A DNA stretch of 64,000 nucleotides from Chloroflexota bacterium (GTDB taxonomy: Bacteria; Chloroflexota; UBA11872; UBA12225). Below, piece by piece: positions 1 through 64,000 of the stretch. Under the pieces are notes generated by a model. The model was not told the origin of the DNA. It worked only from the letters and a program-made list of their open reading frames with translations, and did no database searches. Position numbers and translations under genes: made by a program. How positions within the stretch are numbered: the first letter of the stretch is position 1; each line of letters starts with the position of its first letter. Where the stretch lies: contig SHXX01000002.1 in NCBI GenBank assembly GCA_009693165.1, positions 17,423-81,422 on the forward strand. Reading direction: 5' to 3'.

Positions 1-978
1 CGCGGGATCGGCCTTGCTTGGCTTTCGCACGAGCCGTTCACCAGCCGTGAGCGCAAGCTGGATTGGCAGTCGCATGTCCGGCCACCCGAGTTGGGCCTTC
101 AGTGACCCGTCCACAAACTCGACCAAGCTATGGACGATGCTTGTCGGATGGACGACGATGTCGATGCGATCGAACGGCACGCCGAACAGCCAATGGGCTT
201 CGATTGCCTCGAGACCCTTGTTCATCAGTGTCGCCGAATCGATCGTGATCTTGGGACCCATTTGCCAGGTGGGATGCCTCAGCGCATCCGCCACGCCAAT
301 CGTCCTGAGCATCTGGGTGTCCCACTCCCGAAAGGGACCTCCAGACGCCGTGAGGACGAGCCGTCGCACACCGTCCATGACCTCACCGAAGAGGCACTGC
401 CAGATCGCACTGTGCTCACTGTCTACTGGAAAGAGCCTCCCACCAGTGCGTCGAACCGACTCGACCACCAGCGGCCCAGCGATTACAAGGCTCTCCTTGT
501 TTGCAAGTGCGACATCCTTGCCCGCGTCAAGCGCCGCGAGGGTTGCTGAAAGCGCACCCCGTCCGCTTGTAGCTGCCAGAACGACGTCAGCCTCCGGCAT
601 CGTCGCAACGGATGCCAGTTCATGATTGCCCGCAAGAATCGTGAAGCCATCCCCGCCAATCGCGAGTGCAACCTCATCGCGCAGTGCAGTCGGATCGGTC
701 GGCGATCCGTCACCACCAGTTGCGCACACAACGCGGGGCCGCACTTGAAGCGCCTGATAGGCAAGGAGGGGGATGTTCCGACCGGCAGCCAAGGCCACAA
801 CCTCGAACACGTCCGGGTGATCAGCCATCAAGTCCAGTGCCTGCCTGCCAACACTCCCAGTTGACCCCAGGACGGCGACACGGATCCTTCCAGTGCGTCC
901 CCGGCGCGGAACGAACGGCATCAATGGCTCGTGCGATAGGAGGGCGCGCCCGAGATGGGCACCATCCACTGTGTTCAT
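1..978 (-). CDS. dxr: 1-deoxy-D-xylulose 5-phosphate reductoisomerase, C-terminal end cut by window edge
   Basis: Not in the ORF track because there is no stop inside the window. My translation of the minus strand from ATG at 978 (alternative ATG at 921) reads RIRVAVLGSTGSVGRQALD ... LANKESLVIAGP ... FPVDSEHSAIWQCL ... LTASGGPFR ... RHPTWQMGPKITIDSATLMNKGLEAIEAHWLF ... HPTSIVHSLVEFVDGS. These are hallmark Dxr motifs. The frame stays open to base 1. The gene lies directly downstream of cdsA. Confidence 0.9.
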   Translation of the reverse strand, partial: MNTVDGAHLGRALLSHEPLMPFVPRRGRTGRIRVAVLGSTGSVGRQALDLMADHPDVFEVVALAAGRNIPLLAYQALQVRPRVVCATGGDGSPTDPTALRDEVALAIGGDGFTILAGNHELASVATMPEADVVLAATSGRGALSATLAALDAGKDVALANKESLVIAGPLVVESVRRTGGRLFPVDSEHSAIWQCLFGEVMDGVRRLVLTASGGPFREWDTQMLRTIGVADALRHPTWQMGPKITIDSATLMNKGLEAIEAHWLFGVPFDRIDIVVHPTSIVHSLVEFVDGSLKAQLGWPDMRLPIQLALTAGERLVRKPSKADPA

Positions 979-1021
979 CTCCATCGAACCTCATCCACCC
1001 GGCAACACCGCGGCATCATCA

Positions 1022-2086
1022 TCACGCGGTTCCAAGCAGCGCGCCGGCGTAGTAGTACACAAATGGTGCGGTGAACAGCACCGAATCGATCCGGTCGAAC
1101 ATCCCACCGTGTCCTGGGAAAAATCCGCTCGCGTCCTTTGCGCCAGCGTCGCGCTTTACCATTGACTGGGCAAGGTCCCCGAGCACCGCAGCAATCGCTA
1201 TGCCGATAGCCATGGGAACAACGTGGATCATCGGGATTGGCAACGGTCGCCACCCAATCGCAGTCAAGCCAGGCACGTACTCAGCGAGGTCGACTGATGC
1301 CAGCCACACAATGGCAAGGGTCAACAGGAGCCCCCCGGTGGCGCCCTCCCAAGTCTTGCCCGGACTGATCCACGGCATCAACTTGGTGCGCCCGAACCGG
1401 GACCCGACGAAGTACGCACTGGTGTCACACGCCCAAGTCGCACCAAGCACAAGGAAGACCCAACCACGGCCCCCTGCAAATGCCTCACTCGGTGCATCGA
1501 GCAATCGCAACGCGCCTACACGGCCGAGCAACCATGTGACATACCATGCACCAAGTACCGTGACCGCCCACCCGGTGAGCCGGTCACGCGATTCCTCCCT
1601 ATGAAAGAGCAAAGCAACCAGAGGCGCGACCACTGTGAGCGTAAGGAACAACTCGCGCTTGCCCGCACTCGAGTTGAGGATTTCGATCACGCTCGACCGG
1701 AACGCTCCGGCATCAGCAATGTCTCCCAACGACACGAGGAGCAACTCTGCTCCCGGCGATAGCAGAAGCAGCGAACCAGCAAGAAAGAACCCCACAGGGG
1801 CAACCACAATCGCGCCGGTGCGTCGCGCAAGTCCATAGAACTCGCGCAGCGCAGCGCCAACAATGATCGCCAAAGCAAGCAGGAACCATGCCCCGCCGGC
1901 CCAGACCGCGAGGAGCACCGGAGGCGCAGCCAGGAAAGCGGTCAGCGTTCGCACCAGCACCACCCTCCCTTGAGGTGGCGTTGGGGCGGGCGCAAAACTC
2001 GAGACCGGCGCTACACTCGACAACGAGCCCCGTGGGGTCTTCACACCTGCCTTCTTGACGGGAGACCGGCCAGGAGCCACAAGCAT
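1022..2086 (-). CDS. cdsA: phosphatidate cytidylyltransferase (CDP-diglyceride synthase)
   Basis: 354-aa multi-TM ORF. C-terminal signature GKTWEGATGG ... SMVKRDAGAKDASGFFPGHGGMFDRIDS. The ATG at 2086 abuts the frr stop (2087-2089). The N-terminal ~60 aa are Ala/Pro-rich, so the true start may be internal. Confidence 0.85.
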   Translation of the reverse strand: MLVAPGRSPVKKAGVKTPRGSLSSVAPVSSFAPAPTPPQGRVVLVRTLTAFLAAPPVLLAVWAGGAWFLLALAIIVGAALREFYGLARRTGAIVVAPVGFFLAGSLLLLSPGAELLLVSLGDIADAGAFRSSVIEILNSSAGKRELFLTLTVVAPLVALLFHREESRDRLTGWAVTVLGAWYVTWLLGRVGALRLLDAPSEAFAGGRGWVFLVLGATWACDTSAYFVGSRFGRTKLMPWISPGKTWEGATGGLLLTLAIVWLASVDLAEYVPGLTAIGWRPLPIPMIHVVPMAIGIAIAAVLGDLAQSMVKRDAGAKDASGFFPGHGGMFDRIDSVLFTAPFVYYYAGALLGTA

Positions 2087-2677
2087 CTATACCTCGAGGA
2101 CTTCGGCCTCTTTGCGCTGGCCCAACTTCTCTGCCTCCGCGACGAAACGATCGGTCAGCTTCTGCATGCGGCCCTCGGCGGACCGGATGTCATCATCGGT
2201 GGCCTTGTTGTCCTTTTTCAAGGCGCGTCCATGGTCAATCACGTCACGACGCACATTTCGGATGGCGACACGCGCCTCTTCAACTCGCCGACCGACCACT
2301 TTGACCAATTCCTTGCGACGGTCTTGAGTCAACTGCGGAAGATTGATCCGCACGATCTGGCCGTCGTTGTTCGGCGTCAAGCCAAGCTCGCTCTTGAGGA
2401 TTGCCTTCTCAATCGCGCTGATCGCGCCACGATCCCACGGCTGGATCGCGATCACCCTAGCTTCAGGCACACTGATGTTCGCCATCTGGCTCAATGGCAT
2501 CTCGGATCCGTAATACTCGACAACAATCCGTTCCACCAACCCGGCACTCGCCCGTCCGGTCCGGATCGCAGACAAGTCGTGCTGAAGCGAATCGATCGCC
2601 TTGCCCATCTTGCCTTCGCCGCTGCTGATTGCTTGGCCTACAGAGTCCTGGCTCATCTCTTCGCTATCCCGTTGCAT
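2087..2677 (-). CDS. frr: ribosome recycling factor
   Basis: ORF contains LSAIRTGRASAGLVERIVVEYYGSEMPL ... LPQLTQDRRKELVK, typical of Frr. The internal ATG at 2656 (MSQDS...) gives a more canonical length. Confidence 0.92.
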   Translation of the reverse strand: MQRDSEEMSQDSVGQAISSGEGKMGKAIDSLQHDLSAIRTGRASAGLVERIVVEYYGSEMPLSQMANISVPEARVIAIQPWDRGAISAIEKAILKSELGLTPNNDGQIVRINLPQLTQDRRKELVKVVGRRVEEARVAIRNVRRDVIDHGRALKKDNKATDDDIRSAEGRMQKLTDRFVAEAEKLGQRKEAEVLEV

Positions 2678-2739
2678 CTTACCCGCGGTGCGGGAACCGA
2701 GAAAGACAGACTACGCCACTGGTGATCCCTTGATCCTGA

Positions 2740-3618
<879 letters not shown>

Positions 3619-3699
3619 TCAATGACAGGGCCACCAGACACACCGAGAGGATCAAGGCAATTGCTGAACGTGGCGAGGAGGCAAGCCTTGTTGAAGCAC

Positions 3700-4224
3700 C
3701 TACCGGCCGAGTTCGTACCTCTGGAAGCGACGAACCCTGATGTTCTCTCCAGACTTGGCGATAGTCTCAGCGATCATCTGGCCAATCGTCCGCGAAGAAT
3801 CGCGAATGGAAACTTGGGCAAGTAGGGACGCCTGCCTCACATCCTCGGCAGTCAAGCCGTCGCGGGCAATCTCGTCTTCCGGGGCAGTCTCAATCGAGAT
3901 AAACCGCGGGCTCATCGCGACAATTTGCATCGCGATGTCGCGTGCAAGCGTCTTGAATTCGTCGGTTCGGGCAACGAAGTCGGTCTCGCAATTTACCTCG
4001 ACCATCGCACCGATGCGACCGCCCCCGTGGATGTACGTCTCCACGAGGCCCTGCCCGGTCTCACGTGAAGCCTTCTTGGCTGCCGACGCGAAACCCTTTT
4101 CCTTGAGGATGGAACGAGCAACTTCCGAATTGCCACCGGCGTCCTGAAGGGCACGCTTGCAATCCATGATGCCTGCGCCGGTCTCTTCGCGCAGAGCCTT
4201 CACCATTTCGGCCGTGATTTCCAT
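3700..4224 (-). CDS. tsf: translation elongation factor Ts, short form (174 aa)
   Basis: From the ATG at 4224: MEITAEMVKALREETGAGIMDCKRALQDAGGN ... VEVNCETDFVARTDEF ... ENIRVRRFQRYELG. The 248-aa track ORF (to 4446) adds an Arg/Pro-rich extension that overlaps the rpsB 3' end and is unlikely to be real. Confidence 0.9.
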   Translation of the reverse strand: MEITAEMVKALREETGAGIMDCKRALQDAGGNSEVARSILKEKGFASAAKKASRETGQGLVETYIHGGGRIGAMVEVNCETDFVARTDEFKTLARDIAMQIVAMSPRFISIETAPEDEIARDGLTAEDVRQASLLAQVSIRDSSRTIGQMIAETIAKSGENIRVRRFQRYELGR

Positions 4225-4369
4225 GTCCGTCTCGCCTGCCTGTTCGTCAGTGCACCCAGACACAACACCACACGGTATCGGCGGGCGCCATCGTTTTGTC
4301 CAAACGGCGCGGGGCAGACCCGTTGCACGAGCCACCCCGCGAGTTCCTGAGATTGGAATGCGGATTGGC

Positions 4370-5236
4370 TTATGCCTCGTCCTTGTCCTTGCGACGCCCA
4401 CCACGACCGACATAGGCCCGGCCATCCTCGTCGACTTCGTCGACAAAGGCCAAGGTGGTCTCGCCAGAAAGGACGCGTTCGAGTTCGACCTGGCTCAAGG
4501 TCTCCTCCTCGTCCTCAACTTCCTCGGCGCCCTCTTCCTTGGCAGACGCGTCGGCGAAGCCTCGACCTTCGATCACGGCATCGGCAATCCGTCCCGCGAG
4601 CAAGCGGATGGCACGGATTGCATCGTCGTTTGCCGGGATTGGATAGTCGATCTCATCGGGATTGCAGTTGGTGTCCACGAGCGCAACAATCGGAATGCCT
4701 AGTCGGCGCGCTTCCGCGACTGCAATGTGTTCCTTGCGCGTATCGACGATGAAGAGTGCTCCAGGCTGACGACGCAGGCCCTCGATCCCACCAAGGCGGT
4801 TCTGCAAACGCTCCATCTCGTCAGTGAGCTTGGTCGCTTCCTTCTTGGTCAGGACAGCGAACTCGCCACGCTCATGACGTGCCTTGAGTTCCTGCAGGCG
4901 TCGGATCCGCATTTGCATCGTGGTCTGGTTCGTCATCATGCCACCCAGCCACCGCTGGTTCACCCAGTACTGGCCAGAACGCTTGGCAGCTTCCTCAACC
5001 GCCTCCTGGGCCTGCTTCTTCGTACCCACGAACAGGACATTGTCACCACGGCGCGCGATGTCACGGATGAAGTTGAATGCTGAGGCAAGGCAAGTGACGG
5101 TCTGCTGAAGGTCGAGGATGTGAATGCCATTCCGCTCGGTGAAGATGAACGGCTTCATCTTGGGGTTCCACCGCTTGGTCTGGTGACCGAAGTGAACGCC
5201 CGCTTCCAGCAGCAGCTTCATTGAAACGACAGCCAT
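4370..5236 (-). CDS. rpsB: 30S ribosomal protein S2 with acidic C-terminal extension
   Basis: [32 protein letters not shown] ... IHILDLQQT ... [51 protein letters not shown]. Confidence 0.95.
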
Positions 5237-5525
5237 GATTGCTCCTTGGTTCCGGTTCTCTGCAATCGCGAACCGTTCGGGGTCCGGCGATCACCGCTTC
5301 CGCCCCGTTCACCCCGTGGCGTGCACCCGGCCCGCCATTCAGGCGAACCCATGGTGACCGAACCTCCGGTCCCGGGACGTGACTACTCGAGCCGCACAAC
5401 CTGTACGGCCACCGCCGAGTATAACAATCCCCTCGTATACTCCGACGGCCGCGGGCTGGCTTCCAAGGGAAGTTGCGACGTCCGCCGACACCGTCAAAGT
5501 CCACGCCACGCCGTTTGGAGACAGC

Positions 5526-5930
5526 ATGCCAATCATCCGCTTCGAGGGTTGGAAGGTTCCGGGCAAGGAGGCGGGGACAATGTCCCAGCGCCTCACGACC
5601 TATCAGGTTGGCGCCCAGTCACTCACCAGTGGCATCAGCCGGTTCGCGCCGGGCGCGGCGGTTCCAATGCACACCCACAACTGCGAAGAGCAGGTGACGA
5701 TCGTCGAAGGGTCGGGCGTCGCCACCATTGATGGCGTCGAGCAGGTGCTCACCGCGTACGACTCCACCTACGTCCCCGCCGGTGTGCCTCACTGCTTCCG
5801 CAACGCCAGCGACAAGCCGTTCGTAATGCTTTTCGTCTATCCCTCGCCGTACGTCGAGCGTCACTTCACCGAACTCGGCACCATGGACTGGCACGGCCGT
5901 CCACCTGCCGAAGCACACGGCGACGATTGA
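5526..5930 (+). CDS. cupin domain protein
   Basis: Two-motif cupin signature: AVPMHTHNCEEQVTIVEGSG and YVPAGVPHCFRN. I take the ATG at 5526 (MPIIRFEG...). The track ORF starts at 5379 with a Pro/Thr-rich extension. Confidence 0.75.
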   Translation: MPIIRFEGWKVPGKEAGTMSQRLTTYQVGAQSLTSGISRFAPGAAVPMHTHNCEEQVTIVEGSGVATIDGVEQVLTAYDSTYVPAGVPHCFRNASDKPFVMLFVYPSPYVERHFTELGTMDWHGRPPAEAHGDD

Positions 5931-5977
5931 TCCCATTGGGGGGGAACCGCGGCCCTGATGCCCTGCCTTTTTTCAGG

Positions 5978-6382
5978 TCAAGGACGGGCGGCGGTGATGA
6001 CCGCGTACTGTTCGTTAGTCAATGGAAGAACCGAGAGCCGGGAGATCCGTACAAGCGGACTTCCGGCGAATTCGGGCACTCCCTTCAGGTGACTCAGCGA
6101 AACTGGTGGTTCAAGCCGCTTGACCGCACGCACGTCAACGACGGCCCAGCGCGGGTCGCCGGCCTCAGGATCGGGATGAGGCGCCGAAATCACCTCGGCA
6201 AGACCAACTGCCGATCGGACATCACCGCTGTGATAGATCACGACATGATCCCCGACCGCCATTGTGCGGATGTGGATTAACGCGGTCGGGTTCCGAACAC
6301 CGTCCCACCGGGTTTCGCGGTCCGCCTCCAATTGCTCATAGGAGTAGACCGACGGTTCGGTCTTGCAGAGCCAGTATTTCAT
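5978..6382 (-). CDS. EVE (PUA-like) domain protein
   Basis: From the ATG at 6382: MKYWLCKTEPSVYSYEQLEADRETRWDGVRNPTALIHIRTMAVGDHVVIYHSG. This is the typical EVE-domain N-terminus (YWL.K.EP ... WDGVRN ... GD ... YHS). The upstream 66-aa extension in the track is Arg-rich and rejected. Confidence 0.8.
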   Translation of the reverse strand: MKYWLCKTEPSVYSYEQLEADRETRWDGVRNPTALIHIRTMAVGDHVVIYHSGDVRSAVGLAEVISAPHPDPEAGDPRWAVVDVRAVKRLEPPVSLSHLKGVPEFAGSPLVRISRLSVLPLTNEQYAVITAARP

Positions 6383-6504
6383 CGACTGTCCTTTCGCGGT
6401 TGCACGGGTCCGCCGCACTGTGCCGCGCCGTTGTAGCGCGTGAGGTAACGAGTATCGTGGCAGGCCTGCCCTCTGGAGACACGCCGGTTGCACGCGGCAA
6501 GCGC

Positions 6505-7302
6505 GTGTCGGTCCTTGACATCGGCTACGTGCGCCTGGTCGATTGGATGGGTGATGACCTGTCGGTGACGAACGCCGCACGCGCTTCCTACATGAAGGAG
6601 GCGACGACGTTCCGGGCGGCGGACGAGCGCCTTATCGCATTTCTTGCCTCCCACGGTCACCACAGCCCCTTCCGGCACGCCACGGTCTCCCTGGAGATCA
6701 AGGCACCGATCATGATTGCCCGCCAATGGTTCAAGTATCGGGTCGGGGCGGCCCACACTCCAGACAGTGCCGAGTTCCTCGGGATCGAAATGCCCGCCGA
6801 CTTCGCCGAAGCACTTGGGTGGCGTGGCCAAGGGGATGACGGTGGAGATGGCAGTGGCGACCTCCTCCACGCACGGAATGAGGCGAGCCGACGCTACGTG
6901 ACACTGCCTCCCGAGTTCTACATCCCGGGACTTCCCACCACGCCCGCGTGGCGTTCGCGCCCGGAAACCAGCAAGCAAGGCTCCGGCGGACCCGTCGATG
7001 ACGTAACCGCGTCCGAAGCCACCACTCGACTTCAGTCGCTTCTCGTCCAGGCGCTTGATCACTATGACTGGGCCCTTGCCTCCGGCATCTGCGCCGAGCA
7101 GGCGCGTCTCTTCCTGCCGGCGTACGGGCTTCACACGGTCTGGAGATGGACCGCAAGCGTGCAGGCAATTACGCACTTCCTCACCCAGCGTCTTAATGAG
7201 GACGCCCAAGGTGAGATCCAAGCCTATGCACGTGCGGTCCGCGCGCTTGTCACACCACTTTTCCCCAACGCACTGAAGGCGTTGATCCCGGGAGACGCCT
7301 AG
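6505..7302 (+). CDS. thyX: FAD-dependent thymidylate synthase ThyX family, divergent signature motif
   Basis: Collinear with the Thermotoga-type ThyX as I recall it: LDIGYVRLVDWMGDDLSVTNAARASY ... HGHHSPFRHATVSLEIKAPIMIARQWF ... NEASRRYVTLPPEFYIP ... FLTQRLNEDAQGEIQAYA. The start is uncertain. GTG 6505 is chosen to avoid overlap with the EVE gene; the track ORF starts at 6262. Confidence 0.8.
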   Translation: MSVLDIGYVRLVDWMGDDLSVTNAARASYMKEATTFRAADERLIAFLASHGHHSPFRHATVSLEIKAPIMIARQWFKYRVGAAHTPDSAEFLGIEMPADFAEALGWRGQGDDGGDGSGDLLHARNEASRRYVTLPPEFYIPGLPTTPAWRSRPETSKQGSGGPVDDVTASEATTRLQSLLVQALDHYDWALASGICAEQARLFLPAYGLHTVWRWTASVQAITHFLTQRLNEDAQGEIQAYARAVRALVTPLFPNALKALIPGDA

Positions 7303-8657
7303 CGCGGACGCACCATCGCGGGTAGGAACGGTGAACGCGGGCGACGTCTCGCATGGGCGGGGACCGGCCCGCTGCGACGCAACGGCAGTTCCGACAGTCG
7401 CGCCACAAGGTCGTGCAGCGATTCAAGACTGTGCGAAGGCAGGAAATCGTCGAGGTACGGCAGAGCCGCCTGCATGCCTCGCGTCAGCGGCTTGTAGCTT
7501 GGCGAACCGAGCAATGGGTTGAGCCAGAACAACCGGAAGGACGTCCGTTGCAACCGGGCCATCTCCTTGCCGAGTTGCACCGGGTCACCCCGGTCCCACC
7601 CATCGGAAATGATCAGGACGATTGCACCACGCCCGAGGACACGACGCGCCCACTTCCGATTGAACGATGCAAGTGCCTCGCCGGTCCTCGTCCCGCCATG
7701 AAGGTCCTGGACATCCTCGTGGACCCGCGTCAGCGCATCCTCGACCCGACGGCGCTTGAGCGCGGGCGTGATCCGGGTGAGCCTGGTGGCGTATGCGAAT
7801 GTTTCCACCGTCGCACCTGTCCCGTGAGACACGGTATGGAGGAACTGCAGGAGTAGACGTGTATAGCGTTCCATGCTTCCTGAGACATCGCAAAGCAAAA
7901 CCATCGGCCTCGGACGCACCTTGAGTTCCCGGCGGGCAAACGTCAATGGTTCGCCACCCGTGGTGAGGCTTCGCCGAATGGTGCGCCGGAGATCCAAGGT
8001 GGCACCACGGGGAGCCGAGCGCATCCGGCGGGTAAGCCGCTGTGCCGACCGGGTGCGCAGGCGAGCCATCAACCGGCGCAGTACCGCAATCTCGGCATCA
8101 GTCAGGTGCGAGAAATCCCGCGTCCTCAGCGTCTCACTTGAGCTGTAGCTGGCCACCGCCGGTGGTGCGCTGCCATCGTCCGACTGCGATGCATCCGGCG
8201 GCTCGTCAAGTTCGAACACGAACGCTGCTGCCCCGGGAGTGGGCGAACGGTCGTCGTCTTCACCCTCTCCATCAGCCGCATGTTCCGCATCCGGGGCGCC
8301 GGGCACGCCCTCGCAATCCGAATCAGCCGCATCGGGTGGTGGCTCGACCGATTTCCGGCGCAGCGGCGGGAAGAAGCGTGCGAACAACCTGTCAAACGGG
8401 TCGCGTTGGTCAGGTCGGGAAAGGAGTGACGCGCGCGCCGCAAAGTACAGGTCATCGCGTCGCCCAAGGTCAATGAACCCAAGGGTTGTTGCAAGGGTCT
8501 GGACCCGTGTCGGATCTGCTGGTATCCCCGCGGCCCGCAAGGCCTGCCCGAAGCGCACAATGCGATGCAAAAACGCCCCGGCCACCTCGTTGGGCCGTTC
8601 GATTGCCTCACCGACAATGTCGGTCATCATCCGGCGTGACGCGCCAGTCCCGGTCAC
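7299..8657 (-). CDS. VWA domain protein, CoxE-like
   Basis: C-terminal von Willebrand A domain: PMVLLCDVSGSMERYTRLLLQFLH ... IVLIISDGWDRGD. There is an acidic low-complexity linker. The start codon overlaps the stop of the upstream MoxR ATPase gene by 4 nt. Confidence 0.8.
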   Translation of the reverse strand: MTGTGASRRMMTDIVGEAIERPNEVAGAFLHRIVRFGQALRAAGIPADPTRVQTLATTLGFIDLGRRDDLYFAARASLLSRPDQRDPFDRLFARFFPPLRRKSVEPPPDAADSDCEGVPGAPDAEHAADGEGEDDDRSPTPGAAAFVFELDEPPDASQSDDGSAPPAVASYSSSETLRTRDFSHLTDAEIAVLRRLMARLRTRSAQRLTRRMRSAPRGATLDLRRTIRRSLTTGGEPLTFARRELKVRPRPMVLLCDVSGSMERYTRLLLQFLHTVSHGTGATVETFAYATRLTRITPALKRRRVEDALTRVHEDVQDLHGGTRTGEALASFNRKWARRVLGRGAIVLIISDGWDRGDPVQLGKEMARLQRTSFRLFWLNPLLGSPSYKPLTRGMQAALPYLDDFLPSHSLESLHDLVARLSELPLRRSGPVPAHARRRPRSPFLPAMVRPR

Positions 8658-9676
8658 GGGCGGACATCACTGCCAGAAACCGCCTCGCCGACAAGGCGTG
8701 GATAGAGGTCACGCTGTACCCGGACCACGTCTTCCTGATGCTTCAGCAGCGTCCCAAGCGTATCCAGGACGATCGGGTTCTTGAGTTCCTCGATGCCCAG
8801 GGCAATCATCGCCGCCGTCCAGTCCAGGGTCTCCGCAACTCCCGGAACCTTCCACAGGTCTTCCTTGCGAAGTGCCTGGACAAACATTGCGATTTGCACC
8901 GAAAGCGGTTTGGGCGCATCAGGGATGCGCGCAGCGATGATCTCGAGTTCCTTCTGCACGGTCGGATACTCAATCCAGTGATAGAGACAGCGCCGCTTCA
9001 GCGCATCATGCAGTTCGCGCGTCCGGTTGGAGGTGATGATGACCATCGGAGGCACGGTCGCCTTGATCGTCCCGAGTTCCGGGATCGTGACCTGCCAGTC
9101 AGACAGCAGTTCGAGCAGGAATGCATCGAACTCGTCGTCGGCCCGGTCCAGTTCGTCGATCAGCAACACCGGAGGTATCTCCCGGGTCGCCTCGATCGCC
9201 TGGAGCAGGGGGCGCCGGACCAGGAACCGTGGGCCAAATAGGTCGTCGGCATCCATCGTGCCACCCGCACCGGCCTGCGCCTCGAGCATGCGAATGTGAA
9301 GCATCTGCCGACTGTAGTCCCACTCATAGACGGCATGGGCGATGTCCAGGCCCTCGTAGCACTGCAGACGGATCAGTGGCGCCCCCGTGATTGCGCTGAG
9401 CGCCTTGGCAATCTCGGTCTTGCCGACGCCGGCTTCCCCTTCAAGGAGCAACGGCTTCGGCAACGCCAGCGAGAGATAGAGCGCGGTCGCAAGCGAGCGG
9501 TCGGTGACGTAGCGCTGTCCTGCAAGCGCCTCGGCAACGCCGTCCACACCGTGGAGGCCATGAACCGCACGCTCACGGTGTGGAGCCTTCGCCGGGCCGT
9601 GCCCCGTTGCCAGAGGGTCCGCAGCTGGCGTGACCCCCACACCTGAATGCTTGTCGGATTGTCTTGATTCCGTCAT
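8654..9676 (-). CDS. MoxR-family AAA+ ATPase, CoxD-like
   Basis: Walker A LLLEGEAGVGKTEIAKAL, Walker B PVLLIDELDRADDEF, then ITSNRTRELHDALKRRCLYHWIEYP. I take the ATG at 9676 (MTESRQ...); the track ORF extends to 9817. Confidence 0.88.
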   Translation of the reverse strand: MTESRQSDKHSGVGVTPAADPLATGHGPAKAPHRERAVHGLHGVDGVAEALAGQRYVTDRSLATALYLSLALPKPLLLEGEAGVGKTEIAKALSAITGAPLIRLQCYEGLDIAHAVYEWDYSRQMLHIRMLEAQAGAGGTMDADDLFGPRFLVRRPLLQAIEATREIPPVLLIDELDRADDEFDAFLLELLSDWQVTIPELGTIKATVPPMVIITSNRTRELHDALKRRCLYHWIEYPTVQKELEIIAARIPDAPKPLSVQIAMFVQALRKEDLWKVPGVAETLDWTAAMIALGIEELKNPIVLDTLGTLLKHQEDVVRVQRDLYPRLVGEAVSGSDVRP

Positions 9677-9861
9677 GATGACGTAGGATACGCGAGAACA
9701 AAGGGCGACGGGCAGCGCTCTCCCTGGTGGTTTGCCGAACTCAAAGCAATGGGCTCCATGCGTGGCGTGATCGCCCGGGAGCCTCGCGCCCGGTCGGCCC
9801 TGAACCCGTACCTGCATGGAACCCGGACGACTTCTGGACCCCCCGAAGGGAGATACTCACC

Positions 9862-10557
9862 GTGACGGCCTCCTCACCGCCTGGCCCGGCATCCTCCCCC
9901 GTCTCCATTGAACTCGGGACATCGCACTATCCGCGTCTCGTCCGGTGGGGACACGCGTACCAGCGCGAGAGTGGCGTAAGCCTGTGGCATTCATATGTGC
10001 TCACCACATCGGACGGCCCGATCCTCATCGACCCCCTCATGCCGGACGGGCCTACGCTGGGCCAACTCGAGGGGATTGTGGAACAGATGGGTGGCGTGCC
10101 CGCGGCCACCATCCTCACCAATGACATGCACGAACGCGCGGCCTACGTGGCGCGCAACCAATGGGGCATCCCGATCTGGGCGCCCTCGGCCGGAGACGGG
10201 GAATACGAAGCGAAGCCGGACCGCCTGTACGGCGCGTCCGACCGGCTGCCAGGCGGACTGATCGCCATTCCAGTCCGGGCCGCGTTCATCGGCGACACAC
10301 TCCTGAAATGGAACGCTCCCGATGGCCGGGGTGTCCTCTTCAGTGGCGACGTCTTCATGGAGCGCGGCGACCACCTGATCATCCACGCACCCGGTGCCAA
10401 CCCTCGTGCTGCCACCTCGACCGAAGAGGTCGCGTCCGGCCTGCGAACCGTCCTCGCTCCCCACCTTGACACCATCGACCTCGTCTTCAGTGCGCATGGC
10501 AAGCCGTTCACTGGCGATGCGCGTGCCGAGATCCGACGTCTCATCGGCGCCGGCTGA
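9862..10557 (+). CDS. metallo-beta-lactamase-fold-like protein with degenerate metal motif
   Basis: SYVLTTSDGPILIDP ... ATILTNDMHERAAY ... GVLFSGDVF has MBL-like strand and loop spacing, but TNDMHER stands where HxHxDH is expected. GTG 9862 is preceded by GAAGGGAGA. The track ORF begins at GTG 9727. Confidence 0.45.
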   Translation: MTASSPPGPASSPVSIELGTSHYPRLVRWGHAYQRESGVSLWHSYVLTTSDGPILIDPLMPDGPTLGQLEGIVEQMGGVPAATILTNDMHERAAYVARNQWGIPIWAPSAGDGEYEAKPDRLYGASDRLPGGLIAIPVRAAFIGDTLLKWNAPDGRGVLFSGDVFMERGDHLIIHAPGANPRAATSTEEVASGLRTVLAPHLDTIDLVFSAHGKPFTGDARAEIRRLIGAG

Positions 10558-10757
10558 TCCCGTCACGCCTGGTTGTGCGGACCGAAGACCCGTCCGGACG
10601 ACCACGCTGCGGGATTGGCGATACACTCCGCCCGCCACCGGCCACACGGGTCGGGAGAGCAAACTGAAGGACGTGCTTGGGCCGTGCGTCATCCATGGAT
10701 CACCCGTCACCTGATGGCACATGGACCGGCGCCGGGCCTGCACGCGAGTGGAGAGAG

Positions 10758-11957
10758 ATGGCCAGATACCGCACTGCCGTGATTGCCTGCGGGACGATCG
10801 GACGCGTCCACGCGCGCGGCTGGCAAGATGTGCCAGACCACCCGGTCGCGATTGGAGCCTGCGCCGACACCCATCCCGATGCCCGTCGCGAATTCGGCGA
10901 GTTCTTCGGCATCGGCGCCGAACACCGATACGGTGACTACCGGGAGATGCTTGATGCGGAACGGCCGGACATCGTGGACGTCTGTTCATGGCATCGCCAA
11001 CACGCCGAGATGACCATCGCGGCAGCGGCACGCAAGCCCCGGGCGGTCATCTGCCAGAAGCCGATGGCGCTCTCCCTCGGTGAAGCGGACGCAATGCTTA
11101 CCGCCTGCGAACGAAACGGGGTGTTCCTGTTCATCGCGTTCCAGCGACCGCACCATGCCACGTGGCTCAAGGCACGAGAACTTATCCGCTCAGGTGTGAT
11201 CGGGCGCATCCAGCAGATCGCCACCGATGATGGCGGCAACATCCTGAACACCAACTCCCACAACATCCGGCTGGCCGGGTACCTGCTCGAAGAGGAACGC
11301 CCGCAGTGGGTCATGGGTGCGGTTGAACGCCTGACCGATGTCATGGAGCGAGGCATCCCCTGTGAAGACCGATGCCTCGGCGTCGTCGGGTACGAGAGCG
11401 GCGCAACCCTCCTGATCCAGGGTGAACTCACCCGGAGCCGCGGGAAAGTCGGTGAACCGGGCCGACGTCTCGGGCAGGGCGCCCGCGTCATCGGCACCGA
11501 CGGCATGATGGAGTTCTGGACCGGAAGACCCGCCGACAAGGACCTCAGGAGCGACGGCGACATGGCCCAGCCGGAGGGATCGTCCGCGAAGTACAACGAC
11601 GAGTTCGGTGTCGTTCGCTACATGAATGCGACCACCGGCGGGTGGGTGAACGTCGACGCCACATGGCATGACTGCTGGGCGCACCAGTGTCAGCAGGTCG
11701 TGGACGTCCTCGACGGGAAACTCGAGTATGACCACGCCATCAGCCATGCGGCACACGGTCGCGTCGTGACCGAAATCATGATGGGTCTGTTCGAGAGCGC
11801 CCGGAAGCGTCGTCGGATCGAATTGCCTCTGCTCACCAAACTGAACCCGCTCAGCCTGATGGTCTCCAACGGCGACTTGCCCGTGGAATGGCCCGGGGCG
11901 TATGAGCGCCGTTCACGCCTGGTCCGCGGTGAAGGAATGACCTGGCACGAGAACTGA
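10758..11957 (+). CDS. Gfo/Idh/MocA family oxidoreductase
   Basis: From the ATG at 10758: MARYRTAVIACGTIGRVHARGW ... YREMLDAERPDIVDVCSWHRQHAEMTIAAAARKPRAVICQKPMALSLGEADAML. This is an N-terminal Rossmann fold plus the EKP-like (QKP) motif. Confidence 0.85.
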   Translation: MARYRTAVIACGTIGRVHARGWQDVPDHPVAIGACADTHPDARREFGEFFGIGAEHRYGDYREMLDAERPDIVDVCSWHRQHAEMTIAAAARKPRAVICQKPMALSLGEADAMLTACERNGVFLFIAFQRPHHATWLKARELIRSGVIGRIQQIATDDGGNILNTNSHNIRLAGYLLEEERPQWVMGAVERLTDVMERGIPCEDRCLGVVGYESGATLLIQGELTRSRGKVGEPGRRLGQGARVIGTDGMMEFWTGRPADKDLRSDGDMAQPEGSSAKYNDEFGVVRYMNATTGGWVNVDATWHDCWAHQCQQVVDVLDGKLEYDHAISHAAHGRVVTEIMMGLFESARKRRRIELPLLTKLNPLSLMVSNGDLPVEWPGAYERRSRLVRGEGMTWHEN

Positions 11958-11975
11958 TCCGGTTCGGTTCCGAGC

Positions 11976-12016
11976 CCAGGATGCGAACAGGGGAACCGTC
12001 CCTGTTCGCATCCTGG
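11976..12016 (+). terminator. strong hairpin directly after the oxidoreductase stop (17-bp perfect stem)
   Basis: CCAGGATGCGAACAGGG (11976-11992), 7-nt loop, CCCTGTTCGCATCCTGG (12000-12016). It starts 19 nt after the TGA at 11955-11957. There is no clear T-tract. The ATG of track ORF 11981 sits inside the stem. Confidence 0.6.
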
Positions 12017-12043
12017 ACGTCGAACCCGCGGTACGATTGCCTT

Positions 12044-12502
12044 GTGATCGAGCACTCAGTGGCGCCGGCCCCGAGCGCCTCCACCCAACCACGTTGGCTT
12101 GGCGATGGCACTGGGCGTCTCGATGGGTTGCGCGCACACCTTGTCATCTACGGGCTCTGGATCATCATCGTTGCCTTTTGCGTCCTGACATTCCTGATCC
12201 TCAGGGCCCCCGTTGAAACGACCCTCGCAGCGTTGTATGGCTTCCGAAACCCGAATGCCGTCGAAATCAAGTTCCGGTTCCAGGCGACTTACTTGTTATT
12301 TGAACTCTTCTGCGGATTGCTGCTGTTCGGGTTGACCGTGGTAAGCGAACACTCGTTCAGAACAGCCCTGTCGTGGTCCGCGGTCTACCAACGTGCGTTC
12401 CTGCCCGAACTGGGCCGGCGGTTCCTGAAGGTGTTCGGCGGTCTCGGGATCGTCGCAGCACTCGGGATCGCTGCCGACATCTATGTGGTGCGGTTCCTCT
12501 AG
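12044..12502 (+). CDS. hypothetical integral membrane protein
   Basis: Three hydrophobic segments: LVIYGLWIIIVAFCVLTFLIL, YLLFELFCGLLLFGLTVV and VFGGLGIVAALGIAADIYVV. No recognised family. The start is uncertain: GTG 12044 or 12059, or TTG near 12127. The ATG at 11981 is rejected because it lies in the terminator stem. Confidence 0.4.
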   Translation: MIEHSVAPAPSASTQPRWLGDGTGRLDGLRAHLVIYGLWIIIVAFCVLTFLILRAPVETTLAALYGFRNPNAVEIKFRFQATYLLFELFCGLLLFGLTVVSEHSFRTALSWSAVYQRAFLPELGRRFLKVFGGLGIVAALGIAADIYVVRFL

Positions 12503-12560
12503 TGCCCACGTTGGTCTCTCTCCCACCTCCTGATCCACTCTTAGGGAAGGTGCCGGACGC

Positions 12561-13145
12561 ATGACGGCAACGGGACTCCGGGTTCACGAGATCCTTTCAC
12601 TTGACGAAGCAACCAAGGCGTCGCTGGCCTCAATTCTGGTTCGCGTCGTCAATGACGGCGCGGCCGTCGGGTTTCTCGCACCACTCGACCCAAATGAAGC
12701 GGAGGCGTACTGGGCACGCCTTCCGCGCACTGACGCCCGGTTGATCGTGGCAACCATCGGAGCCACCGTTGTCGGCACGGCGCAGGTCCACCTCGCGGGC
12801 CAAGCGAATGGGAGACACCGGGCTGAGGTTGCCAAGGTCCTGGTTGACCCCGCGTGGCAGCGCCAGGGCATTGGCCGCACGCTCATCGCGCACGCGGAAG
12901 CGATCGCCCGCAATCACGGCCGAACCACGCTCGTCCTCGACACCCGTGAAGGGGATCCATCAAACCGCCTGTACCGGTCGTCGGGATGGCGTGAGATCGG
13001 ACGCATCCCGGAGTACGCCCGGTCAAGCACTGGCGAACTCCACGCTACCGTCATCTATGCGAAATGGGATGAACCCAACCCATCAAGTTCCCGGCGACCG
13101 CCCGGTGACCACAACCTGACGATTGCGAACGAGCGGAGGCGTTGA
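12561..13145 (+). CDS. GNAT family N-acetyltransferase
   Basis: Acetyl-CoA binding motif LVDPAWQRQGIGRTLIAHAEAIARNHG, then LVLDTREGDPSNRLYRSSGWREIG. RBS GGGAAGGTG lies 8 nt upstream of the ATG. Confidence 0.8.
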   Translation: MTATGLRVHEILSLDEATKASLASILVRVVNDGAAVGFLAPLDPNEAEAYWARLPRTDARLIVATIGATVVGTAQVHLAGQANGRHRAEVAKVLVDPAWQRQGIGRTLIAHAEAIARNHGRTTLVLDTREGDPSNRLYRSSGWREIGRIPEYARSSTGELHATVIYAKWDEPNPSSSRRPPGDHNLTIANERRR

Positions 13146-13193
13146 ATCGGTTGGACCCCGCCGGAGATCCCGGTGGCACGCCGGAGAAACCGC

Positions 13194-14519
13194 ATGAGCC
13201 AACTTGCAATCCTTGGAGGCCCCAAGGCAATTTCACACGCAAACCCCAACCTCTTTCGGTGGTCTGATGTAACCAGCGAGCACGAGGAAGCCGTCCTGGA
13301 CGTCCTTCGGCGCGGAGCGATGTCTGGCACCGATGTCACCCGCCAGTTTGAGCGCGAGTACGCCGCGTGGCAGGGCCAGACCTACGCCGTCGGGTTCAAC
13401 ACCGGCACCGCCGCTCTGCATACTGCGATGTGGGCCGTCGGTGTGCGCGCCGGCGACGAAGTACTCTGCCAGAGCATCACCTACTGGGCATCGATCCTTC
13501 CTGTGTACTCGCTCGGCGCTACCCCAGTCTTCATCGACATCGAACACCACTCCCTTTGCATCGACCCCGACCTCCTTGAGGCACGGATTGGCCCGCGCAC
13601 CCGCGCAATCGTGGTGACCCACAACATGGGCTACCCGACAGACATGGACCGGGTGATGGCGGTCGCCCGACGCCACGGACTGAAAGTGATCGAGGATGTC
13701 TCGCACGCCCACGGTGGGGTTTTCCTGGGTCGCCGTCTCGGCACCATCGGGGACGTGGCTGCCTTCTCATGCATGAGCGGCAAGTCGTTTCCAATCGGCG
13801 AAGGCGGCATGCTCACGACCGACGACACCGAAATTCACGACCGCGCAATCGCCTTCGCACACTACGAGCGATTTGACGAGACGATCGAGGAACCCGACCT
13901 CGCACCCTACCGGGGCCTGCCAATGGGTGGCACCAAGTACCGGATGCACCAGATGAGTTCAGCCGTCGGCCGGGTGCAACTCCGGACATACGACCAGCGC
14001 ATGGACGGGATCCAACGCGCCATGAACGAGTTCTGGGACCTTCTGGAAGGTGTCCCGGGCCTGCATCCGCACCGCGTCGATCCATCGTCCGGTTCAACGA
14101 TGGGTGGGTGGTACAACCCGAAAGGCCTGTACGCACCGGAGGAACTCGGTGGCCTATCGGTGACACGGTTCTGCCAGGCCGTGAAGGCCGAAGGTATCGA
14201 CTGCAGACCCGGTCTTGTCTACAAGCCCCTCCACCTGCATCCGCTCTTCCACACGGCCGATGTCTACGGACATGGCAAACCGACGCGGGTGGCCTTCGCG
14301 ACCCGGGACGTCCGGGAGCGTCGTGGCGACCTCCCAGTCGCCGAAAACATCGGCAAGCACGTCTATGGCATCCCGTGGTTCCGCTCCTACGACCGCGACG
14401 CAATTGCGCGGTATGCGGAGGCCTTCCGGAAAGTCGTTGCGAACCACGGCGAATTGCTCGCCGGGGACACGGGAGACGCGCCGTCTGTAGCCGACTGGCA
14501 AAACGAACCACTCATCTGA
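13194..14519 (+). CDS. DegT/DnrJ/EryC1/StrS family PLP-dependent aminotransferase
   Basis: MSQLAILGGPKAI ... FEREYAAWQGQTYAVGFNTGTAALHTAMWAVGVRAGDEVL ... VTHNMGYPTDMDRVMAVARRHGLKVIEDVSHAHG ... AFSCMSGKSFPIGEGGMLTTDD, with the Lys in SGKS at the expected Schiff-base position. About 440 aa, longer than I would expect for this family. Confidence 0.88.
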   Translation: MSQLAILGGPKAISHANPNLFRWSDVTSEHEEAVLDVLRRGAMSGTDVTRQFEREYAAWQGQTYAVGFNTGTAALHTAMWAVGVRAGDEVLCQSITYWASILPVYSLGATPVFIDIEHHSLCIDPDLLEARIGPRTRAIVVTHNMGYPTDMDRVMAVARRHGLKVIEDVSHAHGGVFLGRRLGTIGDVAAFSCMSGKSFPIGEGGMLTTDDTEIHDRAIAFAHYERFDETIEEPDLAPYRGLPMGGTKYRMHQMSSAVGRVQLRTYDQRMDGIQRAMNEFWDLLEGVPGLHPHRVDPSSGSTMGGWYNPKGLYAPEELGGLSVTRFCQAVKAEGIDCRPGLVYKPLHLHPLFHTADVYGHGKPTRVAFATRDVRERRGDLPVAENIGKHVYGIPWFRSYDRDAIARYAEAFRKVVANHGELLAGDTGDAPSVADWQNEPLI

Positions 14520-14550
14520 TCGTGGCAACTCCGACCGGCACAATCCCCGA

Positions 14551-15606
14551 ATGATCATTCGAACAGTCCTGAGTGACCGAACATTCGCGATGGCAGCGAC
14601 GCGAGAGAATGTCGCCGGTTGGGGTCACATTGCAAGTGACTGGCGTCCGATCAGTGGCCGAATGGCCGATGACCAGCGGCCGGAGCTTGCCCACGCCCAC
14701 CTCATAGACGGCTATCGCGACGCCGCTTCCCATGGCCTTTCATTGGCGATTGACCTCACGCCTCCCGGCGCCGGACGTGATGCGCTGCTCATGCGTCGCG
14801 TGGCTGACGCGAGTGGCATCGGCGTCGTCGTTGCCACCGGATCGCACATCGACCCCGTGCGACTGGCACGAATCGAGACCCGGACGGTTGAGGCCCTCGC
14901 GGAGTGGTTCGCCTTCGAGATTTCAACCGGCGTGATGCCCATCACCGGGGATAGCCACGAAGGCATCGGTCTCGTCAACGATCAGGCCATCGGGCGGGCA
15001 ACCGACGCCCTGAACACCACCCCTGTCCGTGCCGGCATCATCCGCATCACCATTGGCGACGCCCCACTATCTTCAACCGACCGGAAGCTCGTGGAGGCAG
15101 CCGCAATTGCATCGGCCGCTATGGGTGCCGCCACCGTGATCGTGACGCATTCGCCGGACGCATTCGTCGCGGCCGCGCGCCGCTTCACCGGTGCCGGCGG
15201 TTCAACGCGCAAGTTGATCCACGCACGTGGTATCCCACCTGAGGTGCCCACCGTGTTCTCGACTTCCGAGGTTCTCCAGGTGCTGGACACCGGGGCAAAT
15301 CTTGCCCTCGACCCGCGCGATGGCCCACAGCTCCTGACCGCCCTGGCCAGCGAAGTTCCGGGTCGGATGGGATCGGTCCGTTCCCACACAATCCTCATGC
15401 CGCTGGTGCCAACCCTACGGGTCTATCCCAAGCCAATCGGGGGCGAAAGTGATGATGCGTTCAGTGATCCAGAAGTTCCTGTGACGATGGTTACCGGGAA
15501 CTATGAACCCCCTGCCACCAATAATCTCGACGAGCGCTTTGCACGCCAACTTTGGGCAAATACCGAACGGATCGTTTCGCTTGACACCGCCGAACCGACC
15601 GCCTAA
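14551..15606 (+). CDS. phosphotriesterase-family-like TIM-barrel protein with atypical metal-ligand positions
   Basis: The block order matches the PTE/PHP family as I recall it: LAHAHL (in place of HEH), IDLTPPGAGRDALLMRRVADASGIGVVVATGSH, VRAGIIRITIG (in place of AGIIK), EAAAIASAAMGAATVIVTHS. The assignment is by pattern only. Confidence 0.5.
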   Translation: MIIRTVLSDRTFAMAATRENVAGWGHIASDWRPISGRMADDQRPELAHAHLIDGYRDAASHGLSLAIDLTPPGAGRDALLMRRVADASGIGVVVATGSHIDPVRLARIETRTVEALAEWFAFEISTGVMPITGDSHEGIGLVNDQAIGRATDALNTTPVRAGIIRITIGDAPLSSTDRKLVEAAAIASAAMGAATVIVTHSPDAFVAAARRFTGAGGSTRKLIHARGIPPEVPTVFSTSEVLQVLDTGANLALDPRDGPQLLTALASEVPGRMGSVRSHTILMPLVPTLRVYPKPIGGESDDAFSDPEVPVTMVTGNYEPPATNNLDERFARQLWANTERIVSLDTAEPTA

Positions 15607-15702
15607 GAGGGTTGGGTGGCGCCACTCGGGGACGTTTCCTTGCCAACACTGGTCGTCACGGAACATCCCCGAGTGCCTGGGCGTTACATGAAGGTGGAAC
15701 CC

Positions 15703-15864
15703 ATGACATGGCTCATCATCTGCGGCGCCGGTGCGATCATTCTCATTATTGGACTTGCTTCCGATGATGCTGCGCTGACCGGTGCATTCTCCAGACTTCG
15801 TGGACTTCGCACGTCCCAACGCAAGACCACCGTTGCAACCGCACCGGGGTTTCCAGTACGCTAA
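15703..15864 (+). CDS. possible small membrane protein (53 aa)
   Basis: MTWLIICGAGAIILIIGLASDD is a single hydrophobic helix. GAAGGTGGAAC precedes the ATG at 15703. It lies in an otherwise empty ~320-bp gap. Weak evidence only. Confidence 0.2.
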   Translation: MTWLIICGAGAIILIIGLASDDAALTGAFSRLRGLRTSQRKTTVATAPGFPVR

Positions 15865-15934
15865 CCTGGGCCGGCGCGATGCTCCGGGACCGTGGGTCTG
15901 GGTTTTGTGCAGTGGACGGCTGGGATTGCCTCGC

Positions 15935-17086
15935 GTGAAGCCAGTGCTTTCGATATCCGACGACAACTTTGTCGTGGACGGCACGCCTACCCACCCCGGC
16001 CGAACTTGGAACGGTCACCGCGTCGAAGGCCTGCTCTTTCATCGCCGTGCGTTGGCAGCGGCGTTCGCCGATGCCAACCCGATTACCCGGGAACTCTGGA
16101 CGCATGCCGACGGAACCCCGTGGGACCCGGACCGGAATGTCACCGCGTTCATCAGCGTCCTGCCATGGTGGCGCGCATGCGGAGTCGACGCCGTCGCCCT
16201 GAACCTGCAGGGCGGTCCTCCGACGCACGCAGTCCAAACAGTCTCGCCTCGGCCGTCCTCAATCCAGCCATGGCACGCTTCCGCGTTCGCCCACGACGGA
16301 ACCTTTGATCCCGCCACCAGGTCACGGTTCGGGCGCATCCTGAACGCGATTTCCGACACCGGTCTTGTGGCAATTTTCGAACTTTTCAGCCCCGGGCAGG
16401 ATGCCCGCCTCGATGACGACGAAGCGATCCGCCGCGCAACCGATCAGGTTTGCCAGTGGCTTTTGGACCGGGGCGATGACCATGTCATCATCAACGTCTG
16501 CCAAGGCTCAGGCACCCACACCTACGGCCACCCAATCCTGCGCCCGGACCGGATACACGAACTTGTAAGACAAGTTCGTGAGACATCCAAGCGGGGCAAG
16601 CGCCTTCTTGTCGGTGCTGGCGTGCCAGATGGTGTCTTCCCAGGCGAGTTCGTACCTGACGTCCTCTTTCCGTTCACACCATTGGGGAGCGGATCGCACA
16701 CATTCCGGCGGGCAACCGATGCACTCCGCGAGATCCCCGCAGTCGCTGCTCATCCACGTCCGATGGTGTTTTGCGATGGCGCCGGAGGTGACTTCGACCG
16801 CGCCGATAGCCAAGTCGCAATCGCAACAGAGGCCCACGTTTCCTGGGGTCTCGGAGACACTCCGGGCATTGATGGATCGGAGTGGGTCCCGGCGAACTGG
16901 GACACCGAGACACCGGCCGGTATCGCCTACCTCGAAACCATTCGGTCAATCACCGGGACGGGAACCCAGCCGACTGACCACCCGGATGTGCTCCTGGCCG
17001 ACCAAAGGCGCATGCACGCCGGGTTCGCCCGAGCGATACGGAGCCTCGGCCTCACTGCGGATGTCACTCCAGCAGGTGCGCCGTGA
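15935..17086 (+). CDS. hypothetical protein, possibly a TIM-barrel glycoside-hydrolase-like enzyme
   Basis: Long ORF with normal (non-Arg/Pro-biased) composition, for example VLSISDDNFVVDGTPTHPGRTWNGHRVEGLL ... CGVDAVALNLQGGPP ... LVAIFELFSPGQD. No motif that I can assign firmly. Start is GTG 15935 or TTG 15926; the track ORF starts at 15782. Confidence 0.5.
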   Translation: MKPVLSISDDNFVVDGTPTHPGRTWNGHRVEGLLFHRRALAAAFADANPITRELWTHADGTPWDPDRNVTAFISVLPWWRACGVDAVALNLQGGPPTHAVQTVSPRPSSIQPWHASAFAHDGTFDPATRSRFGRILNAISDTGLVAIFELFSPGQDARLDDDEAIRRATDQVCQWLLDRGDDHVIINVCQGSGTHTYGHPILRPDRIHELVRQVRETSKRGKRLLVGAGVPDGVFPGEFVPDVLFPFTPLGSGSHTFRRATDALREIPAVAAHPRPMVFCDGAGGDFDRADSQVAIATEAHVSWGLGDTPGIDGSEWVPANWDTETPAGIAYLETIRSITGTGTQPTDHPDVLLADQRRMHAGFARAIRSLGLTADVTPAGAP

Positions 17087-17141
17087 CACCCCATGCACCC
17101 GCAAGTCGCCCCGATGACCAACTCGGCGGAAGTTGCTTCCC

Positions 17142-18572
17142 ATGACCAATCCGTTGCGTTTTGCGACGATCCCCGAATTGCGTGCCCGTCTGGACAAAGG
17201 GGAGACAACCCCCACGGAACTTGCCCGCCTCGCGATCGATGGCCTTGAAACGATCGGCCGCGACCTGAACGCAGTCGCGGCCACGCTTCCCGACCGCGCC
17301 CAGTCGGATATCGCGCGCCTCGATCGACGACATGCTCGATCGTCGGCACTGACTGGCATCCCGTGGGGGGCGAAGGATCTCATCTCGGTCAAGGGTGCGC
17401 CGACCACATGGGGAGCGCCGCCGTATCGTGACCGGACCTTCGACACGGACGCAACGATCGTGACGCGCCTCGCATCGGCCGGTGCGCCACTGGTCGCAAA
17501 ATTATCAACCATTGAATTGGCCGGCGGCTGGGTCTACCGCTACCCAAATGCGTCCCTCCAAGGAGCAACGCGCACCCCTTGGAACATCAATCACTGGGCG
17601 GGTGGTTCGTCAGGTGGGTCGGCAGCCGCCGTCGCCGCTGGCCTCGTGCCGTTCGCGATAGGTTCAGAGACAAGCGGATCCATCGTCACCCCTGCAGCTT
17701 TCTGTGGCGTGTCGGCGATCCGCCCGACCGTTGGTCTCGTCTCCCGTCACGGGGTAATGCCGCTCTCATGGACCCTCGACAAACTCGGGCCATTCGCCAG
17801 GACCGCCCGTGACGCGTGGACGGTCCTACGGACCATCGAAGGCTATGACCCTGCAGATGACTCGACCCGTGGTCGAAAACACCGAGGTCTTGCCCAGTTA
17901 CCCGGCACGGATCGACTGAAGTCCGTTCGAATCGGTTTTGCCCAGGCCGACTTCGATGAATATGCGGCTCCACCCGCAAGGGAGGCCTTTGCCACCGCCC
18001 TGCAAGACCTGCGTCGATTGGGCGCCTCGTGGGTTCATGCATCCCTCCCGGCAGAAATTCCATACGGGGCCATCGGCAGTTCGATCGGCGCCGCCGAGGG
18101 CGCATCTGCCCACGGCGACCTTATCGAAAGTGACCAGTTTCAGCTCCTCGTCGATGCAAAGCAGAAAGCATCACTCCTCGCCGGACGCGAAATCCTCGCG
18201 CATGTGTACATTGATGCCCAGCGGGCGCGTCGGCAAGTCATCCGCGCCTTCGAAACCCTGTTTCAATCCTGTGATGTGATCGTCTCGGTCGCCCAGGCCG
18301 ATGGTGCACCACCCCATAATGCGCCGCTTGACATGGTCTCGAGCGCTTCGGGCACGAACACCCCGGGTCAGCCAAACAATCGGGCAATCGTGCCGGCATC
18401 AAACCTGGCCGGTCTCCCCGCCGTCGTGGTCCCTTGCGGTTTCACCACCTCTGGACTGCCAGTCGCCATTCAGTTCGTGGGCCCCGCATGGTCTGAACCA
18501 ACCCTGGTTGCTCTCGGAGAATGGTTCCAGTCACAGACTGATTGGCACGCCAGGCGACCGCCCCAGCCTTAG
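17142..18572 (+). CDS. amidase-signature family amidase (GatA-like)
   Basis: Signature GGSSGGSAAAVAAGLVPFAIGSETSGSIVTPAAFCGV with the upstream catalytic-Lys region GIPWGAKDLI. I prefer the ATG at 17142 over the TTG at 17133. Confidence 0.88.
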   Translation: MTNPLRFATIPELRARLDKGETTPTELARLAIDGLETIGRDLNAVAATLPDRAQSDIARLDRRHARSSALTGIPWGAKDLISVKGAPTTWGAPPYRDRTFDTDATIVTRLASAGAPLVAKLSTIELAGGWVYRYPNASLQGATRTPWNINHWAGGSSGGSAAAVAAGLVPFAIGSETSGSIVTPAAFCGVSAIRPTVGLVSRHGVMPLSWTLDKLGPFARTARDAWTVLRTIEGYDPADDSTRGRKHRGLAQLPGTDRLKSVRIGFAQADFDEYAAPPAREAFATALQDLRRLGASWVHASLPAEIPYGAIGSSIGAAEGASAHGDLIESDQFQLLVDAKQKASLLAGREILAHVYIDAQRARRQVIRAFETLFQSCDVIVSVAQADGAPPHNAPLDMVSSASGTNTPGQPNNRAIVPASNLAGLPAVVVPCGFTTSGLPVAIQFVGPAWSEPTLVALGEWFQSQTDWHARRPPQP

Positions 18573-18586
18573 ATCCGTGGGCCAAC

Positions 18587-19255
18587 CTACCCGAGCCGTC
18601 CGAGCAGCCAGTAGTAGGCGAGACGCGGATACTCGTTATAGATCACGTTGATCCCTGGCCGGGTCTCCCACCAGCGGTCCAGGCGTACCTCGACATCGGG
18701 AACGGAAACTACCCTCAAGTCGGAACCAGTGCCGTTGAGTAGTCTCCGAAGCACACCTCTCGAGCGCCGTGACCGGAAATCCGGTGCGTACGCGACGATG
18801 CTTGTCCACCGTTCCCGAACCACCGCGACCCTGAGGGCCTCCCCTTCCTCCCACTCGCTCGATACGGAAGGGAGTGTGGTGATCAATTCAGGACCGATGC
18901 CCGCATCGATGAGATAGCGGCGTGCCAGTTCCGCGCTGTGTGGCGTGACGTAGTACTCGGCATCCCGGCTGTTCAACGCTCCCAGGACGAGTGCCCTCGT
19001 TTCTCCTGATCGAACCCGCGCCACCGCCGCATCCAAAGCACCTCGCCTGATACTCACCCCGTAGGTGAGAAATGTGACCTGCGACGGCATGGGTAGGTCA
19101 GTCGAAACCAGGAAGGCACCAAGGTTTGGCGTAATGAATGCCAAAGCAACCAAGAGGGCAGCGGCGAACCCTGCCCCCACTAGGTGGGGAGGAATTCCAC
19201 GACGCACACGCGATGCACGTTCGAACGGTACTGGCAGTTCTATCGGACCGGACAC
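18587..19255 (-). CDS. DUF218/YdcF(SanA)-like membrane-anchored protein
   Basis: N-terminal TM LVGAGFAAALLVALAFI, followed by a region resembling the YdcF fold: ALVLGALNSRDAEYYVTPHSAELARRYLIDAGI ... IVAYAPDFRSRRSRGVLRR. GTG start at 19255. Confidence 0.5.
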   Translation of the reverse strand: MSGPIELPVPFERASRVRRGIPPHLVGAGFAAALLVALAFITPNLGAFLVSTDLPMPSQVTFLTYGVSIRRGALDAAVARVRSGETRALVLGALNSRDAEYYVTPHSAELARRYLIDAGIGPELITTLPSVSSEWEEGEALRVAVVRERWTSIVAYAPDFRSRRSRGVLRRLLNGTGSDLRVVSVPDVEVRLDRWWETRPGINVIYNEYPRLAYYWLLGRLG

Positions 19256-19334
19256 GTACGCAACTCCGCCGAACAGTCAGATCGCAGGAAACAACACTTG
19301 CACGCCAGCCGGGCCGGAGAATGTCAGCCGACTT

Positions 19335-20348
19335 TCACACTCTTGCGGATGACCGTTGGCCGACTTTGTCCGCCAAGTTGACCCCGAGCTGCTTCGCATG
19401 CGTCCTGAGGCAACCCGCCGCGCAGTAGTACCACACATGGCCGTCGTGTTCGAGACGATGCGGTGTCGTTTCCGGATCGACCATCATTCCACAGATTGGG
19501 TCCTCATGACGCACGGGAACCTCGGCCAGCACCGGTACCCGCACATGATCCTGGGCACCGTGATCCTGGGCTCCCCGGCGCCGCGACACGAGGTCGGCCA
19601 CGATCCCGAGCGCGACTTCCTGGAAGGTGCGGGCACCGATCTCAAGTCCCGGCCGGCATGCCACCCTTCCCAGGCGGTCCGGGTCGACACCGGACATCGC
19701 CAGATATGCAATGGTTGCGTCGAACCGGCGCTCGCTCGCGACGAGCCCCACATATGACGTCTCAACCGCGAGAACCTGACGCAGTGCCTCCTCGTCCCAA
19801 AGCCCATGGGTCGCGACGATCGCATAGCGTTCCCGGGATGCCGGATATGACGATGGGTCAATCCTGTCGACCATGACCGACGCCGTCGGAAACTGCTCCG
19901 GCATCGCCAGTGCGTCCACCACCACGACCTCGAACCCAACAACGTGTCCAATCGACGCAAGCGCGACGGCCGCGGGAGAGACACCGCAGATGATCAGCTG
20001 TGGTGCCGGCAGGAACGGTTCAATAAATACCTCCACCACGCCGCCACTGAAGCAACTCATCTGGTGCACGGTCATTCCCGTGCGAGGCACCGCGACGCCG
20101 TCAGGGGTCAGGAGTACCAGTCTCGGTTTGCCATCGGCCAATGAAGCCAGGGCCTCGGAAATCACGGTCGGCTGGGCACAACTTCCGCCAATCCAACCCT
20201 GTAGTCGCCCATCCGAACGGATGACCGCCTTGTCACCGGGCCGACAGGATGTCGGACGTTCCGCACGGACAACCGTCGCGACGGCGAAGGCCTCGCCACG
20301 GGACCGTGCCTCTCGCTCGTGGGTCATCGCCGTGGGTTGGAATGCCAT
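19335..20348 (-). CDS. XdhC/CoxF-CoxI family maturation protein fused to a C-terminal YHS/TRASH-like metal-binding domain
   Basis: From the ATG at 20348 (RBS GGGAGGG 5 nt upstream): AFAVATVVRAERPTSCRPGDKAVIRSDGRLQGWIGGSCAQ (XdhC N-domain) and QLIICGVSPAAVALASIGHVVGFEVVVVD (Rossmann domain). A linker with a tandem GAQDHGAQDH follows, then EDPICGMMVDPETTPHRLEHDGHVWYYCAAGC. Confidence 0.8.
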   Translation of the reverse strand: MAFQPTAMTHEREARSRGEAFAVATVVRAERPTSCRPGDKAVIRSDGRLQGWIGGSCAQPTVISEALASLADGKPRLVLLTPDGVAVPRTGMTVHQMSCFSGGVVEVFIEPFLPAPQLIICGVSPAAVALASIGHVVGFEVVVVDALAMPEQFPTASVMVDRIDPSSYPASRERYAIVATHGLWDEEALRQVLAVETSYVGLVASERRFDATIAYLAMSGVDPDRLGRVACRPGLEIGARTFQEVALGIVADLVSRRRGAQDHGAQDHVRVPVLAEVPVRHEDPICGMMVDPETTPHRLEHDGHVWYYCAAGCLRTHAKQLGVNLADKVGQRSSARV

Positions 20349-20551
20349 CTGAACCCTCCCGAGATCTCGCCACCCGAACGGGCGACCTGACTGAAGCCAA
20401 GGTGATCGGCAATCCGGTCGAGGCAGTGCCAGCGAGCAAATGATGGCATGGCCACGCACCCATTCGAGGGTGTGACAAGGAAATGGCCCGGGGACCGCGC
20501 CCGAGTTGCTGTGCAGTCCCCGTTGAACTCAGTCCGAGCCCGGTGTAGCCG

Positions 20552-22927
20552 CTATCCAGTCACCCCGTGGTCACGAAGGACTTTCCAGACCTTCGAGGGC
20601 GTCATCGGAATGTCGATGTGCCGGACACCAAGGTGCCAAAGCGCATCCACAACCGCGTTCACAATCGCGGGAGGCGCACCGACCGTCGCAGACTCCCCAA
20701 CGCCCTTCGCACCAAATGGGTGATGCGGTGACGGAGTGATCGTCTTGTCGGTCTCCCAGTTCGGGGTCTCGACCGCAGTCGGCACTAGGTAATCAATGAA
20801 GCTTCCGCCAAGGCAGTTGCCCGCCTCGTCGTAGCTGATTTCCTCGTACAGCGATGGCGCGAGGCCCATCGACAGGCCACCATGGATCTGCCCGTCGACA
20901 ATCATGGGATTGATGATGTTCCCGCAGTCATCGACAGCCACGAACCGGCGCACGTGAACCTGCCCGGTGCCGGCGTCGATATCGACGACGCAGATGTAGC
21001 TGCCAAACGGGTAGGTCAGGTTTGGCGGGTCGTAATAGTGCGTGGCCTCAAGTCCCGCTTCCATGCCTTGCGGGTGGTTCGTGTACGCCGCGAAGGCAAT
21101 TTCCTGGATGGTCTTGAATGCCTCGGGGTTGCCCTTGACCGTGAACTTTCCGGGTTCCCATTCAAGGTCTTCCTCGGCAACTTCCATCAAGTAGGCCGCA
21201 ATCTTTCGGGCTTTTTCACGGATCTTGCGCGCAGCCAAGGCCGCAGCGGCACCCGAAGTCGGCGTCGACCGGCTTGCGTACGTGCCAAGCCCGTAAGGCG
21301 CGGTATCGGTGTCACCTTCCTCGACCTGGACGTGCGCCATTGGAATGCCCAGTTCCTGGGCAACGATCTGTGCGTAGGTCGTTTCGTGTCCCTGGCCCTG
21401 CGACTTCGTGCCAAACCGGGCAATCGCCTTGCCGGTCGGGTGCACTCGGATCTCGGCCGAGTCGAACATCTTGATCCCGAGAATGTCGAAGTCCTTGGAC
21501 GGACCCGCCCCAACAATTTCCGTGAAACTGCTGATGCCGATGCCCATGAACTCGCCACGGGCCCGCTTCTCAAGCTGTTCGCGACGCAGGTCGTCGTACC
21601 CGATGATGTCCATCGCCTTCTGCAAGGCGGCGTGATAGTCGCCAGAGTCGTATTCCCATCCGAGTACCGACTTGTAGGGGAACTGGTCCTTCTCGATGAA
21701 GTTCTTCATCCGCAATGCAGCCGGATCCATGCCAATCTGGTGCGCCATGATGTCCACCATGCGCTCGATCGCATGGACCGCCTCGGTCACGCGGAATGAA
21801 CAGCGGTACGCCACGCCTCCCGGCGGTTTGTTGGTATACGCACCATCGACTTCGACGTGCGCGGCCTGGAGGTCGTAGGAACCCGTACAGATGTGATAGA
21901 GACCGGCCGGGAACTTCGAGGGGTTCGCGGCTGCATCGGCGTAGCCATGGTCGGCAAGGGTCTTGAACCGCAGCGCGGTCAACTTGCCATCCTTCGTCGC
22001 GGCCAACTCTGCGGTGGTGTGGTAGTCCCGCGCGAATGAGTCGGCCTGAAGGTTTTCCATCCGGTCCTCAATCCACTTGACCGGCTTGCCGATCAGCACG
22101 GATGCGGCGACCGCAATGACGTATCCCGGGTAAACCGGCACCTTGCCACCGAACCCACCACCGATGTCAGGCGAAATGATCCGGATCTTCTCCTCGGACA
22201 ATCCGACGTGACCCGCCACGAGCGCAAACACGGTGCGGATTGCGTGCGGGGCCTGGGTGGTCATCCAGACCGTCAGTTTCCCCTCGGTCTTCTCGAATGA
22301 CGCCACGCAGCCACATGTCTCAATGGAGGCGACATGGATCCGAGGAATGTAGATGTCCTGCTTCACGACGACATCCGCGTCTGCGAACGCCTTGTCGGTG
22401 ACCGCCGCATCCCCGACTTCCCAGTGGAAGATGTGGTTGTCGGTCTTGCCAGGCTTGTCGGTTCTCAGCACCGGTGCATCCGGCAAGAGTGCCTTGAAGG
22501 GATCAACGACGACGGGAAGTTCCTCGTATTCCACATCAACCACCGCCGCGCCGTCCGCCGCGATGTACCGGTCAGTCGCAATGACGGCTGCAACTTCCTG
22601 GGCCTGATACATCACCTTGTCGACCGGAAGCACCATCTGCGTGTCCGACATCAGCGTCGGCATCCAGTGAAGGTTGTATGCCTCCAGATCCTTGCCGGTT
22701 ATGACCGCAAGTACTCCTGGAATTGCCAGTGCCTTTGACGCATCAATGCTCACGATCTTGGCATGCGCATACGGACTGCGCACAATGTCCATCCACAGCA
22801 TGCCGGGCAGGGTCACGTCTTCAACGTAGTTGCCCTTGCCCTGCAGGAAACGCGGGTCTTCCTTCCGCTTCATCGAGTGGCCCATGCCACCGATGGCGGA
22901 GGATGTCATCGGAATCGTCTGGGTCAT
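20552..22927 (-). CDS. coxL: aerobic carbon-monoxide dehydrogenase large (molybdopterin) subunit, form I
   Basis: From the ATG at 22927: MTQTIPMTSSAIGGMGHSMKRKEDPRFLQGKGNYVEDV. The form I active-site loop GGVAYRCSFRVTEA is present, along with typical xanthine-dehydrogenase-family blocks (GGGFGGK, GTYASRST). Confidence 0.92.
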   Translation of the reverse strand: MTQTIPMTSSAIGGMGHSMKRKEDPRFLQGKGNYVEDVTLPGMLWMDIVRSPYAHAKIVSIDASKALAIPGVLAVITGKDLEAYNLHWMPTLMSDTQMVLPVDKVMYQAQEVAAVIATDRYIAADGAAVVDVEYEELPVVVDPFKALLPDAPVLRTDKPGKTDNHIFHWEVGDAAVTDKAFADADVVVKQDIYIPRIHVASIETCGCVASFEKTEGKLTVWMTTQAPHAIRTVFALVAGHVGLSEEKIRIISPDIGGGFGGKVPVYPGYVIAVAASVLIGKPVKWIEDRMENLQADSFARDYHTTAELAATKDGKLTALRFKTLADHGYADAAANPSKFPAGLYHICTGSYDLQAAHVEVDGAYTNKPPGGVAYRCSFRVTEAVHAIERMVDIMAHQIGMDPAALRMKNFIEKDQFPYKSVLGWEYDSGDYHAALQKAMDIIGYDDLRREQLEKRARGEFMGIGISSFTEIVGAGPSKDFDILGIKMFDSAEIRVHPTGKAIARFGTKSQGQGHETTYAQIVAQELGIPMAHVQVEEGDTDTAPYGLGTYASRSTPTSGAAAALAARKIREKARKIAAYLMEVAEEDLEWEPGKFTVKGNPEAFKTIQEIAFAAYTNHPQGMEAGLEATHYYDPPNLTYPFGSYICVVDIDAGTGQVHVRRFVAVDDCGNIINPMIVDGQIHGGLSMGLAPSLYEEISYDEAGNCLGGSFIDYLVPTAVETPNWETDKTITPSPHHPFGAKGVGESATVGAPPAIVNAVVDALWHLGVRHIDIPMTPSKVWKVLRDHGVTG

Positions 22928-22928
22928 C

Positions 22929-23438
22929 TCAGTCACCTCCCTGCAAGACTGCCTCGGGGGCGGGCGTGGGATGCATCTTGCGTTGCGCGTACTGGATCGC
23001 CTTGACAATGTTCACGTAGCCGGTGCACCGGCACAGGTTTCCGGAGATTGCCTCGCGGATTTCGGTTTCGGTCGGTTCGTTGACCGTCCGAAGCAGCGCT
23101 GTCGCCGTGATCATCATGCCGGGCGTGCAGAAGCCGCACTGGAGGCCATGTTCTTCCCAAAACCCCTCCTGCACTGGATTCAGTGTCCCGCCGACTGCGA
23201 GACCTTCGACAGTCGTGAGTGACTTGCCCTCGGCCTGGACCGCAAACATGGTGCAGGACTTGACTGGTTCCCCATCAAGGTCGATCGTGCACGCACCACA
23301 GTGAGATGTTTCGCACCCAACGTGCGTGCCAGTCAGACCCAAGGTCTCACGGATGCAATGAACCAGAAGCTGCCGGCTTTCGGCCTGGACCGACTTCGCT
23401 TCGCCGTTGATAGTGAAGTTCACCGTTCGCATTGACAT
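22929..23438 (-). CDS. coxS: CO dehydrogenase small subunit, [2Fe-2S]-binding
   Basis: [23 protein letters not shown] (plant-type cluster) and CGFCTPGMM ... GNLCRCTGY (second cluster). Its stop lies 1 nt before the coxL ATG. Confidence 0.92.
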
Positions 23439-24331
23439 CAGTGGCTTCCTCCCCGGGCACGGGATACCGCCCGGCCAATCGCGCGCCCGGCCAGGACCCG
23501 GACCAGATCGCGCTTGTACTCCGCCGAACCGCGCAAGTCGGACTTCGGGTCACTCTGGTGAGCAGCAAGTCTCGACGCGTCAGCGATTGCCTGATCCGTG
23601 ATCCGGTGTCCAACCAGGGACGCCTCGGCACTCGATGCCCGCGCCGGAACATCCGTCACGTTCGTGAGCCCGATGCGTGCCGCGATACACGTGTCGTGTG
23701 CGTCAAGCGTGAGGTTCACGGCAACGGCGGCAATCGCGTAATCGCCAACTTTGCGCTCGAACTTGATGTACGCCCCGCCGTTACGGACACCCGGTGCCGG
23801 GATGCGGATCTCGGTCAGGATTTCATCCGGTTCAAGCGCCGACGCAAAGAAAGAGGGGAAAAACTCATCGATCGGGATAAGCCGGTCACCGTTCGGTCCA
23901 TGTGCGACGATCGTGGCACCCAGGGCCAGCATCGTCGCGGGATGATCGTTGGCCGGGTCCGCGTGGGCAAGGTTTCCACCAATGGTTGCCCGGTTGCGCA
24001 CGAGTGGATCGGCAATCACCCTCGCGGTCTCGAACAGGATCGGGTAGCCATGCTTCACCAGCGTTGACCGTTCCAACGCTGCCTCTCGCGTCATTGCGCC
24101 GATCCGGAGCTCACCGTGTTCCTCACGGATGTACTCCAGCCCTGACACCCCGTTGACGTCAATGATGAACGCCGGTTGCGCCAACCGAAGCTTCATGGCC
24201 GGGATGAGGCTCATCCCACCAGAAAGGATCTTCGCGTCAGATCCATGTTTGGCAAGCAAGCCAACCGTCTCTTCCAGTGAGTGCGCCACCACGTACTCGA
24301 ATGCTGCTGGTATCACTCCGAACCCTCCCAT
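23438..24331 (-). CDS. coxM: CO dehydrogenase medium subunit, FAD-binding
   Basis: [53 protein letters not shown] ... [18 protein letters not shown]. Start is either the ATG at 24331 or, more canonically, GTG 24316 (VIPAAFEY), which is preceded by GGGAGGG. The TGA overlaps the coxS ATG by 1 nt. The track ORF extends to 24460. Confidence 0.9.
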
Positions 24332-24533
24332 CCGGGTCGGCGCCTCAGGCCCGCCCGCCCGTCGTCGCGCACCTGCGCGCTCGGAGAACAAAGCCGGTGC
24401 CTCGCCAGTGTGCGGTATCGAAATCACCCTGCCGTCCGGCCACCGGACGTTTCCGCCCACTGCGCCCTGCGCTAGCTTGGGTGCAGACTATCCGCACTCA
24501 TGCCAATACGCAAGTGCATGTGAACACCCCGAC

Positions 24534-24558
24534 CCACTTGGCGAGGACAGCCAAGTGG
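24534..24558. promoter_or_regulatory. 9-bp perfect palindrome in the coxM / sugar-isomerase divergent intergenic region (candidate operator or 5'-UTR hairpin)
   Basis: CCACTTGGC (24534-24542), 7-nt spacer, GCCAAGTGG (24550-24558). It lies within the ~320-bp gap between coxM (minus) and the 24652 gene (plus). Confidence 0.2.
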
Positions 24559-24651
24559 CGGTTGGCACCCGAACTGGCGTTCACGGGTATCGTGGTGCGA
24601 CTGGCGACACGCAGCGAAGCTGATTGGAACCGTCAAGCAAAGGGGTTTCAC

Positions 24652-25512
24652 ATGAGATTTGGAATGAGCGGTGCCTTCCTGCCCGCATCAATGGACGACT
24701 TCACGCCTGAAATGGCGCGTCGGATCCGAGACCTCGGGTATTCCGGATGCTTCACCCGGTTTACCGATGATCCATTCACTACCGCACCTGCACGGGCCAA
24801 CCGCGTCCGCGATCTTCTTGCCGAGCACGGCCTTCGCATGTACCAGGCCATTGGCTACCGCCCTCCACTGATCCACCCAGACGAAACGGTCCGCGCTAAC
24901 GCCGTGCGCACACTTGCCGCTGCCGTCAGGCTTACCAAGGAACTCGGGTGTCGAGGCACGCACACCGGGCCCGGTTCGCTTAATCCTCGTGGCGCCTGGT
25001 TCCCACACCCGTACAACTGGACCTCCCAAGCCAAGGACCAATTGATCAAGAGCCTTCGCGAAGTCGCGCCCGTCGCTGAAGAGTGCGGGGTGTACATCGG
25101 CATGGAGGGGCACCTGCTTGTGACCCTCGACTGCGCCGAAACCATGGCCGAGGTCCTCGGGGCAGTCAACTCGCCGTTCGTCCGCTGCGATCTCGACCCC
25201 GTGAACTGGATCACTCGCGAAACCGTGTTCGATACCGGACCCGCGATCGATCACATGGTGGATGTGCTTGGGTCATTGATCATCGGCGGGCACGCCAAGG
25301 ATGTCATCATCGAAGACCGATTGGTCCTCCATATCTCGGAATGTGCAGCCGGATCGGGCATTCTCGACTGGGACACGTTCCTGCCCCACATCGAGGCACT
25401 CGACCCAGAGGCGCCCCTGGTCGTAGAACACTGCACGACAGAGGAACTTGGACCAATCAGCGAGTTCCTGCATGAGAAGGCCAAGGTACTCGGGATCGCC
25501 GTTCGCAAGTAG
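24652..25512 (+). CDS. sugar phosphate isomerase/epimerase (xylose isomerase-like TIM barrel)
   Basis: From the ATG at 24652: MRFGMSGAFLP ... GVYIGMEGHLLVTLD ... VRCDLDPVNW ... IGGHAKDV ... GSGILDWDTFL. These are the typical family blocks. The track ORF starts at 24277 with an Arg/Pro-rich extension. Confidence 0.75.
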   Translation: MRFGMSGAFLPASMDDFTPEMARRIRDLGYSGCFTRFTDDPFTTAPARANRVRDLLAEHGLRMYQAIGYRPPLIHPDETVRANAVRTLAAAVRLTKELGCRGTHTGPGSLNPRGAWFPHPYNWTSQAKDQLIKSLREVAPVAEECGVYIGMEGHLLVTLDCAETMAEVLGAVNSPFVRCDLDPVNWITRETVFDTGPAIDHMVDVLGSLIIGGHAKDVIIEDRLVLHISECAAGSGILDWDTFLPHIEALDPEAPLVVEHCTTEELGPISEFLHEKAKVLGIAVRK

Positions 25513-25518
25513 GTCAGC

Positions 25519-25556
25519 GGAGGGTGTGCCCCGCAGTGGCGTTTGGCACACCTTCC
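25519..25556. terminator. hairpin between convergent genes (candidate bidirectional terminator)
   Basis: GGAGGGTGTGCC (25519-25530) pairs with GGCACACCTTCC (25545-25556): 12 bp including one G-U pair. It lies between the TAG at 25510-25512 and the minus-strand stop at 25584-25586. Confidence 0.55.
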
Positions 25557-25583
25557 AGACCCCAATCGCGTGACTCATACCGG

Positions 25584-26588
25584 TCAGCCGACCGGTTCGG
25601 GCCTCCCCGACATAGCTGACCGGTACGCAGCTTCAGTCACTTGGGCGACCCGCAAGCCACAGATCGCCGGGGCCTGCGGTCCGGGCACCTCGCCACGAAT
25701 TGCGGCGATGAAGTCCTCCAACGGTCGGATATCGCGTGCCGACGCGCCGCGCGGAAAGACCAGGTCGCCACCCTTGAGTTGGTAACTGAGGCCATCGGCG
25801 CGACCGAGACGCATCACACCCTCGGTCCCATAGAACGTCAGTTCCTCGCGCCACGGTTCCGCCGAAAGGCTTGTCGCCGCAAAGGTCGCGCGCGCGCCAT
25901 TCGTGAACTTGATCGATGCCGCCGTGATCACATCAACATCGGTCCCGAACTCGTCGATTTCTGCATAGACCCGTTCAGGCTCAAGCCCGGACACCCAAAG
26001 CATCATGTCCACAATATGACTGCCGGTATCAATGAAATGGCCACCCCCGGAAAGTGCAGGGTCGGCACGCCAAGATGCGCCCGGCCGGAAGTTCTCGAGG
26101 CAGTCCTGGGCAATGAGGACGGTGATGAGCCGAAGGTCACCGAGGGTCCCTGAATGCACGAGGTGGCGCGCGAGCCGGAATTGCGATTGCCCGTGCCTCT
26201 GGTAACCAATCGCCAAGGTCCGAGCCTTCTTCTCGGCGAGGTCCATTACCCGGCGCGCGTCAGCGGCCGTCGTCGCCAGAGGCTTCTCACACAGGACATG
26301 CAGACCTGCGTTGAGTGCGATCTCGATCTGGGGTGCGTGTTGGGTGTGCGGGGTTGCGATCACGACCGCGTCGAGGGGTGACCCGGCAACCATTCCTTCA
26401 AGTGACGCATATTGCGCAGGTTGCGGTGACCCCATCGGGATCACCCGTCCGACAAACCCGTCCATCGCATCCTTACTGACATCCGCGATGGCCACAAGCG
26501 TTGCGTCATCACGGTTCAGGATGTCGCGAGCGTGCCCGGCACTGATCCCACCGGTGCCCAGAATGCCAAACCGAAGTGGTTCGTTCAT
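25584..26588 (-). CDS. Gfo/Idh/MocA family oxidoreductase
   Basis: From the ATG at 26588: MNEPLRFGILGTGGISAGHARD ... VVIATPHTQHAPQIEIALNAGLHVLCEKPLATT. Confidence 0.85.
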   Translation of the reverse strand: MNEPLRFGILGTGGISAGHARDILNRDDATLVAIADVSKDAMDGFVGRVIPMGSPQPAQYASLEGMVAGSPLDAVVIATPHTQHAPQIEIALNAGLHVLCEKPLATTAADARRVMDLAEKKARTLAIGYQRHGQSQFRLARHLVHSGTLGDLRLITVLIAQDCLENFRPGASWRADPALSGGGHFIDTGSHIVDMMLWVSGLEPERVYAEIDEFGTDVDVITAASIKFTNGARATFAATSLSAEPWREELTFYGTEGVMRLGRADGLSYQLKGGDLVFPRGASARDIRPLEDFIAAIRGEVPGPQAPAICGLRVAQVTEAAYRSAMSGRPEPVG

Positions 26589-26638
26589 CTTCCATCCTCC
26601 GTGCACTTTTCTCTTGCCAACCCGCTCTGGATGGCTGT

Positions 26639-27829
26639 TCACTCATACGTCACTCGGCCCGTCTCGTGACGGCGGACATAATCCCAGTCGATTGTCACCC
26701 CGAGCCCGGGCCCCTGCGGTACCGGCACGTGTCCGTGGTTGTCGACCGCATCCAGGTCGTCAGAGTAATCCAGGTAGATCGGTGCCCGCGTGGTGCGGAC
26801 CGACGGATGGACGAGACCCAGTTCGTAGTAGTTCGTGTTCCTGATCGACGCCATGCAGTGTCGATGTTCCGGCGTCGGTGCATGGATCTCGACATCCATC
26901 CCGAGACCTTCAGCGGCGTGGGCAATCTTCATCAACCCGGTGACACCACCGTCATAGTGGGCATCCGCACGCAGGTAATCCGTACCTCCAGCGAGCGAGA
27001 AATCGATGTGAGACTCCACGTTCCGGACATGTTCGCCAAGCAGCAGTGGCGTCTTGATCAGTTCACGCATTCGCTTGTGAGCGAATGCCGATATGCCTCC
27101 ATCCTTGTAAGGATCCTCGTACCAGAAGAACTCGGCCTCGTCACACGCCCGGCCAACGCGGAGAGCATCCGCCCAGGTGTCGTACTCACACGCCGGGTCA
27201 AGCATCAGGTCCATCGTGTCGCCGACGGCACGGCGCGCCGCAAGCACGTTCGCGACCTCCCGGCGGATGTATTCACGATCGGCGGGATCATTTCCCCATC
27301 CGTGAATTTTGAACGCGGGGTATCCCATTGCTCGGCACTGAAGGGCGAAATCGGCGAACGCTTCCGGTGACGAAAGGCCTCCGGACGCGACATGGTCACC
27401 ATGCAACGTGCTTGCGTACGACGGTAGCGTCCGCTTCCACCCGCCAAGCAGTTCGAAAAGCGGTGCTCCATACGCCTTTCCGGCAATGTCCCACAGGGCG
27501 ATGTCCACCGCACTCAGCCCGAACTTGTCGACCTTCCGCAATGCCCGCTTCATGTCGTTGTACAAGCGTTCACGCTCGAGCGGGTTCTTGCCGATCAGGT
27601 ACGACGCCACCTGACCAACCTGCGCGTAGGTGTTGCGGTCCCCTCCGGCGTGTTCACCCGTGACCCCCTCGTTGGTCTCGATGGTGAGGACATGCCCGCG
27701 GGCCTGACGCTTCGCACCGGGCAGATAGACCGAATTGAACCCGTTGTAATCGCTTCCCAAGTCCACCAGCGTGTAGCCATACTCGATCACCGTGATCCGG
27801 GTGATTGCCAATCCGCCTCTCATCAACAT
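26639..27829 (-). CDS. enolase-superfamily enzyme (mandelate racemase/muconate lactonizing family, sugar-acid dehydratase-like)
   Basis: LSAVDIALWDIAGKAYGAPLFELLGG ... DLMLDPACEY ... FFWYEDPY ... LLLGEHV gives the D/E/E metal-ligand spacing. AAGGAGGG precedes ATG 27829/27823. The 186-aa N-terminal extension in the track ORF (to 28387) is rejected because it runs antisense through dop. Confidence 0.85.
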   Translation of the reverse strand: MLMRGGLAITRITVIEYGYTLVDLGSDYNGFNSVYLPGAKRQARGHVLTIETNEGVTGEHAGGDRNTYAQVGQVASYLIGKNPLERERLYNDMKRALRKVDKFGLSAVDIALWDIAGKAYGAPLFELLGGWKRTLPSYASTLHGDHVASGGLSSPEAFADFALQCRAMGYPAFKIHGWGNDPADREYIRREVANVLAARRAVGDTMDLMLDPACEYDTWADALRVGRACDEAEFFWYEDPYKDGGISAFAHKRMRELIKTPLLLGEHVRNVESHIDFSLAGGTDYLRADAHYDGGVTGLMKIAHAAEGLGMDVEIHAPTPEHRHCMASIRNTNYYELGLVHPSVRTTRAPIYLDYSDDLDAVDNHGHVPVPQGPGLGVTIDWDYVRRHETGRVTYE

Positions 27830-27942
27830 TCCCTCCTTCACGACCGCGAGTACGGCATCGCGACCTGGGCATTCACAATAGCGCGCCCGTTCAAGGCACG
27901 TCGGCACGGACGGTTTCCGGTCGTCCAGAACACCGAAATACA

Positions 27943-27951
27943 GTGCTAGAC
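27943..27951 (+). promoter_or_regulatory. candidate extended -10 element (TGcTAGACT) placed to give a leaderless dop transcript
   Basis: TAGACT lies at 27946-27951 with TG at 27943-27944. The A of the dop ATG (27959) is 8 nt downstream of the last -10 base, leaving a 7-nt gap. No Shine-Dalgarno-like sequence sits between them, and no good -35 is present. This is inference only. Confidence 0.25.
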
Positions 27952-27958
27952 TGACTTC

Positions 27959-29539
27959 ATGCGTCGACCCGTAGGTATCGAAACTGAATACGGCCTGAAC
28001 TGCGAGGGGTTCTCCGCAACCAGTCCTGGGGCACCAACCGGGCCAACCGATGGCCCGCCCGGGGTTGACTTCGGTTACGAGTGCGCCAGCATCGTCCGTG
28101 CGGTGCCATTCCCCGGGGCGTTCCGCGGTTGGGATTACCGGGGTGAGGATCCGTACCAGGATCTCCGCGGCATGCGTGCCGACCAGCTTGCGCGCGATCC
28201 AAATGACCTTGACGGACCCGACGAGCGAAGCCGGAAACTCAGCCGGGATGAGCTGCTCGCCAACACGGTCCTTCTCAATGGGGCACGCTATTACAACGAC
28301 CACAACCATCCCGAATACTGCACCGAGGCGACCCCAGACCTCTTCGAACTCGTGGCCCAGGACAGGGCAGGCGAGCGGATCGTCCATGCCAGCGAGACGG
28401 CGCGGAACGAAGCACTAGCCCGGGAAGTGGGACCGGCGACGCGGGTTCGGCTTCTGAAGAACAACACCGACTATCACGGGCGTAGCTACGGCATGCACGA
28501 GAACTACCTCTGTGCGCGTTCGACGTCGCTCGACGCACTGGTCAGGGGGATGACCCCCCACCTCGTCACTCGCCAACTTTACGCCGGCGCCGGAAAGGTC
28601 GGCGTCGAGACCTCGGGCGCCCCTATCGCCCCCGGTTTCCAGATGAGCCAACGGGCCGACTTCTTCGAGGAACGGATCGGTATCAACACCACCGCGAAGC
28701 GCCCCATCTTCAACACACGTGACGAACCACACGCGAGCTCGACCCGGTATCGGCGGCTGCATTGCATCGCCGGTGACGCGAACCGCTCGGAGTGGGCAAC
28801 CGCAATGAAGGTCGGGACCACCGCACTGGTCCTTGACCTCATTGAGGATGGGTGGACAGCTGAGTTCGAAATTGCGGATCCGGTCAAGGCCATCAAGGAC
28901 ATATCCCGGGACACCACCATGACCGCAACCGTCCCGATGACCGCGGGACGTCCGATGACCGCAGTCGCTATTCAGCACTTGATCCTCCACGCGTGCCGTG
29001 CCTCGTTTGCCGGGCGTGATCCGGAAACCGATTGGGTGCTTTCGCAGTGGGCAGAGGCGCTTGATGCCCTCGGATCAGACCCGGAAAGACTCGCTACACG
29101 GGTCGACTGGATTATCAAGCGGTCACTCTTCGTCCAGATCGGAACAACTGGCGACCCGCGCACCTGGGGCGATGCCCGCCTTCGTCGATTGGACATGGCC
29201 TATCACATGATCGACCCGCGGGTCAGCCTCTTCGAAACCCTCCGCAAGCAGGGACGTGTCATCAATCTTGTTGATCAAGATCGTCTCGACACGTGCGCCC
29301 AGACGCCACCAGCGGGAACGCGAGGCGCCATCCGCGGCGCACTTCTGGCCCGGTTCGGACCCCAGATCCGGAAACTCGAGTGGGACTCGGTCACGTTTGA
29401 TGTGGGATCCAAGGAATGGCGCCTCGACCTCGAGGACATAACAGGTCCCGTCATCGACCGGGTCATCGAACTCATCGACCGCTCCCCCGATCTCTCAAGC
29501 CTCGTCGCTACCATGAAGGGAGGATCACGTGACGCCTGA
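27959..29539 (+). CDS. dop: Pup deamidase/depupylase-type member of the Pup-ligase family (Dop-like)
   Basis: MRRPVGIETEYG ... GWDYRGEDPYQDLRG ... LLNGARYYNDHNHPEY ... LLKNNTDYHGRSYGMHENYL ... LVTRQLYAGAGKVG ... RPIFNTRDEPHASSTRYRRLHCIAGDANRSEW. About 95 aa separate GIETEYG from NGARYY, and a WDY motif is present. Both match my recollection of the Dop-specific insertion. Confidence 0.85.
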   Translation: MRRPVGIETEYGLNCEGFSATSPGAPTGPTDGPPGVDFGYECASIVRAVPFPGAFRGWDYRGEDPYQDLRGMRADQLARDPNDLDGPDERSRKLSRDELLANTVLLNGARYYNDHNHPEYCTEATPDLFELVAQDRAGERIVHASETARNEALAREVGPATRVRLLKNNTDYHGRSYGMHENYLCARSTSLDALVRGMTPHLVTRQLYAGAGKVGVETSGAPIAPGFQMSQRADFFEERIGINTTAKRPIFNTRDEPHASSTRYRRLHCIAGDANRSEWATAMKVGTTALVLDLIEDGWTAEFEIADPVKAIKDISRDTTMTATVPMTAGRPMTAVAIQHLILHACRASFAGRDPETDWVLSQWAEALDALGSDPERLATRVDWIIKRSLFVQIGTTGDPRTWGDARLRRLDMAYHMIDPRVSLFETLRKQGRVINLVDQDRLDTCAQTPPAGTRGAIRGALLARFGPQIRKLEWDSVTFDVGSKEWRLDLEDITGPVIDRVIELIDRSPDLSSLVATMKGGSRDA

Positions 29540-29729
29540 CACCGTGATCGCGATTGCACCCGAAGCCCCAACCAAACCCGCCGAAACACCCACTGAAGCA
29601 CCATCACGCCCATCATCCGCGCCGGGCGAGACCGATACTGAAAAGTCGTCCGATACCGACCTTGACGACGAGATCCAGCGCATCATCCGGGAAATTCCCG
29701 ACCCGACCCCACAGCCAGGCGGAGAGTAG
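29529..29729 (+). CDS. pup: prokaryotic ubiquitin-like protein (Pup-like), C-terminal GGE
   Basis: 66-aa acidic, Pro/Thr/Glu-rich ORF: MTPDTVIAIAPEAPTKPAETPTEAPSRPSSAPGETDTEKSSDTDLDDEIQRIIREIPDPTPQPGGE. GTG start with GGGAGGA 5 nt upstream. It overlaps the dop 3' end by 11 nt, lies exactly between the two ligase-family paralogs, and ends GGE then TAG. Confidence 0.75.
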   Translation: MTPDTVIAIAPEAPTKPAETPTEAPSRPSSAPGETDTEKSSDTDLDDEIQRIIREIPDPTPQPGGE

Positions 29730-29802
29730 CCTCACATCAAGGCGTGAACGGCGGATGACCGGGTAGCGAAGATTCCGGTGAGGGTGCGGGGACACTGAGC
29801 GA

Positions 29803-31356
29803 ATGGAAAATGCACTCTTTGGCACTGAAACCGAGTACGCAGCCGCCGGGAACATGAGCCCGACCGAGGTCGCCTACCGGATCAAGGATGCCATCTTCGG
29901 TTCCCGGAAGTACGGGCTGATCGAGCCTGCGCCTCGCGAATGGGGTGAGAGCCCCGGCAATGGTGGGTTCCTTTTCAATGGGGGCCGGATGTACCTCGAT
30001 TCCGGCCACCTTGAATACGCAACCCCGGAATGCCGGACGCTGGATGACCTGATCGCCGCCGAACATGCCGGGGACCGCATCCTTCTGTCGATGATTGCCG
30101 AACTCCAACTCAAGGGTGAGGCGTTCTTCATCAAGAACAACACCGACCACTTCGGCAACACCTATGGCTACCACGAGAACTACTGCATCCGGTCAAGTCC
30201 GCGAACTCGCGACTTCGTGGAAAGCGTCCTTCCTTTCCTGGTGACCCGCCAGATCTTTGCTGGTGCCGGCATGTACAAGCCAGCCTCGACCCGTCCTCGC
30301 GCATCCCGCTTCCCTGCCCTTCCGGGAACGGTGGAAGGGTCGCCGCCACCACCGTTCCAAATCAGTCAGCGGGCACCTTTCACGTCAGTGGACGTCAGTC
30401 ACCGCGTCCGGTTCGGGGGTCGGCCGATCCTGAACCTGCGCGATGAATCCCACGCCGGGCGGAGATACAGCCGTCTGCACAACATCATTGGTGACGCGAA
30501 CAGGTCCGAGTTCGCCACCAAACTCAAGATTGGGACGATGGCACTTGTCGCCCAACTTCTGGACGAGGGATGGACATCCGAGGTCGAGATCGAGCTTGAG
30601 GATCCGGTGGCGTCCCTGAAGAAGATCTCGGGCGAGCCAACTGGCACATGGATGGTCAAGCTCGCGAACGGCAGCGAGATGTCCGCGATCGATATCCAGC
30701 GCGTCTACCTCCACGAGGCAACCCGACGATATCTCGGTCGCGATGAGGACACCATCTGGGTCCTTCGCCAATGGGCGTCAGTGCTGAACACACTGGAGAC
30801 CGACCGCTTCCGCCTGGACGGCTACCTCGATTGGGTCACAAAGTTCCTCCAGTTGAAATCCTTTGCCGCAAAGGCAGCCCGCGGGTGGGAGGAACCAGAC
30901 CTCATCAAGCTGGATCTTGCGTACCACCACATCGACCCGTCGGTCAGCCTGTTCAACCTGCTGCAGCGCCAAGGGAAACTCCAGCCGATCGTTGCGCCGG
31001 AGCGCGCCGAAGCAATGATGGTCAATCCGCCCGCTGGATCGCGGGCCAACGCCCGTGGACGGATCGTGCAGGCGATGTCAACTGCTCGCGCCGACAGTGA
31101 CATCAACTGGGCACTCATTTCGCGTCGCCTAGGTGAGCGGGCCAGTTACGGAGACGAACGGACCATGGTGTACGAATACGTCGACACTTATCTCGATGTT
31201 CAGGGCGCCGATGCTTGGAAGCTGATCCCGTACGTGATCGACTGGGGCGCGATCGCCTACAAGAACCATATTCTGGAACTTGGCGACCCATTCAGTGAGT
31301 ACGCAGCCGAAGCCTCCGGGTATTCAGCGACCGTCCCCGACTGGGTCGGAGCCTGA
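29803..31356 (+). CDS. pafA: Pup--protein ligase-type member of the Pup-ligase family (PafA-like)
   Basis: MENALFGTETEYA ... FLFNGGRMYLDSGHLEYATPEC ... FIKNNTDHFGNTYGYHENYC ... LVTRQIFAGAGM ... RPILNLRDESHAGRRYSRLHNIIGDANRSEF. The short (~46 aa) spacing between GTETEY and NGGRMY is PafA-like. At 517 aa it is longer than the ~450 aa I recall for PafA. Confidence 0.85.
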   Translation: MENALFGTETEYAAAGNMSPTEVAYRIKDAIFGSRKYGLIEPAPREWGESPGNGGFLFNGGRMYLDSGHLEYATPECRTLDDLIAAEHAGDRILLSMIAELQLKGEAFFIKNNTDHFGNTYGYHENYCIRSSPRTRDFVESVLPFLVTRQIFAGAGMYKPASTRPRASRFPALPGTVEGSPPPPFQISQRAPFTSVDVSHRVRFGGRPILNLRDESHAGRRYSRLHNIIGDANRSEFATKLKIGTMALVAQLLDEGWTSEVEIELEDPVASLKKISGEPTGTWMVKLANGSEMSAIDIQRVYLHEATRRYLGRDEDTIWVLRQWASVLNTLETDRFRLDGYLDWVTKFLQLKSFAAKAARGWEEPDLIKLDLAYHHIDPSVSLFNLLQRQGKLQPIVAPERAEAMMVNPPAGSRANARGRIVQAMSTARADSDINWALISRRLGERASYGDERTMVYEYVDTYLDVQGADAWKLIPYVIDWGAIAYKNHILELGDPFSEYAAEASGYSATVPDWVGA

Positions 31357-32643
31357 TCACATCTCGTCCGAGGGGTCGGTCCGTATCACCCCTGCGTGTT
31401 CCAGCTGCTTTATCGCCACCGTGTCGTAGCCGAGTTCACCCAGAATTCCTTCGGTGTGCTCGCCGTGGCGCGGCGGACGACCGGGAGGTGCGCTTGCCGC
31501 ACGCGAATGCGTTTCTCCCGTTCGCCACGGTTGCCCGGGTATCCGCACGGCGCCTGCCGGATGCTCAATTTCGTGAAGCAGTCCGCGTTCAGCCACATAC
31601 CGGCTAGATGCCACCTGTCCGATATCACTGATGGGTCCACAGGGAATGCCGGCATCGCGGAAGCGGGACACCCATTCTGCCACCGTGCGCGTCGCCAGCA
31701 CGGAGGCAAGATCAGTGGTAAGTGTGTCCCGGTTGCGCACGCGCAGACCGTTGTCTGCATAGCGTGGGTCCGAAGCCAGATCTGGCCGCTCAATGACCGC
31801 AGTGAACGATAGCCAAAGGCGTTCATTCGGGACCGCGAGCGTGAAGTCCCCGTCAGAAGCACCGAACGCCTGGTACGGCACGATGAAGGGGAAGCGATTT
31901 CCGGACCGCCCCGGAACCCGGCCACTCACCTGGTAACTCACCAAGTGGTAACCCATCAGCGAGACCTGCCCGTCAAAGAGCGCCACGTCAAGAAACGTGC
32001 CCTCGGCCATCGCGTCCCCTGAAGCACGCTTCCGCTCCCGGCCAAGCAAGGCACCAACGATGGCCACCGCAGCATTCGTGCCTGCCAAGATATCGGCCTC
32101 GGCAACGCCCGCCTTCATTGGGCCACCATCCGGATCTCCGGTCACACTCATCAGGCCTCCGGTGCCTTGCACAATCAGGTCATAACCCGGCTCCTGGGAT
32201 CCAGACCCATCCTGACCGTACGCCGAGATTGACGCATACACCACCCCCGGGTTGATCGCCTTCACGCTTGCGTAATCCAGGCCAAGTCTCGCGACAACAC
32301 CAGGCCGGAAATTCTCAACTACGACGTCAGCCTGTTTCGCAAGTTCCAGACAGATCCGAAGCCCGTCAGGGTTCTTGAGATCGACTGCCACGCTTCGCCG
32401 ACTTCGGTTCACTGAAAGGAAATATGCGCTGTCGACACCAAGGAACGGTGGCCCCCACAAACGGGTCTCATCGCCACCGCGGACATCCTCGACCTTGATG
32501 ACATCGGCACCCATGTCCGCAAGCAAGCCAGTGCAGTGCGGACCGGCGAGTGCCCGTGACAAGTCGAGGACCCGGTATCCCGCGAGTGGTCTTCCATGGT
32601 CCACGGCGGTTTGGGCACCTGACCCGCTTCCGTCTCTTGTCAT
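31357..32643 (-). CDS. CaiB/BaiF family (class III) CoA-transferase
   Basis: PLAGYRVLDLSRALAGPHCTGLLADMGADVIKVE ... GGDETR ... VVENFRPGVVARLGLDY ... ISAYGQDG. Confidence 0.88.
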   Translation of the reverse strand: MTRDGSGSGAQTAVDHGRPLAGYRVLDLSRALAGPHCTGLLADMGADVIKVEDVRGGDETRLWGPPFLGVDSAYFLSVNRSRRSVAVDLKNPDGLRICLELAKQADVVVENFRPGVVARLGLDYASVKAINPGVVYASISAYGQDGSGSQEPGYDLIVQGTGGLMSVTGDPDGGPMKAGVAEADILAGTNAAVAIVGALLGRERKRASGDAMAEGTFLDVALFDGQVSLMGYHLVSYQVSGRVPGRSGNRFPFIVPYQAFGASDGDFTLAVPNERLWLSFTAVIERPDLASDPRYADNGLRVRNRDTLTTDLASVLATRTVAEWVSRFRDAGIPCGPISDIGQVASSRYVAERGLLHEIEHPAGAVRIPGQPWRTGETHSRAASAPPGRPPRHGEHTEGILGELGYDTVAIKQLEHAGVIRTDPSDEM

Positions 32644-32835
32644 CGTCGTCGCGCGGTATTGTAGGGCGCGTCAGAGCGGTTCAAGGACGTTTGCCAGGAA
32701 CCAAATCGTAGTGCCCTTAGTCGTGAGGGGTGGGGCGAGGGAAGCGTCTCGTACTCATTGGCGAGAACGCGAACCCAACCAGCGCAACCCCTCGGACCCA
32801 TCACAGCACCCCAGACCGTCGAAAGGAAGAACCTC

Positions 32836-33885
32836 ATGCGAGCACGCGGTGTGGTCTTTACGGGACCCGAACAGGCCGAACTTGAGGAATATGAAGTCAG
32901 CGCCGAGAACCTCGGCCCTCACGAAGCCCTTGTCGAATCCGAATACTCGATCATCAGCGCTGGCACTGAAGGGTCATTCTTCACGAACCTGATGCCCAAG
33001 ACACCACCGATCTATCGTGCGCAACCGATCATCTACCCGGCGCGGACTGGCTACGGCCATCTCGGGACCGTGCTGGCAACCGGGAGTGAGGTGAAGAACA
33101 TCAATCCCGGCGACCGGATCCTGACGTTCAGCCGCCACGGATCTATCGTGCAGGCCAACGCTGCCCGCTTCGCCCTGCAAGTCCCCTCAGACATCGATGG
33201 ACGCCATGCCATCTTCACACGCATGGCGGGGGTCGCAATCTCCGCGGTACGGTCATCGTCGGTCCAGGCCGGCGACCGAGTGGCAATCGTCGGCATGGGT
33301 CTGGTTGGCAACTTCGCCGCGCAACTCTTTCAACTGGCCGGCGCCGAAGTAATCGCGTTCGATATCAGCGAAATGCGTCTGCACCAGGCGCAAGCCTGCG
33401 GCATCGAGAAGGTCTTCAACTCTCGTGAGGTGGACCCCATCGCCGTGGTCCGTGACTGGGTTGGAAGTTCAGACGATCGCGGTGGTGCCACTATCGTCGT
33501 GGAGGCGATCGGGGAGAGTTCCCTGGTTGCGCAAGCCGTGGAAATGTGCGGCCGTCACGGCGAGGTCATCCTGCTGGGGAGCCCGCGTGCACCGTTCCCG
33601 GGCGACCTGACACCAATGCTTGCGCGCATACACCTCCTCGCGATCCGCATGATCGGCGCCCTGGAATGGACCTTCCCAATTTCCGAGAACACCGAACGGG
33701 CCCGTGTCACCATCGAGGGCAACTACCGCCAGATCATGCGTTGGATCCACGACCGTCGCCTCGTCGTGGACCCACTGCTGACCCACGTGCTTTCTCCGGA
33801 AGCATGTCAGGAGGCGTACTTCGGCCTCGCCCACCGGAAGGATGAGTACATCGGCGTCGTCTTTGACTGGTCGCGCCTTCGGTGA
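32836..33885 (+). CDS. medium-chain (zinc-type) alcohol dehydrogenase family oxidoreductase
   Basis: From the ATG at 32836 (RBS GAAAGGAAG): GPHEALVESEYSIISAGTE ... GDRVAIVGMGLVGNFAAQLFQLAGAEVIAFD (Rossmann GxGxxG). The catalytic Zn ligands are not obvious. Confidence 0.75.
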   Translation: MRARGVVFTGPEQAELEEYEVSAENLGPHEALVESEYSIISAGTEGSFFTNLMPKTPPIYRAQPIIYPARTGYGHLGTVLATGSEVKNINPGDRILTFSRHGSIVQANAARFALQVPSDIDGRHAIFTRMAGVAISAVRSSSVQAGDRVAIVGMGLVGNFAAQLFQLAGAEVIAFDISEMRLHQAQACGIEKVFNSREVDPIAVVRDWVGSSDDRGGATIVVEAIGESSLVAQAVEMCGRHGEVILLGSPRAPFPGDLTPMLARIHLLAIRMIGALEWTFPISENTERARVTIEGNYRQIMRWIHDRRLVVDPLLTHVLSPEACQEAYFGLAHRKDEYIGVVFDWSRLR

Positions 33886-33999
33886 ACCACCACGCCCAAC
33901 CTCCTGAGGGTCTCGGACCCAAAGCCATCCGCGCTGCACTGTGGGGGGCAATGGGGTGGACTGCAGGGCCTTGGCACTATCAGTCACGACCGGAAGGGA

Positions 34000-34494
34000 A
34001 TGCCACAGATGGACGACGACGCAACCAACTCCCTGACAACCGTGCGGTCACTTACCGGACAGCGGGTCCGCGCCGAGGCGTTCATCCTGTGCGATGGCGT
34101 TCAGGTCCACGACGGCAAACTCTTCATCCTCGGCGGTGGCTGGGACCGCCTACTCGTTCGCGCATTTCCGGTCGAGCAGACCTTCGCACTCGCGATAAAG
34201 CTTTCGGTGCCTGCAAGCGAGGCGTATCGTCCGATGGCCATGACCCTTGAAGTGCGGGATGAGGAGGGCGCCATTGCGGGTGGACAGGTCCACTCTTCAA
34301 CGATCGAAGTCAGTCGACCGCTGGGCTACGCCCCCCATGAGGATGTGCCGTGTTTCTTCCCGCTTCACGTGGGGCTTGTCGTGCGTCGACCAGAACGTCT
34401 GACATTCGTGCTGTTGATCGATGGAGATCCTATCGCACGTACCAGCATCCGCGTCATTGCACACGCCGACGTAGGCCAACGTCCTCCCAGTTGA
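34000..34494 (+). CDS. hypothetical protein (no recognised family)
   Basis: 164-aa ORF with balanced composition: AFILCDGVQVHDGKLFILGGGWDRLL ... FALAIKLSVP ... LTFVLLIDGDPIARTSIRVI, suggesting a beta-rich fold. GGAAGGGA abuts the first ATG, so the ATG at 34009 may be the real start. Confidence 0.5.
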   Translation: MPQMDDDATNSLTTVRSLTGQRVRAEAFILCDGVQVHDGKLFILGGGWDRLLVRAFPVEQTFALAIKLSVPASEAYRPMAMTLEVRDEEGAIAGGQVHSSTIEVSRPLGYAPHEDVPCFFPLHVGLVVRRPERLTFVLLIDGDPIARTSIRVIAHADVGQRPPS

Positions 34495-34527
34495 ACACAG
34501 TTGGGTATCAAAGCCTGTAAGAAGAAC

Positions 34528-34558
34528 GCGGATGCTGGTCTATCGGGCCGGCATCCGC
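34528..34558. terminator. hairpin between convergent genes (candidate bidirectional terminator)
   Basis: GCGGATGC (34528-34535) pairs with GCATCCGC (34551-34558). The stem extends inward through G-C and G-U pairs to ~13 bp with a 5-nt loop. It lies between the TGA at 34492-34494 and the minus-strand stop at 34570-34572. Confidence 0.5.
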
Positions 34559-34569
34559 AATCCTCCAGA

Positions 34570-36429
34570 CTACGATCCCCCGACGTTGACTTCCTCTGGC
34601 TCATCGGCCGAGGACGCAAACCCAAGCGTGTAGAGACGGAAGTAGTACCCCTCCATCGCGAGGAGCTCCTCGTGCGTCCCCTGCTCGACGATGGTTCCGC
34701 CGTCGATGACAAGGATGCGGGTCGCGCGCTTAACCGTCGAGAGGCGATGGGCAATGATGAACGCCGTCCGGCCCGCAAGGACGCGATCAAGCGCCGTCTG
34801 AATGGATGCCTCGGTTTCGGTATCCACCGACGACGTGGCCTCGTCAAGGATCAGGACGCGAGGCGAGGCAAGAAACGCCCGAGCCAATGAGATCAATTGC
34901 CTCTGGCCCCCGCTCAGGTTGCCGCCACGTTCCTCCACCGTCGCATCCCACGAACCGGGCAGCGCCTCGATAAACTCCCGAAGACCGACGACCTCCGCCG
35001 CATCACGGATCGCCTTCGACCCCTCCGGCGTATCAAGCATTTCCGGACGGCCGAATGCAATGTTCTCACGAATCGTTCCCGCGAACAGGAATGGTTCCTG
35101 CAGCACGAGACCCATCTGGCGCCGCAGACTGCGTTGGGTCACATCCCGCACATCGTGGCCATCGATCAGCACGCGACCGCCCTGGACATCGTAGAACCGC
35201 ATGAGAAGCCGGATGATGGTGCTCTTGCCTGCCCCAGTCCGGCCGACAAGTGCAATCCGGTCGCCGGGATTTGCCTCAAGTGACACGTTTCCCAGGATTG
35301 CCGTTTCCCGGTTGTACCCAAATGTTGTCGCATCAAACTGAACATGTCCCGTAATCGGGGGCATCTCGTACGCACCCGGTGCATCCTCGACATCGGGCTT
35401 CAGGTCGAGGAGGTGAAAGATCCGTTCGCCCGCCGCCAACGCCGCCTGCACCTGGTCCCACCGCGCCGCAAGGTCCCGCATCGGTTCAAAGAACCGGGAC
35501 GAGTACAGCATGAATGCGGTGAGGATGCCGATGCTCATCTCGGGGGACGAATCACCGAGGATCCAGTTCCCACCGACGTACAGCAGCAATCCCGTCGCGC
35601 CCGCGTCGATCAGGTCAAGGATCGGGATTACCCCGGCGTGGAAGAAAATCGCGTCCTTCTGAGCGCGAACGTTCTCGCGGTTGATGTCGTCGAACTCATC
35701 AAAGTTCCTGCCTTCCCGCTGAAAGGCCTGGATGAGTTTCATCCCGACGATGTTCTCGGCCAAGTTCGCATTCACCGCCGAAACGGTCTGCCGGATGCGC
35801 CGGTACGCGGGGCGGGAACCAGACGCGAACCAACGGGCCAGTGCGTACATGATCGGAAGGACGATCATCGTCACGAGCGTCAGCCGAACGCTCATGGAGA
35901 ACATCAGCGCAATCGTTCCGAGCAGCATGAAGACGTCTGCCACCGACTGCAACAGCCCTTGCGTCAGGACTTCGTTTACCGCGGAGACATCGCTTGTGTT
36001 GCGGGAAATGATGTGCCCAATGCGCTCCCGATCGTAGTAGCGGAGGCTCAACTTCTGGAGATGCGCAAACATGTCGGTTCGCAGCGTGTAGAGGATCCGT
36101 TGTCCCACCCACGAAAGCACCCAAGTCTGCAGGTAGGTGGCACCCCATGTGATCACGAGGGTGCACACGTAGGCAAGTGCCCACAGGTTCAGTTCAGCCA
36201 ATTGACCCTGCAAGATTCCCCGGTCAATTGAGAACTGGATGATCCGCGGTTGAAGCAGCGTCGCCGCTGAGGCGAGTAGTATCAGTCCAAGCGATATCCA
36301 GAGGCGAGTGTGGTAGGGCCTGAGTAACGCCCATGCCCGGATGACCACTTCGCGGTCTGAGGTCAAACGCGCATCATCGTCGTACGCGCCACCCTGGCCG
36401 GGTGTCGGTTGGGCCCCCTGACCAATCAT
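34570..36429 (-). CDS. ABC exporter, fused permease/ATPase (type I exporter half-transporter)
   Basis: Six-TM N-terminal domain followed by Walker A GRTGAGKST, signature LSGGQRQ and Walker B VLILDEATSSVD. Confidence 0.9.
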   Translation of the reverse strand: MIGQGAQPTPGQGGAYDDDARLTSDREVVIRAWALLRPYHTRLWISLGLILLASAATLLQPRIIQFSIDRGILQGQLAELNLWALAYVCTLVITWGATYLQTWVLSWVGQRILYTLRTDMFAHLQKLSLRYYDRERIGHIISRNTSDVSAVNEVLTQGLLQSVADVFMLLGTIALMFSMSVRLTLVTMIVLPIMYALARWFASGSRPAYRRIRQTVSAVNANLAENIVGMKLIQAFQREGRNFDEFDDINRENVRAQKDAIFFHAGVIPILDLIDAGATGLLLYVGGNWILGDSSPEMSIGILTAFMLYSSRFFEPMRDLAARWDQVQAALAAGERIFHLLDLKPDVEDAPGAYEMPPITGHVQFDATTFGYNRETAILGNVSLEANPGDRIALVGRTGAGKSTIIRLLMRFYDVQGGRVLIDGHDVRDVTQRSLRRQMGLVLQEPFLFAGTIRENIAFGRPEMLDTPEGSKAIRDAAEVVGLREFIEALPGSWDATVEERGGNLSGGQRQLISLARAFLASPRVLILDEATSSVDTETEASIQTALDRVLAGRTAFIIAHRLSTVKRATRILVIDGGTIVEQGTHEELLAMEGYYFRLYTLGFASSADEPEEVNVGGS

Positions 36430-38384
36430 CGCCCCACCTCCTGCCCCGACACCACCGCAGATGCCCCGTCCAGTGGCTTCTCGGGTGCGAACTGTACGTT
36501 CACACCGACCTCAACCGAATCCGTGGCCCGGACATTCGCGGAGATAAACTCCTCCTGGTCCCGCATTTGCACGTCATAAATACGCCGATACGGTCCATCC
36601 CTGAGGATCAGGTCTGCATGGCGTCCGCGCTCGACAATCTGACCACTTTCGATCACGAGAACCTCGTCGGCACGCTTCACGCTCGAAAGCCGGTGAGCGA
36701 TCACAAAGGTCGTCCGCCCATGCATGACTTCACCAAGCGCCTGCTCGATGAGGTGTTCGGTCTCCATATCGACCGAAGAGGTCGCATCGTCGAGGATCAG
36801 GATCGACGGTTCCACAAGGAGCGCCCTTGCCAGAGAGGCACGTTGACGCTGACCACCGGATAAGGTCACGCCACGATCACCGACAGTCGTTTGGTAGCCC
36901 TTCGGGAGACGCGTGATGTACCGGTGAGCCTGCGCCCGTTCCGCAGCAAATTGCACCAAACTGATATCGGACTCCGGTTTGCCGAAGGCGATGTTCTCGC
37001 GCAGGCTACGGCTGAACAGGATGGCCTCCTGTGGCACGATGGCGATGTGCCGGCGAAGGCTTCCCAGTTCCACGTCCCGCACATCACGACCATCAACCAG
37101 GACTCGTCCCGATGTTGCGTCATAGAAGCGCGGGATCAAACCAGTCAGCGCGCTCTTGCCAGATCCGGTCCCACCGACAAGTGCGATCACCTGCCCGGGT
37201 TTGGCCGTGAGCGAGATGTTACTGAGAACGGGTACGCCCTTCTGGAATGAGAAACTGACGTTCTCGAAGACGACCTCGCCACGCACGTCCTCCAATGGAC
37301 GTGCGCCGGGCCGAGAAACTACGTCCGGCGAGACATCAAGCATCTCGAAGATCCGCCTGGCACTTGCCTGTGTCCGAGCCAACTGGCCCAACAGGAACCC
37401 GATGCGTCTGGCAGGTCCATACAACTTGTTCAGGTAATACTGGAAGGCGACAACGGTCCCGACGGTCACGAGACCCCAGGTAACCAGGTAACCCCCGGCC
37501 ACGATAACGATGATTGCCCCGAGGCCACCAAGGCCGATAAGTAACGGGTTCCAGATGGCTTGGGTGCGTGCAAGTTCCAGTGATCGCGCCTGCAGTGCTG
37601 CTGCCCCTTGAGCGTACTTGCGCTCTTCAGAGTGCTCCTGGGCGAACGCCTTCACGACGCGCACCCCAGAGATGTTCTCTTGCAGTCTCCCGGTCAGGCT
37701 TCCGTATTCCTGCTGAACGCGAGCATGCTGGGGACGGGTCTTCTTGCTGAGGACGAGACCCGCCCACAACATGGGTGGCACCGTCGCAACTGCGAGCACC
37801 GTGAGCTCCCAACTCACGGTGGCCGCAAATGACAGAGTGATTACGTACGTACCCGCTGCGCCAATGAACCCGGTCATCCCATGTCCAAGGAAGTTCTGCA
37901 CTGCCTCCACGTCTGAAGTGGCGCGGGCAATGAGCTGACCGGTATCTGCCCGATCCAAGTACCCGAAAGAAAGCCTTTGGAGGCCTCGGTAGACCGCATT
38001 TCTGAGGTCTCGGCCCGCATCAGCTTCAAAGGCATGGAACCCCCATATATAAATCCAGTTGATCGCGGACTTCGCGACGTACAAGCCCATGGCTGAAACC
38101 ACCGCGACGGTCAGGACATGAGTGTCCTTGGTTCCGATCCCGATGTCGATGGCATCGCGAACCTGCAAAGGGATCATCAAGTCGAGGAAGTTGGCAATTG
38201 TCCACGCGATATAGCTGATCACCACCGACCGGCGGTGATCGCGCAGGAACCCAAGCGCCCGCCAGACATCCTTCCACGTCCCCCCACTACCCGCGACTGC
38301 ATTCCGGCCGACAGGGCCACCTGCCCCGGTGGTTCCAGTGCTGTAACTGCCCCCGGGCGTGGTGGTACCTCCGCCTCGCATCAT
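36426..38384 (-). CDS. ABC exporter, fused permease/ATPase (partner half-transporter)
   Basis: Walker A GGTGSGKSA, signature LSGGQRQR and Walker B ILILDDATSSVD. Its stop overlaps the start of the downstream ABC gene by 4 nt. I take the ATG at 38384 (MMRGGG...); the track ORF extends to 38561. Confidence 0.9.
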   Translation of the reverse strand: MMRGGGTTTPGGSYSTGTTGAGGPVGRNAVAGSGGTWKDVWRALGFLRDHRRSVVISYIAWTIANFLDLMIPLQVRDAIDIGIGTKDTHVLTVAVVSAMGLYVAKSAINWIYIWGFHAFEADAGRDLRNAVYRGLQRLSFGYLDRADTGQLIARATSDVEAVQNFLGHGMTGFIGAAGTYVITLSFAATVSWELTVLAVATVPPMLWAGLVLSKKTRPQHARVQQEYGSLTGRLQENISGVRVVKAFAQEHSEERKYAQGAAALQARSLELARTQAIWNPLLIGLGGLGAIIVIVAGGYLVTWGLVTVGTVVAFQYYLNKLYGPARRIGFLLGQLARTQASARRIFEMLDVSPDVVSRPGARPLEDVRGEVVFENVSFSFQKGVPVLSNISLTAKPGQVIALVGGTGSGKSALTGLIPRFYDATSGRVLVDGRDVRDVELGSLRRHIAIVPQEAILFSRSLRENIAFGKPESDISLVQFAAERAQAHRYITRLPKGYQTTVGDRGVTLSGGQRQRASLARALLVEPSILILDDATSSVDMETEHLIEQALGEVMHGRTTFVIAHRLSSVKRADEVLVIESGQIVERGRHADLILRDGPYRRIYDVQMRDQEEFISANVRATDSVEVGVNVQFAPEKPLDGASAVVSGQEVGR

Positions 38385-38624
38385 CTGATTCCCGACCCCC
38401 CTGAGTAAGAGAAACGAGCCTCCCAGGTCACCCCAGCAAGGGTCCGCGCTCAGTGCGGACTGTACGCCATTCCAATCGCGGTGCGCCCGAGTAACATTCG
38501 CAGCACCACCAGGTGACGATCCGGGCAACGATTGTTGACAACACCGGTAGGCTTGCTCCAACGGGTACGCTCAGAAGGTGACCCGTGTCTGCGAATCCCA
38601 GGCCCCTAACAAGGGTGAGCCAAA

Positions 38625-39116
38625 GTGACAATGCAACCTGAACCATCACTCGAAAGTGCGCCTGCCCAGCCCCAACGTGATCGGAGCTTGCGAGCGCGAT
38701 TGCGCCGAATCCCGGGTGGGTCCGGGTTAGCAATTGCGCTTGGCGCGATCCTGTTCAGCAGCGCGGTCCTCGTTCCGCTCTCATTTGACGGGATTACCCG
38801 GACGACCATCGCATTCGGCGGGCCACCCGCCCGCATACTCTCCGTGACGATGACGGGTCGAAGCATCACCCCATCCGAAATCCATGTACCACGCGCGTCC
38901 GCAGTCCGGGTCGAAGTAAGGAACCTCGACGGGCCACGCGACGGACACCGGTTAAAGACCTCCGGGCAGGAATATGACGTTGACATTGCCGTGTGGGGTG
39001 GTCTCACCAAGTCCGATACCTTCCTCACCGCCCAGAAGCCCGGCAGGTATCCGCTGATTTGCAGCATCCGGGGACACGTCTCTGAGGGAATGGTCGGGGT
39101 CCTCGTTGTCGACTGA
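38625..39116 (+). CDS. cupredoxin-like (plastocyanin/azurin-type) copper-binding protein with N-terminal membrane anchor
   Basis: TM GLAIALGAILFSSAVLVPL, then SITPSEIHVPRASAVRVEVRNLDGPRDGHRL ... GRYPLICSIRGHVSEGMVGVLVV. This gives H ... C-x4-H-x4-M, a type-1 copper ligand pattern. Confidence 0.65.
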   Translation: MTMQPEPSLESAPAQPQRDRSLRARLRRIPGGSGLAIALGAILFSSAVLVPLSFDGITRTTIAFGGPPARILSVTMTGRSITPSEIHVPRASAVRVEVRNLDGPRDGHRLKTSGQEYDVDIAVWGGLTKSDTFLTAQKPGRYPLICSIRGHVSEGMVGVLVVD

Positions 39117-39270
39117 TGCGCACGGACTTGGTCAGTTGCAGAGCTGTTCCGGTGTTTCCACCGATAGAATCTCGGGACGTCAGTCCGGCGGCATCCACCC
39201 CGAAGGTCTGTCCAGTGAGGCAACCCCCGTAGGAACCGTCGGCGCCAGCAAATCATCGCAGGGAGAGAAG

Positions 39271-40374
39271 GTGTCACCACGCGCCTACAACATTGGCCTG
39301 GTCGGCGCTACTGGGCAGGTCGGCAAGGAGTTCCTGAAAATCCTCAACGAGGGTGTGCGTCCAGGTCTCCGTGTCAACGAACTCCGTCTCTTCGCCTCAG
39401 AAAGGAGCGCCGGCCAGACCATTTCATGCCTTGGCCGGACTTGGAAGATCGGTCTCGCTTCACCCGACCCGGAACTGTTCAAGGGGCTTGACTTCGTACT
39501 CACCGCCATTGGGGACGATCTGGCGAAGACCTACGGGCCCGCGATCGCACGGTCCGGTGCGCTGAATGTCGACAAGTCAAATGCGTGGCGGATGCATCCC
39601 GATGTCCCGCTCGTCGTTCCGGAGGTAAACCCAGACGCTGCCCGCGAACACTTCGGGATCATCGCCGGGCCCAATTGCTCGACTACCCAGTTGGTGGTCG
39701 CACTGTGGCCCCTGCACCGAACCAATCCGATCCGCCGGGTAATCGTGGACACCTACCAAGCAGTGAGCGGTACCGGCTGGCGCGCCGTCGATGAACTGCG
39801 CGACCAGACGTCGTCCGTTGCATCCGGTGAGAGCCCCGTAGCGTCTGTCTACCCCCACCCGATCGTCCAGAACCTCATCCCGGAAATTGGCGGATGGCGC
39901 GAAGGGGGTTACTTCAGCGAGGAACTAAAGATGATCGACGAGACGCGCAAGATCATGGGCATTCCTGACCTCGCGGTTCAGGCCACCTGCGTCCGCGTGC
40001 CCGTGATGGTCGGTCACTGCGAAGCGGTTCACATCGAGTTTGAGCACGAGATGGATCCATCGGACGCCCGTGAAATCCTTCGCCGGACCCCCGGGATCAT
40101 TGTCATCGACGATCCCAAGGAACATCGGTACCCGACCCCGATCACTACCGCGGGTCTCGACCCGGTGTACGTGGGGCGGATTCGCCGCGACCCGTCACAC
40201 AAGCGCGGACTGTCGATCTGGGTTGTCGCGGACAACGTCCGAAAGGGAGCGGCTCTCAATGCCATCCAGACCTTTGAGTTGGTCGGCAGGAATGGCTGGT
40301 TCCGTGGCAATCGCGACCAGCGTGATCCGTTTGAATCCATCAGCGCCCGCGTCGGTTCACCGTCGGCCGCCTGA
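39271..40374 (+). CDS. asd: aspartate-semialdehyde dehydrogenase
   Basis: From GTG 39271 (RBS GGGAGAGAAG): YNIGLVGATGQVGKEF ... NVDKSNAWRMHPDVPLVVPEVN ... IIAGPNCSTTQL ... DTYQAVSGTG. The track ORF starts at 39106, overlapping the upstream gene. Confidence 0.9.
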   Translation: MSPRAYNIGLVGATGQVGKEFLKILNEGVRPGLRVNELRLFASERSAGQTISCLGRTWKIGLASPDPELFKGLDFVLTAIGDDLAKTYGPAIARSGALNVDKSNAWRMHPDVPLVVPEVNPDAAREHFGIIAGPNCSTTQLVVALWPLHRTNPIRRVIVDTYQAVSGTGWRAVDELRDQTSSVASGESPVASVYPHPIVQNLIPEIGGWREGGYFSEELKMIDETRKIMGIPDLAVQATCVRVPVMVGHCEAVHIEFEHEMDPSDAREILRRTPGIIVIDDPKEHRYPTPITTAGLDPVYVGRIRRDPSHKRGLSIWVVADNVRKGAALNAIQTFELVGRNGWFRGNRDQRDPFESISARVGSPSAA

Positions 40375-40377
40375 AGC

Positions 40378-41418
40378 GTGACGACACCGTCCTCACGTGG
40401 CAAGCGCGATGGCACCGGGGATGTCCCACCCAACGGGCATCCTCGGCGCCTCCCCGTTGCCCGGCCCCGACCCCAGCCAGCGACTGCCCGCAACCGACCG
40501 GCGCCGATATCCGGATCAATTGTGGTCCGTGGTCGCGTCTCAACCGCGCCCCAAGGTCCAAACACTGCCCGGACCGCATTTCCGAGAACGATCACCAGCA
40601 ACGACCGCATTCTCATCCTGGCAATCGGTGATGTCCACGGTGACTTCGGTCCGCTGTTTCGCGCCACTGAAGCCGAGCCGGCAGCTGTGGTGCTTCTTCA
40701 AGTCGGTGATCTAACCGCGGGAAAGCCGGGGCGAGAACTCCAACCAGATGGTGACCCATGCACCCTCGGCGACTTGGCAATCCCATTGGTCTGGGTGCAC
40801 GGGAACCACGAGCACTGGGACCTCTTTACCTCGACCGGTGACGGTAACACCTCGAAAGTACCCGGCAATCACCTATTCCCTGGCACCAGATATATCGTGC
40901 CCGGCACCGAGATCAGCGTGGTCGGACTTCCAGGAAACTACGCGCCGACGTGGTTCAACCACTCCAAGCCCTTTGCCGGTGACCGTGCCCGCCACTTCAA
41001 TCGTGACGACGTCGACGCGATGGCACGGAACCCCTATCCGACCATCCTTCTCATGCATGAGGCGTTCCGGGGTCAGGCGCCCGGGAGGATTGGGATCATG
41101 GGTATTCCGGTGCTCGCCCAACTTGTGCAGGAACTGCGACCGGCGCTCGTGCTCACCGGCCATCATCATCTGTTCGGGGTTGGCGGCATTGGTTCGACCC
41201 TCGCGATTGGCCTTCCAACTGCACAGGATGGCTACCTGAGGCTGTGGTTCGAACGGTCCGGGGCCCTGGGTGAATGGGAACTTGTCACCTGGCCAACCGA
41301 AGGCGATTACGAGGTTGACCGCTCCATGAACGGGTCGGCACCGCCAGATGCGGACGAGACCCGTCACCACCCCACCACATCGACCGTGCGGATTGGCCTC
41401 GAACAGGGCGACCAATGA
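40378..41418 (+). CDS. metallophosphoesterase (calcineurin-like)
   Basis: ILILAIGDVHGDF ... LLQVGDL ... LVWVHGNHEHWD ... ILLMHEAF ... LTGHHH are the five phosphoesterase motifs. The N-terminal ~75 aa of the track ORF are Arg/Pro-rich, so the true start may be GTG 40522. Confidence 0.7.
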   Translation: MTTPSSRGKRDGTGDVPPNGHPRRLPVARPRPQPATARNRPAPISGSIVVRGRVSTAPQGPNTARTAFPRTITSNDRILILAIGDVHGDFGPLFRATEAEPAAVVLLQVGDLTAGKPGRELQPDGDPCTLGDLAIPLVWVHGNHEHWDLFTSTGDGNTSKVPGNHLFPGTRYIVPGTEISVVGLPGNYAPTWFNHSKPFAGDRARHFNRDDVDAMARNPYPTILLMHEAFRGQAPGRIGIMGIPVLAQLVQELRPALVLTGHHHLFGVGGIGSTLAIGLPTAQDGYLRLWFERSGALGEWELVTWPTEGDYEVDRSMNGSAPPDADETRHHPTTSTVRIGLEQGDQ

Positions 41419-41494
41419 GTAAGGTTGCCTCCGACACGCACGATCACGAACGCGATCAGGACAGCTTGAGCCAGCTGCGTCAGAGGAATTGTTG

Positions 41495-42208
41495 ATGAAC
41501 CTGCAACTCCTCACTGACGGGGCACTCCTATCCCTTTCCCTCTGCCTCGATCTTGGCATCGTGAACCTCGCGATCATCCGGACTGGGATCGCTCGCGGTG
41601 CGGTCCCAGCGTTCCTGATCGGTCTTGGTTCGTGCTTTGGAGACATCATCTGGGCGGGCCTGGCCGGCGCTGGCATTGCTGCCCTCCTGCAATTCAGCAT
41701 CGTCCGATGGGTACTCTGGCTAGGCGGTACCGCCGCCCTTCTCTACCTGACATGGCAGATGGTTCGGCAGGCCATCGCCTCCCCGACACCACAATCCACG
41801 CTGGTCGGGGCCGCAATTGAAGCGGATGAAGCAGGGTCACCATCGCACGATGGCCGGATCGGAAAGCTTCTGGCATTGGTTGGCCCTTCAACGGGCATAG
41901 GTCGGGATTTTCTTGACGGACTTCTGCTCGCACTCGCTTCACCAACCACAATGGTCTGGTTCGCCGCCGTTGGTGGCAGCCTCATTGCCTCGTCCGTTGG
42001 GACCGCCACGACCCTCGATCTCCCATCGTTCTACGCCGGTTTCTTCCTGGCGGGGATGGCGTGGTCCCTGGCCGTCGCGGTTGGCGCCGCGGTCCTCGGC
42101 CGTGCGCTTGGTCCTGCCCTAGTCCGGATGACTGCAATTGCATCGGCCGCCCTCTTCGTCTACTTTGCATGGCGCGTCTTCATGTCGGGCATTGAAACAC
42201 TCATCTAG
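41495..42208 (+). CDS. LysE/RhtB family amino-acid exporter
   Basis: MNLQLLTDGALLSLSLCLDLGIVNLAIIRTG ... FLIGLGSCFGDIIWAGLA. Six predicted TM segments. AGAGGAA lies 6 nt upstream of the ATG at 41495; the track ORF starts at TTG 41489. Confidence 0.75.
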   Translation: MNLQLLTDGALLSLSLCLDLGIVNLAIIRTGIARGAVPAFLIGLGSCFGDIIWAGLAGAGIAALLQFSIVRWVLWLGGTAALLYLTWQMVRQAIASPTPQSTLVGAAIEADEAGSPSHDGRIGKLLALVGPSTGIGRDFLDGLLLALASPTTMVWFAAVGGSLIASSVGTATTLDLPSFYAGFFLAGMAWSLAVAVGAAVLGRALGPALVRMTAIASAALFVYFAWRVFMSGIETLI

Positions 42209-42263
42209 CGACCCCTTGCCCCCGAAAAGCTGACCGCACCAGACAACCGGAGAGGGAAACACC

Positions 42264-45077
42264 GTGGCAGCAATTGACACCGTACTCCCGCAACTTCCAG
42301 GCACCCAAGACACGCCCCGGCCCGAACATCCACGCCCGGATTGGCAACGATCCGATTGGCTGAACCTCAACGGTGTCTGGAAGTTTGCCTTGGACCCCGA
42401 AAATCGTGGGGAACACCTACGGTGGTACAAGGTTCCACATCCGGAGGTTGCCGCAGCCACAGGTGCCATGGAGGTGCCATTCACCGACCACATCGCGGTG
42501 CCGTTCCCTTGGGAAAGCCCGGCATCACTTGTCCACCGGCCGGACTATGTGGGTGTTGCGTGGTACCAGCGGGGGGTAATGGTTCCGTCCGATTGGGGAA
42601 CCAGCATCACCGAGATTGGCGGCTCAGGATGGCGGATACGGCCATGGTTGATCTTCGGTGCGGTTGACTGGGGTGCAAAGGTCTGGGTTGACGGGCGCCT
42701 TGTTGCCGAACACCACGGCGGCTACACGCCATTCGAGATTGACCTCGGAAGCCATGTCACAGCAGGCAGGCCGTTCACCCTCACCGTCCGTGTCTATGAC
42801 TACACCGACGCGGCGACCCCGGTGGGCAAGCAGACCAAACGGTGGTACACGTATTCCTCTGGCATATGGCAGACAGTGTATGTTGAGGGACGGCCGAACG
42901 TTCATGTGCACCGGGCGGTGGTGACCACCCCCCTTGATCCGCAGCCCCACGCAATCTTCGATCTGGACGTGGCCACGCCGGCAACCGCCGACGGAACACC
43001 GGCGTCCGTCACGGTCACGTCGGTGGACGGCGCATTCGCCCCGGTCACGGTTTCCTTTGCAACACATGGGGGAATGACGCGCCTGGTCGTCCCGGTCACA
43101 CCAGATGGCGCACGACTGTGGTCACCCGAAGAACCCCACCTCTACGACGTACGGCTATCCGTCGCAATCGGTGGCCAACAGGGTGACCGCATCCTTACCT
43201 ACTTTGGGATCCGCGAAATCACCACCGGGTTCTGGGACGGAAAACCCTACGAATACGTCCTCCTGAACCGCCGCCCAATCTACCTTCGTGGGGCACTCGA
43301 TCAGGCATTTCACCCGGACGGTGTCCACAGTTACCCGTCCGACGACACGATCCGTGGCGACATCGAGGATGCCAAGCGTCTCGGTTTGAACATGCTCCGG
43401 TGTCACATCAAGATCAATGACCCTCGGTACTACTATTGGGCTGATCGCCTTGGCATGACGATCTTCTACGACTTCCCTTGCACGATGGTCGACTCGGCCG
43501 TGGCACGTGCCAACTGGGAATCCACCTTCCGCGAAGCAATGGTCCGTGATCAGTCGCATCCATCGATCATCGCGTGGATCCTCTTCAACGAGACATGGGG
43601 ACTGGAGAACCATCACACCACCGACGGACGCAACTGGGTCCTGGACATGGTTCACGTTTGCAAGTCCATTGATGGGACGCGTCTGGTCGAAGACAACTCG
43701 CCCTGCCTTTATGACCACGTGATTACTGACATCAATACGTGGCACTTCTACCTCACCACGTGGGACCGGGCGCGCGCCCACGTGGAACGGGTTGTTGCGG
43801 AAACCTACCCTGGGTCGGGGTTCAACTACGTCAGCAGCAAGTTCGGGGGAGACGCAACGCCATACGTCCAGACGACCGCACCACTTCTGAATAGCGAATA
43901 TGCGGGACTGTCGGCGAGGCAGGGCGAGAAGGACATTGCCCATTCATTCCGTTTCCTGACCACAGACCTTCGCCGCCACGACAAGATTTGCGGCTACGTT
44001 TACACCGAACTGACTGATATCGAATGGGAACACAACGGTCTCATCAACTACGACCGCGCCCCAAAGGTGTTTGGCTATGACGCGCACTTTCCGGGAATGT
44101 CGGTCGCCGACATCAACGGTGCCGACCTGGTTGGGTTCGACGCGCCACCAGTCCAGGCCTCGGAAGCCGGTGCGACAATCTCGCTTCCAGTGTTCGTATC
44201 GCACTGGAACCACGTTGCGCTGGACCGACCAGTCTTGCACTGGGCGGTCGACCTGACAGACATTGATGGATTGCCGCACGCAAGCGTGCAATCTGGCGAC
44301 CAATCAGTCTCGCTTCAACCATATACCGTGACCGACCTCGACCCGATCAAGGTCACCATGCCGGCAACCCCGTCGGTGGTGACCGTCCGGCTGTGGCTTA
44401 CTGATGCCAACGGCACGGTTCGGGCAAGGAACTACACCCAGTTGGTGGTGAAAGCGGCTCCCTCCCAGTCATGCGATGCGTCCGAGACTGCGCTAACCTG
44501 GCGCCTTGTCCCGGGAGAGTTCACAGACTCGAGTTGGCCCGAGGCACGTATCGCCCCCGGCGGGGACAAGTACGGAGCCATTGGGGCCGGATATGTGGAA
44601 TATGAAGTCGCCATGCCTGCGAATACCGATGCATCCCGGGCGCAGTCGCTGACGGTGCGTTTCGAGGCAGGCTCGCGCACCGCGGCCACTCGTCGGGGAT
44701 GGCACGACTACCGCTACTTCCAAGGGACCGACTACCCTCAGACCCGTGAGACCCCACGGCCGTCACTCATCCGTGTCTCGGTGAACGGTGTCGATATCGG
44801 TGACGTGATCGCACCCGACGACTTCGCCGATGCCCGAGGCGTGCTCAGCATCTTCGAGCAACCTGAGTGGGAATACGCGTCCGCAGGCACGATCCTGGAG
44901 GCGTCAGCGGACGCTCTGACGCTGTCTGCCATCATGGAACATGCAACCGATGGCGTCCTTCGGGTCCGTTTCTCCGTTCCAACCGGGCCATCTGCCAACG
45001 GCATCAACCTGTACGGCTCGTCACGTGGAGGCACGTTGCTCGCACCAACCATCCGCGTGACCCTCGGCACCCATTGA
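42264..45077 (+). CDS. glycoside hydrolase family 2 protein
   Basis: GVAWYQRGVMVPSDW ... WLIFGAVDWGAKVWVDGRLVAEHHGGYTPFEIDL (GH2 sugar-binding domain), ILFNETWG (acid/base region), LNSEYAG (nucleophile region). The long C-terminal beta-rich region is unassigned. GTG start. Confidence 0.85.
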   Translation: MAAIDTVLPQLPGTQDTPRPEHPRPDWQRSDWLNLNGVWKFALDPENRGEHLRWYKVPHPEVAAATGAMEVPFTDHIAVPFPWESPASLVHRPDYVGVAWYQRGVMVPSDWGTSITEIGGSGWRIRPWLIFGAVDWGAKVWVDGRLVAEHHGGYTPFEIDLGSHVTAGRPFTLTVRVYDYTDAATPVGKQTKRWYTYSSGIWQTVYVEGRPNVHVHRAVVTTPLDPQPHAIFDLDVATPATADGTPASVTVTSVDGAFAPVTVSFATHGGMTRLVVPVTPDGARLWSPEEPHLYDVRLSVAIGGQQGDRILTYFGIREITTGFWDGKPYEYVLLNRRPIYLRGALDQAFHPDGVHSYPSDDTIRGDIEDAKRLGLNMLRCHIKINDPRYYYWADRLGMTIFYDFPCTMVDSAVARANWESTFREAMVRDQSHPSIIAWILFNETWGLENHHTTDGRNWVLDMVHVCKSIDGTRLVEDNSPCLYDHVITDINTWHFYLTTWDRARAHVERVVAETYPGSGFNYVSSKFGGDATPYVQTTAPLLNSEYAGLSARQGEKDIAHSFRFLTTDLRRHDKICGYVYTELTDIEWEHNGLINYDRAPKVFGYDAHFPGMSVADINGADLVGFDAPPVQASEAGATISLPVFVSHWNHVALDRPVLHWAVDLTDIDGLPHASVQSGDQSVSLQPYTVTDLDPIKVTMPATPSVVTVRLWLTDANGTVRARNYTQLVVKAAPSQSCDASETALTWRLVPGEFTDSSWPEARIAPGGDKYGAIGAGYVEYEVAMPANTDASRAQSLTVRFEAGSRTAATRRGWHDYRYFQGTDYPQTRETPRPSLIRVSVNGVDIGDVIAPDDFADARGVLSIFEQPEWEYASAGTILEASADALTLSAIMEHATDGVLRVRFSVPTGPSANGINLYGSSRGGTLLAPTIRVTLGTH

Positions 45078-45099
45078 ACTCGGGATTCGGAACCAACGC

Positions 45100-46134
45100 A
45101 TGAAACGACTCATTACGGGGGGCGCCGGGTTCATCGGCAGCAATGCCGTTGCGCGGTCACTCGACCGGGGCGAAGAGGTGGTCGTGATCGACAACCTCTC
45201 GCGCCGGGGGGCGCACGTGAACCTCTCATGGCTTACCTCGCACCCGAACGCAAAGGCGTTGGCCTTCCATCAGGTTGATATCCGTGACGACCGGGCAGTG
45301 ACCGAGGTTTTCAATTCACATCCCGACGTTGACGTCGTCATCCACCTTGCCGGGCAGGTCGCGGTCACCACCTCGGTTCAGGATCCGCGTGGGGATTTCG
45401 AGGCGAACGCGCTGGGCACCCTGAACCTCCTTGAAGCGGCGAGACACCATCGCGGACTGCGTGCCTTTCTCTACAGTTCCACCAACAAGGTCTATGGTGG
45501 ACTCGAACACGTTGGTGTCATCGAGGCCGACGGCCGGTACCAATTCCGCGACGCGCCTCTCGGCATTCCTGAGACGTACCCGCTCGACTTCCATTCGCCA
45601 TACGGGTGTTCCAAAGGCGCCGCAGATCAGTACACAATCGACTACTCACGCATCTACGGGTTGCCCTCGGTCGCCCTCCGGCAATCTTGCGTCTACGGTC
45701 CCCGCCAACTTGGCGTTGAGGATCAAGGGTGGGTCGCTTGGTTCACGATTGCGGCCGTGACCGGACGTCCGATCAGTATTTTCGGCGATGGCAAGCAGGT
45801 CCGGGACGTCCTGTATGTCGATGACCTGCTCGATGCATACGATGCGGCGGTTCAGAAGATTGACGCAGTCCGAGGCACGGCAATCAATCTAGGTGGCGGG
45901 CCGGAAAACACCTTGGCCATCGGCGAAGTCCTTGCGCATATCGGACCCCGGATTGGCAGGACGGTCCCTGCCAACCATGCCGACTGGCGTCCCGGTGACC
46001 AGCGTGTATTCATCGCCGATATCACCCGCGCCCGGCACGTCCTCGGCTGGGCCCCCCGCGTCAGCGTCGGCGAAGGGCTTGATCGCCTTCTCGCATGGGT
46101 TCAAGCCAATCAGGACCTCTTCGCGATCGGATGA
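45100..46134 (+). CDS. NAD-dependent sugar epimerase/dehydratase (extended SDR)
   Basis: MKRLITGGAGFIGSNAV ... YSSTNKVYG ... SPYGCSKGAADQY (YxxxK). Confidence 0.88.
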   Translation: MKRLITGGAGFIGSNAVARSLDRGEEVVVIDNLSRRGAHVNLSWLTSHPNAKALAFHQVDIRDDRAVTEVFNSHPDVDVVIHLAGQVAVTTSVQDPRGDFEANALGTLNLLEAARHHRGLRAFLYSSTNKVYGGLEHVGVIEADGRYQFRDAPLGIPETYPLDFHSPYGCSKGAADQYTIDYSRIYGLPSVALRQSCVYGPRQLGVEDQGWVAWFTIAAVTGRPISIFGDGKQVRDVLYVDDLLDAYDAAVQKIDAVRGTAINLGGGPENTLAIGEVLAHIGPRIGRTVPANHADWRPGDQRVFIADITRARHVLGWAPRVSVGEGLDRLLAWVQANQDLFAIG

Positions 46135-46243
46135 ACCGACCCGCGCACCGGATCCAATCCCTTACCTCAGGGAACGGATACTTGCGTCAGGTATTGTGTG
46201 AAGGGATCAGCGTGACCGCTCCCGGTTCCCTCCTACCCAGACG

Positions 46244-48340
46244 ATGCCAGAACCCCGGCCTGCTTCGACGCTCGGAATTCGCCTTGACGGCGGTTCGCCA
46301 AGACGCGCCTATCAGACAATGGGAGCGCACCTGGCCTCGGTCGGATCGGTCGAAGGCACCCGGTTCACTGTCTGGGCCCCAAACGCGCATTCCGTGTCCG
46401 TAGTCGGCGACTGGAATGCATGGCAGTCGCCGGGCCACTTGCTTGAGTTCGATCACCTCAGCGGTATCTGGACCGGGTTCATCCCGAATATCGGGCACGG
46501 CGCGACCTACAAGTACGCCATCGTATCGGCATCCGGTGGTGTGACCACATTGAAGGCCGACCCATTCGCGTTCGCGAGTGAACTTCGTCCCCACACGGCG
46601 TCGCGGGTCTGGAGACCGTCTACTGAACCGTGGAACGACGGCCCATGGGTTGCATCCCGGCCCTATGCCCAGGCCACGAACCGTCCCATCTCGATTTACG
46701 AATGCCATCTTGGTTCGTGGCAACGGTCACCCGAAACCCCGAACCTCCCGCTTGGGTACCGTGAGCTCGCCCGGCAGTTAGCCCCATATCTGCAATACCT
46801 TGGCTACACGCACGTCGAATTGCTTCCGGTGACCGAATACCCGCTGGATGAATCCTGGGGCTATCAGGTCACCGGCTACTTTGCGCCGACCGCAAGGTAC
46901 GGAACACCGGATGACTTCAGGTACTTCGTGGACCACCTGCACCAACACGGTATCGGCGTCATCCTCGACTGGGTACCAGGACACTTTTGCAAGGACCGGC
47001 ATGGACTAGGCCGGTTCGATGGCACGGCCCTGTTTGAGCACGGAAGCCGCGTCCGTGGGGAACATCCGGTCTGGGGAACCTATCAATTCGACTTCGGGAG
47101 GCCTGAGGTCCGGACATTCCTGCTCGCAAGCGCCCTCTACTGGCTGGAGGTTTTTCATGTTGATGGTCTGAGGGTCGATGCCGTCGCGTCCATGGTCTGG
47201 CTTGATCACGGGCGGCCGCACGACCATTGGGAACCAAACGCGTGGGGACGCACCGACCATCCCGAGGCGGTCGACTTCCTGCGCCGACTGAACCGGCTCG
47301 TCCACCGCGAGGTGCCTGGCGCCCTGATGTTTGCCGAAGAGGCAACGACCTACGAGTGGGTCACGCGTCGCGACCCACTTTCGGGACGATCGGGAACACG
47401 GCCTCCACCCGCGGACGGACCGATTGACGCAATCACTCCTGCCCCGGTTATCCCGGCCGAAGCGGCATTTCGCAGCTCAGGCGGTGACTCGCTTGGGTTC
47501 GATTACAAGTGGAACATGGGTTGGATGCACGACACCCTCACCTATTTCGAGGCACCCCACGGCAATCGCGCGGGATTGGCGGAGAAGCTCACATTCCCGG
47601 TCTGGTATGCATTCGACGAACGGTTCGTCCTGCCACTCTCGCACGATGAAGTCGTCCATCTCAAGCGCGCCCTCCTGACCAAGATGCCTGGTTCCGACCC
47701 GGATCGCTTCTCAGGATTACGATCCCTTTTCGCGTACCAATACGGACACCCGGGCAAGAAGCTGCTCTTCATGGGTTCCGAATTCGGCCAGTGGGGCGAG
47801 TGGGCCGAGGGTCGCAGCCTCGATTGGCACCTTCTCGAATTCGCAGGAACCGACGGGGCCCAAACCGCGCTTCACCGTGGCATGCAGGAATTGGTGCGTG
47901 CCCTCAATCGCATCCACCAGACCTACGGTGCCATGCACGCCCGCGACTCGCAGCCCGAAGGGTTCCGGTGGCTCCGCGCGGAAACCGCATCGCTCGGGGT
48001 CATCGCATTCGTCCGCTTTGGAACGACGAATGACCCACCCGTGGTTGTGGTGTGCAACTTCTCTTCGGAGGCAATTGCCTCACTCGCGGTACCCGTCCCG
48101 AAGGGCGGCCGATGGGAAGAGATACTCAATAGCGACGATCCGGCGTTTGGCGGCTCCGGCACGGTAAACACGGAAATCCTGCCGGCGCGTGTCCGGTCCC
48201 ATACTGTCGTGACGCCTGGCGCCACCGATCGCGCGCCACCGCGACGAAAGCGTCAGCGCTTGACCCAAGCGATCATCACGATTGCTGCCAACTCCGTCAG
48301 TTTCATCGCTCCAGTGGGTCGGAAGCGTGTGCAACGGTAG
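46244..48340 (+). CDS. glgB: 1,4-alpha-glucan branching enzyme
   Basis: GAHLASVGSVEGTRFTVWAPNAHSVSVVGDWNAW ... YKYAI ... ESWGYQVTGYFAPTARYGTPDDFRYFVDHLHQHGIGVILDWVPGHF ... HVDGLRVDAVASM ... FAEEAT ... KWNMGWMHD ... LSHDEVVH. Confidence 0.92.
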   Translation: MPEPRPASTLGIRLDGGSPRRAYQTMGAHLASVGSVEGTRFTVWAPNAHSVSVVGDWNAWQSPGHLLEFDHLSGIWTGFIPNIGHGATYKYAIVSASGGVTTLKADPFAFASELRPHTASRVWRPSTEPWNDGPWVASRPYAQATNRPISIYECHLGSWQRSPETPNLPLGYRELARQLAPYLQYLGYTHVELLPVTEYPLDESWGYQVTGYFAPTARYGTPDDFRYFVDHLHQHGIGVILDWVPGHFCKDRHGLGRFDGTALFEHGSRVRGEHPVWGTYQFDFGRPEVRTFLLASALYWLEVFHVDGLRVDAVASMVWLDHGRPHDHWEPNAWGRTDHPEAVDFLRRLNRLVHREVPGALMFAEEATTYEWVTRRDPLSGRSGTRPPPADGPIDAITPAPVIPAEAAFRSSGGDSLGFDYKWNMGWMHDTLTYFEAPHGNRAGLAEKLTFPVWYAFDERFVLPLSHDEVVHLKRALLTKMPGSDPDRFSGLRSLFAYQYGHPGKKLLFMGSEFGQWGEWAEGRSLDWHLLEFAGTDGAQTALHRGMQELVRALNRIHQTYGAMHARDSQPEGFRWLRAETASLGVIAFVRFGTTNDPPVVVVCNFSSEAIASLAVPVPKGGRWEEILNSDDPAFGGSGTVNTEILPARVRSHTVVTPGATDRAPPRRKRQRLTQAIITIAANSVSFIAPVGRKRVQR

Positions 48341-48349
48341 CCAATGGAC

Positions 48350-49558
48350 CTACGTAATCGGTGACCGCATAACCGGCGGCACTGTCCCAGCCGCAAGGGC
48401 GTGGTACCAGGCCTCGTACGCGTCAATGGTCCGTTCAGGGTCGAACACAACGCGCGGGTCCTGCTTGGGGACGAGATATCGCGCCCGGTTGTTGAGAACC
48501 CGCACCAAGGCATCGGCCAGACCCTGCCAATCATGGGGACGTACAAGCTCACCCATTCCAGTGGTTCGGATCGAAACCCGGACACCCGGAAGGTCCGATG
48601 TCACTGCGGGAGTACCGCACAACATCGCCTCGTTCTGCCACATCCCCCACGATTCCGTCGAGTTGGTTGAAGGGACCGTCGCGACGTCGCACATCCGGTA
48701 GAAATTGGGCATGTCGGCCGGATTGACATTCCCAAGGAATGTCACCCGGTCACGAACCGGGGCCAGCAACCCCTGGCATTCGTCAAAGAATGTTTCGCCT
48801 CGGACTTGGGCAAACTCACCGGCGAACACGACATGGGCGTCGGGAACCGATTCGAGAACACGGGGAATGGCACGAAGCAACACGTCCCCACCCTTGTCTG
48901 CCGCAAACCGACCGGCAAAGCCAATGATCCGCCGTCCGTCAAGACCAAGGCGCGTCCGCCATGCCTGTGCTTGCGCGTCATCGGGTGTCCCAATCTTGAT
49001 GGGAGGGAACACCGTGCGCAGCTTGGACCGGTTGTGCGAGAGGAACCGCGAGTACGCCGCGTAGTCCTGTGAGTACGAGATGATCAGGTCCGCAAGATCA
49101 CCGGCGTACCGCAGTTCGGTGTGCATGGCCGCGGTGATTGCGTCATTGAGCAGGCCGAATGGCAGATAGATGTCACAGTGATGGGTGAAGATGACTGGCT
49201 TGTGCATCCAACGCGCGATCCGTGTCGAGATATACGCGTCCAGCAATCCTGGCACGTGGCGATGGAAGATGTCGTGATCCCGGAGCAATCGCTGGAGGTC
49301 GTACCAGAAGAGGGGCATCACAACCCCTTTGCGGAAGCCGAAAAGGACCCGACTTCGGACCACCTGAACGCCACCCACCGTCTCGCGCAACGGCAGACGC
49401 GGGTCGTGATGCGAGCACAAGATCGTCACCTGATGACCGCGACGGACAAGACCCTCCGCAAGCCGTTGCGCGTAGATGGTCATGCCACTGATGTACGGTA
49501 GGTAATACCCCGTGAACATCAGGATGCGGTGTCGACGTGATGGTGCAGCGGAATTCAT
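48350..49558 (-). CDS. glycosyltransferase family 4 (GT-B fold)
   Basis: RILMFTGYYLPYISGMTIYAQRLAEGLVRRGHQVTIL ... GFAGRFAADKG ... VPSTNSTESWGMWQNEAMLCGTPAVTSD (EX7E-like region). I take the ATG at 49558; the track ORF extends to 49624. Confidence 0.85.
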   Translation of the reverse strand: MNSAAPSRRHRILMFTGYYLPYISGMTIYAQRLAEGLVRRGHQVTILCSHHDPRLPLRETVGGVQVVRSRVLFGFRKGVVMPLFWYDLQRLLRDHDIFHRHVPGLLDAYISTRIARWMHKPVIFTHHCDIYLPFGLLNDAITAAMHTELRYAGDLADLIISYSQDYAAYSRFLSHNRSKLRTVFPPIKIGTPDDAQAQAWRTRLGLDGRRIIGFAGRFAADKGGDVLLRAIPRVLESVPDAHVVFAGEFAQVRGETFFDECQGLLAPVRDRVTFLGNVNPADMPNFYRMCDVATVPSTNSTESWGMWQNEAMLCGTPAVTSDLPGVRVSIRTTGMGELVRPHDWQGLADALVRVLNNRARYLVPKQDPRVVFDPERTIDAYEAWYHALAAGTVPPVMRSPIT

Positions 49559-49651
49559 TTGGAAGCCATGGGCGCGTTCACAGGACGCTTCACCGCACTC
49601 GGCGGCGCGCCTGTCAGGTTGCACGAAAGCGTATCTGACGACGGCACGGGG

Positions 49652-50440
49652 TCAGCGTCGACGACCGACGATGATGATCCGTGGACTGCCGTGCCTGAAC
49701 GGTTCCAAATCGTACGACCCGTAAAGATCCTCGATCCTCAACCCCGATTGTTCCACAAGCAACTCAAGTTCTCCGACGGCAAGGTATCGAAGCCGGAATG
49801 GCACGAGATGCCTGCGGACCAATCCATCGCGATCGACGTCGTCGTAGTAGTTCGTCACCGTTACCAGCTGTTCGCCCCGGTCAACTGACAGCGACTGAAA
49901 GTGAAGCAATTGCGATTGATCGGTGCGTACCTTCAGGCAGTGCAGGTAGACCTGTCCCTCCTGTGCACTGTCGGGTAGTCCGTCATCGGGATTGAAAATA
50001 TCGATCACGAAGCGACCGCCAACCCGGACGTGTCGCGTCGCCGTCTCGATGGCCTCGCGTTGTGCCTGACGCGTCTCGAGATGCATCAGCGAGTTGAGCC
50101 CGACCATCACGAGGCCGAATTGCCGTCCCAGATCGTAGGAGCGCATGTCGGCTTCGACGAGTGTGACCCGCGCGCCCTGCGATGCCCGCGCGACCTTTTC
50201 TCGCGCGACGTCAAGCATCGCCGGCGACACGTCGATACCGGTCAACAATGCGCCTGCACGCGCCAGCGGAACCAACAGCCGTCCAGTTCCACAGGCAAGT
50301 TCCAGAACGCCGTCTTCCCCGACATGCCTTGCAAACCCTTCCCACATCGGGAGGTCTTCGCTGTACGACGCATGCTCATCGTCGTAGTACTTGGCAAAGC
50401 GATCAAAGTCGGAGACGGTAAGTGGGGTACGCATCATCAT
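49652..50440 (-). CDS. class I SAM-dependent methyltransferase
   Basis: FAKYYDDEH ... VLELACGTGRLLVPLARAGALLTGIDVSPAMLDVAREK ... DMRSYDLGRQFGLVMV. A triple ATG sits at 50440-50432; the track ORF extends to 50521. Confidence 0.85.
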   Translation of the reverse strand: MMMRTPLTVSDFDRFAKYYDDEHASYSEDLPMWEGFARHVGEDGVLELACGTGRLLVPLARAGALLTGIDVSPAMLDVAREKVARASQGARVTLVEADMRSYDLGRQFGLVMVGLNSLMHLETRQAQREAIETATRHVRVGGRFVIDIFNPDDGLPDSAQEGQVYLHCLKVRTDQSQLLHFQSLSVDRGEQLVTVTNYYDDVDRDGLVRRHLVPFRLRYLAVGELELLVEQSGLRIEDLYGSYDLEPFRHGSPRIIIVGRRR

Positions 50441-50508
50441 TCCGGTCCTATGGGACCAGGACTTGTCGGCACAAATGTCAAGGGAAGCCGTGCTTGGTCC
50501 CCGCCTGC

Positions 50509-51576
50509 TCAGCGTCGCCAAATCACCAAGGTTTCAAGCGCAATCATTCCAAACGTCAGCATCGTGGTGATCAAGGGCGACCACATTCTGAGCGACGCCA
50601 GGAACGCAAGCCCGATGAACAGGACACTGACCAGGACTCCCTGCCTGACACTATGCAGCCAGACTGCGTCGCGATAGCGCCGGGTTCGCCCGTACGCCAA
50701 TCCAACCGCTCGACTTATGGGAGCGACTGTGGCGGTAACTGCGACAAACAGGAACGCCATGAACCAGATCAGCGCATACGGGGCTGTCGGTTCAACGGAG
50801 AACAAGAGGCCACCGAGCGCACCCCACGCGGGCACCGCAATCGCAATCGCAATCAAAACCCCCGGTGAGGGCAGGAAGGCGACCAACGTCGATAGGCGGG
50901 TCGGCGGGACCGGCGGCACTGGCACCCATTCCTCCGGATTGATCGGAGTTATTTCCAGGGTGGGCCTGAGGGAACTCCTGAACTGGGCAAACGTGGCAAT
51001 CCGGTCGGCAATCCGACCGAATGTCCCCCATGAGACGGTTCGCGCCGGCCGATGAGGGTTTGCACCCGTTCCCGAAATTTCACGCACCACCACCGGTGCC
51101 GAACGACGGCGACGAGGCTCAAGGGCATTGACCACCCGCATTCCACCGGCAGTGCCAACCGGCGTGACCGGAGGAGTGGGCCTCGCACCCGGTCTCCATC
51201 GGCGAATCCGGTCGGTGTCCGAGATGACGCGGGCCTCGACGTCAACGATCCCACCATCTACCGTAGCACCGTCAGGCCGGGACGCAGCACCACGGATGAC
51301 TGGCAATCCAGAGGCAGTCGCCCGCCGGCCGACATCGTGGTTTCGCATCCTCGCCTTCTCGATCACGACACCACCTGATCCCGTTTCTCGCCTACTGCCG
51401 ACATTCTTCATTGAAACGGACCGGATCCGGGATGCGTATGGGGCGCCTCGAAACCGACTATCCGAGGCAAATTCGCAGATGTCATCCTTCGTTCTGGCAT
51501 CCCACCGACGCTCATGCACTCGTGACGAGCACGGGCAAGCGTATGGCGGAATGCGGGACGAAGCCCACTGATGCAC
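50509..51576 (-). CDS. hypothetical membrane protein (C-terminal multi-TM domain, Arg-rich N-terminal region)
   Basis: The C-terminal ~130 aa hold four hydrophobic segments: VLIAIAIAVPAWGALGGLLF, YALIWFMAFLFVAVTATVAPI, VLVSVLFIGLAFLASL and LITTMLTFGMIALETLVIW. The N-terminal ~220 aa are Arg/Pro/Gly-rich, so the real start is probably well downstream of 51576. Confidence 0.45.
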   Translation of the reverse strand: MHQWASSRIPPYACPCSSRVHERRWDARTKDDICEFASDSRFRGAPYASRIRSVSMKNVGSRRETGSGGVVIEKARMRNHDVGRRATASGLPVIRGAASRPDGATVDGGIVDVEARVISDTDRIRRWRPGARPTPPVTPVGTAGGMRVVNALEPRRRRSAPVVVREISGTGANPHRPARTVSWGTFGRIADRIATFAQFRSSLRPTLEITPINPEEWVPVPPVPPTRLSTLVAFLPSPGVLIAIAIAVPAWGALGGLLFSVEPTAPYALIWFMAFLFVAVTATVAPISRAVGLAYGRTRRYRDAVWLHSVRQGVLVSVLFIGLAFLASLRMWSPLITTMLTFGMIALETLVIWRR

Positions 51577-51612
51577 GGCGCCCCGGCCCGGGTTCCGATC
51601 AGTGAGGCCCGT

Positions 51613-53532
51613 TCACTCGCGACCGCCTGTCAGATCGGCGAACGCCCGCGATCCCGGCAACCGCAGGTCGCCATTGCGACGCGTGACCTTCTCTCGATCC
51701 AGATACTCAAGAAATGGCAGCACATATTTTCGACTCGTGCCGATCAGGTCGCGCGCCTCGGCAACGGTGATTTCCCCACGGACCCGGAAGTGCCGGCCGA
51801 CGCGTGTGACCATCTCCTCGAACGCATTCCTGTCGAAATACACGTCATCACTGACCTTCACCAGCGCACCGGTGACGACCAGTGCACCAACAACCTCTTC
51901 GAGAGAAGGCGCTCCGCGAACCTCCACGATCAGAGCAGCCAGTTCTGTCAACGTCGGCGGCGCCAACGGCACCCGCCCGATTGCCGTGGTGATAGCTTCG
52001 GAAACCAGAAGCGCAGCGCCAGTGAACCGAACCAGATGCCCAGCCGAACGGACACCCGTCCCGCCGTCAACCACGGCGTCAAGCGAAGCCATCCGCGTGA
52101 GCGCGCCTGCAAAGACCCGTGTGGGCAACCCGAGGCGGTTCTTGAGCTCCTCTTTCGGCATGAACGGCCTCAAGGGAAACTCGCTGTGGTAGGCATCGAG
52201 CGCCGTCACAAGCCGGTCACTGACCCGGTTCCATCCACCCCGTGTGTAGGTCAGTCCTCCAACCGGGACGATCTCACCTTGCGCCAGAAGCGCCTCAATC
52301 AACGGTGGGACAGTGGCGGGCATCAGTCCACATGCCGCGATCAGGTCGCCACTCGAAGCAGGTTCAATGCGGGCAAGGGTTCCAACCACCACATCTTCGG
52401 GAGACCCGTCGGCAAGCACCTCAAGGGCGGCGACCAAACCAGCCTGGTGCCGGCGGCGCACCGCGGGATGCGCGTCAATAATCCGCCCGCCGCCCAATGT
52501 CTCGCCGGGTGACAACGCACGGATGATGAAGTCATCATCGCGGGCAACCGCAACCGGGTGCGCAAGGCGCAGGTGGACCCAACCAGTCGCCCCCTCCTCG
52601 ATCCGGTCCCCCTCCAGGATATGGACGCGCGCGATCGTCTCCGACGTACCGGTATGAAACCCGACAAGCGCACCGTGTGGGAGCGGTCGTGACACCCCGG
52701 CAAGGATCCGGACCCGAACGTCGACGGCAAGCGTCGGACGCATGACCCCCGGTAGCGACACGACCGCACCCCGTCCAAGATCATCGATTGCGACACCCGC
52801 CAGGTTGATTGCAACCCGTCTTCCTGGACGAGCAACACCCACCTTGGTCCGATGGCTTTGGAGACCACGGGCACGGGTCCGAAGCCCATCCGGAAGCACT
52901 TCAAGCTCCTGTCCAACTTCAAGGCTGCCATCGCGGAGTGTCCCAGTCACGATCGTGCCAAAACCCGCCAAGGAGAACACCCGGTCGACCGGCATCCGGG
53001 GACGACCAAGGTCGCGACGCACTGGCGCGTCATCGAGTACGGCCACCAGCGCGGTCACGAGTTCCGGCAGGCCGCTGCCCGCCAACGCCGACACCGGCAC
53101 GATTGACGCACCCGACAGCGACGTCCCGCGCAGTGTCTCGCGCACCTCCTCCGCGACGAAAGCCCGCCATTCATCGTCCACCAAGTCTGCCTTTGTCAGC
53201 GCGACGACGCCGTGCTTCACCCCGATCAAGTCCAGAATGTCGAGGTGTTCGCGGGTCTGGGGCATGATGCCCTCATCGGCAGCGATGACGAGCAGCGCCG
53301 CATCTATTCCACCCACCCCAGCCAGCATGTTCTTGATGAACCGTTCGTGCCCGGGGACGTCGACGATGCTGATCTCACGACCGTCAGGTAGCCGCAACCA
53401 GGCAAACCCGAGGTCGATCGTCATGCCACGCGCCTTCTCTTCGCGCAGGCGGTCTGGATCTATCCCGGTCAGTGTCTCGATGAGTGTCGATTTACCGTGG
53501 TCAACGTGACCGGCAGTCCCGATCGTAAGCAT
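51613..53532 (-). CDS. selB: selenocysteine-specific translation elongation factor
   Basis: From the ATG at 53532: MLTIGTAGHVDHGKSTLIETLTG ... DVPGHERFIKNM ... ALTKADL (G1, G3, G4), EF-Tu-like domains II and III, then a long winged-helix C-terminus ending ITVAEARDLIGTSRKYVLPFLEYLDREKVTRR. Confidence 0.9.
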   Translation of the reverse strand: MLTIGTAGHVDHGKSTLIETLTGIDPDRLREEKARGMTIDLGFAWLRLPDGREISIVDVPGHERFIKNMLAGVGGIDAALLVIAADEGIMPQTREHLDILDLIGVKHGVVALTKADLVDDEWRAFVAEEVRETLRGTSLSGASIVPVSALAGSGLPELVTALVAVLDDAPVRRDLGRPRMPVDRVFSLAGFGTIVTGTLRDGSLEVGQELEVLPDGLRTRARGLQSHRTKVGVARPGRRVAINLAGVAIDDLGRGAVVSLPGVMRPTLAVDVRVRILAGVSRPLPHGALVGFHTGTSETIARVHILEGDRIEEGATGWVHLRLAHPVAVARDDDFIIRALSPGETLGGGRIIDAHPAVRRRHQAGLVAALEVLADGSPEDVVVGTLARIEPASSGDLIAACGLMPATVPPLIEALLAQGEIVPVGGLTYTRGGWNRVSDRLVTALDAYHSEFPLRPFMPKEELKNRLGLPTRVFAGALTRMASLDAVVDGGTGVRSAGHLVRFTGAALLVSEAITTAIGRVPLAPPTLTELAALIVEVRGAPSLEEVVGALVVTGALVKVSDDVYFDRNAFEEMVTRVGRHFRVRGEITVAEARDLIGTSRKYVLPFLEYLDREKVTRRNGDLRLPGSRAFADLTGGRE

Positions 53533-53651
53533 GCCATTCCTCGCGATTGCAGCGGGCCTGCCGGTGTAGGGGAACCAGATCGGACGCCAGTGGGTAGCCA
53601 ACCCCAGAATACCGGGTCACGCGAGGAAACTGGGCACCCCACTGTGGTCCA

Positions 53652-55991
53652 TCAATCAGTATTCCGAGATCGGCCTCGTGTCCGGCGACCACGAACGACT
53701 CGGGCAGTCATCGGATCAGGTTGACGTGGACGGGTCGGCGGTGACGTTCGGCGGCGCGAAGTCCCGGTGCCCCCATCCAAATCCTGATCAGCACGATGGA
53801 TGTACCGGCACTTCGGATAGCCACTACACGCTGTGAATGGCCCCCAGGAACTTGTGCGTGCCACCATCGGCGCGCCGCACATGGGACACGCCACCGGTGC
53901 GGTGAGATCCGCAATCGGGACCGCGCCCAGTACCGGGGCCGGGCCATTCCCTCTGGCGGCAGTGGGAGCCAGACGCGCGTTCCTTGCCGGGGAGCGACGC
54001 CGGGGAGTTGCAGGTCCGCCGCGAACCTCGGTCGCATCTGCGGATGTAACAACCCCTTGGGCAGCCCGGGTACGCCTGGTCGATCTTGGCGGAACGCCAT
54101 CGTCAGGCCCCAATTCGCCCGAGGCTGCGACTTCGGCATTGCCCGAACTCCCGGTTGATCGCACACGCCGTGTCCGAGTCTCCCCGCCCGCCACCCGCTC
54201 ACCACCAAGAGTTCCTGCGGGAACCACCAAACTCACCTGACTAGCCCGGCCCGTCGGGGCCGCGCGCGACGCCTCCGTGATGTTTGCCGAGAACGGGCCG
54301 TGGAAGTCCGCCAACATCGCCTGCCAGCCAATCTTCCCTTCCGCGATTTGATCGAGCTGGTCCTCCATCCGCGCCGTAAACGCCACATCGACGATGGATG
54401 GAAACCGTTCCAGCAAGTAGTCGATCACCCCATACCCGAGTGGCGTGGGCACGAACACCCTGGATGCCTGGCCAACATAGCCCCGTTCTTCGATGGTCGA
54501 CACGATGGACGCATAGGTCGAAGGGCGACCAACGCCAGCCGCCTCAAGCGCGCGCACCAGCGTCGCTTCCGAATAGCGCGGGGGTGGCTTGGTGAAGTGT
54601 TGCGCGGGATGCACTGCATGTGCCTGTAGAAGCTGATCGCGTGCCAGCACCGGCATCCTGGAATTCACCGGCGGCGGTATCTCGCCATCGGCAAGCGTCT
54701 CGGCCGGAGCACTCCCGCGTTCGGCTGAAGCGCCGTACAGCGCAAGCCATCCCGCGAAAACCAGGGTCGAAGCGCGTGCTTCAAGCGTCATCCGCGCAGG
54801 CAATCCGCCCGTACGAAGCGCCACGATGGTTGCCTTGTCAGTACGGATCCGAGCCGCGGCCATCTGGCTGGCAACCATCCGCTGCCAGATCACTTCATAC
54901 AGGCGCCCCGCATCACCCCGAGCCATTCCGCGGACTGTTTCCAAACGTCGAGCCACATCAACCGGACGGATCGCCTCGTGCGCCTCTTGCGCATTGCGGG
55001 TGCGTGTCTGGAACCGTCGTGGTGACGACGGCAAGTACTCGGACCCGTAGTCCGCTTCAATTACCCGCCGTGTCGCAGCAATTGCCTCTGGACTGACCGA
55101 CACGCTATCCGTGCGCATGTAGGTGATCAGGCCGTTTTCATAGAGTTCCTGCGCGAGTTGCATCGTCCGTTTCGCCGACAAGCGCAACCGCGTCCCCGAC
55201 ACTTGTTGCAAGGTACTTGTCGTGAACGGAGGCGGAGACATCCGGTTGGCGTCGGCAGACCCAACCTCAAGGACGCGGAAGGTTGAAGCCGAAAGTGCAT
55301 CGATAATCGTGTCCACCGTCGACTGGTCGGGAAACGCCGGGTCCGCGCCGTCGACCCCGGTAACCCGGGCCAGGAAGTGGTCGGCCTGGGTGGCCCCGGG
55401 CACTGAAAGTTCCACATCAACCGTCCAGAACTCTCGGGTCACAAATGCCTGGATCTCGCGTTCACGGTCGACAATCAGGCGAAGCGCAACTGATTGCACC
55501 CGCCCACCCGAAGTCCCACGTGCCACCGCACGCCAGAGAAGCGGGCTGACCCCATACCCGACAAGACGGTCGAGCACTCGTCGGGCCTGTTGGGCATCGA
55601 CAAGTGAACGGTCAATTGCCCGCGGCTTTGCCAACGCCTGACGCAAGGCACGTTCGCTGATCTCGTGGAACACGATCCGCGAAGTCCTTGCAGGCGTCAG
55701 TCCGAGGGCCTCGGCGACGTGCCAGGCGATTGCTTCGCCCTCACGGTCCGGGTCAGTCGCCAGCAGGATTGCCTCGGCACCGCGTGCCGCGCCACGGATC
55801 GAAGCCAGGGTGCGCTTCGCCCGATCGAGGACCTCATATTCCGGCGCAAAACCATTCCCGACATCAACGCCGAGCCGTTTGCCAGGCAGGTCGCGAACAT
55901 GGCCCATCGTGGCGATCACGCGGTACCCAGTCCCGGCGAACGAACCAAGCGTCCGGGCCTTTTTCGGACTTTCGACAATGATCAACCGCAT
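53652..55991 (-). CDS. topA: DNA topoisomerase I
   Basis: MRLIIVESPKKARTL ... ATMGHVRDLP ... LATDPDREGEAIAWH (TOPRIM), ITYMRTDS (active-site Tyr region), and a C-terminal zinc ribbon CPMCGAPMV ... CSGYPKCRY, followed by an Arg-rich tail. Confidence 0.95.
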   Translation of the reverse strand: MRLIIVESPKKARTLGSFAGTGYRVIATMGHVRDLPGKRLGVDVGNGFAPEYEVLDRAKRTLASIRGAARGAEAILLATDPDREGEAIAWHVAEALGLTPARTSRIVFHEISERALRQALAKPRAIDRSLVDAQQARRVLDRLVGYGVSPLLWRAVARGTSGGRVQSVALRLIVDREREIQAFVTREFWTVDVELSVPGATQADHFLARVTGVDGADPAFPDQSTVDTIIDALSASTFRVLEVGSADANRMSPPPFTTSTLQQVSGTRLRLSAKRTMQLAQELYENGLITYMRTDSVSVSPEAIAATRRVIEADYGSEYLPSSPRRFQTRTRNAQEAHEAIRPVDVARRLETVRGMARGDAGRLYEVIWQRMVASQMAAARIRTDKATIVALRTGGLPARMTLEARASTLVFAGWLALYGASAERGSAPAETLADGEIPPPVNSRMPVLARDQLLQAHAVHPAQHFTKPPPRYSEATLVRALEAAGVGRPSTYASIVSTIEERGYVGQASRVFVPTPLGYGVIDYLLERFPSIVDVAFTARMEDQLDQIAEGKIGWQAMLADFHGPFSANITEASRAAPTGRASQVSLVVPAGTLGGERVAGGETRTRRVRSTGSSGNAEVAASGELGPDDGVPPRSTRRTRAAQGVVTSADATEVRGGPATPRRRSPARNARLAPTAARGNGPAPVLGAVPIADLTAPVACPMCGAPMVARTSSWGPFTACSGYPKCRYIHRADQDLDGGTGTSRRRTSPPTRPRQPDPMTARVVRGRRTRGRSRNTD

Positions 55992-56128
55992 CGCTGTCTA
56001 CTCTCGCCCGTCGCAATGGAGGGAGCACCACCGTTTGCTCAGGCAGGGGCACGTTTCCCGGCACGCGTCATGTACCGTGCGCCCGCGCCTGTCGGGGATA
56101 CTACCTGGGCACGGAAGGAATAGGCACC

Positions 56129-57454
56129 ATGGCCGGCAAGGAAACCACGCAGCCGGAACTCCAGCAGGGAACCGCAGACCCGACAGGGGGTCCGGAGACC
56201 GACCGGGAAATCCGAATCGAACCGCGTACCCTGAAGGGGTTCAACGACTACCTGCCGGAAGCTGCCGCGCGCCGAGAGTGGATCATGGCGCAACTGCGCC
56301 GCACCTTCGCGTCGTGGGGATACGTACCTCTTGAAACTCCCGCCCTCGAATACGCGGACGTCCTGCTCGGCAGGTACGGGGCCGAGGCGGAGAAGCTGAT
56401 CTATCGGTTCAACGACATGGGCGGACGTGATGTGGCTTTGCGCTACGACCAGACCGTCCCGTTCGCACGGGTCATTGCCCAGTACCGTGACCTTCCCCGC
56501 CCCTTCCGGCGCTACCAGTTCCAGCGCGTCTGGCGGGGCGAGAATACCGGTCGCGGACGCGAGCGCGAGTTCACGCAATGTGACGTCGATACTGCCGGCG
56601 CTCCGGGCGTCGTTGCCGATGCCGAAACCATCTGCGTAGCCGCCGAAGGGTTCCGTGCGATCGGATTTAACCGGGTCACGGTGCTCGTCAACGACCGAAC
56701 CCTATTTGACGGTCTTGGACTGACCAAGGGCGACGTGATCGCGATTGACAAACGGGCCAAAGTTGGCGAAGACGGTGTGGTCCGTGAACTCGCAGGCCAC
56801 GGCCGAACCGAGGCGAGCGCACGCGACATCCTCCACCGCCTTCAGGCATCGCCACCTCCGGCGCGCCTCCATGACGTCCTCTCCGCCGCACGCGACCTTG
56901 GCATTGCAGACGACGATCTTGTCTATGATCCGACCCTTGCACGCGGACTCGAGTACTACACCAGCACAATCCTTGAAGTCGTGTCGCCCGACTACACCGC
57001 CGGCAGCCTCGGAGGCGGAGGGCGGTACGACCGCCTGATTGGCCGCTTCACCGGTCGCGACATTCCCGCCGTCGGGTTCTCGTTCGGACTCGAACGCGTC
57101 ACCGATGCCCTTGCCAGCCTGGCACGCCTCAACCATGTTCGGGCCGTCCCAGACGTGGTTGTGATCGCCTTCGGGTCAGCAAGCCTCGGTTGGGCCGGGA
57201 AGGTCGCCTGTGATGCCAGAGCAGCCGGGTTGACGGTTTCGATCTCGACTGAACCGGACAGGCCAATGGGCAAGCAACTCGAGACCGCTTCACGGTTGGG
57301 CGCCGGACACGCCATCGTTGTCGGCGAGGACGAGGCCAGTTCCAAGACTGCAACGCTTCGAAACCTCACGACGCGCACCCAGTCCACGTCGTCACTGCCG
57401 GAAGCTATCGCGTCTGTCAAGCGAAACCTGGTTCAGCCAGGGGAGCCGGGATAG
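56129..57454 (+). CDS. hisS: histidine--tRNA ligase
   Basis: LKGFNDYLPE ... WGYVPLETPALEY ... LIYRFNDMGGRDVALRYDQTVPFARV ... FRRYQFQRVWRGE ... REFTQCDVD ... GGGRYD. An anticodon-binding domain follows. Confidence 0.93.
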   Translation: MAGKETTQPELQQGTADPTGGPETDREIRIEPRTLKGFNDYLPEAAARREWIMAQLRRTFASWGYVPLETPALEYADVLLGRYGAEAEKLIYRFNDMGGRDVALRYDQTVPFARVIAQYRDLPRPFRRYQFQRVWRGENTGRGREREFTQCDVDTAGAPGVVADAETICVAAEGFRAIGFNRVTVLVNDRTLFDGLGLTKGDVIAIDKRAKVGEDGVVRELAGHGRTEASARDILHRLQASPPPARLHDVLSAARDLGIADDDLVYDPTLARGLEYYTSTILEVVSPDYTAGSLGGGGRYDRLIGRFTGRDIPAVGFSFGLERVTDALASLARLNHVRAVPDVVVIAFGSASLGWAGKVACDARAAGLTVSISTEPDRPMGKQLETASRLGAGHAIVVGEDEASSKTATLRNLTTRTQSTSSLPEAIASVKRNLVQPGEPG

Positions 57455-57533
57455 GGAAAAGGGACAGCCGTAGGGCCACCAGACCGAAATGCTCACCTAC
57501 CCGTCTGACTTCTCCCGTCTATGCGGGGGCCGA

Positions 57534-58205
57534 TTACGCGATAGTGCGCTTTCTTGGGCCGAACCGGGTCATCAGGTCGTTTCTCGCCTCAACCGTGGGG
57601 ACCCACAACATCGCCTTGGCTTCAAGGAGATTGGAGACCAGGTGTTCGATCATCGCAAGGGTGGCCCTCCCCAGATCCTCGAACGCCGTCCGTCGCCATT
57701 CATCGACGTGGTCGCCTCGACGACCCTCGCAGGCGTGATCAGCGACTTGGATCACCATATCCTCGATCGTCATGCCGCCTCGCCCGGTCGTGTGGAACGC
57801 GATCGCGTCGCACCACACCTGTGGGAGGGCAAAGCGTTCACGGGCCTCATACGCTGCCAGGGCACCGTGAAGGAGAACCGGGTTCCCGTCCATCCAGTCC
57901 TCAAGCACGTCAGAACCGTCCTCGTCGAACTCCATCGCCCGCCCAAGTCCCCGGCGGCGTGCCTCAAGGACCGATCCCGCCCCTGCTTCTCGCCAGAGGT
58001 CGTGTAGCAGGCCGGCGCGGCGCGCGCTATCGGGATCGACACCGTGGCACCTTGCAAGTTCCTGCGCGAGTGATGCGACGTGCATTGAGTGGATCACCCG
58101 TTTCGCCGAGATCCTTGCCCTGAGGATCGGCTCGATGTCGGCATCAATCGCAACCGGTTCGACGAACCGATCAGTCGACGTCCGATCCTTCCGGCGTGAC
58201 GCCAT
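57534..58205 (-). CDS. HD-domain phosphohydrolase (YqeK-like)
   Basis: RVIHSMHVASLAQELARCHGVDPDSARRAGLLHDLWRE gives the H ... HD pattern. The start ATG shares one base with the stop of the upstream peptidase gene (TAATG). Confidence 0.55.
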   Translation of the reverse strand: MASRRKDRTSTDRFVEPVAIDADIEPILRARISAKRVIHSMHVASLAQELARCHGVDPDSARRAGLLHDLWREAGAGSVLEARRRGLGRAMEFDEDGSDVLEDWMDGNPVLLHGALAAYEARERFALPQVWCDAIAFHTTGRGGMTIEDMVIQVADHACEGRRGDHVDEWRRTAFEDLGRATLAMIEHLVSNLLEAKAMLWVPTVEARNDLMTRFGPRKRTIA

Positions 58206-59074
58206 TACCGCGTTTTCCCGTGCAGCATGTTCAGTGCCGCGTCGAGCGCAGTATGGTGGAGACGGATCCGTTCCTCCATTGTCAGGAAAATGGGCGTCTC
58301 AATCGTCGCACCGCGAAGCGGGAGCGCGTCATCCTCGCCAGACAAGTCGTCAGGTTGCTTCAATAACTGGTGGTACCTCGCGACGTAGAACGGGAGGGGC
58401 CACGTCTTCCATGAACGGCGACGGCTGCGGAACCTGTTCGCATCGGTCTCAACCACACCATTGTTGATCGGAATCTCACCGTCGACGAGTTCGCCTTGAT
58501 GGACCGGTCCGATCGGCCTGACCGCATCCACGATAACTCGGCCCAGGGCCGCCGGAGCAAAAACATACAGGCCTGGCGTATCGATGTCTTCGTGGCAATC
58601 CAGGAACAGGTCGAAGCGCCGGCCCCGCAGGCCCCGTTTGACGGCAGCGACTTCAGGGGTCTGGGGTGTTGCCCTCTGGAAGGTCCGGTTCAGATCATGG
58701 TTTGCCGGCCCGTGGCGTCGGTTGTGTTCGAAACCCCACGGGTTCGTGCATGGAAGCACCGTGAACTCGACATCGGGCCAACGGGTCGTGGGATCGCCCT
58801 CAAGGAAGGCGACCACTGCCTCGGTCCCACCCGGTTCGTCACCGTGGGTGCCCCCGTTTATCAGGACCCTGAAGCGGGGGTCTCCCGTCCGTGCCGGGAT
58901 CGTCGCCATAAAGAGGTCGTACCTGCCTCCGGTAGGGGAAATGCCCTGGGTTCCCGTCACACGAAGGCGCCATGGGTCAACGACCGCCCGGCAAACCCGC
59001 TGGGCAATCACCTGGTAATCGCGAACCCGCGCGCCACCCCCGCTGGCCAATTCTGGGAACCCATCACTTGTCAT
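58205..59074 (-). CDS. M14-family zinc carboxypeptidase / succinylglutamate desuccinylase-like
   Basis: VLINGGTHGDEPGGTEAVVAF (HxxE zinc motif), LPCTNPWGFEHNRR, FLDCHED (third zinc ligand region). Confidence 0.75.
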   Translation of the reverse strand: MTSDGFPELASGGGARVRDYQVIAQRVCRAVVDPWRLRVTGTQGISPTGGRYDLFMATIPARTGDPRFRVLINGGTHGDEPGGTEAVVAFLEGDPTTRWPDVEFTVLPCTNPWGFEHNRRHGPANHDLNRTFQRATPQTPEVAAVKRGLRGRRFDLFLDCHEDIDTPGLYVFAPAALGRVIVDAVRPIGPVHQGELVDGEIPINNGVVETDANRFRSRRRSWKTWPLPFYVARYHQLLKQPDDLSGEDDALPLRGATIETPIFLTMEERIRLHHTALDAALNMLHGKTR

Positions 59075-59196
59075 ATCACTGAAGTGTAGCGAAGCCTCTA
59101 TAAGGCATCTACGATGTGGCGTGTAATCGAAGCGGGGATAGATGAGGAGCGATGGATCAAAAGGGGAGGCGGCCCACTAGCTCCCGGAGTCAATTG

Positions 59197-60327
59197 TCAG
59201 TACTCGGCAACCGTTCGGCGCTTCACGAACTCCCAGTCAATTTCGGCGCCCCATCCAGGCAGCATCGAGGGTTCGAGGTGTCCGTCCTTTGCGTCCGGCG
59301 CATTCACGATGCCAATTTCCTTGGCACCTCCTGGAAAGTGCGCAAAATACTCGTACGCATAGGTATTGGGAATGGCGCACTGCAACTGGACATGGACATG
59401 CCCACCCAGTCCGCCAACTGCATTCATCTCGACATTGCTTCCATGCAGTTCGGCAAAGTGCGCAAGCTTGACCAGACTGGTGGTGCCGTTTCGCGCGTTG
59501 ACACGAATCAGGTCAGTCGCGCCGGCAATCAACCATTCCGCGCACAGTTTCATGTCGTACATCAGCATCTCGGTTGCCATCACCGGCATCTGGGTCAGGG
59601 CCGCGCACAGCCGCTGATACTGGTGGAGTTCCTGTTCATAGAATGGTTCTTCAAGCCACAGGAAACCAAGATCCTCCATGACGTGCCCTACCCGGATCGC
59701 TTCCTCAAGCGAGTACGAGCAGACCGGGTCATTCATGAGGACATACTCATCCCCAAGGGCACGACGGAGTTCGCCGAACAGCGCGATGTTCTTGGTCGCA
59801 CCCTGGTAGTTGTGGAACTTGAACGCCTCGATGCCCCACCGCTGTCCCGCATCGTCCAGAAGCGCCATGTACGTCGACGCGGTCCCGTCGCCGTCACCCC
59901 CTGTGAGGTATGCCGGTATGCGGTCGCGCACCTGTCCAAGCAACTGGCATACAGGGAGGCCAGCAACCTTCCCGGCGATATCCCAGAGACAGTTGTCGAA
60001 GTTCCCGAACCAACCAGGCGTCTGGTAGACCCAGCGGGTGCCATGATGAAGCCGCTGGTAGAGCTCCTCGCGACGCATTGGATCGGCACCGATCACTTGG
60101 GCCCGCAGGACCTCCATGACGGCCGGCGAAGGCGCACCGGTGCAAATGCCTTCAATGCCTTCGTCGGTGCGCACACGCAGGTACGTCTCGGTTTCGGCCT
60201 GGTCACTCCCGAGGTTCCGGTGCGTGTACCGAAGTCGGAACTTGTCCGGGACCTGGATGATCTCGAGCCGGCGCGCCTTCGCCGGCACCTCAACGACAAT
60301 AGCCTTCACCTCGACGATGCGCATCAT
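59197..60327 (-). CDS. enolase-superfamily enzyme (mandelate racemase/muconate lactonizing family)
   Basis: MMRIVEVKAIVVEVP ... FDNCLWDIAGKVAGLPVCQLLG ... VLMNDPVCSY ... FLWLEEPF ... VMATEML. It is a paralog of the 26639-27829 gene. ATG at 60327 or 60324. Confidence 0.85.
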   Translation of the reverse strand: MMRIVEVKAIVVEVPAKARRLEIIQVPDKFRLRYTHRNLGSDQAETETYLRVRTDEGIEGICTGAPSPAVMEVLRAQVIGADPMRREELYQRLHHGTRWVYQTPGWFGNFDNCLWDIAGKVAGLPVCQLLGQVRDRIPAYLTGGDGDGTASTYMALLDDAGQRWGIEAFKFHNYQGATKNIALFGELRRALGDEYVLMNDPVCSYSLEEAIRVGHVMEDLGFLWLEEPFYEQELHQYQRLCAALTQMPVMATEMLMYDMKLCAEWLIAGATDLIRVNARNGTTSLVKLAHFAELHGSNVEMNAVGGLGGHVHVQLQCAIPNTYAYEYFAHFPGGAKEIGIVNAPDAKDGHLEPSMLPGWGAEIDWEFVKRRTVAEY

Positions 60328-60369
60328 TCTTCTCCAGGGCGTTTGCAAGCCAGCGAAGCTTGGTATGAA

Positions 60370-61452
60370 TCAGGCGGGGCGGGGGGCCACCCGCCCACCA
60401 CGGGCAACCGCGACCACTTCCGCCATGATCCCGAGCGCAATCTCCTCGGGTGCACGTCCACCAAGGTCAAGCCCGACTGGTCCGCGGATGCGGCTGACGT
60501 CATCCTCCGTGAACCCCTGCTTGATGAGCCGGGCCCGACGGATTTCCTGTGTCTTCCGGCTACCAAGGCATCCGATGTACGGCGCCTTGGACCGCAGCGC
60601 CGCCGCGAGTGCCGGTTCATCCAACTTCGGGTCGTGAGAAAGGACAACCACGAAAGAGGTTTCGTCAAGAACTACTTGACCGGTCGCAATCGCATCCTGA
60701 GGCCACGCCCGCAAGAGTTGCCCCGCGTGACCAAGGCGTTCATCGGTCGCGAAGATAGTCCGGGGATCGACCACGCACGTCTCGAAACCAACCTCATGCG
60801 CAAACCTGACCAAGGACTGGGCAACGTGGACCGCCCCGAAGACAATCAACCGGGGTCGACCCGGCCACGCATGAAGGAAGACCCGGTACGGCGTGCCGTC
60901 CGCCGCAACAAGGTCCTGCACACCCGACACTGCGCGCTGCCCCTCGGCGATCATTTGCCGTGCCCGCCAGACCGCACTCGTCGCCACCTCGTCGGGCGGC
61001 ATGGCGCCCCCGGTCGCGACCGGCACGACTGCCGCATCATCGACCACCTGCCTCGACCCCGACGCACCACTGATCCACGTCATGGATACTGACGGGACCT
61101 TCCGGTTCCAGGCATCGGACAGTGCCATCACCGCCACCCTGTCGAGCCGTTCCACCCAGATCTCGATCGCCCCTCCACACGTGAGACCCGCATCCCACGC
61201 CGTCTCATCCTCGATGCCAATGCCAAGGAGCACGGGAATGCCGGTTTCGATCACCTGAGCGGCATGGTAGGCAACATCTCCCTCTATGCACCCTCCACTT
61301 ACCGATCCAGCGAGTTCGCCCCGCACTGAAACGGCCAGCATCGCGCCTTCCGCACGAGGCGCCGACCGGTACACATTCACCACCGTGGCAAGCGCACCAA
61401 ACGCGTCACCGCGGTCAAACCAGGACCCCAACGCATCCCACACCAGTTGCAT
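60370..61452 (-). CDS. XdhC family molybdoenzyme maturation protein
   Basis: From the ATG at 61452: MQLVWDALGSWFDRGDAFGALATVVNVYRSAPRAEGAMLAVSVRGELAGSVSGGCIEGDV ... RLIVFGAVHVAQSLVRFAHEVGFETCVVDPR. No YHS domain is present. The track ORF extends to 61626. Confidence 0.8.
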   Translation of the reverse strand: MQLVWDALGSWFDRGDAFGALATVVNVYRSAPRAEGAMLAVSVRGELAGSVSGGCIEGDVAYHAAQVIETGIPVLLGIGIEDETAWDAGLTCGGAIEIWVERLDRVAVMALSDAWNRKVPSVSMTWISGASGSRQVVDDAAVVPVATGGAMPPDEVATSAVWRARQMIAEGQRAVSGVQDLVAADGTPYRVFLHAWPGRPRLIVFGAVHVAQSLVRFAHEVGFETCVVDPRTIFATDERLGHAGQLLRAWPQDAIATGQVVLDETSFVVVLSHDPKLDEPALAAALRSKAPYIGCLGSRKTQEIRRARLIKQGFTEDDVSRIRGPVGLDLGGRAPEEIALGIMAEVVAVARGGRVAPRPA

Positions 61453-61575
61453 GCTACTCTCCGTCCAATCAGTCAAACGACCGGGACCGGCATTGTGGGA
61501 TGCCATGTTGTGTCGCAGGCTGATTGCTGCACCCATGATAGGCGCAATCCGATAGCGTTGGGGGGGGCTGTTAGT

Positions 61576-62094
61576 ATGGAAGAGACTCACGTCGGCATCT
61601 CGGTTGAGGTCAACGGGCGTCCACACCGGTCAACCGTTGAGCCTCGCACACTCCTGGTTGACTACCTCCGTGATGACTTGGGCCTGACGGGGACGCATAT
61701 TGGTTGCGACACCGGACAGTGCGGAGCCTGCACGGTCATCGTCGACGGGCAATCCGTCAAGTCATGCATGGTCCTGGCCGTCCAGGCCGATGGTGCGCAC
61801 GTCCGGACGGTCGAGGGTCTCGCCCAGGATGGGCGCTACCACGCTGTCCAGCAGGGCTTCTGGGAAAAGCATGGCCTCCAGTGTGGGTTCTGCACCCCGG
61901 GGTTCATGATGCAGAGCGTCCAGATCCTCGAGGACAATCCGGACCCGTCTGACCAAGAAATCCGCGATGCCCTTGAGGGGAACCTGTGCCGGTGCACCGG
62001 CTACCAGAACATCGTGGAAGCCGTGAAGGCAGCCGGAGCGACGATCCGCAGCGGTGCCGAAACGATGGCTCTAGGGACCGGGGTCGGCGCCTAG
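61576..62094 (+). CDS. [2Fe-2S]-binding small subunit of a xanthine dehydrogenase/CODH-family enzyme
   Basis: From the ATG at 61576: [17 protein letters not shown] ... [23 protein letters not shown] ... [10 protein letters not shown] ... GNLCRCTGY. Confidence 0.9.
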
Positions 62095-62195
62095 ATACGG
62101 CACGGGGGACCGCCCGCGCACCACCACCTGTCGCATCCGGAACGAACCCGTCGGCGCCAAGCGCCGACACGTCAGCTGGAATTGGAGGGGACCCA

Positions 62196-64000
62196 ATGGC
62201 AGTGGCAACGCCTACAAGGGCATTCGGCGCATCCATCAGGCGCCGCGAGGATCCACGTCTCATCACCGGTCGAGGCAAGTTCACTGATGACATCCATCTG
62301 GCGAACGCCGCCACGGCCATGTTTGTCCGCAGTCCGCACGGTCACGCCCGCATCGTGTCGATCGACACGTCGGCAGCGTCTGCGCATCCGGGTGTCCTCG
62401 GGGTCTACACCTTCGAGAATGTCAAGGGATTCATCAGCGGCATGCCGTGCGCGTGGCCGACGACGAACACCGGGGACACCTTGAAACTTGCGACCTATCC
62501 ACCGCTCGCCGACGGGAAGGTCCGGTATTTCGGTGAGGCGGTCGCCCTGGTAGTCGCCGTCGACCCGAACACCGCGGCCGACGCCGTCGACCTCGTCCAT
62601 GTCGACTACGACCCGTTGCCAGCCGTGATCAACAATGAAGCCGCCGTCGCACCTGGTGCACCGCTCATCCATGACAGCGCACCAGGAAACCAGGCGTTCC
62701 GCTGGTCACTCGTAGGCGGAGACACCAACGGAGCACTCGCGCACGCTGATGTGCGCATTTCTCAGACCTTGGTGAACCAGCGTCTCATCGCCACACCTCT
62801 GGAAACCCGCTGCGCGGTCGCCGATTACAACCCGGCTTCCGGCGAAGTTACCGTTTGGGTCACAAGCCAGAACCCGCACATCCATCGCCTTCTCATCGCT
62901 CTCAGCACCGGGATCCCAGAACATAAGATTCGCGTGATTGCGGGTGACGTCGGCGGCGGTTTCGGAGCAAAGATCCCCTACTACGCGGGCGAAGCCCTGT
63001 GCATCTTCGCGTCCAAGGAACTTGGGGTCCCAGTCCGTTGGAGCGAAAGCCGTTCGGAAAACTATGTTGCCACGGCCCACGGTCGCGACCACATCCAGCA
63101 CATCGAGGTTGGTGCAACCAAGGAGGGCAAGATCACGGCCCTCAAGGTGACCGCGTACGCGAGCCTCGGCGCCTATCCGTCGACCGCAGCACCGGGTGTC
63201 CCGACATGGCTCTTCGGATGCATCATCCAGGGGCCGTATGACATCCCCAACAACGAAGTCCACGTCATCGGCGTGTACACCAACACCACGCCGACCGATG
63301 CCTATCGAGGCGCCGGACGACCTGAAGCAACGTACATGCTTGAACGGGTCATCGACCTGGTAGCCGCCAAGGTTGGGCGCGACCCGGTGGAGGTCCGCCG
63401 ACTGAACTTCGTCAAGAAGGATCAGTTTCCGTTCAAGGTGGCGAACGGAACCCTGACGTACGACAGTGGCGATTATGAACTCGCCCTCGACCAGGCGCTT
63501 CACACCGTCGACTACACGCACTTGCGCGCCTGGCAGGAAGAACAGCGTGCTGCCGGCAAGCTTGTCGGTATCGGATTCTCGTCATACGTGGAAATCTGTG
63601 GCTTGGGACCATCATCGGCGGCAAATGCCATGGGCTTTGCCGGCGGTCTCTACGACAGCGCAACAATCCGCGTCCACCCCACCGGCAAGGTTACCGTGTT
63701 CACCGGTGTCCATTCCCACGGTCAGGGGCACGAGACCTCGTTCGCCCAGATCGTCGCCCGGGACCTTGGGCTCAAGGTAGACGACGTCGACGTCATCCAC
63801 GGCGATACCGACAAGGTCCAGCATGGGATGGGTACCTACGGAAGCCGAAGCGCCGCGGTCGGTGGAGGCGCTTTGCACATGGCGGGAATGAAGATCAGGG
63901 CCAAGGCCCAAAAGATCGCCGCCCACCTCCTTGAAGTTGCCGAGGAGGACATCGAGTGGGTGGATGACGCGTTCCGGGTCAAGGGTTCCCCAGACAAGGC
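62196..64000 (+). CDS. molybdopterin-binding large subunit, form II CoxL-like (xanthine dehydrogenase family), 3' end beyond window
   Basis: Not in the ORF track because there is no stop inside the window. My translation from the ATG at 62196 (RBS GGAGGGG) reads MAVATPTRAFGASIRRREDPRLITGRGKFTDDIHL ... LVNQRLIA ... GGGFGAKI ... NTTPTDAYRGAGRPEATYMLER ... The AYRGAGR loop is the form II-type motif, not AYRCSFR. Confidence 0.88.
   Translation, partial: MAVATPTRAFGASIRRREDPRLITGRGKFTDDIHLANAATAMFVRSPHGHARIVSIDTSAASAHPGVLGVYTFENVKGFISGMPCAWPTTNTGDTLKLATYPPLADGKVRYFGEAVALVVAVDPNTAADAVDLVHVDYDPLPAVINNEAAVAPGAPLIHDSAPGNQAFRWSLVGGDTNGALAHADVRISQTLVNQRLIATPLETRCAVADYNPASGEVTVWVTSQNPHIHRLLIALSTGIPEHKIRVIAGDVGGGFGAKIPYYAGEALCIFASKELGVPVRWSESRSENYVATAHGRDHIQHIEVGATKEGKITALKVTAYASLGAYPSTAAPGVPTWLFGCIIQGPYDIPNNEVHVIGVYTNTTPTDAYRGAGRPEATYMLERVIDLVAAKVGRDPVEVRRLNFVKKDQFPFKVANGTLTYDSGDYELALDQALHTVDYTHLRAWQEEQRAAGKLVGIGFSSYVEICGLGPSSAANAMGFAGGLYDSATIRVHPTGKVTVFTGVHSHGQGHETSFAQIVARDLGLKVDDVDVIHGDTDKVQHGMGTYGSRSAAVGGGALHMAGMKIRAKAQKIAAHLLEVAEEDIEWVDDAFRVKGSPDK

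Follow-up and report, generated by a model that had tools for sequence, protein, structure and literature searches.

A predicted pupylation-type module of Chloroflexota with a distinct small tag and no proteasome genes in its locus

INTRODUCTION

Pupylation is usually seen as a proteasome route of Actinobacteria and Nitrospirae. In the canonical locus, the ARC gene is located directly upstream of dop. The actinobacterial system comprises Mpa/ARC, Dop, Pup, PrcB, PrcA, and PafA. UBact-type conjugation-proteasome loci of Gram-negative phyla, represented here by L081 and L082 of Latescibacterota and L083 of Fimbriimonadales, carry an upstream ARC gene, and a pair of proteasome genes separates the tag gene from the gene for the PafA-like protein. 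Proteasome-less corynebacteria keep the ARC ATPase gene (arc-dop-pup-pafA), and their pupylation is a precedent for a nonproteasomal outcome (PMC3511204). A survey of the two enzymes published in 2020 listed several other phyla, from which Chloroflexi were absent (PMC7947786), and chloroflexi have been described as not containing a proteasome (Fuchs et al. 2017, PMC5666114). We found no publication linking pupylation with Chloroflexi or Chloroflexota.

Here we describe a Chloroflexota locus that shares with the actinobacterial system the two enzyme families, their ancient duplication, and the Dop-loop in the hydrolase. In contrast to the actinobacterial system, its locus contains no ARC or 20S genes. 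As in the Corynebacterium locus, the ligase gene comes immediately after the tag gene, and proteasome genes do not intervene. However, ARC is kept in Corynebacterium, and the tag and the enzymes belong to different subfamilies.

RESULTS

A three-gene cassette in a Chloroflexota genome

The window (the whole 64-kb stretch of DNA that was analyzed) stems from an uncultured bacterium. An earlier note on this DNA had suspected a nonactinobacterial host. Indeed, the window belongs to Chloroflexota and not to Actinobacteria, and the nearest loci, with 88–96% identity, are found in lake MAGs labeled TK10 or UBA2235. The cassette consists of three genes on the plus strand, encoding a Dop-type enzyme (positions 27959–29539), a 66-aa ORF (29529–29729), and a PafA-type enzyme (29803–31356), all located where the note had placed them.

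The flanking genes proposed in the same note were borne out by Pfam. Upstream, a divergent gene (26639–27823, minus strand) encodes a mandelate racemase/muconate lactonizing enzyme of the enolase superfamily (MR_MLE_N and MR_MLE_C). Downstream, a convergent gene for a family III CoA-transferase (31357–32643, minus strand; CoA_transf_3, 390 bits) abuts the stop of the PafA-type gene with its own end. Both neighbors are kept in the closest relatives only and are outside the module. Elsewhere in the window, the EF-Ts gene lies inside an rpsB-tsf-pyrH cluster (2740–5236, minus strand).

The two large genes encode predicted Dop-type and PafA-type enzymes

Both large ORFs matched the Pfam family Pup_ligase (PF03136; gathering score, 25 bits) far beyond chance, the first with 466 bits (E = 1.4e-139) and the second with 364 bits (E = 1.1e-108), as expected from the assignment in the earlier note. 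The active-site motifs GhExE, the catalytic Asp, KNNTD..HENY, N.RDE, and RLH.I.GDAN occur in both proteins and are invariant across both enzyme families. The two proteins are 36–42% identical to Dop and PafA of solved structure, and both score below the curated NCBI cut-offs for Dop and PafA.

The product of the first gene (526 aa) carries GhExE at G6-E10 (GIETEYG, 6–12), WDY at 58–60 (W58-D59-Y60), and NGARYY at 107–112. The catalytic Asp is D114 in YYNDHNHPEY, and NTRDEPHA is found at 252–259. The Dop functional type is defined by a Dop-loop of ~40 aa between the GhExE and NGAR strands, by D-H-x-HPEY without the PafA insertion, and by the alpha-loop E..G[LI].TT.KRP; the diagnostic positions were taken from PMC7947786. 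In our protein, 94 aa separate GIETEYG from NGARYY, RGWDYRGEDPYQDLRG aligns to the Dop-loop RWDFEEENPLRDARG, and both NDHN-HPEY and FFEERIGINTTAKRP are present. Against solved structures, it scored 323–333 bits with Dop, the Dop-loop being aligned, versus 228 bits with PafA. The NCBIfam scores were 417 bits (416.8) for Dop versus 347 bits for PafA. Since the curated cut-off of the Dop equivalog TIGR03688 is 492.3 bits, the protein is to be regarded as a divergent Dop-type enzyme and not as an equivalog by NCBI's rule. Its AlphaFold2 model had a pLDDT of 85.4. Taken together with the tree (see below), these data identify the product of 27959–29539 as a Dop-type deamidase/depupylase homologue of the Pup_ligase family and an orthologue of Dop, in agreement with the earlier call.

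The product of the third gene (517 aa) has GTETEY at 7–12 and NGGRMY at 59–64. The catalytic Asp is D66 in YLDSGHLEY, NLRDESHA is located at 211–218, and an insert at 159–184 is lineage specific. PafA-type proteins are distinguished by the lack of a Dop-loop, by L-D-.-G... and ATxEC around the catalytic Asp, and by belonging to the PafA branch of the duplication. Here, the spacing between the two motifs is 46 aa with no Dop-loop, YLDSG-HLEYATPEC corresponds to PafA YLDVGSHPEYATAEC, and the protein is assigned to the PafA side by the tree. These features uphold the PafA-type call on the second paralog and mark the product of 29803–31356 as a PafA-type Pup_ligase-family enzyme and an orthologue of PafA.

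Profile scores were nearly tied for this protein: 283 bits (282.9) for NCBIfam PafA and 275 bits (275.4) for Dop, far below both cut-offs (551.3 bits for the PafA equivalog TIGR03686). Against solved structures, it scored 215 bits with Dop versus 202 bits with PafA. Its AlphaFold2 model (pLDDT 89.3) matched Dop and PafA structures alike (TM ~0.75, E = 1e-33), so that comparison of the model with solved structures did not discriminate between the two. The canonical PafA alpha-loop H.WEG.SSATTRSRP and NTRDEPHA were not found in the protein, which has FTSVDVSHRVRFGGRP and NLRDESHA. It thus lacks both alpha-loop threonines, and AlphaFold2 predicts only a three-residue helical turn at this position. 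Canonical Dop and PafA both retain these threonines (PMC7947786). Because of the missing TT and the NLRDESHA variant, ligase activity is assumed for this predicted ligase.

The enzymes are closest to those of UBact-type systems

In the tree, the split between Dop and PafA had 84% bootstrap support. The Dop-type protein was placed on the Dop side together with the UBact-type Dop-like proteins (80%), and the PafA-type protein on the PafA side together with the UBact-type PafA-like proteins (87.7%). A lineage-specific duplication of the two enzymes received 0% support. Each of the Chloroflexota enzymes formed a clade with 100% bootstrap, with the actinobacterial enzymes outside. The nearest relatives of both enzymes are found in UBact-type loci of Latescibacterota and Armatimonadota, which places the cassette enzymes, as judged from their sequences, closest to UBact-type and not to actinobacterial systems.

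In the three UBact-type loci, the Dop-like proteins are 40–47% identical to the Chloroflexota Dop-type enzyme and share YNDH.-HPEY with it. The PafA-like proteins (43% identity) share Y.D.G-HLEYATPEC, N.RDEPLA, the absence of the alpha-loop TT, and the C-terminal domain with the PafA-type enzyme. In both kinds of loci, a small tag gene directly follows the gene for the Dop-like enzyme, and the tag ends with G[E/Q].

The module is conserved across a large Chloroflexota clade

Of 80 related Chloroflexota loci, 76 share the gene order of the cassette; contig ends cut the remaining four, leaving 76 informative loci. Enzyme identities among the loci range from 95% down to 44%, and the Dop-type and PafA-type genes are 101–961 nt apart. 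Conservation of the order in 76/76 informative loci indicates an old, vertically inherited module and not a recent acquisition.

The earlier note had offered horizontal acquisition as one option. Horizontal transfer is a general explanation for pupylation genes outside Actinobacteria (PMC7947786), and the cassette could accordingly be an island obtained recently by this genome alone from an actinobacterium or Nitrospira. The option did not survive the comparison, and we give it next to no credence. In addition to the shared order at such divergent identities, the 100% enzyme clades leave the actinobacterial enzymes outside, the GC content of the cassette is even (0.605–0.625) without an anomaly, and the flanking housekeeping genes vary with the subclade.

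The 66-aa protein represents a separate family with a GG[E/Q] end

The second gene product contains 12 Pro, 9 Thr, 8 Glu, and 7 Asp, a disorder-prone composition. It comprises the N-proximal EAPTKPAETPTE, a short helix-prone stretch (DLDDEIQRIIRE), and the tail IPDPTPQPGGE. The GTG start codon is located 4 nt 3' of a Shine-Dalgarno-like GGGAGGA (29518–29524, plus strand; read directly from the sequence), which is located within the Dop-type gene at its 3' end. Together with the 11-nt overlap between the two genes, this site suggests that translation of the tag may be coupled to that of the Dop-type enzyme.

A GGE-ended tag gene, as recognized in the earlier note, is present in the window (end PQPGGE), and an ORF with a GG[E/Q] end lies between the enzyme genes in 75 of the 76 loci. 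Its last residue is E in 46 and Q in 29 of these 75, and the family tail reads RIIREIPDPTPQPGG[E/Q]. The Gln-ending tags (29/75) would need deamidation before ligation, implying a working deamidase in the clade. Over the last 16 codons, pairwise differences amounted to 0.063, 0.009, and 0.521 at codon positions 1, 2, and 3, respectively, showing that selection acts on the protein and not on the DNA. The ORF is a genuine gene on which purifying selection acts strongly.

The family consists of 116 clusters, of which all named ones are called "hypothetical protein" and none has a Pfam domain. Only 25 representatives are present among 1.84 billion proteins. Pup profiles (PF05639 and TIGR03687) did not match the window tag at E ≤ 1, and 0 of 37 family members matched the Pfam Pup and UBact models at this threshold. 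A search of solved structures with the family profile brought up no Pup chain at E ≤ 10, and the tag could be aligned to Pup only weakly, over Pup residues 34–49. The UBact model PF20513 did not match either, and hhalign gave a probability of 0.5%. While UBact ends with ...RYRQR[ST]G[E/Q], the Chloroflexota tag lacks R[ST]G[E/Q] and has PGG[E/Q] instead. It also lacks the second helix of Pup and its ...FVRAYVQKGGQ tail.

Thus, of the name "pup" used previously, the small GGE-ended ORF between dop and pafA stands, but the assignment to Pup fails, as does one to UBact. The tag forms a tight family of its own without being a recognizable Pup. It shares with the Pup functional type its small size (66 aa versus 64 aa in Mycobacterium tuberculosis), the position between dop and pafA, disorder-prone composition, and the C-terminal GG[Q/E], including the GGQ/GGE alternation between species. 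Because significant similarity to Pup or UBact is missing, its putative role as a tag is derived from where its gene lies, its size, its composition, and its GG[E/Q] terminus.

A product that matches no known tag model might alternatively serve no protein tagging: the two enzymes, which have the glutamine-synthetase fold, could act on the small peptide, either by modifying it or by coupling it to a small amine, in the way that peptide natural products or cofactors are matured. This is very improbable. The two enzymes are clearly orthologous to PafA and Dop and not to other superfamily members, and hallmarks of pupylation are present: the tag terminus GG[E/Q], its alternation between E and Q, and the order of the genes. 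Furthermore, genes for transporters, proteases, or other tailoring functions conserved beside the module were not found in the 80 loci.

ARC and proteasome genes are missing from the locus

The 64-kb window yielded no gene for ARC/Mpa or the 20S proteasome. A six-frame Walker-A scan of the window revealed only one MoxR-like AAA and two ABC ATPases. Pfam labels for every ORF of ~180–300 aa and for the longer unassigned ORFs of the window included neither PF00227 nor ARC OB domains, and tblastn with ARC, PrcB, and PrcA from UBact-type loci yielded no match in it at E ≤ 0.01. The earlier observation that no such genes lie nearby was thereby confirmed by three approaches.

The same was true for the relatives. 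With ARC, PrcB, PrcA, and two UBact sequences as queries, tblastn gave no match in the window plus the 80 loci (~1.5 Mb); 0/80 loci had ARC or proteasome genes at a distance of up to 10 kb from the module; and no neighbor family is common to more than 24 of the 80 loci, none of the annotated ones being ARC or a proteasome subunit. The arrangement of a Pup-proteasome locus, with ARC upstream of dop and prcB-prcA before pafA, was found neither in the window nor in the 80 loci. The gap of 101–961 nt is too short to accommodate two proteasome genes of ~0.8 kb each, as present in L081.

The analysis covered 64 kb of this genome and, for each related locus, the surrounding 20 kb. The cassette could therefore belong to an ordinary Pup- or UBact-proteasome system with ARC and 20S genes elsewhere on the chromosome and a tag that delivers proteins to the proteasome. 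We consider this unlikely, although it deserves serious attention. One point against it is that Mpa binds a helix of ~30 residues in Pup, and the helix-prone stretch of the tag comprises only ~14. Partner genes elsewhere would be in line with the nearest enzyme relatives, which sit in loci with ARC and two proteasome genes, and some actinobacterial proteasome regulators are encoded outside the locus (PMC6466877). However, the gene order of the locus has been described as rigidly conserved in all surveyed pupylation-competent organisms, with ARC kept even in proteasome-less corynebacteria (PMC3511204), and the 0/80 count and the reported lack of a proteasome in chloroflexi (PMC5666114) also argue against it.

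DISCUSSION

On balance, we consider it probable that the cassette is a self-contained, reversible pupylation-type tagging module, vertically inherited in a large Chloroflexota clade. Its chemistry, which by homology with PafA and Dop is presumed to be that of the actinobacterial system, would be as follows. The 66-aa disordered protein would serve as the tag. Using ATP, the PafA-type enzyme would phosphorylate the side-chain carboxylate of the C-terminal Glu and then form an isopeptide bond between the tag and the side chain of a lysine in a target protein. The Dop-type enzyme would remove the tag again; in relatives with Gln-ending tags, it would first deamidate Gln to Glu.

The module may descend from a full ARC-Dop-tag-PrcB-PrcA-PafA locus, from which the degradation genes were lost or separated and in which the tag tail was remodeled. 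With the degradation genes lost or separated, tagged proteins are probably not destined for a proteasome. They may instead be read by another factor or be regulated directly, as in proteasome-less corynebacteria. Most likely, the module is uncoupled from the proteasome locus and employs a third type of bacterial tag. More tentatively, RIIREIPDPTPQPGG[E/Q] may define a third, unnamed family of ubiquitin-like tags, attached by the PafA-type and removed by the Dop-type enzyme in genomes with neither ARC/Mpa nor a proteasome, and acting through an unknown reader or in a purely regulatory manner; we regard this stronger version as quite possible, but somewhat short of probable.

The tag is invisible to current annotation models, which is likely an annotation gap, and the family could enter domain databases. 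For proteomics, the predicted tryptic remnant on lysine is EIPDPTPQPGGE (+1217.556 Da) and not the GGE of Pup (+243.09 Da). A minimal module of tag, ligase, and hydrolase without degradation machinery in its locus is the rule across many Chloroflexota genomes. It offers a natural minimal system in which the role of tagging without a proteasome can be studied. If these genomes indeed have neither ARC/Mpa nor a proteasome, this would be the first pupylation-type system without any proteasomal component.

A three-gene cassette encoding two Pup-ligase-family enzymes

Three open reading frames (ORFs) were found where the earlier note had placed them, all on the plus strand: the gene of protein 1, a Dop-type enzyme (27959-29539, 526 amino acids [aa]), a small ORF for a putative tag (29529-29729, 66 aa, C-terminal end PQPGGE), and the gene of protein 2, a PafA-type enzyme (29803-31356, 517 aa). 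Both large ORFs matched the Pfam Pup_ligase family (PF03136; E values of 1.4e-139 for protein 1 and 1.1e-108 for protein 2), as the note had proposed, and the motif spacings it had quoted were reproduced: 94 aa between GIETEYG and NGARYY in protein 1, including W58-D59-Y60, and 46 aa between GTETEY and NGGRMY in protein 2. Pfam also agreed with its description of the neighbors, the upstream one being a divergent MR_MLE enolase-superfamily gene and the downstream one a convergent family III CoA-transferase gene abutting the protein 2 stop. The start of the tag ORF overlaps the end of the protein 1 gene by 11 nt, and a Shine-Dalgarno site, GGGAGGA, is located 4 nt 5' of its GTG start. A promoter and terminator scan revealed nothing exceeding shuffled expectation, GC level was even throughout the window and showed no anomaly at the cassette, and the PADLOC anti-phage defence models gave zero matches.

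Catalytic motifs are invariant in both enzyme family alignments, and both proteins scored under the NCBI equivalog cut-offs for Dop and PafA. Diagnostic Dop/PafA positions were taken from Hecht et al. 2020 (PMC7947786). When compared with solved structures, protein 1 reached 323-333 bits with Dop and 228 bits with PafA. Its Dop-loop, RGWDYRGEDPYQDLRG, aligned with RWDFEEENPLRDARG, and it carries D-H-N-HPEY together with a Dop-like alpha-loop. The structure scores and the two loops uphold the Dop-type call made for this paralog.

Protein 2 was equidistant, both from the solved structures (215 bits with Dop and 202 bits with PafA) and from the NCBI Dop and PafA models. Its AlphaFold2 model (pLDDT 89.3) showed a TM of about 0.75 to the Dop and the PafA fold alike, and structure comparison was therefore dropped as a discriminator; so was the predicted secondary structure of the alpha-loop, which is alike in the two proteins. 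Around the catalytic Asp, protein 2 has the PafA-type residues YLDSG-HLEYATPEC, and the Dop-loop is missing. It contains NLRDESHA and is devoid of the alpha-loop threonines.

Both enzymes group with UBact-type systems

Outside Chloroflexota, the homologues nearest to the two enzymes are from Latescibacterota and Fimbriimonadales, in loci with the order ARC - Dop-like - UBact - proteasome - proteasome - PafA-like. Our statements on UBact are based on the Pfam labels and sequences of such UBact-type loci. Their Dop-like proteins share YNDH.-HPEY with protein 1, and their PafA-like proteins share the odd motifs of protein 2. The phylogeny of both paralogs that the earlier note had called for was run as a bootstrapped neighbor-joining tree (445 columns, 300 replicates), with three canonical sequences taken from alignments to solved structures. 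The Chloroflexota proteins 1 and 2 each formed a clade (100% bootstrap for both). The Dop/PafA split was supported by 84%, the grouping of protein 1 with UBact-type Dop-like proteins by 80%, and that of protein 2 with UBact-type PafA-like proteins by 88%; duplication within Chloroflexota received 0%. By sequence, the UBact-type loci resolve the placement of protein 2, and the PafA-type call stands on this grouping, the shared motifs, and the missing Dop-loop. UBact-type systems are the closest relatives of the Chloroflexota module.

The cassette is conserved in a Chloroflexota clade

A scan with one genome per species returned 80 related loci, all from Chloroflexota. The nearest are those of lake MAGs labelled TK10 or UBA2235 (88-96% identity), and the exact window protein is also present on contigs of the ENA metagenome assembly ERZ1305449. 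Every close homologue that carries a name is a MAG protein from Chloroflexi or Chloroflexota, in agreement with the non-actinobacterial host suspected earlier; the rpsB-tsf-pyrH cluster is located at 2740-5236. A Dop-type gene is followed by a PafA-type gene in 76 of the 80 loci, and contig ends cut the remaining four. Between the two enzyme genes, 75 of these 76 loci have an ORF with a GG[E/Q] end, bearing out the small GGE-ended ORF first described in the window. The gap between the enzyme genes is 101-961 nt (76 loci) and thus leaves no room for two proteasome genes, which measure approximately 0.8 kb each in L081, a Latescibacterota UBact-type locus. The cassette arrangement is the rule within this clade.

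Insertions were seen between the tag and PafA-type genes. In the related locus L016, a putative HicA/HicB toxin-antitoxin pair (two small ORFs, recognized by eye) occupies 11806-12384. Inserts without a long ORF are located at the same site in L054, L062, L066, and L077, where the gap between the enzyme genes is approximately 780-910 nt.

All flanking ORFs of the 80 loci were clustered into neighbor families. The most widespread family was detected in at most 24 of the 80 loci, and the annotated families were ordinary and differed by subclade (they include transporters, UbiD, dehydrogenases, PFK, AccA, CysRS, GyrA, a metallophosphatase, and a nitrilase-type hydrolase). A 318-aa gene (L044:13291-14244) was rejected as a partner, since it looks like subclade synteny: it is found in 17 loci of one subclade, on the same strand and immediately 3' of the PafA-type gene; it lacks any Pfam match, and its NCBIfam matches are just faint, glycoside-hydrolase-like ones. 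A DUF6941 protein (34000-34494, plus strand, 164 aa, no NCBIfam match) is encoded downstream of the module, past the CoA-transferase and an alcohol dehydrogenase, and is kept only in the closest relatives.

Homologues of a Clp/Hsp100 ATPase were detected within 10 kb of the module in 17 of the 80 loci, in two different gene orders (upstream, for example, in L060-L063, L070, and L072-L078; downstream in L031, L047, L049, L052, L054, L059, L062, and L069). This class I protein (L076:4081-6207, 708 aa), in which the usual N-terminal domain is missing, scored 687 bits with ClpB and 615 bits with ClpA, under both cut-offs. Because its gene is not adjacent to the module in those 17 loci and is missing from the window, it was recorded as a side observation and not as a partner; it could be a tag reader, or mere synteny.

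The tag forms a separate sequence family

The tail of the tag, [DE]L[DG]E.[IV][KR]RIIRE[IV]PDPTPQPGG[E/Q], is near-invariant clade-wide and stays nearly constant where enzyme identities drop to 44-45%. Within the final 16 codons, pairs of sequences differed on average by 0.063, 0.009, and 0.521 at the first, second, and third codon positions, respectively, the hallmark of a translated protein under selection. The C-terminal residue is Glu in 46 tags and Gln in 29. A looser N-proximal motif, E[AT]P[TV]KP.E[AT]P (residues 11-22, window 29559-29594, tag family alignment A2), has an invariant Pro following a Lys that is kept in most members, while the rest of the N-terminal half is variable. It could be a partner-binding site or a site of chain formation.

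Public databases hold 116 clusters of the tag family, 0 with a Pfam domain. The named clusters are all "hypothetical protein" entries from Chloroflexi/Chloroflexota, bar one partial Proteobacteria-labelled entry. That entry, P0121 ("Proteobacteria bacterium", 95% identity), is the nearest database copy, and P0082, a Dop-type protein labelled Gammaproteobacteria, was placed inside the Chloroflexota clade; both Proteobacterial labels are probably binning errors.

Neither the window tag nor any of the 37 aligned members matched the Pup (PF05639) or UBact (PF20513) models at E<=1, and the tag family profile, run against solved structures, retrieved no chain of Pup at E<=10. Among 1.84 billion proteins, the profile found only 25 representatives, all with the same tail or truncated forms of it. 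In a profile alignment, tag residues 40-55 were matched non-significantly to residues 34-49 of Mycobacterium tuberculosis Pup, the first helix of its enzyme-binding region; the alignment with a UBact sequence, also non-significant, covered a short helix and was weaker. With such alignments and no Pup among the structures, homology to Pup or UBact is not claimed. The absence of model matches, the weak alignments, and the tightness of the family place the tag, as judged from sequence, in a family of its own. Its role is assigned from its position, size, composition, and GG[E/Q] end and is thus putative.

The locus has no ARC or proteasome genes

The earlier observation that the window contains no ARC or proteasome genes was confirmed by gene labels, Pfam, a Walker-A scan, and tblastn. 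Neither a proteasome subunit nor an ARC was present among the gene labels covering 17.9-39.5 kb of the window or in Pfam scans of its remaining ORFs of approximately 180-300 aa and its longer unassigned ORFs. Exact-sequence queries with two further window proteins matched no database record. A six-frame Walker-A scan of the window revealed only a MoxR-like AAA ATPase and two ABC ATPases. The MoxR-like protein (8654-9817, minus strand; Pfam AAA_5 and AAA_3), the sole non-ABC Walker-A protein of the window, is not an ARC. When the ARC, PrcB, and PrcA proteins of UBact-type loci were used in tblastn against the window, zero matches were obtained at E<=0.01, and ARC, PrcB, PrcA, and UBact queries had zero matches in any of the 80 related loci.

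Thus, clade-wide, ARC and 20S genes are absent at the locus, unlike in the described order of pupylation loci, which was called "rigidly conserved"; proteasome-less corynebacteria still keep ARC (PMC3511204). The locus falls outside the Pup-proteasome locus definition, and the tag outside both tag models. Chloroflexi were reported to be without a proteasome (PMC5666114), which, together with the clade-wide absence, favors a proteasome-independent fate of the tagged proteins. This absence was read from loci, and ARC and 20S partner genes could be encoded elsewhere in the genome, an explanation that we consider rather unlikely. For the favored, proteasome-independent fate, Corynebacterium pupylation is the closest functional precedent.

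Other genes in the window

The window also encodes SelB, the selenocysteine-specific elongation factor (51613-53601, minus strand), which suggests that the organism probably makes selenoproteins. A 646-aa ORF without a Pfam match (59152-61092, plus strand) overlaps two long opposite-strand ORFs (59197-60348 and 60370-61626); the real genes may be these two.

A predicted tagging cycle in Chloroflexota

The module is presumed to work as in pupylation, and its two enzymes are members of the Pup-ligase family. Protein 2 would use ATP to activate the side-chain carboxylate of the terminal Glu of the tag and would link the activated tag to lysines of substrates. By homology, protein 1 would take the tag off again and, in relatives with Gln-ended tags, would deamidate the Gln before ligation. 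That such Gln-ended tags exist speaks for an active hydrolase in the clade.

A survey of Dop and PafA from 2020 listed Actinobacteria, Nitrospirae, NC10, Armatimonadetes, and Verrucomicrobia, as well as Nitrospinae, Firmicutes, Proteobacteria, and Planctomycetes, and did not list Chloroflexi (PMC7947786). Our literature search on pupylation in Chloroflexi or Chloroflexota found nothing. As R54 is the most C-terminal Arg of the tag, trypsin is predicted to leave EIPDPTPQPGGE on a modified lysine. This remnant would add +1217.556 Da, in comparison to +243.09 Da for the GGE remnant of Pup, and would escape a standard pupylome search.

Follow-up and report, generated by a model that had tools for sequence, protein, structure and literature searches.

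The window, a stretch of 64,000 nucleotides of Chloroflexota DNA that was analysed as a whole, contains three consecutive forward-strand genes in the order dop-tag-pafA. The first (27959..29539) encodes a Dop orthologue of 526 aa, predicted to act as a deamidase and tag-removing enzyme. The second (29529..29729, stop codon included) encodes a Pup-like small protein of 66 aa, here called the tag, and the third (29803..31356) a PafA orthologue of 517 aa, the predicted tag ligase. The enzymes were assigned from Pfam family PF03136, their positions in a tree, their motifs and the motif spacing; the tag gene is supported by its ORF call, about 130 homologous clusters and 59 syntenic loci. In public records the tag is a hypothetical protein or its gene is uncalled, and the ligase is often listed as 'hypothetical' too.

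The upstream enzyme matches PF03136 with 466 bits (gathering cut-off 25). Its best NCBIfam match is Dop (TIGR03688, 417 bits, under the equivalog cut-off of 492), and in the PDB it matches Dop best, namely structures 5lrt and 4b0r (about 333 bits, vs 228 for PafA), in an alignment that spans the Dop-loop region. The motifs GIETEY, NGARYYND, HPEY, KNNTD...HENY, RPIFNTRDEPH and RLHCIAGDAN were all found, with an E-to-D spacing of 106 as compared to 87-92 in reference Dops. The downstream enzyme matches PF03136 with 364 bits. Its NCBIfam scores for PafA (TIGR03686, 283 bits, cut-off 551) and for Dop (275 bits) are nearly equal and both far below the cut-offs. It lacks the Dop loop, its E-to-D spacing of 57 lying within the 48-62 of the PafA references, and it includes GTETEY, NGGRMYLD, HLEY, KNNTD...HENY, RPILNLRDESH and RLHNIIGDAN. 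In a small neighbour-joining tree with two PafA references only, the Dop/PafA split had a bootstrap of 96/100; the upstream enzyme fell on the side of the Dop references and the downstream enzyme on the PafA side, where it joined the PafA of a UBact system at 99/100. Judged by these comparisons, both proteins appear to be orthologues of the pupylation enzymes with intact catalytic motifs, and the downstream enzyme is predicted to be the ligase from this small tree and the missing Dop loop.

The tag ORF starts with GTG, 11 nt inside the end of the upstream dop gene, and is preceded at a distance of 5 nt by a strong Shine-Dalgarno sequence, GGGAGG (29518..29523, forward strand), read directly from the sequence. 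Its 66 residues are MTPDTVIAIAPEAPTKPAETPTEAPSRPSSAPGETDTEKSSDTDLDDEIQRIIREIPDPTPQPGGE, with the C-terminal end ...DLDDEIQRIIREIPDPTPQPGGE. A first-pass annotation of this DNA had described an acidic tag between dop and pafA, with a D-L-D-D-E-I motif about 23 residues from the C-terminus and a terminal GGE. The details agree with what we found: the protein has a pI of 4.06, with 15 D+E, 5 K+R and 12 prolines; both of its neighbours belong to the Pup_ligase family PF03136; DLDDEI occupies residues 44-49, so that the motif starts 23 residues from the end; and the translation ends in GGE, which means that deamidation would not be needed. The five prolines it had counted in the last 13 residues, REIPDPTPQPGGE, are four, all of them within the seven residues 57-63 that directly precede the terminal Gly-Gly-Glu.

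Three regions stand out in the tag. Near the N-terminus lies a conserved motif, E-A-P-T-K-P (residues 12-17, 29562..29579), in which P14 is invariant and P17 is kept in at least 90% of 47 family sequences; the N-terminal half is otherwise variable, disordered and rich in Pro, Ala, Glu and Thr. Residues 42-56, DTDLDDEIQRIIREI (29652..29696), form a single predicted amphipathic helix region whose hydrophobic face consists of L45, I49, I52, I53 and I56, and in which R51, I52 and E55 are invariant in the 47 sequences. The proline-rich tail PDPTPQPGGE follows (residues 57-66, 29697..29726) and ends in the predicted ligation residue, Glu66. All three are encoded on the forward strand. AlphaFold2, run with the 47-sequence family alignment, predicted one helix at residues 42-53 and coil elsewhere (mean pLDDT 67); from residue 54 to the end the prediction is coil, and a two-helix C-terminal region of the Pup type is absent from it. 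A model of the ligase fused to the tag, in which the alignment rows covered tag homologues only, placed the helix at 45-53 with pLDDT 46 and pTM 0.27, values too low for docking. From the four tail prolines and the single predicted helix we infer that the tag may dock on its ligase in a different mode from Pup, as the first-pass annotation had suggested.

Relatives of the tag fall into about 130 clusters (90% identity), all of them lacking Pfam domains, and were located in 53 species-level genomes that belong to the Chloroflexota without exception. Complete chromosomes with the cassette include OZ242293.1, OZ243944.1, OZ244814.1 and OY759972.1. The gene order dop-tag-pafA of the window recurs unchanged in each of the 59 related loci. 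Across the family the last 16 residues, RIIREIPDPTPQPGG[E/Q], are nearly invariant while the flanking enzymes diverge to 44-50% identity, and the only tail variants met in independent searches are T60 to K, R or A, P61 to A and D58 to G. In 53 distinct nucleotide versions the tail residues are fixed while each codon occurs in 2-4 synonymous forms, and from the residue R-16 to G-2, counted from the C-terminus, variation is synonymous only. The terminal residue is E in 42 of the 53 versions and Q in 11, giving a GG[E/Q] end. The small ORF, whose lack of conservation in syntenic loci would have refuted the first-pass annotation, is clearly conserved there. The tag ORF is a real conserved gene and its preservation exceeds chance. 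Scans of the region from 27 to 32 kb for consensus promoters and terminators and for Rfam elements gave nothing above background, and no Rfam element accounts for the conservation.

In order to identify additional partners, we compared the surroundings of the cassette. The only genes common to all eight lineages at the locus are the two enzyme genes; the neighbours beyond both enzymes vary among lineages, giving no conserved fourth gene, and conserved genes for transporters, proteases or tailoring enzymes are absent beside the cassette. A nearby clpC-radA-ispDF cluster was considered as a dedicated partner and rejected: it lies on the opposite strand, represents a common type of housekeeping block and was found in three lineages only. 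In tblastn searches with the Mpa, PrcA and PrcB proteins of UBact and Pup clusters, neither the 64 kb of the window nor the 10-kb flanks on either side of the 59 loci gave a hit, so that such genes, if present, would lie elsewhere in the genomes, and Pfam scans of ten large ORFs of the window detected no AAA unfoldase. Chloroflexi were reported to 'not contain a proteasome' (PMC5666114). Given this lack of linked Mpa and proteasome genes and the reported absence of proteasomes from the phylum, the tag most likely acts independently of a proteasome.

The tag family is distinct in sequence from Pup and UBact, as measured by every profile comparison that we made. The window tag ORF had no match at E≤1 to the Pup models of Pfam and NCBIfam, and none of the 47 family members was matched by PF05639, TIGR03687, PF20513 or NF033388, even at E≤10. 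With the same models the Pup controls scored 3e-22 (M. tuberculosis) and 4e-21 (C. glutamicum), and the UBact control was matched at 6e-24 and 2e-22. Searched exhaustively with the profile of the tag, 1.84 billion proteins (1.84e9) gave no link to either family; the 26 hits returned are, except for P0373 and P0374, evident members of the tag family. Local HMM cross-searches with filters off remained at noise, the best score for the local UBact HMM being 8.3 bits. The hhalign comparisons of the tag with UBact (E=0.07 over 11 columns) and with Pup (E=0.17) are likewise at noise level. Because UBact vs Pup is also at noise by this method (E=0.027), hhalign is unable to settle the homology of such short tags. 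Given that the tag has no detectable profile homology to Pup or UBact, its functional assignment draws on genomic context and on the GG[E/Q] end. The papers searched for UBact, pupylation or PafA in Chloroflexi or Chloroflexota, the original UBact paper not among them, contained no description of the tag family. The first-pass annotation had offered the tag as an intermediate between Pup and UBact or as a new subtype. The HMM comparison (no match in 47 members, controls at about 1e-20) and the exhaustive search support the new subtype, and an intermediate position was not established.

In its general features the tag resembles Pup (PF05639 / TIGR03687, Actinobacteria). Both are small, acidic and disordered, are encoded directly 3' of dop, end in GG[E/Q] and carry, about 20 residues before the C-terminus, an amphipathic helix whose N-cap is acidic (DLDDEI in the tag, DDLLDEI in Pup). 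The loci are also alike in holding orthologues of Dop and PafA whose catalytic motifs are intact, the tag gene being adjacent to both. The difference lies in what follows the helix: Pup has the second-helix segment NAEDFVRAYVQK, whereas the tag has PDPTPQP in its place, and by sequence count the last hydrophobic helix residue is 10 residues from the terminal residue in the tag and 17 in M. tuberculosis Pup. Moreover, Pup is linked to Mpa/ARC and usually to a 20S proteasome, while the tag loci, from Chloroflexota hosts, have no prcBA or mpa nearby.

UBact (PF20513 / NF033388; Nitrospirota, Verrucomicrobiota and others) shares other features with the tag. It too occurs outside Actinobacteria, with both E and Q termini, has conserved prolines in a disordered N-terminal half, and has a basic helix followed by P-D (KRMRKVDPD in UBact, KRIIREIPDP in the tag); in the small tree the PafA of a UBact system is the reference nearest to the Chloroflexota ligase. 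In contrast, the invariant C-terminal motif of UBact is VDP.QA.RYRQRTG[E/Q], with a single Gly, of which the tag shares the P-D pair only, its tail being PTPQPGG[E/Q]. UBact genes are found in mpa-dop-UBact-prcB(-prcA-pafA) clusters in the two loci that were fetched, and the Chloroflexota loci comprise dop-tag-pafA only.

Such likeness raises the alternative that the tag is a very divergent member of UBact, or of Pup, sharing its ancestry and docking mode and served by an Mpa or proteasome receptor whose gene lies at another genomic site; it would then be a new member and not a new type. An ungapped match of 17 residues between the consensus sequences, covering the helix and the P-D segment (K-R...P-D), holds 7 identities (shuffle p of about 0.001), and the clade of the Chloroflexota PafA with the UBact-system PafA points the same way. 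The likeness to UBact proposed in the first-pass annotation is therefore present, though weak, with profile methods at noise. As the accepted relatives UBact and Pup are themselves at hhalign noise, the failed profile tests do not exclude common descent. Set against this are the complete failure of the four curated models, the loss of the invariant QA.RYRQRTG, in whose place stands PTPQPGG, 3 residues shorter and with 3 of the 4 tail prolines, and the absence of adjacent mpa or prcBA from all 59 loci when both fetched UBact loci have them in the cluster. The reported lack of proteasomes in the phylum (PMC5666114) also argues against a proteasome-coupled member of either family. We regard such divergent membership as unlikely, while giving it more weight than any other alternative.

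Very unlikely, in our view, is a second alternative in which the small protein is the precursor or substrate peptide of two enzymes of the carboxylate-amine-ligase fold, yielding a ribosomal peptide product or a conjugate of a peptide with a small-molecule amine. The cassette is self-contained and without conserved partner genes, the invariant part of the protein is very short and proline-rich like some peptide natural-product cores, and both enzymes score below the Dop and PafA equivalog cut-offs. These features are opposed by the specific orthology of the enzymes to Dop and PafA, with every catalytic motif in place, by the alternation of terminal E and Q, which mirrors the deamidation logic of Pup exactly, and by the lack of conserved transporter, protease or tailoring genes. 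That the ORF is spurious or non-functional, lying between two paralogous enzyme genes, could be suspected from its missing annotation, and this reading has practically no chance of being correct: it was rejected, together with an RNA-element reading, on the codon evidence, in keeping with the number of clusters and genomes and the ribosome-binding site described above.

What survives best is a protein modifier. Strict synteny, the GG[E/Q] terminus and intact catalytic motifs in both enzymes uphold the Pup-like reading of the first-pass annotation, and we consider it likely that the three genes make up a protein-tagging cassette, restricted to part of the Chloroflexota, in which the ORF supplies the modifier, the ligation chemistry, docking and fate being predicted by comparison with known systems. 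Its sequence is best read as that of a third Pup-like modifier family, in which a single helix is followed by a proline-rich tail. A fuller version, which we put forward tentatively and hold to have somewhat less than an even chance, is a self-contained Chloroflexota system independent of both proteasome and Mpa. Its third-family modifier would dock through one helix and a polyproline-type tail, a mode unseen in known Pup-PafA and Pup-Dop complexes, and the mark would be read by a novel receptor or be purely reversible.

By analogy with Pup, the functional part of the tag would be its last 25 or so residues, namely the amphipathic helix from L45 to I56, the rigid PDPTPQPGG tail and the terminal Glu, through which the tag is probably ligated. 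The PafA orthologue would use ATP to phosphorylate the gamma-carboxylate of this Glu and then couple it to lysine side chains of targets. About a fifth of relatives end in GGQ, a form that the Dop orthologue would deamidate; this enzyme would also take the tag off again. The helix may dock in the enzyme groove that holds helix 1 of Pup, with the proline-rich tail taking over from helix 2 and leading, in extended form, into the active site. Tagging could regulate its targets reversibly, or it could signal to some other receptor. From standard residue masses, the tryptic remnant on a modified lysine would be EIPDPTPQPGGE, about +1217.56 Da.

Tagging apart from the proteasome has precedents. Corynebacterium and Bifidobacterium have dop-pup-pafA with ARC/Mpa and no 20S core, i.e. 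proteasome-less pupylation. The Chloroflexota cassette likewise has a ligase and a depupylase beside its tag and lacks genes of the proteasome core, and its tag, ending in GGE, would need no deamidation; it differs in that those genera have canonical Pup and an Mpa/ARC unfoldase in the locus, whereas here the tag is of another family and no Mpa homologue lies within 10 kb at any locus. Pup/PafA gene pairs outside Actinobacteria and unlinked to proteasome genes were described in Plesiocystis and Rhodopirellula, where the ligases carry a four-transmembrane insertion and a membrane protein gene is linked (Iyer, Burroughs and Aravind 2008, PMC2588565). At a comparable position the Chloroflexota ligase has a short, variable loop rich in Pro, Arg and Ser, and it has no conserved neighbour.

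For disordered, ligatable tags of bacteria, curated libraries contain no more than two sequence families, Pup and UBact, and the tag would, if our reading is true, be a third. Annotation would gain as well, in replacing the hypothetical or uncalled entries under which tag and ligase now stand. The family also offers a natural experiment in recognition, in which the helix is kept, a rigid proline tail takes the place of the second helix and 16 residues stay fixed while the enzymes fall below 50% identity, so that the rules by which PafA and Dop dock their tags can be tested directly. PafA-Pup pairs are in use for proximity labelling, to which a short tag of distinct sequence, together with its own ligase, could add an orthogonal pair. 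If true, our reading would widen the range of Pup-type tagging by a large environmental phylum of freshwater, soil and sponge-associated communities that is reported to be without proteasomes, and would sharpen the question of what role pupylation-like tagging plays when the proteasome is absent.

The tag ORF is located at 29529..29729 (+), exactly where the first-pass annotation had placed it. It starts with GTG and comprises 66 codons encoding MTPDTVIAIAPEAPTKPAETPTEAPSRPSSAPGETDTEKSSDTDLDDEIQRIIREIPDPTPQPGGE; a Shine-Dalgarno sequence, GGGAGG, can be read on the same strand 5 nt 5' of the start, and the first 11 nt of the tag gene coincide with the end of the upstream gene, stop codon included. 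The product is acidic, as had been described (pI 4.06; 15 D+E versus 5 K+R), and contains 12 prolines. DLDDEI occupies residues 44–49, and four prolines, rather than the five counted originally, are found among the last 13 residues.

Both neighbors of the tag gene, previously taken for dop and pafA, belong to the Pup_ligase family (PF03136), with 466 bits for the upstream enzyme (27959..29539, +) and 364 bits for the downstream enzyme (29803..31356, +), and the tree and motif spacing indicate that they are Dop-like and PafA-like, respectively. The best structure matches of the upstream enzyme are to Dop (5lrt and 4b0r, ~333 bits vs 228 for PafA), and its Dop-loop region is aligned. For the downstream enzyme, Dop and PafA scores are nearly equal, and the Dop loop is missing. 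The GxExE motif is separated from the catalytic Asp by 57 residues in the downstream enzyme (48–62 in PafA references) and by 91–106 in the upstream enzymes (87–92 in Dop references). In a neighbor-joining tree of 12 Chloroflexota enzyme pairs, three Dop and two PafA references, upstream enzymes plus Dop were split from downstream enzymes plus PafA with a bootstrap of 96/100, a value obtained with thin reference sampling. Each Chloroflexota enzyme clade had a bootstrap of 100, and the Chloroflexota ligase clade grouped with the UBact-system PafA, one of only two PafA references, at 99. The full set of catalytic motifs is kept in both enzymes, and the sequence evidence supports their orthology to Dop and PafA. 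Both score below the NCBI equivalog cut-offs, and in public records they are named "peptidase", "hypothetical protein", "PafA2 family protein", "Pup amidohydrolase" or "proteasome accessory factor A".

Some ligase features vary. A Pro/Arg/Ser-rich loop (30274-30360, residues ~158-186), between the AGAGM and (F/Y)xxSQRA motifs, ranges by lineage from ~10 to ~50 residues; the corresponding Dop/PafA reference segment has ~11-13. Lineage H ligases (L053 10102-11841, L054 731-2428) carry an additional acidic, D/E/P-rich C-terminal extension of ~60-80 residues. In one MAG (locus L002, 10187-11679) the ligase gene is in two pieces of 383 and ~114 aa, as a result of a frameshift, misassembly or pseudogenization; in L003, a near-identical locus, the ligase gene is whole and encodes 497 aa.

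The order Dop-like, tag, PafA-like on one strand was found in the window and in 59/59 related loci, where the tag start is usually a few bases from the stop of the upstream gene. Between lineages the enzymes fall to 44-50% identity while the tag tail is unchanged, and clustering of neighboring ORFs over eight lineages left the two enzyme genes as the only ones common to all eight. Pfam assigned the ten large window ORFs analyzed to usual chromosomal functions, among them topoisomerase I, HisRS, SelB and glycosidases. SelB, the selenocysteine-specific elongation factor, is encoded at 51616-53601 (-), and therefore the organism probably makes selenoproteins. A molybdenum hydroxylase set (20552-24460; large, 2Fe-2S and FAD subunits, with an XdhC-like gene further on) lies upstream of the cassette and adjoins it in the two closest lineages only. 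A clpC-radA-ispD-ispF-cysS block is found on the opposite strand less than 10 kb from the cassette in three of the eight lineages (E, G and H; L001 12156-19654 and equivalent positions) and probably represents housekeeping genes, not a cassette partner; its ClpC is the sole AAA+ unfoldase seen near any cassette. The tag-ligase spacer is 235-673 nt in lineage E (L001 10225-10461; L027, L033 and L037 ~10117-10790) and 6-100 nt in the others. Lineage E spacers contain REP/MITE-like palindromic repeats of ~30-55 bp, in both orientations and shared across genomes. In one genome (L020, 10214-10771), two small ORFs that by eye look like a HicA/HicB toxin-antitoxin pair extend the spacer from ~100 to 734 nt.

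A protein search returned ~130 clusters of tag homologues at 90% identity, none of which carries a Pfam domain. Their organism names are Chloroflexi/Chloroflexota MAGs throughout, except for seemingly mislabelled bins. Loci L010 and L012 are labelled Thermoflexus hugenholtzii JAD2, and protein record P0001 and several cluster members are labelled Proteobacteria, in conflict with their Chloroflexota relatives. Their proteins resemble those of the window at 94-95% (L010) and at least 90% (P0001 and cluster members), L012 being more distant (67% in the tag); all are probably mislabelled or mis-binned MAGs. All tag members share the C-terminal ending ...RIIREIPDPTPQPGG[E/Q]. Sequence varies in the Pro/Ala/Glu/Thr-rich N-terminal half, where a single small motif is conserved, E-[AT]-P-x-K-P (29562-29579, residues 12-17; P14 invariant, P17 at least 90%); this motif might bind a receptor or serve as an initiation site. 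Invariant prolines are also a feature of the N-terminal half of UBact.

The pattern PDP[TR]PQPGG, searched in GTDB with one genome per species, yielded 53 confirmed loci, all Chloroflexota, with 53 distinct nucleotide versions of the last 22 codons. Counting from the C-terminus, R-16, I-15, R-13, E-12 and all of P-10 to G-2 are invariant, each with 2-4 synonymous codons; the nine tail residues were pre-set by the search pattern and RIIRE was free of it. The terminal residue alternates between Glu (42 versions) and Gln (11). Independent protein and profile searches found only rare tail substitutions (T to K/R/A, P to A, D to G). Because the invariant residues are encoded by synonymous codons and no Rfam family was found in the tag region, the constraint on the tail is selection on the protein. 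The proline-rich tail, whose conservation in orthologues the first-pass annotation had singled out for checking, is fixed in a gene that keeps its place in every related locus.

None of 47 members matched the Pup (PF05639, TIGR03687) or UBact (PF20513, NF033388) models even at E<=10, in line with the earlier suggestion of a new subtype; Pup from M. tuberculosis and C. glutamicum, and a UBact sequence, matched their own models at ~1e-20. A tag profile searched without a word filter against 1.84 billion representative proteins returned 26, all evident family members except two (P0373 and P0374). Profile-profile comparison gave E values of 0.07 against UBact and 0.17 against Pup, and UBact against Pup was no better (0.027). 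Local HMM cross-searches likewise gave noise among the three families, which are therefore mutually undetectable by standard statistics; by sequence, the Chloroflexota tag is as separate from Pup and UBact as those two are from each other. An ungapped consensus match of EPDLDEEIKRIIREIPD to UBact KPDTDDLLKRMRKVDPD has a modest 7/17 identities (shuffle p ~0.001), similar in strength to UBact vs Pup (~0.0015) and stronger than the tag vs Pup (~0.06). It is a lead and not proof, because the consensus strings were hand-composed. The likeness to UBact suggested earlier is real but weak: this match includes the P-D pair, and profile methods score it at noise level. After the common P-D, UBact continues QA.RYRQRTG[E/Q] and the tag PTPQPGG[E/Q], a tail three residues shorter with three of its four prolines in this part and, as in Pup, a double glycine before the terminal residue.

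AlphaFold2, run on the tag with a 47-sequence alignment, predicted one helix (residues 42-53) and coil elsewhere (mean pLDDT 67, pTM 0.17); from the sequence, L45, I49, I52, I53 and I56 would lie on one helix face. Judging from its residues, the stretch matching Pup's second helix cannot be helical. A ligase-tag fusion modelled without ligase homologues reached a pLDDT of 46, and because this docking model was unusable, it is the sequence that suggests a docking mode differing from that of Pup.

According to Fuchs et al. (2017, PMC5666114), bacterial proteasomes occur in actinobacteria, nitrospirae, armatimonadetes and verrucomicrobia, whereas chloroflexi "do not contain a proteasome". Two UBact loci showed the expected mpa-dop-UBact-prcB(-prcA-pafA) cluster, and one mycobacterial Pup locus the expected dop-pup-prcB-prcA...pafA. 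Mpa, PrcA and PrcB from these loci gave no tblastn match in the 64-kb window or any Chloroflexota locus; Dop and PafA from the same loci matched each Chloroflexota locus twice. None of the ten large window ORFs encodes an AAA unfoldase by Pfam. Proteasome genes linked to the cassette are absent within the window and related loci.

No published description of this family was found in the literature searched. On sequence criteria the tag constitutes a conserved, previously unannotated third family of Pup-like modifiers, limited to a subset of Chloroflexota and encoded in a minimal dop-tag-pafA cassette. We infer that it works like Pup and UBact, yet it falls outside the models of both. By analogy with Pup, the helix would be the common docking element, and the proline tail would reach into the active site as a rigid, extended link. 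The PafA orthologue would use ATP to activate the γ-carboxylate of the terminal Glu and then transfer it to lysines, the Dop orthologue would deamidate GGQ forms and reverse tagging, and tagged proteins would follow a fate other than routing to a proteasome.
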